Source of the DNA: Chiloscyllium plagiosum
Lineage: Eukaryota
Length of the DNA: 32,150 nucleotides
Reading direction: 5' to 3'
NCBI RefSeq assembly: GCF_004010195.1
Contig: NC_057719.1
Coordinates: forward strand, 31,883,525 to 31,915,674
Of this stretch, positions 1-32,150 are shown in pieces. The notes beneath the pieces are model-generated. The model saw only the letters and a program-made list of their open reading frames with translations. It had not been told where the DNA came from and did no database searches. Both the position numbers and the translations under genes were made by a program. Numbering within the stretch: the stretch's first letter is position 1; each line of letters begins with the position of its first letter.

Positions 1-140
1 TCTTTCTTTAAGTCCTTTGTTCTACTACTGTCCGTCCATAGACTTAACTTCCGACCTAATGGACTATCGGGGGGTATTTCTTTCCCATTTGCAGTCTTCC
101 CTGACTTCTCCTTAGTAAATTTAGAAGTCTGATTTCCCAT
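1..140 (-). CDS. gag: Retroviral Gag (matrix N-terminus), partial: MGNQTSKFTKEKSGKTANGKEIPPDSPLGRKLSLWTDSSRTKDLKK...
   Basis: Translated by hand; not in the ORF track because it runs off the window edge. ATG at 140 in accATGG context, MGxxxS myristoylation signal, and an IPPDSPLG..L..W....TK..KK motif recognised from HERV-I-group Gag. No stop in 46 codons. Confidence 0.88.
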   Translation of the reverse strand, partial: MGNQTSKFTKEKSGKTANGKEIPPDSPLGRKLSLWTDSSRTKDLKK

Positions 141-568
141 GGTCTATCTTCGGTCCTGGTCTTAAACGCCTAAAACGTTTTCACAGATGACCGTTAAAAC
201 CACAATTTCCCGTGGTTTATCTTCGGTCCTGGTCTTAAACGCCTAAAACGTTTTCACAGATGACCGTTAAAACCACAATTTCCCGTGGTTTATCTTCGGT
301 CCTGGTCTTAAACGCCTAAAACGTTTTCACAGATGACCGTTAAAACCACAATTTCCCGTGGTTTATCTTCGGTCCTGGTCTTAAACGCCTAAAACGTTTT
401 CACAGATGACCGTTAAAACCACAATTTCCCGTGGTTTATCTTCGGTCCTGGTCTTAAACGCCTAAAACGTTTTCACAGATGACCGTTAAAACCACAATTT
501 CCCGTGGTTTATCTTCGGTCCTGGTCTTAAACGCCTAAGGCGTTTTCACAGATGACCGTCAAAACCAC
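132..568. repeat. 73-bp tandem repeat, about 6 copies, in the ERV 5' leader and overlapping the gag start
   Basis: CTTCGGTCCTGGTC recurs at 148, 221, 294, 367, 440 and 513 (period 73). Internal copies look identical; the terminal copies have a few substitutions. Confidence 0.97.
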
Positions 569-596
569 GTGGCCAACAAGGAAGAACAAAAAAAAT

Positions 597-606
597 CTCT
601 TACCTT
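597..606 (-). promoter_or_regulatory. Candidate major splice donor of the ERV (AAG|GTAAGAG)
   Basis: Consensus 5' splice site on the minus strand between the PBS and gag, the usual position for the env donor. Confidence 0.6.
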
Positions 607-859
607 GATCCGTGGCCTTTTTAAATGTGTGTACCCCCGTGTATAGTCACTAACCGGTCGTCCCAACACTCGTCCGTGTGTTCCTTTTCCAGGATTCAAA
701 ATTATTTTTAAATGAGTCGGGTCACATCCTCTCTTGGCCGACGGCCAACAGACCAAGCTGATCAGTGAGAAGTATAAATATATACTAGACGCGTCTTTGT
801 TGTGATCAGGCTTGATCCGTGAGCCGAAGAGACTGCCTCCCCCCGGCAATAATTATTTC

Positions 860-877
860 ATCCCGGACGAGCCCCCA
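860..877 (-). promoter_or_regulatory. Primer-binding site for tRNA-Pro (TGGGGGCTCGTCCGGGAT)
   Basis: Perfect 18-nt match to the MLV-type tRNA-Pro PBS, separated by 2 nt (AT) from the terminal CA of the LTR. Confidence 0.97.
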
Positions 878-879
878 AT

Positions 880-1390
880 TGTGCGAGATATGCGGCTGTC
901 CAGCCCCATCTCCGGCACTTTTATTTCCCTTCCCAGGAACAAAGACACGGAGGAGTCTGTCCAAAACTTTTCATTCAACTTTGCAAAGTCGGGTGCAATG
1001 CTTCGTGGGTACACACCCCTTAATAATAATCTCCACACATTATATACATGTAAATGTGGGCTGGGTCTCCTACTGCTGTCTTGACCAACGAGTGCTAGGG
1101 TTCCCACTGTTTTCCTTATTTGGGTTCTGGTGCCTGTTACTCACTTGGCCAATCAGTGTTTGAGTTCCCCGTTCTTTCCTTATATGGATGATGTTGTACA
1201 ACTGTGGTTAAGGGCGGTCTCTCAGCTATCGAGGAAAGCTGTTACAATTGTTTCATTCATAAAAACATGGGGGAGGTCCGGCACCAGTTTCGAGTGTCTG
1301 CTTGTGTTTACTATAAGGCACTTGTGTTTACTATAAGGTAGAAAAGACTAAAATGCAGCTAACCGTTTAAAAATTACACTACCCCCTACA
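880..1390 (-). repeat. ERV 5' LTR, about 511 bp
   Basis: Ends ...TCGCACA next to the PBS. Minus-strand TATATAA at 1040-1046 and AATAAA at 920-925. The 5' boundary TGTAGGGGG at 1390 is placed where Gypsy gag homology (..HSAVREPGES) stops; an alternative TG at 1411 is less likely. Confidence 0.8.
1114..1338. promoter_or_regulatory. LTR U3 enhancer/promoter motifs: two CArG boxes, a CCAAT box and a duplicated forkhead-type site
   Basis: CCTTATTTGG at 1114-1123, CCTTATATGG at 1178-1187, GGCCAATCAG at about 1147-1156, and CTTGTGTTTACTATAAGG duplicated at 1301-1318 and 1321-1338. Confidence 0.55.
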
Positions 1391-1676
1391 GACTCCCCCG
1401 GTTCTCTGACAGCTGAATGAAACAGATAGCATCTAAGAATTAGTGTCATAACATTCCTTCAGGAACTCTTTGAAGGTTTTCGTGTCCCATGCCTGTGGGA
1501 AAGTTAAGTCCCTTATAGTTGAAAATGCTGTGAGTCCACAAGCAGTCAGAAGGATTACTTGTTGCTTTTCATCTGCCCCAATGTTATTTGCCCGCAAAGA
1601 ATATTGCATTATATCCACATACAGGCCCAGGCTTCGACAACAGGAACAAATGAGTCAAGCTTCTAAATGCACGATG
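1391..1676 (-). pseudogene. Decayed Ty3/Gypsy LTR-retrotransposon gag N-terminus, interrupted by the ERV
   Basis: Frameshifted KLDSF..VEAW..YVDIMQYSLRANNIGADEKQQVILLTACG..AFSTIRDLTFPQAWDTKTFKE...LILRCYLFHSAVREPGES, typical of Gypsy Gag (ORF 1433..1618). Confidence 0.8.
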
Positions 1677-1812
1677 CCAGAAATGTTTACCCCAACTCCA
1701 AGATGGCAGTTGCAAGTGAATGTTCTTCAGGCATGTCATTTTTTTTCTCCCATTGCCATAGAAAGAACAGCACAGAGCCGATATCCCATCACCAAGTCAC
1801 CCTTTATTTATG

Positions 1813-2024
1813 AGTTGAAAATGTGTTGCTGGAAAAGCGCAGCAGGTCAGGCAGCATCCAGAGAACAGGAGAATCGACGTTTCGGGCATAAGCCCTTCTT
1901 CAGGAAGAAGGGCTTATGCCCGAAACGTCGATTCTCCTGTTCCCTGGATGCTGCCTGACCTGCTGCGCTTTTCCAGCAACACATTTTCAGCTCTGATCTC
2001 CAGCATCTGCAGACCTCACTTTCT
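1813..2024. mobile_element. Fold-back Penelope-like terminal-repeat (pLTR) insertion with a 12-bp TSD
   Basis: 90-bp inverted arms at 1812-1901 and 1904-1993 with 2 mismatches and a 2-nt loop. CCTTTATTTATG at 1801-1812 and 2025-2036. Similar to the Penelope termini at 29811 and 31438. Confidence 0.85.
1876..1903 (-). ncRNA. Minimal hammerhead ribozyme core (Penelope-associated type)
   Basis: Minus strand CTGAAGA-AGGGC-TTAT-GCCC-GAAAC-GTC, i.e. CUGANGA / stem II / GAAA / NUH. Confidence 0.65.
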
Positions 2025-2416
2025 CCTTTATTTATGCGTGTACAGTTCACTGGCTGTGGCCAGCCAGCTCGTAATTAGTTCACTCAAATGAGGAGATTCT
2101 AATCTCCTGTTTTTTTAAAAATAGTTGACAAGGTGGCAGCCTGAAACTTTTTTAGCTAACACAAGATGACTGAAAGGGTCTGACAGTTACATACAGCAGA
2201 TGTTCACAGCTAGACTTGTAGTCTCCCCGTACATATATTGGATAAGTTGAGATTCTCCTTAGGAAGAAACATTAAGAAGTTATCAGGTTTCTGTAAACAG
2301 GCAGTTCTAAATATATAAGCATTATAATAAGGGGCATTTTTTTGTAAGACCTAGTTTAGTCAAGTCTCAAGTTTGTTATTTAGTAAGAAGTAGAATGAAA
2401 TGTCTGATCCTACGTA

Positions 2417-2546
2417 AAATAACAGCACAGAGGGCGGGTCCCATCACCAAGTCACCCTTTATTTACTGGTGCACAGTATACTGGATGTGGCCAGCCAGTT
2501 TGGAGTCATTTCACTCAACTGAGGAGATTCTAATCTCCTGATTATA
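2417..2546 (-). repeat. Second partial copy of the Gypsy LTR (TATA to U5)
   Basis: Direct homology to 1765-1811 plus 2037-2110 without the Penelope insertion. Begins TATAATCAGGAGATTAG on the minus strand. Confidence 0.7.
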
Positions 2547-2927
2547 TATTAATTTGTTGATATTTATTTATGTAATTAGCAGGTTTGGTTTTGTATTTGT
2601 TCTAATATTCAAAAGAAAAAATTTCCTTTTCTTAATAAAAATATACACACATATATTTTTACAAAAATGTATACGTGGTCCACGGACTCCACAGCACAAC
2701 AGAACAACTATCCCCTGTTTATATTTTTTTCTGAGATTCTCATCTATCTCCTGGTTAAATATTTTTTCCTTTTTTTCAGAAAAATCAATCCTCAATAAAA
2801 AAGGAATATCAGTTAACAAACTGGCTATATAATTCAGCCAGTTCAGGAATCAGCCCCCCCCCCCAAAAACAAAGCAGAAACCAAAAGCAGCAGTAACACA
2901 TTGACTGAGTAAAAACAATGACTGCAG

Positions 2928-3142
2928 GTAAAGGGAATCGGTTTAGCTCAGTTAGCTGGATTGTTGGTTCACAAAGCAGTATGATACTAACAGTGTGAGT
3001 TCAATTCCCATCACTGGTTTGAGGTTACCATGAAGGACTCTCTTCCTCAACCTCTTCCCTCTCCTAAGGTCTGGTGGCCCTCAGGTTAAATCACCACCAG
3101 TTGCTTCTCTCTAATAAGAGAGCAGCTCCTATGCTCTCTACG
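2928..3142 (+). mobile_element. tRNA-derived SINE (3'-truncated), part of a TSD-flanked insertion at 2910-3142
   Basis: A-box-like TTAGCTCAGTTAG and B-box-like GAGTTCAATTCC. The body (TGAGGTTACCATGAAGGA...CTCAACCTCT..CCTC...CTCTCTAATxAG) is shared with the copies at 22078 and 28233. Confidence 0.8.
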
Positions 3143-3212
3143 CATTGACTGAGACCCAGCCAGCACAGAGTCAATCCCCTAGACTGAGGGGATTCTAAAG
3201 CTCATGGTTACA

Positions 3213-5752
3213 TTTTTTAAAAAATTCCCTGCGCTACTGCCTAACAGCGGTAGTGCCTATTTGTCCCCAGCACCCATGTTGTGTGTGCAGGTGTAGGTGT
3301 CTTAATCCTTATTTTCCACCACTAGGAAGGAAGGACACACCAGAGTGGCCAGTGACAAGCAATGCCCTTTCAAAGGACAGTGCTGAGTGATCAAAGGGGG
3401 AGGGGGGAGCACAGGGACTTAAATCAAAATGGATTTGGAGGGGGAAGTAAAACACTCTATACCCTGTGGTGCCCACCTCTCCCTGAAAATCCCGTTTATA
3501 TGGTATTGTGCAACCACCACGGACACAATTAAAACAGTTATTGGGAGGATGAGAAAGGGGCACAAAAATCCTTTGCCCTCACCAGAAATGCACCAAGGAA
3601 GTTCCTGATGCGCTCTCGCTCATTTATGTCCAGCTGAGGTGCTTGGCGAGCAGTCTGGGCCAACCAATATACCAGCTTGAAGGAGCTCCAGTGGTCAAGT
3701 GCCAGTTGGGCTCTATCCCGGTGACTGCGAGTTTCCTCGACAAAGTTCCAGAGTTCCTTGAGGGGGAGCTCGGTGGTGGGGTACCTGGGATTCAAAAACC
3801 TCACTGGAGAAGGACTCTGCGTCGTCCTCAGTGTCCACCACGGAACCCAAACCCTCCTCCGGGAATTTGGCCTTGGTCACTGGCCCCTCCCACATTGAGA
3901 GAGTGAAGGCTGGTCTGGCACTGCCAACAGGCCTCAAACCCCCAGCGACCCCACCCCCAGGGTCACCGGTGGTAACTTCCTCAGCGTACTCTTTCCTGGA
4001 ATGCCCCATCGGGTTGATGGGGGCTTGGGGCCCCGCTCCTCTTGACACTGGAACGCCCGGCTCTGCGGGGAAAAGGTCCTTCCCCAGTGTCAAGGCCCCC
4101 AGAAAAACAGTCTGGAGGGAGGAGTGAGGATAACACCTTCCTTCTCTCCACAGCTCGCTCACCAGCGGTGTTAAAATTATGACAGCCCGCACCTATGTGG
4201 GGCATAGGCTCGTCCCGGGGGGCTGGTGGAATAGTGGCATCAAGGGAACATGCTGTGACCCCTGGGGCTCTAGGTAAGTCAGGTAGTAGTGCAGGAAAGG
4301 CAGGAAGCGTGACAGGCACACCCCCTGGAAAAGGGTAGTGCTGTCAGTGTGCCGAAGAGAAATCCTCCCCTCCTGGGGGCAACATCTCTTCTAAGGTAAA
4401 TGCTGTCCCCTCCCCACCCAGCCTGGTGGTCATGGGGCCTGAGGCTCTGCCTCCCAACTTTACGTGGACTATGATTGGCTGGGGTAAGGCAGGGGGTGTG
4501 GCAAGAGCAGGGAGAGCCAGCTGTGTCACTTCCTATCCTGCCGGTGATGGGCCCAGAGACACTACTACTGGAGGATGGAGGGCAGCAACAGCAGGTTTCC
4601 CAAGGTCAGGGCCCAGTGGAGTGGGGCAGGGTTTGAGCTCAGGTGCCACAGGGCGAGGGTCAGACATGGATGCTCCAAGGATCGTCACATCTGGGCAGAG
4701 TCCACGCACAGAATCAGGGCATGAGGGGTCAGGATACCCATGCCGGGGTGAGCCGCGGCAAGGGCCTGATCCCAGGGGATGGGACAGGGTTACTTCCATG
4801 AGGGTAGGTGTGATGTGAATGCACTGGGCAGCCTTCTGGGTTGGGTGGTTCTTTCTTAAAAGCTCACCTTGTGGCACTGCACACCGTCCGCTATCCAGAA
4901 GATGCGATAGACCGCGCACTCATGGAGGAGGGTAAAGGAGCCCTCAGTGATCTCCTCCCAGGCCATGCAAATGAACACCTGGCTTCAAAATGAGCAAACG
5001 TGCTTAAGAGTGGGGTCCTTCAGACCAAGCAGGAGTGATTGGACACTTGATCGGCTTTCTCCCAGTGTTTGAAGATGGGGGAGAAGGAGCTTGCTGGCAA
5101 TGAATGGCGGGACATTGGAGACCTCTGGGTCATGACTTCCAAAGGATCAACAGGAAGGAATGACCTGTTCACAGTGAGCCCCCCTCTGCACTGGCTGCAG
5201 CGACGGTGGCCAGTGGGCTGACTACACTAGCCACGGCCTTACTGCAGGCCTCAGGCATTTAGTCGGATGCTTGAAAGAGATTGGGGTTGGGGTTGTAACC
5301 GGAGCTGGAGTGGCTGAGCCTAAGGCAGCACCTACCCTGGCATAGTTATGGCTGGGGCCTGTTGTCTTGGGGCTTGCCATATTGAGCTGCTTCTCAGGTG
5401 GTCTTCCTCTTTACGGACTTTGGGTGACAGTGACAAATTGGATGACTCAGGCAACAGCAGCAACAGTCCTTAGGTCTAAGCAGGCCCCAAGCAGCAGCAA
5501 CAGTGTTCAGGTGGAGGCAAGGCCCAGGCTACAGCAGTGGTGGTGGTACCTGCTTGTGCAGCTGAACACAGTTCTAATCGAAGGAGAAAAAATAGAAAAC
5601 CAATAAAGAAAACCAAAAGTTAAATGCATACCTTCGACAGGGGGAGAAAGAAAAAGAAACTCTCCTCCTTAGCGGAGACGAACAGCAGCAGTAGCACACT
5701 GACTGAAGCCTAGCCAGCACAGAGTGTAAAGACTCTAAATCTCCTAGTTATA
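3213..5752 (-). mobile_element. Tx1-clade non-LTR retrotransposon derivative: 5' UTR, decayed ORF1 (ATG about 5380 to 3538), nearly all of ORF2 deleted, 3' UTR
   Basis: ORF1 fragments are homologous to those at 10500-12495, with C-terminus ELPLKELWNFVEETRSHRDRAQLALDHWSSFKLVY. It joins directly to the last ORF2 codons (RERWAPQGIECFTSPSKSILI*) and a 3' UTR matching 8745-8990 and 23700-23930. Confidence 0.8.
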
Positions 5753-8656
5753 TTTTATTAAACAGTACAAAATATAGTTAACAATGAACAGGAGGCAGTG
5801 GTTCACAGAAGAAAGTGCTATATATAGGGGAAAGGGCAACAAAGCCAAACCCCAAACCCCACCGTTCAACCAGTTTTCAGGGAGATGAGGACAAACCTCA
5901 AATCCCACTTCCACTTGTCACAAACATAACGGTAATAAACACAGGCAAGAAACTGCAATCCAATCAGAAACAGTGCATAGAACACAGACCTAATATAGTT
6001 ATAAAAAAGACACCTGGCACCCATCCATATCGCATACTGATCAGATTGTCTTTGGCTAGCCTTCCTGCAGGACATTCGTCGGCCTTCCAGCACCCGGCCG
6101 CCCCGTGTACTGACTGACCCTTTCTCCTGGCCAGCATTCCTATGGGCTGGCCATCGGTTGTCAGACTCCCTGTGTACTGATTGGTCCTCCCCTGGTTGGC
6201 CTTCCTAAAGGCCCCCTGTCTCAGGCTTCCCATGTACTGACAGGCCTTTCCTATACTCCACCCACCCCGCACACTGACAGGCTCCTTCCGGACCACTTTC
6301 CTCCAAGCTGGTCATCAACTGTCCAGCCCCCAGCCAGCATGCGTAATGGCTGCCCCTCCCTTGACCAGCTTTCCTATGAGCACGCGTACTAACAGACCCC
6401 TCCCTCCGCAGCCCGCTGACCCCAGGTCAGTCATCGACCCACCAGCTCCTGATTGCCTCACATACTGACTAGCCTGCTCTGGTCCGTACTCAAACACAAT
6501 TAATTACAAAACCCATATACATGAACAGAATTCACAAAATCCTCACAACACAGTTTCCAGTACCAAGGCAGAGTCCACACCCAAAGGCAGAAAAAGCACA
6601 TCTCGCAGCACGCACAGGTGTTTATTCTCTTTAGGGGCCTGGCCCATCCATCGAGAACCCGGCCCACTAACAGGGAACACAGTACATTGTAAAGGTGCAG
6701 TTAACCCACAGGGGTAGAGTCCATTCCCAGAACCAGCAATTGCTCACTTCCAAGCATACACACTACAGGTGTTCAGTCTTTGCAGAGGCCTAGTCACCCA
6801 CAAAGGGCCAGGCCTACCCACAGAGGAACAATTCAGTTGGAAAGATGTATTTTTTCACAAGGGCTCAGCCCAAACACCAAAAAAGTGAAAGCACATTCCA
6901 AAAAAACAAAAACAAAAACAGAGTGCTAAGCCCTGCCACGAAATCAGCATTGCTATTTTCTCAAAATGAAAGAGAAAAGAGTGACACTCAGGTTGTAACC
7001 AACCAGTGAAACAATAGTTCCCTAATGAGAACCAACACACGTTGACTGTGAAGATCAGGCAGTTTAGAAATCAGTCCTCAATAAAAAAGGAATACCAGTT
7101 AACAAAACTGTCATTCTAATCATATAGCTTTACTTGTGTTTCTGACCTTTAAATCTCTTCTGACTATTCTAACATGAAATATTTGGGAAAGTATGGTGTA
7201 GTTTTTGTGGACGTGGATTCACAACTTGAAAAAAGAAGACATCTAATATTTTGCTTTGTACGTACTTTAACTGGTAATGGTATTGCTCCTAGTATTGCGT
7301 AGCCATCCAAAATTAGAATTTTTCTTTAGCAACAGAGAACATCTGATCTATAATATAACTAACCTAATTTCAATAGGCTAAAATTGGGAAGTGGTTTTGT
7401 AAATCATTGTCTATTAGAAAGAAGCAAGAATTCCAATTGGAAATGAAACGTACAGCTTTTCACACAAGTTTTTCAAATCAAAGATTGCAGATGTTTTTAG
7501 AGTTTTCATGTGTTCAGTTTGCATTATGTAAACAATTGTGAAAGTTGCTTATTTTTCCAACATATTGGTCCACATTTACATTTAAAATCCAGCACAATTT
7601 GCGAGTAATGTATCTACTGTAGATATTTTCTAACAAACCTATGCTCATCACTTGTATGGGTGTAGATATGGGGGAAGATTTAGCAAAAAGGAACTGCTCT
7701 TTATAAGTTGCTAGTATGAGTTTTGTGGGGCTTTATTGGCTGTGAACTGTCAATGTCAATTATTGTCATTCCTTTGAAATTAGCCAAACTCTCAAGGGCA
7801 AGAGCAGGTGAATGCAGAAATCCAATCATTCCCTGCAATGCTAAGGTGCACTATGACCCTACACTAACCCAACAATGAATCAGTTCATTTGGCAAGAACT
7901 CCCCTTTCTACTATGAGATAAAACACATTTAGGTGCTCAGTTGAGGAAAAACTCAACAATAGAGCTGACACTGAAAAATAGTTTCCTACTTATGGAGTAT
8001 TGTTAATGACTCCATTATGATTAATGAGTAGATATTCAAACTATTTTTATTGTATTTTTTTCCTTAAAATTCCTCTTCGAACTTCACCCAATATGTATAT
8101 TCCAATCTTTAGCGTGCAGTTTTATTTTAAAAAATGAGTTTTTATGCTTTTCAACAACCCATGAGGACACTTATGTGATTGGCTGCTTAGATAACTTGAT
8201 GACATAATTCCTGCTTCACATTAACAATCCTCTCAAGAATGTTGGAATCCAATGTGTGGTGAAAGAGAGAAATTCATGCTGTGGAGATTGCTAGATTTCT
8301 CAGCAAGTCTTTTTACAAGGTCAATGGTTAGCATTCTTGCTTTGCTGCTCATTGCAAAATCCAGGCTCAAATACATTTAATATTCTGAAACATACAGTTT
8401 ATTCTTTCTGTGAACAGCAAATCGACTTAACTCAAAAATGTACGGAAACTTTTTTGAAAGCCTTAAAGTAAACTTTAAGATTTTTCTTCTGTGAAAAAAA
8501 GAATTAACAAAACTAGCTTTGTAAACTTGCCAGTTTCAGAATCAGGTTCTCCAAAAGAAAAAAACAGACACCAACAGGAGCAGTAGCACATTGACTAAAG
8601 CCTAGCCAGCACAGTCAGTTCCCGAGACTGAGGGGATTCTAAATCTTCTGGGGTTT
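5753..8656 (-). mobile_element. Non-coding element sharing the Tx1 5' head (8656-8504, continuing 7109-5753), split by a 1.4-kb insertion
   Basis: Joining 7070-7109 to 8515-8650 gives a continuous match to 2782-2909 plus 3154-3210. Ends AATAAAA just before the next head motif. No credible ORF. Confidence 0.55.
7110..8503 (+). other. Retroposed AT-rich non-coding segment with an 11-bp TSD and a short A tail
   Basis: TTAACAAAACT at 7099-7109 and 8504-8514. Ends AGTAAA (8467-8472), 21 nt, then AAAAAAAGAA. Confidence 0.6.
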
Positions 8657-9336
8657 TTTTCCCTCTCTACAGAGTCAGACCTCTAAACTGAGGGGATTTT
8701 AAATCTCCTGGTTAGAAAATACTTTATTATCTCCTGATTATATGCTTGACCCCCACACTATCACCTAGCAGCGGTAGTGCTTATTTCTTCCCAGCACCAT
8801 GTTGTGTGCGTGCAGGTGTGAGACACAGTGAAAGACAGCAAGGGTACAAATCTTTATTTATATTCCACCACCAGGAAGAAAGGAAACACCAGAGTGTACA
8901 GTGACAAGCAGTGCCCTTCACATCAAAGGGCAATGCTGTGTGATCAAACAGTGAAGGGGGGGGGGGGGGGCAGGGATTAAATCAAAATAGAGTTGGAGGG
9001 GGAAGTAAAGCATTCCACTCCCTGCGGTGCCCACCTCTCCCTGAACAACTCCAGGGTGTCGGTGGACACCGCATGCTCCTTCTCTAGGGACACCTGGGCT
9101 CAAATGTAACCACAGAAAGGGGTCAGGCGATCGGCCATAATGACCCCCTCCATGGGCCGCTGCCCGGACTTGTTTATGGCCTGTTTGGCCAGGCCCAGTT
9201 GCAGTCCCACGAGGAGGTCCTCTGACCTACCCTCACCCCTCCGCACCGGGTGCCCAAAGATCAGGAGAGTGGGGCTGAAGTGCAACCAAAAGCAGAGGAG
9301 AAGGCTTTTAAGAAACTCTTAAATGGAGTGCAAGCA

Positions 9337-10154
9337 CCCACACCCAATATATACAGGGTTCACGGACTCCACAGCACCACAGAACAAGCAGTTGGGCTGG
9401 GAGTCCATGAACCACTGCAATCTGTGGTTACAGGGGACCGCTGCATGCAACACTCTCCACCCAAGATCCTTGAGAGAAAGGGGAGGACTCCCATGTAGAG
9501 AGCCTTCTACTGGGGATCTCCACCAGGTGGACGTTGTCTTGTATCCTCTGGCCCGGGACTGTGTAGGACTGGTCTGGGTGAATCATGTGGGTCAGCATGG
9601 ATATCAGGTGAGAAGACAACACACTGGTGAAAAGTTTGTAATCTGTGCTAATGAGGGAGACCGGACACCAGTTCTTTAGAGAACGAAGGTCCCGCTTCTT
9701 CGGCAGCAGGACGATGACCACCCTGAGCCAAGAAAGGGGTAGCTCCCCACACCCAATATATACAGGGTTCACGGACTCCACAGCACCACAGAACAAGCAG
9801 TTGGGCTGGGAGTCCATGAACCACTGAAATCTGTGGTTACAGGGGACCGCTGCGTGCAACACTCTCCACCCCAGATCCCTGAGAGAAAGGGGTGGACTCC
9901 CATGTAGAGAGCCTTCTACTGGGGATCTCCACCAGGTGGACGTTGTCTTGTATCCTCTGGCCCGGGACTGTATAGGACTGGTCTGGGTGAATCATGTGGG
10001 TCAGCATGGATATCAGGTGAGAAAACAACACACTGGTGAAAATTTTGTAATCTGTGCTAAGGAGGGAGACCGGACACCAGTTCTTTAGAGAACGAATGCC
10101 CCGCTTCTTCGGCAGCAGGACGATGACCGCCCTGAGCCAAGAAAGGGGTAGCTC
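9337..10154. repeat. 409-bp tandem duplication inside the Tx1 ORF2 remnant
   Basis: 9337-9745 versus 9746-10154, with offset 409 checked at both ends and about 11 substitutions counted by eye. Confidence 0.92.
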
Positions 10155-11075
10155 TCCAGCAGTTAGATACCTCCCCCCAGGACCTGTGCGTAGTCGCTCC
10201 CCAGGACGTCCCAGAATGTCCTGAAGAACTCCACAGTCAGCCCGTCCAGCCCCAGGGACTTGCCCCTCGAGAACCGGTAGAGGGCACGGGTCGGCTTCCC
10301 TAAGGTGACGGGATCATCTAGCCTTCCGGCATCCTCTGGGCTGAGCTGCGGCAGGTTCTTCCACAGAACTCTGCGAGCATCCTCACTGGATGGATCCGGA
10401 GAGAACAGGGCAGTGTAGTTGGAGCGAATTTGGGCACTGATATCCTCTAGATACGAGACAAGGGACCCGTCTGGGACCAGCAGCACTAGGCACCTGGAAA
10501 AACAGTCTGTGAGGAAGGAGTGAGGATAATACCTTCCTCCTCTCCACTGCTCGATGACCAGCAGCGTTAAAGTTATTACAGCCCACATCAAGGCCTACAT
10601 GGGGCACAGGCTTATCCCCAGGACCTGGTGGAATAGTGGCATCAGGGGAATGTGCTGCAGTCCTCAGGGCTCGGTTTGGTTATGGCTGCAGTGCAGGAAA
10701 AGCAGGAGGCGTTACAGGCACATCCCCCGGGGAAGGGTAGTGCCATCGGCACACCGCAGGGAAGTCCTCCCCCTCCTGGTGACAGTGACTGTGGTAAATA
10801 CTCTCCTCTCCCTGGCCACCCTGATGGTCATGGGGCCTAAGGCTCCACCCCTCAGCTATTCACAGAATATGATTGGCTGAGGGTTTGCAGGGGATGTGGC
10901 AAAGGCAGGGAGAGCCAGCTGTGTCACTTCCTGTCCTGCCCTGCGCTATCTGGTGTTGGGAAGTGGGGCAGGAGCCCAGTTTCCTGCCCAGGACTCAGAG
11001 GCACAGCTGCAGCAGGATGGGACACAGCAACAGCAGGTTCCCCAGGGTCAGAGCCAGGGCACAGAGGCAAGGGCA

Positions 11076-11115
<40 letters not shown>

Positions 11116-11150
11116 ACGGGCACGGGTTCGAGTTCGGGCTCGGGCTCGGG
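11076..11150. repeat. (GGGCTC)n hexamer microsatellite, about 12 units, in Tx1 ORF1
   Basis: Direct reading; encodes PE or PS runs on the minus strand. Confidence 0.95.
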
Positions 11151-11326
11151 GTGAGGAATTCTGGGGTCATGTGCCACAGGACAAGGGTCAGGCACAGATG
11201 CCCTGAGTGTTGCCACAACAGGGCAAGATTCGGGCATGGAATCGGGGGCTCGGTGGTCAGGGTTCCCATGCTGGGGTGACGTTAGTGTGGCCATACGGGT
11301 ATTGTCGCGCTGGGGTAGGCCAGGGT

Positions 11327-11721
11327 GAGAGTCTGATGCCAGGAGACGGGATGGCATTACTTCCACAAGGTGGACTTGATGTACTTGGTCTCCTTCCATG
11401 CTGTCTGTCTGGCTGGACACTCACCCCCCCCCCCCCCCCCCCCCCCCTCCCCCCTCCCCCCCAAGGGAATGTTGGATTACTTTGCGGCCTTGAACAAATA
11501 CTTTGAAGTGGGCGTCCCTGTGTATTTTGTCACCACCGCCGGCTACAATTTCTCTACCGTCGACGGAATGAACGGGGTCTGCTCGAGTGTGGGATGTTAC
11601 AACAAGAGAGTCTGATGCCAGGAGACGGGATGGCATTACTTCCACAAGGTGGACTTGATGTACTTGGTCTCCTTCCATGCTGTCTGTCTGGCTGGACACT
11701 CACCCCCCCCCCCCCCCCCCC
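11327..11721. repeat. Identical direct repeat (about 97 bp plus poly-C, offset 279) flanking the NPC1L1 fragment
   Basis: GAGAGTCTGATGCC...GGACACTCA(C)n at 11327 and at 11606; no mismatches seen. Confidence 0.92.
11469..11605 (+). pseudogene. NPC1L1: Isolated coding fragment of NPC1-like intracellular cholesterol transporter 1 (C-terminal luminal domain)
   Basis: MLDYFAALNKYFEVGVPVYFVTTAGYNFSTVDGMNGVCSSVGCYN aligns by recall with NPC1L1 ..LLDYFLFLNRYFEVGAPVYFVTTLGYNFSSEAGMNAICSSAGCNN. No other exons are in the window. Confidence 0.85.
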
Positions 11722-12698
11722 AGTGACCGGGGCACGAGTAGCCTCTGGCTTAGGCATTACTGATGGGGCTTCTGGTATTGTCTTAGAGGGAGGGCAGTGG
11801 GAGTGGATGTGGTGGTGCCACCCGTGACTGCTGGTGTGGGCAGGGCAGCCTTCTGGGTGGGGCAGTTCTTTCTTACACCTCACGGCATAAGTGGTTCTGC
11901 ATGCTGTCCGCCATCCAGAAGATGTGGTAGGCTGTGCCCTCATGGAGCAGCGTAAAGGAGCCCTTGGTGATCTCCTCCTGAGTCAGGCAAATGAACACCT
12001 GGCTTCGGAAGGAGTAAATGTGTGTAAGGGCAGGGTCCTTCAGATGGAGCAGGAGCGAAAGGACACCTGACTGAATTTCCCCTAGTGTTTGAAAATGAGG
12101 GGAAAGGATCTCACCAGCAATAAGTGGTGGGACATTGGAGATCATGACCCTCTGGGCCATGACCTCCAAAGGATCAACGGGAAGGAACGACCTGCTCACA
12201 GTGAGCCCCTTCTGCACGGCCAGGTGGACCACTGGGTTGGTCTGAACGGGAAAATATGGCCCTTCCCGTACATCTGGGCTGCAGCATTGATAGCCAGTGG
12301 GATGACCACACTAGCCATGGCCTTACTGCAGGCCTTGATGGTCATGTTGGGATGGGGATAGGCCTTAACCCCCAGACATTTAGTCAGGTGCCTGAAGGGG
12401 GTTGGGGTTGTAACCCGGGCTGGAGCTGCCGAGCCTAATGCAGCAGCTACCCTGGTATAGGTGCGGCTGAGGCCTGCTGTCTTGGGGCTCGCCATGTGGA
12501 GCTGCTGGATGCTTCGTGGTCTTTCCTGGGCTGTGGTGACAACTGAACAGCCCAGGCAGCAGCAGCAACAGTCTCTTGTGTTGTAGAGCCTCAAGCAGTA
12601 GTGGTGGAGGTAGGCCCCAGGCAACAGCAAGAGTCTAAAATCCAGGGGGCCTGGCAGCAGTGGAGGCAGAGCCCCGGTAGCAGCGGCGGTGTTCAGGT

Positions 12699-12750
12699 AG
12701 GGCTTATACCCGAAACATCGACTCTCCTGCTCCTCAGATGCTGCGTGACC
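12699..12750 (+). mobile_element. Short Penelope terminal-repeat fragment at the Tx1/Rex1 junction
   Basis: AGGGCTTATACCCGAAACATCGACTCTCCTGCTCCTCAGATGCTGCGTGACC matches 1909-1960. Confidence 0.8.
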
Positions 12751-12751
12751 G

Positions 12752-13650
12752 GATGTAGATCACTATCAGGATAGTGGCGTTGAACTCACATGGTGATTAG
12801 TAGGGATGGCACTTTACTGTAAGGTATTCTCATCCAGGGAGCAGTAACTTGCAAGGGTTGCCACATATGAGCACCAGGGGGATGTTGATTAGGAGGCAGA
12901 CCCCACACCCCCAGCCCTGCCCGAGAACACCGATCAGTCCCTTAGGTGAACTAAGAAACCCTCAGGCTGTAAGGCACAGTCAGGTGTAGCAGGAATGAGC
13001 CATGTCTCTGTAAAACAGTGCACAGCAGTCTCTCTGGAAGGTAAGTCTAGCTTTAAGTTAATTGACTTTGACTTTGTTTTCAATGGCTTGGATGTTTGCC
13101 AGGAGTATGCTGGGGTAGGGGATCTTGAAACCATGTTATTTCAGTCTCAGCTGCTGGCCAACACATTTCCCATGTTTCCTGGTAAGATGGCTGTGTCTGG
13201 TTGATCCTGGGTGTCAGTGTTGGACGTCTGCTGCTTTGGAGGGTGTGGAGCCTGGGTACAGGTCATGACCACGAGCACCAAGAGGTTGTTGGAGTTGGTT
13301 CCATGTTGCCTGGTCCCTTCAAGATCGGGTGCCTTTCCTGGGCTTGTTTGGCCTCCTTGTGATTGGGACAGGCCTCCTTCAAGATCGGGTGTCTTTCCTG
13401 AGTTGGATCAGGCCTCCTTGGGTCACTGCAGGGTCAGGTATTGTTCCTGGGCTGGTTGGGCCTCTGTTCAGGGTTTCCTCGAGGTCAGGAAGGTCGGGCC
13501 CGTGGGAAGCCGGTATGTTCATTCTAGGTTTTGTGGATCCAGTGTTTGTAATCGGACCTGGACAGTCATAGTATCTTTAGATCTGCCAGTAGATTTAAGT
13601 GAACATTGTTAGTAATTTTAACAGACTTAGAATTTAGGTTTAAGAGAGCA
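12752..13650 (-). mobile_element. Rex1/Babar-type LINE 5' part (decayed AP endonuclease plus 5' UTR)
   Basis: CFTETWLIPATPDCALQPEGFLVHLRD...SGRAGGVGVCLLIN...EYLTVKCHPY, with stops and frameshifts. Confidence 0.75.
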
Positions 13651-14164
13651 GAATGGTTATAATGTACGTAAGAATAAGATATGCTGTGGAAAGCTCTGAA
13701 AGAGTCACCATGCATTGGTGCATCTTAAATTTTCTGTTGCTTGGATCCATTTTTATCCACCAAGCTACAGTGACAGGGTGGCTGTCAATGGTTTTTCTTC
13801 CTGCACAATATGCCCCAAGGATCTATCTTTGGCCTTCTTCAATGCATTAACTATGTGCTGCCCTTTGGGGGTCAAGATCTGCAAACAGAATATCAGTTTC
13901 CTGATGCACATTGGAAACACACATCACCTCTGCAACCCCTTCGCTGTCTCTGAATTATCAGATTGCATGCCTGACATCTAGTACAGAATTAAATACTGGG
14001 GAGTCTGCAGAGTTTAGCCTTGGTTTTGCCACAATCTGCATTCACTTGCTGTCTACCTCTTTCTTCTCTCTGGCAATTGTTTCAGGCAGAATCTGGTGAT
14101 TTGCAAACTCATTGTCATGATTGATTTTGTTGGCCTCACATGTTCTAAGCTATGGGATTGGGAA

Positions 14165-15260
14165 GTTTTCAAACTTCTTCTGCCTATGTCCCAAGTCACA
14201 CCAACTCCTGTTTACTCATTGCCTCTGTGCTTGTTGACTTATACTGGCTCAAGGCTGAGGGACATATTCATTTTTTTAAAATTCTCAAATTTCCATGCCG
14301 GGGTCCTTGTTATTTCTGTAACCACCTGCAGACTTCTTTATAATGTTTTGTAGCTCCGACAGCCCTCTTATCTTTGTAAGCTCCACCAGCTCCTAGATAC
14401 CTCCCTATCTCTGTAACTTCTTTTGCCTCTACATCCCTCCCTATCTCTTTAATCTACCCCAGCTCTTATACTGCTCCCTATCTCTGCGACCTTTTCCATT
14501 CCTGATATTCCTCCCTGCCTCTGATGTTCTTCAGTGCCTACACTCCTCCCCATATCTGTAGCCTCCTCCTACAATCCTCCTATCTTAATCTCCTCCAGTC
14601 TCGACATCCCTCCTTATCTTTGTAAACACCTCCAGCCCCTACATCCCTCCTTATCTCTGTAAACTCCTCCAGTCCCTACATCCCTCCTTATCTCTGCAAA
14701 CTCCTCCAGTCCTTACATCCCTCCCTATCTCTGCAAACACCTCCAGTCCCTACATCCCTCCCTATCTCTGTAAACACCTCCAGTCCCTACATCTCTCTCC
14801 CTGTCTCTGTAAACACCTCCAGCCCCTACATCCCTCCCCATCTCTGCAAACTCCTCCAGACCCTGCACCCCACCCTATCACTGTCACCCCCTCCAGACAC
14901 GATCAACATTTCCTGTACTTTCTTTGTGATGCACAGGTGATGGACAGCTCCTTTCGATGTATTTGTAGTATTGTGTACATGTGGTGGTATACACGGGGCT
15001 TTGTGGATGGCTGGTGCAGGGACGTTCATGTTGCATCATGGCTACTTGACCTTTCAAGGAACATTGTCTATAACCCTCCAAATGTGTTCCTTTAAATCTG
15101 GCTCTCATGCCTCCTAGATTGCTGGCAATGTTTTCGGTTACTGAGGTGTTCCTGTCTACACTTCTGATTCTCTATCTTAATTTCATCCTTTAAGACTCTT
15201 GTTAAACTTACCTGTTTAACCAAGTTATTGGTTAAATCTCATTATGCATCTTGTCTGGAT
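14165..15260 (+). mobile_element. Old L2-type LINE 3' end containing an expanded minisatellite
   Basis: Decayed QTSSAYVPSHTNSCLLIASVLVDLYWL..FKIL resembles the L2 ORF2 end (ITPVLADLHWL..FKIL..APPYLCNLLQP). L2-like tail near 15185-15235. Confidence 0.6.
14355..14880. repeat. 37-bp CT-rich minisatellite (CTCCAGTCCCTACATCCCTCCTTATCTCTGTAAACTC), degenerate toward the left
   Basis: ACATCCCTCC at 14641, 14678, 14715 and 14752 (period 37). Confidence 0.9.
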
Positions 15261-15294
15261 ATTTTATTACATTCAATATTAAAAAAAAAGATGA

Positions 15295-15865
15295 TGATGG
15301 AACTGAGAATATTTCAGATTGGAGGAAGTTTCTAGTGTTGACCTTGGGGGAACTATCACTCTTTCTGATACAAATTAATGACCTAACCTTAGTATATGGG
15401 TTATCATTCTAAATTTTACACATACCATAAAACTCAGAAATATACCGAACAGTGAAGGGGATAGTGACAGAATTGGGGAGGTTAATGAGAGATTCCACAG
15501 GATATTCGAAATCTTGAATGCTTTTAATAGAGAAAGTCAGGAGAAAAACTGCTTCCAGACACAGAAAATGTTAAACCAGAGGATGCCAATTTAGGGTGAT
15601 TGGCTAAAGAACTAGAGGCAACATTTTTTTTAAATGCAGCAGTGTTGTTATGATCTGGAATTCACTGCATGAAAACACAGCAGAAGTAAATTCAATCATA
15701 ACTTCCAAAGTGAATTAGATGAATATCTGAAATCTCGTAAAGAAACGCTTTGCTGGATTGTTGGATAAGGGCAGAGAGTGCGACTAATTAGATGATCTAT
15801 AAGAACAATACAGTTCTGTTACGTCAAAAGATCATTGTCTATGTATTAAAATTCTATGATTTCAT
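15295..15865 (+). mobile_element. Highly decayed CR1 LINE 3' fragment
   Basis: CR1-like RT remnants (..ATTAATGACCT.., ..CCATAAAACT..), a TGGAATTCACTGC motif and an ATTCTATG tail. Confidence 0.6.
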
Positions 15866-16354
15866 GATATTGTTACAGTTAGCATTGAGGAATTCAATGA
15901 GAAATGTTAATATATGATTGTAAATGTCAACAGACAAATGTGACCACAGTTAGTTATACAGGAGAGATTATTTGACTGGAAGTAATTGTTCTGTGCACAG
16001 AATGTAGTGATGGGTGAATCGTATGTTGTTGGGGTCTTTTTCTGGCTCTGCAGCCAGGAAGAAAGTCCCCACTGCTCCTTTTCAGGAAGAACACTGAACT
16101 ACATGACAATCATGGAAGTGGCAAGGCCATCAGTGAGCCTTTCCCTATAATCAAGACCTTGAGGATAGATATCCCACCTGGTGAGAACAGTTGGCCTCTG
16201 TATGTGCTGTCAAGAAGGCTTTGCTTGCTGTTAGAAGACCCATCCGCCTGAATCCCAGGACCATGGGGGTTCCAGGAGAAACATAAGGAATATGACAATG
16301 GGGTGGGTGATCGCAGGCATGTAGATCATGACGATAGAGGACCAAAACGATTGC

Positions 16355-16936
16355 AAAAGAATAGAAGCATGGAACACTTTCTAAATGGTGAGAAAATTCG
16401 GAAAGCCAAAGTACAGAGGGATCTGGGAGTGCTAGTTGAGGATTCTCTAAAGGTAAACATGCAGGTTGAGTCCGTGATTAAGAAAGCGAATGCAATGTTG
16501 TCAATTATCTCAAGAGGGTTGGAATATAAAAGCACTGATGTGCTACTGAGACTTTATAAAGCTCTGGTTAGGCCCCATTTGGAGTACTGTGTCCAGTTTT
16601 GGTCCCCACACCTCAGGAAGGACATACTGGCACTGGAGCGTGTCCAGCGGTAGAATTAGAGGGAGTAAATTTAGAACAGAAATGCGGAGACATTTCTTCA
16701 GCCAGAGAGTGGTGGGCCTGTGGAATTCATTGCCGCAGAGTGCAGTGGAGGCTGGGACGCTAAATGTCTTCAAGGCAGAAATTGATAAATTCTTGATGTC
16801 ACAAGGAATTAAGGGCTACAGGGAGAATGCGGGTAAGTGGAGTTGAAATGCCCATCAGCCATGATTGAATGGCGGAGTGGACTTGATGGGCCGAATGGCC
16901 TTACTTCTGCTCCTATGTCTTATGGTCTTATGGTCT
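16355..16936 (+). mobile_element. CR1 LINE 3' end with an internal deletion near 16650
   Basis: QRDLGVLVEDSLKVNMQVESVIKKANAML..LYKALVRPHLEYCVQFWSPHLRKDILALERVQR / FRTEMRRHFFSQRVVGLWNSLP, with a (TCTTATGG)n tail. Confidence 0.93.
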
Positions 16937-19900
16937 AAGCAAGAGTAGGAAGTTGGCTTTCATCAGGTCCTCTTTAGTTGGTGTCTAATTCCTCAACACA
17001 TGTTAATTGTCTTTAATCTAGGGAACACCACACCCTTTTGCACCTCACCTGCCATGAGGCAAAAAATAGCCCTCTCAGTTCCACCCACTGGGCATGATAC
17101 ATGGAGACCAACCTATCTGAATCCTGTGTGTTCATTAATTAGCCACGTCATGACATCAGTTGATGGCAGAATGGGAAGGTCAAGCATGGGCCTTATCACC
17201 CAGGGCACAATTATTTTGTGGAGGCAGCAAGATGGCAGCTTAGGTGACCGTGTCATCACTGTCCCTACACCCCAGTGAGAGCAGAAGATTCTGTCCAATA
17301 TTTAAGTGTGATGTTAAGTCACAGCCATTGACCATCATTTCTAAATATGCAACTTGTTGTTTAAAAAAAAAAACAGGTGTGTCAAGGGGTTCTGTTCAGT
17401 CTCAGAGCTGGCTCTGTGCTTGCTGAGGCAGCGTCACATACTATACACATACAAATAAAGGGTGACAATGTGGATCTATTTCAGAATTGGTGCCCCTGGT
17501 TGGGCCCTCTGTGACCCAAAGAGAGTTCTATTCCCAGTATTAATGTAACTACCACTGAAACATACCCTTCCATCCTCACCAATGCCCTGCACTGCCCCTC
17601 ATTGGCCTCTTAGCAGGACCTTTCTGACTGGTTGTGGTCACCTTGGCCACGATGTCCTTACTTCCAAAACAGCGTCCATGATGCTTACCCTGGATGGGTG
17701 CAGGAACTGCACTGACTACTGCTCCCAGCGGCGTTGCTGAGGCTGGAAAATGCTGGCCGTCTGACTTGATGGATGGGAGTCCTGACACTGGGCTCCTAAT
17801 TGTCAGATAGACATAAGCGGGGTTGTCCTTCAATGTCTGGCTGCTATCCTGAAAAATAACTTCCTGAATTAAATTCATTATCTAAAGACCATTGTGGAAA
17901 ATCTTTCCTTTCACTTGGGAAATAACAGCAACAGCAGGACTTTACTGTTCATAAACCTCAAGGATGTCTCAAAACCCTTCACATTCAATGAATTTCTTTT
18001 GAATGCATCATTGTTATTCTGTAGGTACTATAGACCTACCTATGAGAATATTTATTAAGGTGGTTGAAGAGTGAGTCAGTGGTATTATGCCATATATATT
18101 CTGATCAGCAGCTGAGCTGTGCATTAGTCATACATATCTGATCTCCACAAAAATACAGCACATTGGATGTTCCTCAGATTGCCTTTGTAAAAGCAAAAAT
18201 GAAAAAAAATCTCATATTTAATCATGATCAATGTGCTAACAACAAATTTACCCTCCTACGCAGCCCCTGTTCAATGTTCTGGACCAACCTCTTCAGTGTC
18301 ATCTTAGCTACTCAATTGAATAGTGCACGGTCAACTTCAACAGTGACTGAATGAAGCAACATTTCAAAATTTGATTTCAAAGAAAAATTCTGTTAAGAAA
18401 TCTGCCTTTTTCATCTCAATTAAAATTCTTTTTATGCACTATCCCTACTTATTCCAAGTTTTATACAACAATTTCATTTACAGAAAACATGGAGCACAGC
18501 CTTCCTTATGAAATTATGAAATTTTTAAATTGCCACTCCACCTGAATATAAAATTGAAACTTAGTAAAGTATAAAATTAATACGTTGGATATTCATTCAT
18601 AGTGAATAGCTATATGTCTGCTGTAAATATCTTAGGTGCAAAGCTATCGTCCACTCTGTAGTCTCAGGTATTGTTTAATCAAGTTGCTGTATAAGTCTAC
18701 GCAGTCACACAAAACTAATAAGTAGTTTAATGCATATGCTAATAAAGTAGGTGTATTTCTAAAACCACATACAAAAATTCATTAAATTACACATCCCTAA
18801 GGCTCTGACAAAATGGAAAAGAAATAACACATTCATGCCACAGTTAGAATTCAAGGCAACCAAATCAGTGGAGGTTACTGACAGATTTTGCAACATCGTC
18901 CGCAAATGAGATGAAACAGCCTATGAAACGTATGTTGAGAAAATAAAACATTAGATTGTACGGTGTTTAGGGAGTGAGTGGAGATGCTATTTGTGGCTCT
19001 GAATGGCTTGTGATCCTTCAGAGATTTGCCCCAAGCTGCAAAACACTGCACAGTGTAGTCATCTATTAATATTATTCTGCACTGACGTTTCATCTGAGTG
19101 AAGATTGCAAATTTTGCAATGTCCTCCCATAATCTGAATGAAATTCCCAAATGGTTATCAGCATACACATTGATTTAAAAAAACTGCTTGTTTGTGTTGA
19201 AAAATTAATTTTCATGCAAGAACAAACTCATTCCTCAAAATAGATAAGAGCAAAATGAGCAGAAGTGTGTGTGTACTGGGTATTACAGAGGTTTCTTCTC
19301 TAATTGAAAGCAATGCATCAATAATGTGTATGTCAAAGCATCCCTTAAGCAGCAAGATCGACTTTCTTCTGCTTCCTGTCCTTACATTTTGTCATAATTT
19401 TCTAGCGTTTGCTGGAGTAGTGCATCTCATTGTATGCTCCATTTGCATGCTGCCCACTTGTTATATACTCTCCTCACGGTTTCACTGTTTAAAAAAATTG
19501 CAAAGGAAGTTGCTGGAAGTGCCAATTATTAATTACATTATCAGTTCAATGGGAAATCTGTACTTTAATGAATGGATAGACTGTCTCTTGCATTAATCCA
19601 AGAGATTTGAAAATTTAGAAAGAAAAGGAGAGGAAAAACAGAAAAAGAAATGGAGTGAATTAGAGACAAATTAGATTCAGGAAAAGAAATAAAGGAAAAG
19701 ATTGGATTATGAGGGAAAAAAAGAAAAAGGCTGAAACAAATGCATTGTAACCTCTTCAGTTCAGTTATTTAGAAGCACCAATTGTCTGCAATTTACTTTG
19801 TCAGTTCCATCTCATCCAAGCATTCTTTCTAAATCACTGCTACTCTGTCCCCAGCACTCACTAATCACTGACATCTTGTCATTTTCCAGTAGGTGAACAT

Positions 19901-22077
19901 CAAATACTGACAATTCCAAATACGAGCTTTTATTAACAGCTAGCAAAAATAGACACAAACAAAACCAACACAGGTTGAACTTCATCCCCACAATATAAAT
20001 CAAATGCCAGCATTCTGACCATAGGGTCAACCAGATTCGTAACTCTGAGAACAGTCAGGAGTAGCATGTTCTGCAGATGAGGTCTCCATACAGTGAAGCA
20101 TGCAGCACCCTGATAATAAGGACCATGTCTCTATGATTCGCTCAGATTTAACCTCAGCATATGCATCTGTACATTACATCCAAAAAAGACTGCTTGGTAA
20201 AGCCCTTCCCAACCCAGACCCGCATCAACCAGGAAACTGACATTTGCTTTCAATAGAGTCTTTCCTTAGGTTATAGATAGTGAAGCGACGGTCTCCATCT
20301 TTCACAGCACTCCCAGAAGTTTCACAATTTATGTATTATTTTTGGCCAGTGTTCCTCCTTTTATATCATTGGCATCTCAGTAATGGTAACTTTAATGGCA
20401 ATGTTCAAACTGCAATGACCATTAGCATGGTGTGAATTACCTTTGACCAGCATTTGAATCATAAGCACAATCACTTTCTATGCATGTTGAGTATTGACTA
20501 AATGTTTGGAAATGAAATATCACTGCAGTTTGAAAATGCATGCTTTGTGTATTTGGCCCTTCATATTCTAGGGTTCAGTGGACATACATGCTGTGCTTTC
20601 AACTAACAACACAGGCACTGAGTCTGGCCATTCTCTCAGCATTTTGCATTTGCAGTTAATATCTAGAGAAGAGCAAGTGATGTCAGGGATCACAGCTCAG
20701 AGTGGACGTTATTAACACAGAGCTCCACTTGGTCACCAAGTTTCTCACAACATCTCCAAGTCCCTTTTTATATCGCTCGACTCTCTTAGCCCTTTTCCAC
20801 CCATCTCTACCACGTGAACCTTGTCTCTAACTGTCATCGCTGCTCCCTGAGCCCTGATGTACTCAAAAATGATGTCCACCTGGTCCTGCATGCTCTCACT
20901 ATGGGGGCCATGATGACGATTCCTCTAATAACTTTCCCTTACGTACTACACTCTCTGTACTGTCCTGCCTACCTCCCTTATGCCTTGACACTTGCCCCTA
21001 TCTAGTCTTTGACCCAACCTCAGCATATACCTCTGAGTTCTCTTCCTCAGATTTGACTGCCCCACCCCATTTTGGTACTGAACCCCTCTTTGACCTTGCA
21101 CCTTCCACAGTGATCAACACATGGACTCCTAGGACAGTATTCACCCCAGATCTCTGACAGAATTTGACAAACAGCTCCTATATAGGACTGATCAGACCCT
21201 TGACTGCTCCCTGTGCAGCTCCCTGACTGATGACCTGGGACTGCACCTTCTGATAGCCTGACAGGGCTGACGGTTACTCGATTCCTGGTTTCGTGACTGG
21301 ACAGATCCCCTTGATCACGATTAGCCTAGGCTGATGACTGACCGTACCAGTGCCCCTGGATAATGTGTGGCCTGTCCCCCTGACTGATGGTACAAGGAAC
21401 CTCTGATCAACAGCTGGATCATCTTCACTGAACTGAGGACTAGCCCTCAGCCACTTGCCAAAATATTTACATGGTTGAATAAACAAGCAGTAACTTTGCC
21501 ACCAAGGCAGCAGGCACATGTTGTGGGTGTTAGAGTCATGTATATGTGTGCTGCACATCAAGGTGACATGAGAATCCTATGGGTTTGTGGACAACTGGTG
21601 TTGCAGTTGGTGTGCATGAATGGTGCCCTGCATTTCTATTTCCCACTGAGTAACATTTGCAGCCAGTGGTGAGCTATCATTGCCAGGTTATAACTTCTAC
21701 GGTCAAGAATTTGTAGCATCTGGTTTATTCTGAATGGTTGAACAGTTTGGAACTGCATAATAAAGGTTGAGAGGAGCAGTTATAATGTTGATTACAGACA
21801 ACTCTTCCCTTTAATAGGCAGCTCACCTCTCCCTGCTGAGAATCTTGCCTTGACACCTGGAACTTGCTTAACAGATGCAGTGAGTTGCACTCGACTTTGA
21901 GGTAGTCTTCACCAGACTTCTCACTCAATTCTGCCATGTTTCCCACATAGCCTATATTATTGCGGCTCCTATAAGACCCTGACAAGAGTAATTGGATACG
22001 TAAAAGATTTCTTATTACTGCTCTATAATGTTTTACATTCGTTTGTGCTTCAGGTTAATATTTATATTTGCAGTGAG

Positions 22078-22226
22078 GAGGATGGTTAGTTTAGTTGACT
22101 GGATGGCAGTTTTGCAAGAATATGGGTTTAATTCTCACAGTAGTTGAGGTTACCATGAAGGAATCTCAACATTTCCCCTCACCTGAGGCATGGTTAAACA
22201 ACAACCAATCATCCCTCTCTAATGAG
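22078..22226 (+). mobile_element. Decayed tRNA-derived SINE (same family as 2928-3142)
   Basis: TGAGGTTACCATGAAGGA...CCCCTCACCTGAGGCATGG...CTCTCTAATGAG shared with the other copies. Confidence 0.7.
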
Positions 22227-22325
22227 GCTGTTTAGGACATTGATTAGGCCAATTTGGAATATTATGTGCAATTCTGGTCTCCCTCCTATCGGAAGGGTTC
22301 AGCAAAAGTTTACAAGGATGTTGCC

Positions 22326-24063
22326 GGAAGGAGGGCAGGTCTGAAGACCTCCTCGTGGGTCTGCTCCTGGGCCTGGCCAAACTGGCCATCAACAAGTCCA
22401 GGCAGCGGGCCGTGGAGGGGGTCGTTAGGGCCGAATGCCTGCCCCTCTTCCGCGGTTACGTTAGAGCCCGGGTGTCCTTGGAGAAGGAGCACGCGGCGTC
22501 GACCAACACCCTGGAGTTGTTCAGGGAGAGGTGGGCGCCACAGGGAGTGGAGTGCATCATTTCTCCCTCCAACTCTATTTTGATTTAGTCCCTACCCACC
22601 CCTCCACTGTTTTGATCACACAGCACTGNNNNNNNNNNNNNNNNNNNNNNNNNNNNNNNNNNNNNNNNNNNNNNNNNNNNNNNNNNNNNNNNNNNNNNNN
22701 NNNNNNNNNNNNNNNNNNNNNNNNNNNNNNNNNNNNNNNNNNNNNNNNNNNNNNNNNNNNNNNNNNNNNNNNNNNNNNNNNNNNNNNNNNNNNNNNNNNN
22801 NNNNNNNNNNNNNNNNNNNNNNNNNNNNNNNNNNNNNNNNNNNNNNNNNNNNNNNNNNNNNNNNNNNNNNNNNNNNNNNNNNNNNNNNNNNNNNNNNNNN
22901 NNNNNNNNNNNNNNNNNNNNNNNNNNNNNNNNNNNNNNNNNNNNNNNNNNNNNNNNNNNNNNNNNNNNNNNNNNNNNNNNNNNNNNNNNNNNNNNNNNNN
23001 NNNNNNNNNNNNNNNNNNNNNNNNNNNNNNNNNNNNNNNNNNNNNNNNNNNNNNNNNNTAAAAAGGTGGGCCCTGTATCGACTGCTGCTGCATACCGTCC
23101 ACCTCTTCTCCCTCATCCACCGTCCGGACACGCCTTGGCGTGCCCATTTGCCACCGGGCGGTGGGGATCCCCAGTGGAGGGCTCTCTACGCGGGAGTCCT
23201 CCCCCTTTCTCTCGGGGATCTGGGGTGGAGGGTGCTGCATGCAGCAGTCCCCTGCAACCGCAGGTTGCGGTGGTTCACGGACTCCTAGCCCAACTGCTTG
23301 TTCTGTGGCGCTGTGGAGTCCGTGGACCACGTGTATATTGGGTGTGGGCGTTTGCACTCCCTTTTTGATTTTCTGAAAAACCTTCTCCTCTGTTTTTGGC
23401 TGCACTTCAGTCCCACGCTCCTGATCTTTGGGCACCCGGTACGGAGGAAGGAGGGCAGGTCTGAAGATCTCCTCGTGGTTCTGCTCCTGGGCCTGGCCAA
23501 ACTGGCCATTAACAGGTTCAGGCAGCGGGCCGTGGAGGGGGTCGTTAGGGCCGGCTGCCTGCCCCTCTTCCGCGGTTACGTTAGGGCCCGGGTGTCCTTG
23601 GAGAAGGAGCACGCGGCGTCGACCAACACCCTGGAGTTGTTCAGGGAGAGGTGGGCGCCGCAGGGGGTCGTGTGCATCATTTCTCCCTCCAATTCTATTT
23701 TGATTTAGTCCCTACCCTCCCCTTCACTGTTTTGATCACACAGCACTGCCCTTTGATGTGAAGGGCAGTGTTTGTCACTGGCCAACCGGGTGTTTTCCTA
23801 TCTTCCTGGTGGTGGAATTTGAATAAAGATTCGTGCACTTTGTGTCTTTCACTGTGTCTCACACCTGCGCACACACACACCATGGGTGCTCGGGATAAAA
23901 TAAGCACTACCGCACTTAGGTGGTAGTAAATAAAAAAAATATATATATAAATAGGGATTCACACAGCACTGCCCTTTGATGTGAAGGGCAGTGTTTGTCA
24001 CTGGCCACTTGAGTGTATGTGTGTGCAAAGGAAAAAAAGAAAGAAAAAAAAAGAAAAAAAAAA
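22326..24063 (+). mobile_element. Composite Tx1-clade insertion (two ORF2 3' ends plus an extra 3' UTR piece) with a poly(A) tail and a 14-bp TSD
   Basis: ACAAGGATGTTGCC at 22312-22325 and 24064-24077. Intact C-terminal ORF2 frame CLFCGAVESVDHVYIGC...FRERWAPQGVVCIISPSNSILI*. A tail at 24032-24063. Confidence 0.88.
22629..23058. other. Assembly gap (430 N)
   Basis: Run of N. Confidence 1.
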
Positions 24064-24799
24064 ACAAGGATGTTGCCAGGGTTGGAGTATTTGAACTATA
24101 GGGCTAAATAGGCTGGGGCAAAGTGTGGATTGTGTATGGAATGAACTGCCAGAGGAAGTGGTGGAGACTGGTGTATTTACAATATTTAAAAGACATCTGG
24201 AATGATATATGAATAGCAAGGGTTCAGGCGGATAAATGGGCCAAGTGCTGGCAAATGGGATGAGATTTGTTTAGGGTACCTAGTTGGCCTGTACAAATTG
24301 GACTAAAAGATCTGTTCCCATGCTGTACATCTTTATGACAAAGCAGACCTGTGGTCTGGTAGGATTAGGGTGACTTTGCCTTTTATATCTGCAGTATTTT
24401 CCAGTTCATAAACTTGTGATTAAGTATTCTAATGTCTTTCTACAATTCAGATAATTGACTTGATCTCAAGCATTCTGAACTGGGGCGGTTAGAGTGTTGT
24501 AAGAATTGTCCAAAAAAAAGAACCTTTTTTTAATTTTTGAAACCTCTATAGACTTTGGAGTTTCATTTGAGTTTTTTTGAGACTGGATTGGTAAAGTGGA
24601 AATAGAAGTACTTAACCTTCATGTTTGAAGTGTCCTTCTATTACTAAATGCAGTCCTAACTTCCCTCTGCAAGTTTAATACATGTTTACACTTTAAATGA
24701 AGTGACATGCTCTAATTTCTTGAAAGTCACAGGCATTTGACAGCAAGATTCTACTTCTCATAGTCTAAGTGCTGTCCAAACATTTGTGCAGATTCCCAA

Positions 24800-25140
24800 T
24801 TCATGAATTCCTACAGTGTGGAAGCAGATTGTTCTGCCCATAGAACCCACGCTGAGCCTCTGAAGAGCATCCCACCCAGTCCTAAGCTATCCCTGTATGT
24901 CCTGTGGCTAATCCACCTAGTTTGCACATCCTTGGACACTATGGGCAATTTAGCAAGGCCAGTCCACCTAAGCTGCACATCTTTGGACTGTGGAAGGAAG
25001 CTGGGGCACCTAGAGGGAGCTCTCATAGACACAAGGAGAATGTGCAAACTCCACACAGATTGCCACCCGAAGCTGAAATCAAACCTGGGTCCCTGGTGCT
25101 GAGGCAGCAATGCTAACCATTGAGCCACTGTGCCATCCCA
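24800..25140 (-). mobile_element. HE1/V-SINE-type tRNA-derived SINE
   Basis: GGCACAGTGGCTCAATGGTTAGCATTGCTGCCTCA...GTGTGGAGTTTGCACATTCTCC...TCCAAAGATGTGCAG..GCTAAATTGCCC with a CR1-like tail. Confidence 0.88.
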
Positions 25141-25814
25141 ACATGAATTGACCCTCATTTGCCAGATATTCCTCTGGCATTTACACACTAATAAAGGCAT
25201 CTGTATTAAACTTGGTGTTATTTTCTCAGCAAATTCTAGGCCATTCATATTTTAACCAAATAAAGGCTCATTTTTACCCGGTGAGTGAATTACTTGTCAA
25301 TAAAAGTTCATGATAATATTTCTTCTCTGTTCCACACTATGAAGCCATTTGAGACAAGAAGGATCATTTTGCTTTGAGCAAAATGTAAATTTGTTTTGCT
25401 ATTTCACACTCCAATCACATACACCTTACAGAAAGTCTTCATTAAGCTTAGCTGTTATACATGATGGATGAATATTGTGCGTGGGTATCTTGAAGTGCCA
25501 AGTGGTAGCGCATGGATGAAAATAGCCGTATTTTTAGTCTAAATAAAATAATCCTGTTGAATAAACAATATGAAATTTATTGCACTTCTGTAACTATTTC
25601 AAATTTCATGAATATAACCTACATTACTACGGAGCCTAATAGGAGGACATTAACCTCAACTCTGTCCCATATCAATTACAACTTTACTCTCATGACATCA
25701 TCACAGTGGATGGTAATTACTGCACTACATCAAGTATTAACCCTTTTAGACTACAAAACAAATGTTAGAAAGGTTTGGTGAATAGAATATTTATTGTGCC
25801 TTGTACCTGTCAGA

Positions 25815-26138
25815 AGTAGTAGTTAGCACTACTACCTCAAAGACCTGGGTTCAATTCCAGCCTAGGGTGACTATCTGTGCAGAGTTTGCACATTCTCCCC
25901 ATGTTCACGTGGATTTCCTCCGGATGCTCCAGTTTCCTCCCACGATCCAAAGATATGTGGGTTAGGTGAATTGACCGTGCTAAATTGCCCAGGTGTGAGT
26001 TAGGTGCATTAGTCAGGGATAAATGTAGAGTAAAAGGGGAGGGGAATGGGTTTGTGTGGGTTACATTTCAGAGGGCTAATGTGGACTTGTTGGGCCAAAT
26101 GGCCTGTGTCCACACTGTCGGGGTTCTAAGATTCTAAG
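25815..26138 (+). mobile_element. HE1/V-SINE-type tRNA-derived SINE
   Basis: GGGTTCAATTCC B-box, GAGTTTGCACATTCTCCCC V-domain-like core, GGGCCAAATGGCCTG stem and a TTCTAAGA repeat tail. Confidence 0.88.
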
Positions 26139-28232
26139 TAACAAAAATGTGCTTTGCTGTGTTAAAATGAGACATAAGGTTGTGGCAATGAATCATATAA
26201 TTCATTAAAAATTTTGTTGGATTTACTTATTTGTGAAATTTTAACAATGTGACCTGATGTAAGAATCTGCGTATAGGACTTGCAAGTCTATGCCAGGAGC
26301 CAGTGTTGAGGAAATGTAAAATGTCCTTTGAGAGAAGACAGCATCAGCCGGCATCTTCAGTTGCTCAAGAGGTAAAACTACAATCAACTGGGATGAGAGA
26401 AAATATGTGAGGGTCCCAAGTATAATCTGGGGAAGTGGAGAATTTTGCTGAGGGATTTGCAGGACTATTGAAGAAGGAAGTCAACATGCATCAAAGGAAG
26501 AAGACTGCACTCGGGGAAAATCAGAGAATTTAAAAGCAGCTGCTAAAGTGGAACTGAGATTGTTCATCTGGCTGTGTCTGGAGTAATTGTCAATAAAGGA
26601 ACTCAAAACTGAAAGCTGATTTTATTGGAAACAGATAAAATTGAGCATCTATTTATTTATTCATCTGTGATGTACTTATTAGATGCAATATCAGATTGGA
26701 TAATTGAATGTGTTACATACTGCTTGCAATGTCATATTAATTTTTAAAGTGAATTTGTAGAATGGGGCTTTGTTGGTAAGACCATTATTTATGGTCTATC
26801 CTAGTCGCCCTTTATCAATTAGTTGAAACTATAGGTGAGTGATGGATGAATGTGGGGCATGACAGGATATGTGGTTCTAAAGTGTGCAGTAAGTCTGCCT
26901 ACAGAGCTAACCCTTCTGACACCCCTTTGAGTAGCCCCAATCTTCACCAGAATCTTTCTGAAACACTTGATGCAACATTGCCACCAGAATCAGTTACCCT
27001 ATCTCAAGCCATTTGAAACTGTCAGGAGTGGAAATGGTCACTTATCTCAAGCACATTGTCTCAACGATAATGACAACTGGACAGATACAATAATTACCAA
27101 AGAGTGACCTTTAGCTGATTTTGAACATTGGTCTGGCAATGAAGTGGAGTAAGTCTAGTTGCTGAGCCATACATTCACACAGTAATAGAATCACCGACTC
27201 TTCTCTGTGTATGTGACTTGGACTGTCAAGAAGCTCATATTTATGGCTTTATTGTAAACAAATCAGAGTCTACTGCCACTGACTTTTTTACACCACCTTT
27301 TTACATCATCATAATCTTGTTGCTGTTTAAATAATCCCATGTGTGTAATTCCCTTAGACCAGTTGCTGATATCCAAGTAACTGACTGTATAGGTCTCCAG
27401 TGCCGATTTGAGCTGGTCTATTAGTGGCTGGTAGTAACAAAAGCATGGAGAGCATTTATTTTCTTTATTACTGCTTGCTGTCCTGTTCTTTTTGTGAACC
27501 AAGTCTGAAGATAATGCTGAATTACGATGCACACCTCAGTAACCTCAACTGGGCTGAGCCTGAGTCTTATCAAACACTATGGGGTTGAAACAGCAACTGG
27601 GAATGTTCCTGGTCAAAAATGGCACTCAGGAATGTTCCTGGTCCTGAACTTGTCAGAGGCATTGGTTGGAATTTGAATTAGGGCACCCTGTTAATTGTTA
27701 TAGGATGAAGTCCCATCTCAGGAAGCCTCTCAAACTTAAAAGGACAATTAGAGGCTTCCAGCTTCTAGAGATGAAGCACTTAACTACAGTAAACAGTATT
27801 TAGTTGAGAGGGTGCTTCAAGATGAAGTTGCCCTTCAGTTATCTTTTTTATAAAAAGTTCAATCCAAACCAGAGGAAGCAGCCAAACTACTATAGGGGTA
27901 CAACTGAGAGAAGGGGGAGGGTGGCAGAGCACAGAGACCTATATTGGTTGTGTTTGATTAGATCCACACACATGCAGAGAGAAGGCCCTTAACCTGGCTT
28001 AGTGTGTTAACGCCTTGACCCACATGCCCTCGTCCAGGCTGGTTATATTTACCATTGTTAGCTTCCATTACTTACAAGGCTCTTACTTAAAAGGCATGTT
28101 ACATGGGATTGATAGCCTTGTCGGGCTTAGAAATTGCATCACCAAAACGGCTAATGTTGCAAAATAGGCATATTGACTGACGTTGTAAATATTCAGCCCC
28201 TTTCCTGATGTTGTTGGTGATTGAAGATCAAG

Positions 28233-28346
28233 GCTTCTCAACCTCTCCCCTCACCTCAAGCATGGTGACCCTCCGATTAATCCAACATCATTTGTCTCTC
28301 CAGTGAGAGAGCAGCCTTATGGTCTAATAATGCTATGGTGACTTTA
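28233..28346 (+). mobile_element. 3' half of the tRNA-derived SINE family seen at 2928 and 22078
   Basis: CTCAACCTCTCCCCTCACCT..ATGGTGACCCTC...GAGAGAGCAGCC.TATGGTC...CTATGGTGACTTT. Confidence 0.7.
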
Positions 28347-28714
28347 TTATTATCCATAGTGCACTAATGCTGAAGATCAGCTTGACACTCGCCGTTCTTT
28401 GGTGAGCTTCAGAAACATGGGACTGGATTTGACTGGCTTACATCATGTTAAGTCTGTTATAATTTGGAAATTAGCAAACACTGTCGTTTGCTTCTACACA
28501 GTGCTATAGCTTCAAAGTCATGAGTTTTAATAGCTAAAAGCAGTTGCTTTTAATCAGAATTGTAAAAACAATAAGACACACATGCTCACTATGCAAATGA
28601 AGTACATAATCACTCATAATTAATTTCAGTTCTTTTTTGATCCGAGAAACTGCATAATACACATTCAAGTCTCACTGTCTTCATTGGGCCAACTAAGCTA
28701 TCTTCATAAATTAA

Positions 28715-29762
28715 AACATAAGAACATCATAAATAGGAGCAGAAAAGGAGCATTCAGCCTTCTAAGCCTGCCCCTCTTTTTTATAAGATCATGACTGATC
28801 AGCCCCATTCCTCAACTATTTTACAGCAGCTCCTCATGGTCCTCAACTCCCTATATTTCAGAAATCTATCTACCTCCTCTTTAAATACTTCAGGTGATGC
28901 AGTCTCCACAACACTCTTGGGTAGAGAACTCCAGACATTTACTGGCCTCTGGGAGAAGAAATTCCTTCAGATTTCAGTTTTAAATGAATGTTCCTTTGTT
29001 CCATAATTATATTCCGTCATTCAAGATTCCCCCAATAGTGAAAATATCTTCTCAAAATCTATCTTGTTCTGTCTGCTCAGAATCATGTATGTTTCAATAA
29101 GATCACAACTCATTCTTCTAAACGTTAATGAACAAAGGCCTACTCAGTTTAGTTGGTCTTGATACATCAACTCCATCATCCAAAGAATCTGCCCTAATAA
29201 ATCTCTTTTGAACAGCCTGAAATGTCATTTTATCTCTTTGCAAACATGGGGATGAAAGCTGTATACCTCACCAACATCCTGTTCAGAATAATAAGACTTC
29301 TCTGTTTCAAAATGCAACCCTAACCAATTAAAGCTAAAATTCCTTTTGCCTTTTTAATTACTTGCTACACCTCCATGCTGACTTTTTATGTTTCATACAT
29401 AAGAACACCTAGATCCATTTTATTAATCTCTGCCTTTTGAAGTGCATGATTTCATCTTTTCCTATATTACACTCCATGCGCCAGGTTTTCATCCACTCAT
29501 TCACCGTTTCTATATCCACGTGCAGTTTCCTTGTGTCCTCGTCGCAATGTCCTCATTCAGCAACTTTTGATACATTACATTCTGTCCCCTTTTCCAAGTC
29601 TTTAAATACATAGTAAGTAACTGAGGACCTAGAATTGATCCTTGTGGTACTCCACTAATTGCATCTTTTCATCTGGAAAAGACCATTAGTCCTGACTCTC
29701 TGCCTCTGCATATTAATTAATCCCCAATCCGTGCTAATACATTGTTCCAATATTGCGAGTGC
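28715..29762 (-). mobile_element. Decayed CR1 LINE 3' region
   Basis: AACATAAGAACA..AATAGGAGCAG tail, GGGTAGAGAACTCCAGACATT..GAGAAGAAATTCCTT, and the RT-region GATCCTTGTGGTACTCCACT. Confidence 0.8.
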
Positions 29763-29810
29763 CTATAAGACCATAAGATGTCAGCATAGAAACAGGCCAT
29801 TCAGCTGATT

Positions 29811-31069
29811 AGGTAAAAACAATGACTGCAGATGCTGGAAACCAGATTCTGGATTAGTGGTGCTGGAAGAGCACAGCAGTTCAGGCAGCATCCGAGGAGC
29901 AGTAAAATCGATGTTTTGGGCAAAAGCCCTTCATCAGGAAAAAAGGCAGAGAGCCTGAAGCATGGAGAGATAAGCTAGAGGAGGGTGGGGGTGGGGAGAA
30001 AGTAGCATAGAGTACAATATGTGAGTGGGGGAGTGGATGAAGGTGATAGGTCAGGGAGGAGGGTGGAGTGGATAGGTGGAAAAGAAGATAGGCAGGTAGG
30101 ACAACTCATGGGGACAGTGCTGAGCTCGAGGTTTGGAACTAGGGTGAGGTGGGGGAAGGGGAAATGAGGAAACTATTGAAGTCCACATTGATGCCCTGGG
30201 ATTGAAGTGTTCCAAGCGGAAGATGAAGTGTTCTTCCTCCAGGCGTCTGGTGGTGAGGGAACGGCGGTGAAGGAGGCCCAGGACCTCCATGTCCTCGGCA
30301 GAGTGGGAGGGGGAGTTGAAATGTTGGGCCACAGGGCAGTGTGGTTGATTGGTGCGGGTGTCCCGGAGATGTTTCCTAAAGTGCTCTGCTAGGACACGTC
30401 CAGTCTCCCCAATGTAGAGGAGACCGCATCGGGAGCAACGGATACAATAAATAATATTGGTGGATGTGCAGGTAAAACTTTGATGGATGTGGAAGGCTCC
30501 TTTAGGGCCTTGGATGGAGATGAGGGAGGAGGTGTGGGCGCTAGTTTTGCAATTCCTGCGGTGGCAGGAGAAGGTGCCAGGATGGGAGGGTGGGTTGTAG
30601 GGGGGTGTGGACCTGACCAGGTAGTCACGGAGGGAACGGTCTTTGCGGAAGGCGGAAAGGGGTGGAGAGGGAAATATATCCCTGGTGGTGGGGTCTTTTT
30701 GGAGGTGGCGAAAATGTCGGCGGATGATTTTGTTTATGCGAAGGTTGGTAGGGTGGAAGGTGAACACCAGGGGCATTCTGTCCTTGTTACAGTTGGAGGG
30801 GTGGGGTCTGAGGGCGGAGGTGCAGGATGTGGACGAGATGCATTGGAGGGAAGGGAAATAGCGGTCTCTAAAGAAGGAGGCCATCTGATGTGTTCTGTGG
30901 TGGAACTGGTCCTCCTGGGAGCAGATATGGTGGAGGCGGAGGAATTGGGAATACGGGATGACATTTTTGCAAGAGGGAGGGTGGGTAGAGGTGTAATCCA
31001 GGTGGCTGTGGGCGTCGGTGGGTTTGTAAAAAATATCGGTGTCAAATCGGTCGTCATTAATGGAGATGG
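29811..31069 (-). mobile_element. Penelope-like element 3' part: RT C-terminus, GIY-YIG endonuclease and terminal repeat
   Basis: TDIFYKPTDAHSHLDYTSTHP..IPYSQFLRL, FTCTSTNIIYCIRCSRCGLLYIGETGR.LAEHFRKH..PVAQHFN (ORF 30051..30884), and a pLTR at 29811-29960. Confidence 0.93.
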
Positions 31070-31437
31070 TTCAAGGTGTGACTTAATACATTGAGATTGA
31101 ATTAACAATGTTAGGGTTTATCTATTAGGTTGGCTTATCTGTTAATCTGATTTAACAGCTGGTTACAATATGCCTGGGTCAGTAATGATGATGATCATGG
31201 GAAATTTGGTGGGGAACAATGATACCAAGATTATAAATGTGAAAACTTTAGAAATTAAAATGATAAAATAGAGGAATCTGCAAGCGTTCCAGAAGAGTGG
31301 AATAGATGAATAGTTGGTCACCAATAGAGTAGCAAAAGTAAGGAAAAGGTAAAGGAATGATAGGTACAAGCAAGGACTTCAAAAATAGGATGAGCAGCAG
31401 ATGACCATGGAAAGAATTAAAAACAGGCACAAGATAC

Positions 31438-32150
31438 AGGCTCTCTGCCTGTATTCCTGATGAAGGGCTTTTGCCCGAAACATCCATTTTACTGCTCCTC
31501 GGATGCTGCCTGAACTGCTGTGCTCTTCCAGCACCACTAATCCAGAATCTGATTTCCAGCATCTGCAGTCATTGTTTTTACCTCGTTGATTTTAACCCTA
31601 CTGCGAATCCTCTTGCAAGGATGCCTGGCTTGAAGAAGTTTTCCTCCTCTCTCTACAAGAATCTCAGGGAGTCCCTCTCCCACTGCAACTCCCAGGTCAT
31701 ATCCTCTGCCCTGAAGCTCTTCAACCATGTCCTGAAACAAACTCGCTACCACAGCCACATTTGCTTCCTCAGTGCCTGCCTCTGTAACCAACTCATCCCA
31801 CACGAACTTCGGACCACCTTTAAACCAGCAGAGTTCGGACCCAAATAGGACAAACAGTACAGACTACAGATTCAAAACCACCAGCAACAGTTCTCCTTCA
31901 AGATCCTCTGCTCCACGCTTGCAGCAATGCGCCAGCACCTAACCTCTCTACAATCTGCCCTGCCTCAGCTGAGGGCCACACTCTCTCAGAATTGCAAAGG
32001 ACCCACTCTGTACTACATCATCAGGAGAATTCATACTGTCAACAAACAGTATTTTAACTCAATCTCAAACATCAAAAACTGTAAGTACAACAAACTTTTA
32101 TCTACCCATTTCCATAACCAGCGCTCCTCAAACATTCCAGAAGATTCCCC
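31438..32150 (+). mobile_element. Penelope-like element 5' part: terminal repeat with hammerhead-like core, then ORF N-terminus (ATG 31621, in-frame stop at 31846-31848); runs off the window
   Basis: 31438-31583 is the inverted copy of 29811-29957. CTGATGA-AGGGC-TTTT-GCCC-GAAAC at 31457-31481. The reading frame continues past the stop to the window edge. Confidence 0.85.

Follow-up and report, generated by a model that had tools for sequence, protein, structure and literature searches.

The window analysed here is a 32,150-nt stretch of the Chiloscyllium plagiosum genome (contig NC_057719.1, positions 31,883,525 to 31,915,674 of the forward strand). In it, Tx1-clade pieces are stacked at a single short site within an LTR promoter region, and a second stack of the same family lies some way off. 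The features, in window positions, are as follows.

1436-1654, minus strand: decayed gag-like frame lying after LTR-A; a start resembling a primer-binding site precedes it at ~1758
1760-2414, minus strand: LTR-A, an empty LTR with the motif at 2102-2115; U3 probably 2116-2414
1813-2024: hairpin interrupting LTR-A, presumably Penelope-like, with a 12-bp duplication
2415-2547, minus strand: LTR-B, right part only (putative TATA region to LTR end), forming the right boundary of the stack, with the motif at 2533-2547
2548-2709, minus strand: AT-rich piece (2548-2665) behind a 42-nt internal scrap of Tx1 ORF2 (2666-2707)
2710-2759, minus strand: pair of motifs (2710 and 2746) around a 22-nt stub with a terminal A run
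2760-3212, minus strand: short deletion derivative of the non-coding element, with an LTR-like head (3143-3212); matches 8589-8646, 8504-8596 and 7068-7106
2910-3142, plus strand: insert within the short derivative, which we take to be SINE-like, with an 11-bp duplication at 2899/3143
3213-5752, minus strand: Tx1 derivative 2, with a head (~5675-5752), a decayed ORF1-like region, the last ORF2 codons only, a 3' UTR and an A/T tail
5753-8656, minus strand: non-coding element with an LTR-like head (~8580-8656) and a 3' AATAAA signal
7110-8503, plus strand: 1.4-kb poly(A)-tailed insert in the non-coding element, with an 11-bp duplication at 7099/8504
8657-8743, minus strand: 60-nt head monomer (motif 8703), 12-nt stub and motif 8729-8743
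8744-12698, minus strand: Tx1 derivative 1, with an ORF1-like region, ORF2 residues ~391-574 and 1136-1292 only, and a 3' UTR
22312-24077, plus strand: second, independent stack of the same Tx1 family, consisting of two long pieces around an N gap and a scrap, in a repeat that we take to be CR1-like

Read on the minus strand from 12756, the order is a Penelope-like end, Tx1 derivative 1, motif 8729, the 12-nt stub, the 60-nt monomer, the non-coding element, Tx1 derivative 2, the short non-coding derivative, two motifs with a stub, the ORF2 scrap with the AT-rich piece, LTR-B, LTR-A and the gag-like frame. All motif copies share a strand and mark joints where co-oriented pieces meet, as the initial annotation had described for the Tx1 and LTR pieces. 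The pile-up is fairly old and its large pieces are broken copies: derivative 1 contains a 409-bp tandem duplication (9337-10158) and is truncated at its 5' end by the Penelope-like end at 12699-12756, and derivative 2 is 75-86% identical to derivative 1 in blocks. Xenopus Tx1 ORF2 gives no ORF2 match in derivative 2, whose ORF1-like region is probably ORF1; for this region Atlas gave only leads under 0.9. The ORF2 scrap, placed at 2667-2709 by the initial annotation, is confirmed by matches of 2666-2707 to three Tx1 copies at 88-90% (9346-9387, 9755-9796 and 23298-23339). A Pfam scan of frames from the non-coding element and from its insert gave a single match, weak and below the cut-off. For the insert itself (7110-8503), X1, X13 and X18 each have a single further contig that is diverged, a pattern like that of a single-locus retrocopy.

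LTR-B and LTR-A are related segments (73 of 88 nt identical, 83%), and the likeness does not continue upstream of the motif (z = -1.0). In 154 X1 contigs and 161 X18 contigs, loose ends at 2439 run into a shared LTR-type end; the target repeat is a high-copy LTR-type end before a gag-like frame. A left half of the split LTR-B was sought beyond 12756 and was not found (best z 2.0, 8 of 200 shuffles), and the likeness of U3 to an LTR-like piece at 17340 is not significant. The hairpin in LTR-A matches the ends of a GIY-YIG-like element at 29811-31583. We take the LTR element to be Gypsy, and the frame at 1436-1654 to be a Gypsy gag. The frame has five matches at E ≤ 0.001, namely four plausible unnamed homologs and one repeat protein deemed spurious; it has no Pfam or PDB match, a word-index search was empty, Atlas leads were under 0.9 and bacterial, and one of its homologs reaches Ty3_capsid at E 0.2 only. 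The LTR element is broken at ~1377 by another LTR, and no pol belonging to it was recognised in the window. Thus, of the earlier claim that the motifs at 2102 and 2533 lie in the TATA/start region of a Gypsy LTR, the two related LTR segments stand, whereas the Gypsy label comes without a Pfam or PDB match, and the TATA/start function, judged from spacing, is putative.

The claim that a ~14-nt motif recurs at nine positions holds: across the whole window, all nine named positions carry the motif or a recognisable remnant of it on the minus strand. Six of the nine copies (2533, 2710, 2746, 5739, 8703 and 8729) have 0-1 mismatch to the earlier consensus, a level at which 0.02 copies are expected by chance and six were reached in none of 100 shuffles; the test is circular, however, as the copies counted are those from which the consensus was built. 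The copy at 2102 has two mismatches to that consensus and the copy at 3199 has three; the copy at 8643 is undetected at three mismatches and is recognisable solely through the sequence after the motif. A non-circular test seeded with the single 15-mer at 2533 found four further matches at ≤ 2 mismatches, all within 2548-8760, and none elsewhere in the window. With a leave-one-out profile, seven of the nine copies score above all 41,776 outside positions; the weak copies at 3199 and 8643 are equalled or exceeded by 3 and 29 outside positions, respectively. Most copies do follow an A-rich tail, since seven of nine are preceded by a stretch with at least 7 A in 15 nt; motif 8729 has no A tail, and motif 2102 is preceded by a T run. 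By motif, the array spans 2102-8743 only; 8744-12698 is a single Tx1 derivative.

Several unrelated classes of sequence precede the motif: an LTR U3, the AT-rich piece, two non-coding 3' ends and the Tx1 3' UTR. Because these 3' ends are unrelated, the motif is not the 3' end of any one element, an explanation we therefore reject, and it acts as a target. The motif is also present in the empty LTR-A, and it, or a variant of it, follows all three complete Tx1 3' ends in the window. Two of those three ends carry a Tx1-type A-rich tail, the end at 8744 being without one, and the associated duplications are of 15 and 14 bp. This much of the initial reading, that the motif is a landing site, is upheld.

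The further claim, that each motif copy is a target-site duplication regenerated at every round of insertion, is only partly borne out. The sequences at 8729-8743 and 2533-2547 are exact 15-bp duplicates, and are the only such pair with the local LTR site. By contrast, the motifs at 3199, 5739, 8643 and 8703 each begin a longer, LTR-derived head of 45-70 nt. The 100 nt after motifs 3199, 8643 and 8703 align with both LTRs (z 4-10), and the 100 nt after 5739 align with LTR-A (z 4-6) and weakly with LTR-B (z 1-2). The head at 8643 is identical to LTR-B at 46 of 66 nt and to the 3199 head at 53 of 64 nt; the 3199, 8643 and 8703 heads have common alleles that are missing from both local LTRs, with a 19-nt exact match between 3199 and 8643. 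All three heads continue into a short common non-LTR stretch of ~15 nt, for which two of three pair tests are not significant. The head probably belongs to the element family, having been taken once from the promoter and R region of an LTR. With heads that bear their own alleles, the elements carry new target sites along with them.

These observations bear directly on the strictest version of the model, in which the family is dedicated to the TATA site of this LTR and every motif is a duplication of the local LTR site. Such a version would fit the exact 15-mer common to 8729 and 2533 and the presence of the motif in the empty LTR-A, and R1 arrays are reported to arise in this way (PMC2718515). 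Nonetheless, we consider it improbable: a T in the 2533 and 8729 sites is a C in five of the six copies between them, and C is also found in the X13 loose-end consensus from other loci; the longer alleles of the 3199, 8643 and 8703 heads are absent from both LTRs; and, as described below, the same family lies in a CR1-like repeat.

The same bracketing pair raises another possibility, that the block 2548-8728 was built elsewhere and reached this site in a single copying event, through either read-through of an existing, older stack or template jumping, with derivative 1 arriving later. A single exact pair (8729/2533) does enclose the entire block, and an inner joint of the second stack has the motif rather than the local 14-bp duplication, which fits the transfer of a ready-made pair. 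We regard one-step transfer as unlikely, since it shifts the question to a donor locus at which targeting would be needed too, and no second copy of the block is present among the 24 contig pieces listed; it is, in part, compatible with the target-primed insertion that we favour.

Public contigs of three organisms cover parts of the stack, and some of its joints are spanned in two further species. An X1 contig covers 8083-8826 with four differences, an X13 (organism B) contig covers 5467-5780 with six differences, and contigs of organisms B (X13) and C (X18) cover ~7790-8712. The joints spanned are 8643-8745 (X1), 5739 (X13) and 8643-8703 (X13 and X18); joints in 2533-3212 are spanned by none of the contigs listed. 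Where contigs cross them, the joints are real, and since such contigs come from three organisms, the stack appears to be partly common to all three. In the assembly, a gap and, close to a C run, a single probable mis-join (11327-11721) are present, as might be expected if the array were a local tandem duplication or an assembly artefact. This is very improbable, however, given that the pieces between motifs are mutually unrelated, that no tandem repeat is called across 2102-8743 and that the joints just listed are spanned by contigs.

The arrangement of head, A/T linker and motif is repeated at other loci in organisms A (X1) and B (X13). Among the joints listed, those at other loci connect 5753 to 3156 (X1), and 3209 to 3156 and 8713 to 3157 (X13); the X13 loose ends listed at 3156, 3189 and 8714 comprise 40, 16 and 45 contigs, respectively. 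No joint leading from a Tx1 3' end directly to an LTR is present among those listed (15 + 12 joints and 24 loose ends). There are 239 RNA reads with a T run at 8749, immediately before the motif, so those RNA molecules end short of the motif; the RNA reads come chiefly from other copies (1835 of 2399 are < 90% alike), and priming on genomic A runs is possible.

By similarity, the large pieces are Tx1-clade LINEs, with an ORF2 reverse transcriptase and C-terminal region nearest to Tx1L, in agreement with the initial annotation. The ORF2 C-terminus of the family matches protein P0001 at 68%, and P0001 is 41% identical to Xenopus Tx1 ORF2 over 99% of its length, in a comparison by similarity that returned three long proteins; a shark and a sawfish are the sources of the named proteins in which parts of this ORF2 occur. 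In a tblastn search with Xenopus Tx1 ORF2 (P0010, YTX2), residues 391-574 and 1136-1292 map to derivative 1, and the second stack is also matched. The reverse transcriptase part is 55% identical to Tx1L over 97 aa and the C-terminal part 40-47%; RVT_1 and zf-RVT matches in derivative 1 are weak and below the cut-off. Residues 1-390 of P0010, the endonuclease part, have no match anywhere in the window, the copies being deletion derivatives, and all Tx1 copies in the window are dead. Because no copy has an endonuclease, target specificity cannot be read from this window. Metagenome scans added little: 476 candidates for the ORF2 C-terminus, none confirmed, and five loci for a 19-nt head pattern, none alike beyond ~20-29 nt and taken as chance. 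An snRNA or tRNA target, as for Keno, was ruled out by an Rfam scan of 1-25000 at E ≤ 1, which found no snRNA or tRNA in flanks or heads and returned three weak miRNA matches, far under thresholds.

The second stack, on the opposite strand ~15 kb away, is 84% identical to derivative 1. It is flanked by an exact 14-bp duplication (22312 and 24064), the host frame continues across it, and its left flank matches the frame at 16255-16653. Since the family lies here in a CR1-like repeat, its target is not LTR-only, contrary to what had been suggested; within the window, one of the two stacks sits in an LTR. The CR1-like duplication site ranks 21 of 41,776 as a motif, a loose match only. The motif-like inner joint at 23945-23959 ranks 61 of 41,776 with the array-only profile when ungapped and first with a one-base gap, although the gap option was introduced after this site had been seen, and A-rich tails inflate such ranks. 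A joint that has the motif but no local duplication suggests that a pair already formed can be copied as a unit.

The looseness of the CR1-like site could indicate that no specific enzyme is involved, and that AT-rich TATA boxes and tails form an ordinary nesting hot spot simply because they are hit by an abundant poly(A) LINE that, like L1, favours T/A steps. Orientation-biased hot spots are reported as common in human repeats (PMC2836564), and the Tx1 3' region is covered much more deeply than the heads, depth not being a copy number. We nonetheless doubt this explanation strongly. The conserved part of the motif is an AGG.GAT core, not merely A/T; the three later inserts in the stack and LTR-A have their own 11-12-bp duplications at other sites; and the nearest named relative by ORF2, Xenopus Tx1L, is described as having a specific endonuclease (PMC1950540).

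Drawing together the anatomy, the Tx1 membership, the two exact 14-15-bp duplications, the LTR-derived heads and the tandem heads at other loci, we propose that these arrays probably arose as target-primed insertions, each duplicating 14-15 bp, at a TATA-rich site that has an AGG.GAT core, with element heads supplying further sites. A Tx1-clade LINE family of a cartilaginous fish would prefer a short TATA-rich site followed by the AGG.GAT core, found both where an LTR family has its promoter and in the LINE family's own 5' head. Its enzyme would nick the TATA run, and the RNA would be copied in by target-primed reverse transcription, duplicating ~14-15 bp, such that the site persists on either side of the insertion. 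Full-length elements and non-coding derivatives would begin with the 45-70-nt head, an old copy of the LTR promoter and R region, and each complete insertion would bring its own new landing site in that head. New copies, scraps and occasional other RNAs would then insert ahead of older ones in the same orientation, building head-to-tail stacks. What we infer here is where the nick falls, in what order the events took place and what the enzyme prefers; the site preference is relaxed and not LTR-exclusive, and the initial model is only partly supported.

A tentative extension, which we think possible but doubtful, concerns transcription. The LINE may insert downstream of the LTR's TATA box but ahead of its start site, having captured the LTR start region as its head, in which case each joint would be a rebuilt TATA-initiator promoter that drives the next element and is itself the next target, and the 30-60-nt stubs would be short promoter-proximal RNAs copied back into the promoter they came from. 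A TCAKT sequence, which resembles the initiator consensus, lies ~28-30 nt from the TATA run, at a fixed distance, in five of the nine copies (2102, 2533, 3199, 8643 and 8703).

The initial annotation knew of no described LTR-TATA-specific Tx1 family, but Tx1 families preferring LTR retrotransposons have been published. Tx1-8_Crp and Tx1-4_AMi are crocodilian Tx1-clade LINEs with this preference; in the same source, SINEU and Tx1 copies flank each other at a common target, and the 5' extension of SINEU-2B resembles the target (Kojima, 2015; PMC4494074). We liken the shark stack to these families at the level of LTR preference, not of site; the hosts differ, and the main-text parts of that source considered here do not mention an LTR-promoter-derived head for Tx1-8_Crp or Tx1-4_AMi. 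The criterion given there for a target-specific Tx1 family is one sequence type in > 20% of flanks (Kojima, 2015). Tx1L of Xenopus laevis, reported to insert into the DNA transposon Tx1D (PMC1950540), shares with the window family residence in other transposons, although the window copies lack the endonuclease. Drosophila 28S R1 arrays also occupy one site, with a 14-bp duplication between copies, each newcomer having entered the duplication at the 5' boundary of a copy already present (Stage and Eickbush, 2009; PMC2718515); R1 belongs to the R1 clade and targets rDNA, and its spacer is the duplication only, whereas several stack joints have a longer head. Utopia-1_NVit is likewise described as tandem-inserting (PMC4640811). 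Telomeric HeT-A arrays are head-to-tail with a promoter formed across the joint between neighbours (PMC5537684), an analogy for the promoter reading only, given that HeT-A is of another clade, is added to chromosome ends and has a host function. No LTR-targeting Tx1 family from a shark was found in the literature searched, a scope that lay outside Repbase, Dfam and subscription papers.

The stack is therefore a further example of a targeting habit already described for the Tx1 group. With it, the Tx1 families that have a safe landing site in another transposon gain a member from a cartilaginous fish, and the stack shows how such arrays can grow, with the target kept and spare targets borne in the element head. 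Were there an intact natural copy, its endonuclease would offer a new short-site preference. Should the joints prove to be working promoters, this would be a LINE that exploits the core promoter of an LTR while disabling that LTR.

At 2414-2415, the end of LTR-B (2415-2547, minus strand), the right part of an LTR that bounds the insertion stack on its right, adjoins the possible start of the U3 of LTR-A, the empty LTR at 1760-2414 (minus strand). This contact may resemble a head-to-tail LTR-LTR joint; alternatively, the segment at 2116-2414, over which contig coverage is low-copy, may be a separate inserted piece. Further LTR-related and tandemly repeated sequences lie outside the stack:

17340-17470, plus strand: short LTR-like piece, kin to the R-U5 of LTR-B (z 4.9)
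879-1377, minus strand: second LTR, ERV-like, ~500 bp, which breaks up the gag-like frame downstream of LTR-A
132-568: six tandem repeats of 73 bp, after the ERV-like LTR, in 132-878
14369-14896: minisatellite, 37-bp unit, ~14.6 copies

The piece at 17340-17470 is without insertion and has an A run where the TATA motif, the ~14-nt landing site at the stack joints, would be. The ERV-like LTR is followed by an 18-nt stretch (~861-878) that we take to be a tRNA-Pro primer site.

Three sets of ends are, we assume, Penelope-like:

1813-2024: 182-bp palindrome in LTR-A, adjoining the AATAAA signal of that LTR
12699-12756: 58-bp Penelope-like fragment, which caps the stack
29811-31583: larger Penelope-like element; ends inverted, GIY-YIG match weak

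An open frame at 13205-13612, 135 aa long, is GC-rich, contains short internal repeats and had no match in a Pfam search.

Within Tx1 derivative 1, a decayed LINE piece (8744-12698, minus strand), 45 codons at 11469-11603 are similar to NPC1L1 (human protein match, E 1e-16). They are flanked by two identical 116-bp copies, beside long C runs (11327-11721), and are probably an assembly mis-join rather than a captured exon. The non-coding element at 5753-8656 carries an insert of 1.4 kb (7110-8503) that is rich in AT and has a poly(A) tail. A second, diverged copy of this insert is found in public contigs, one per organism in all three organisms; the insert probably derives from a host 3' UTR by retrocopying.
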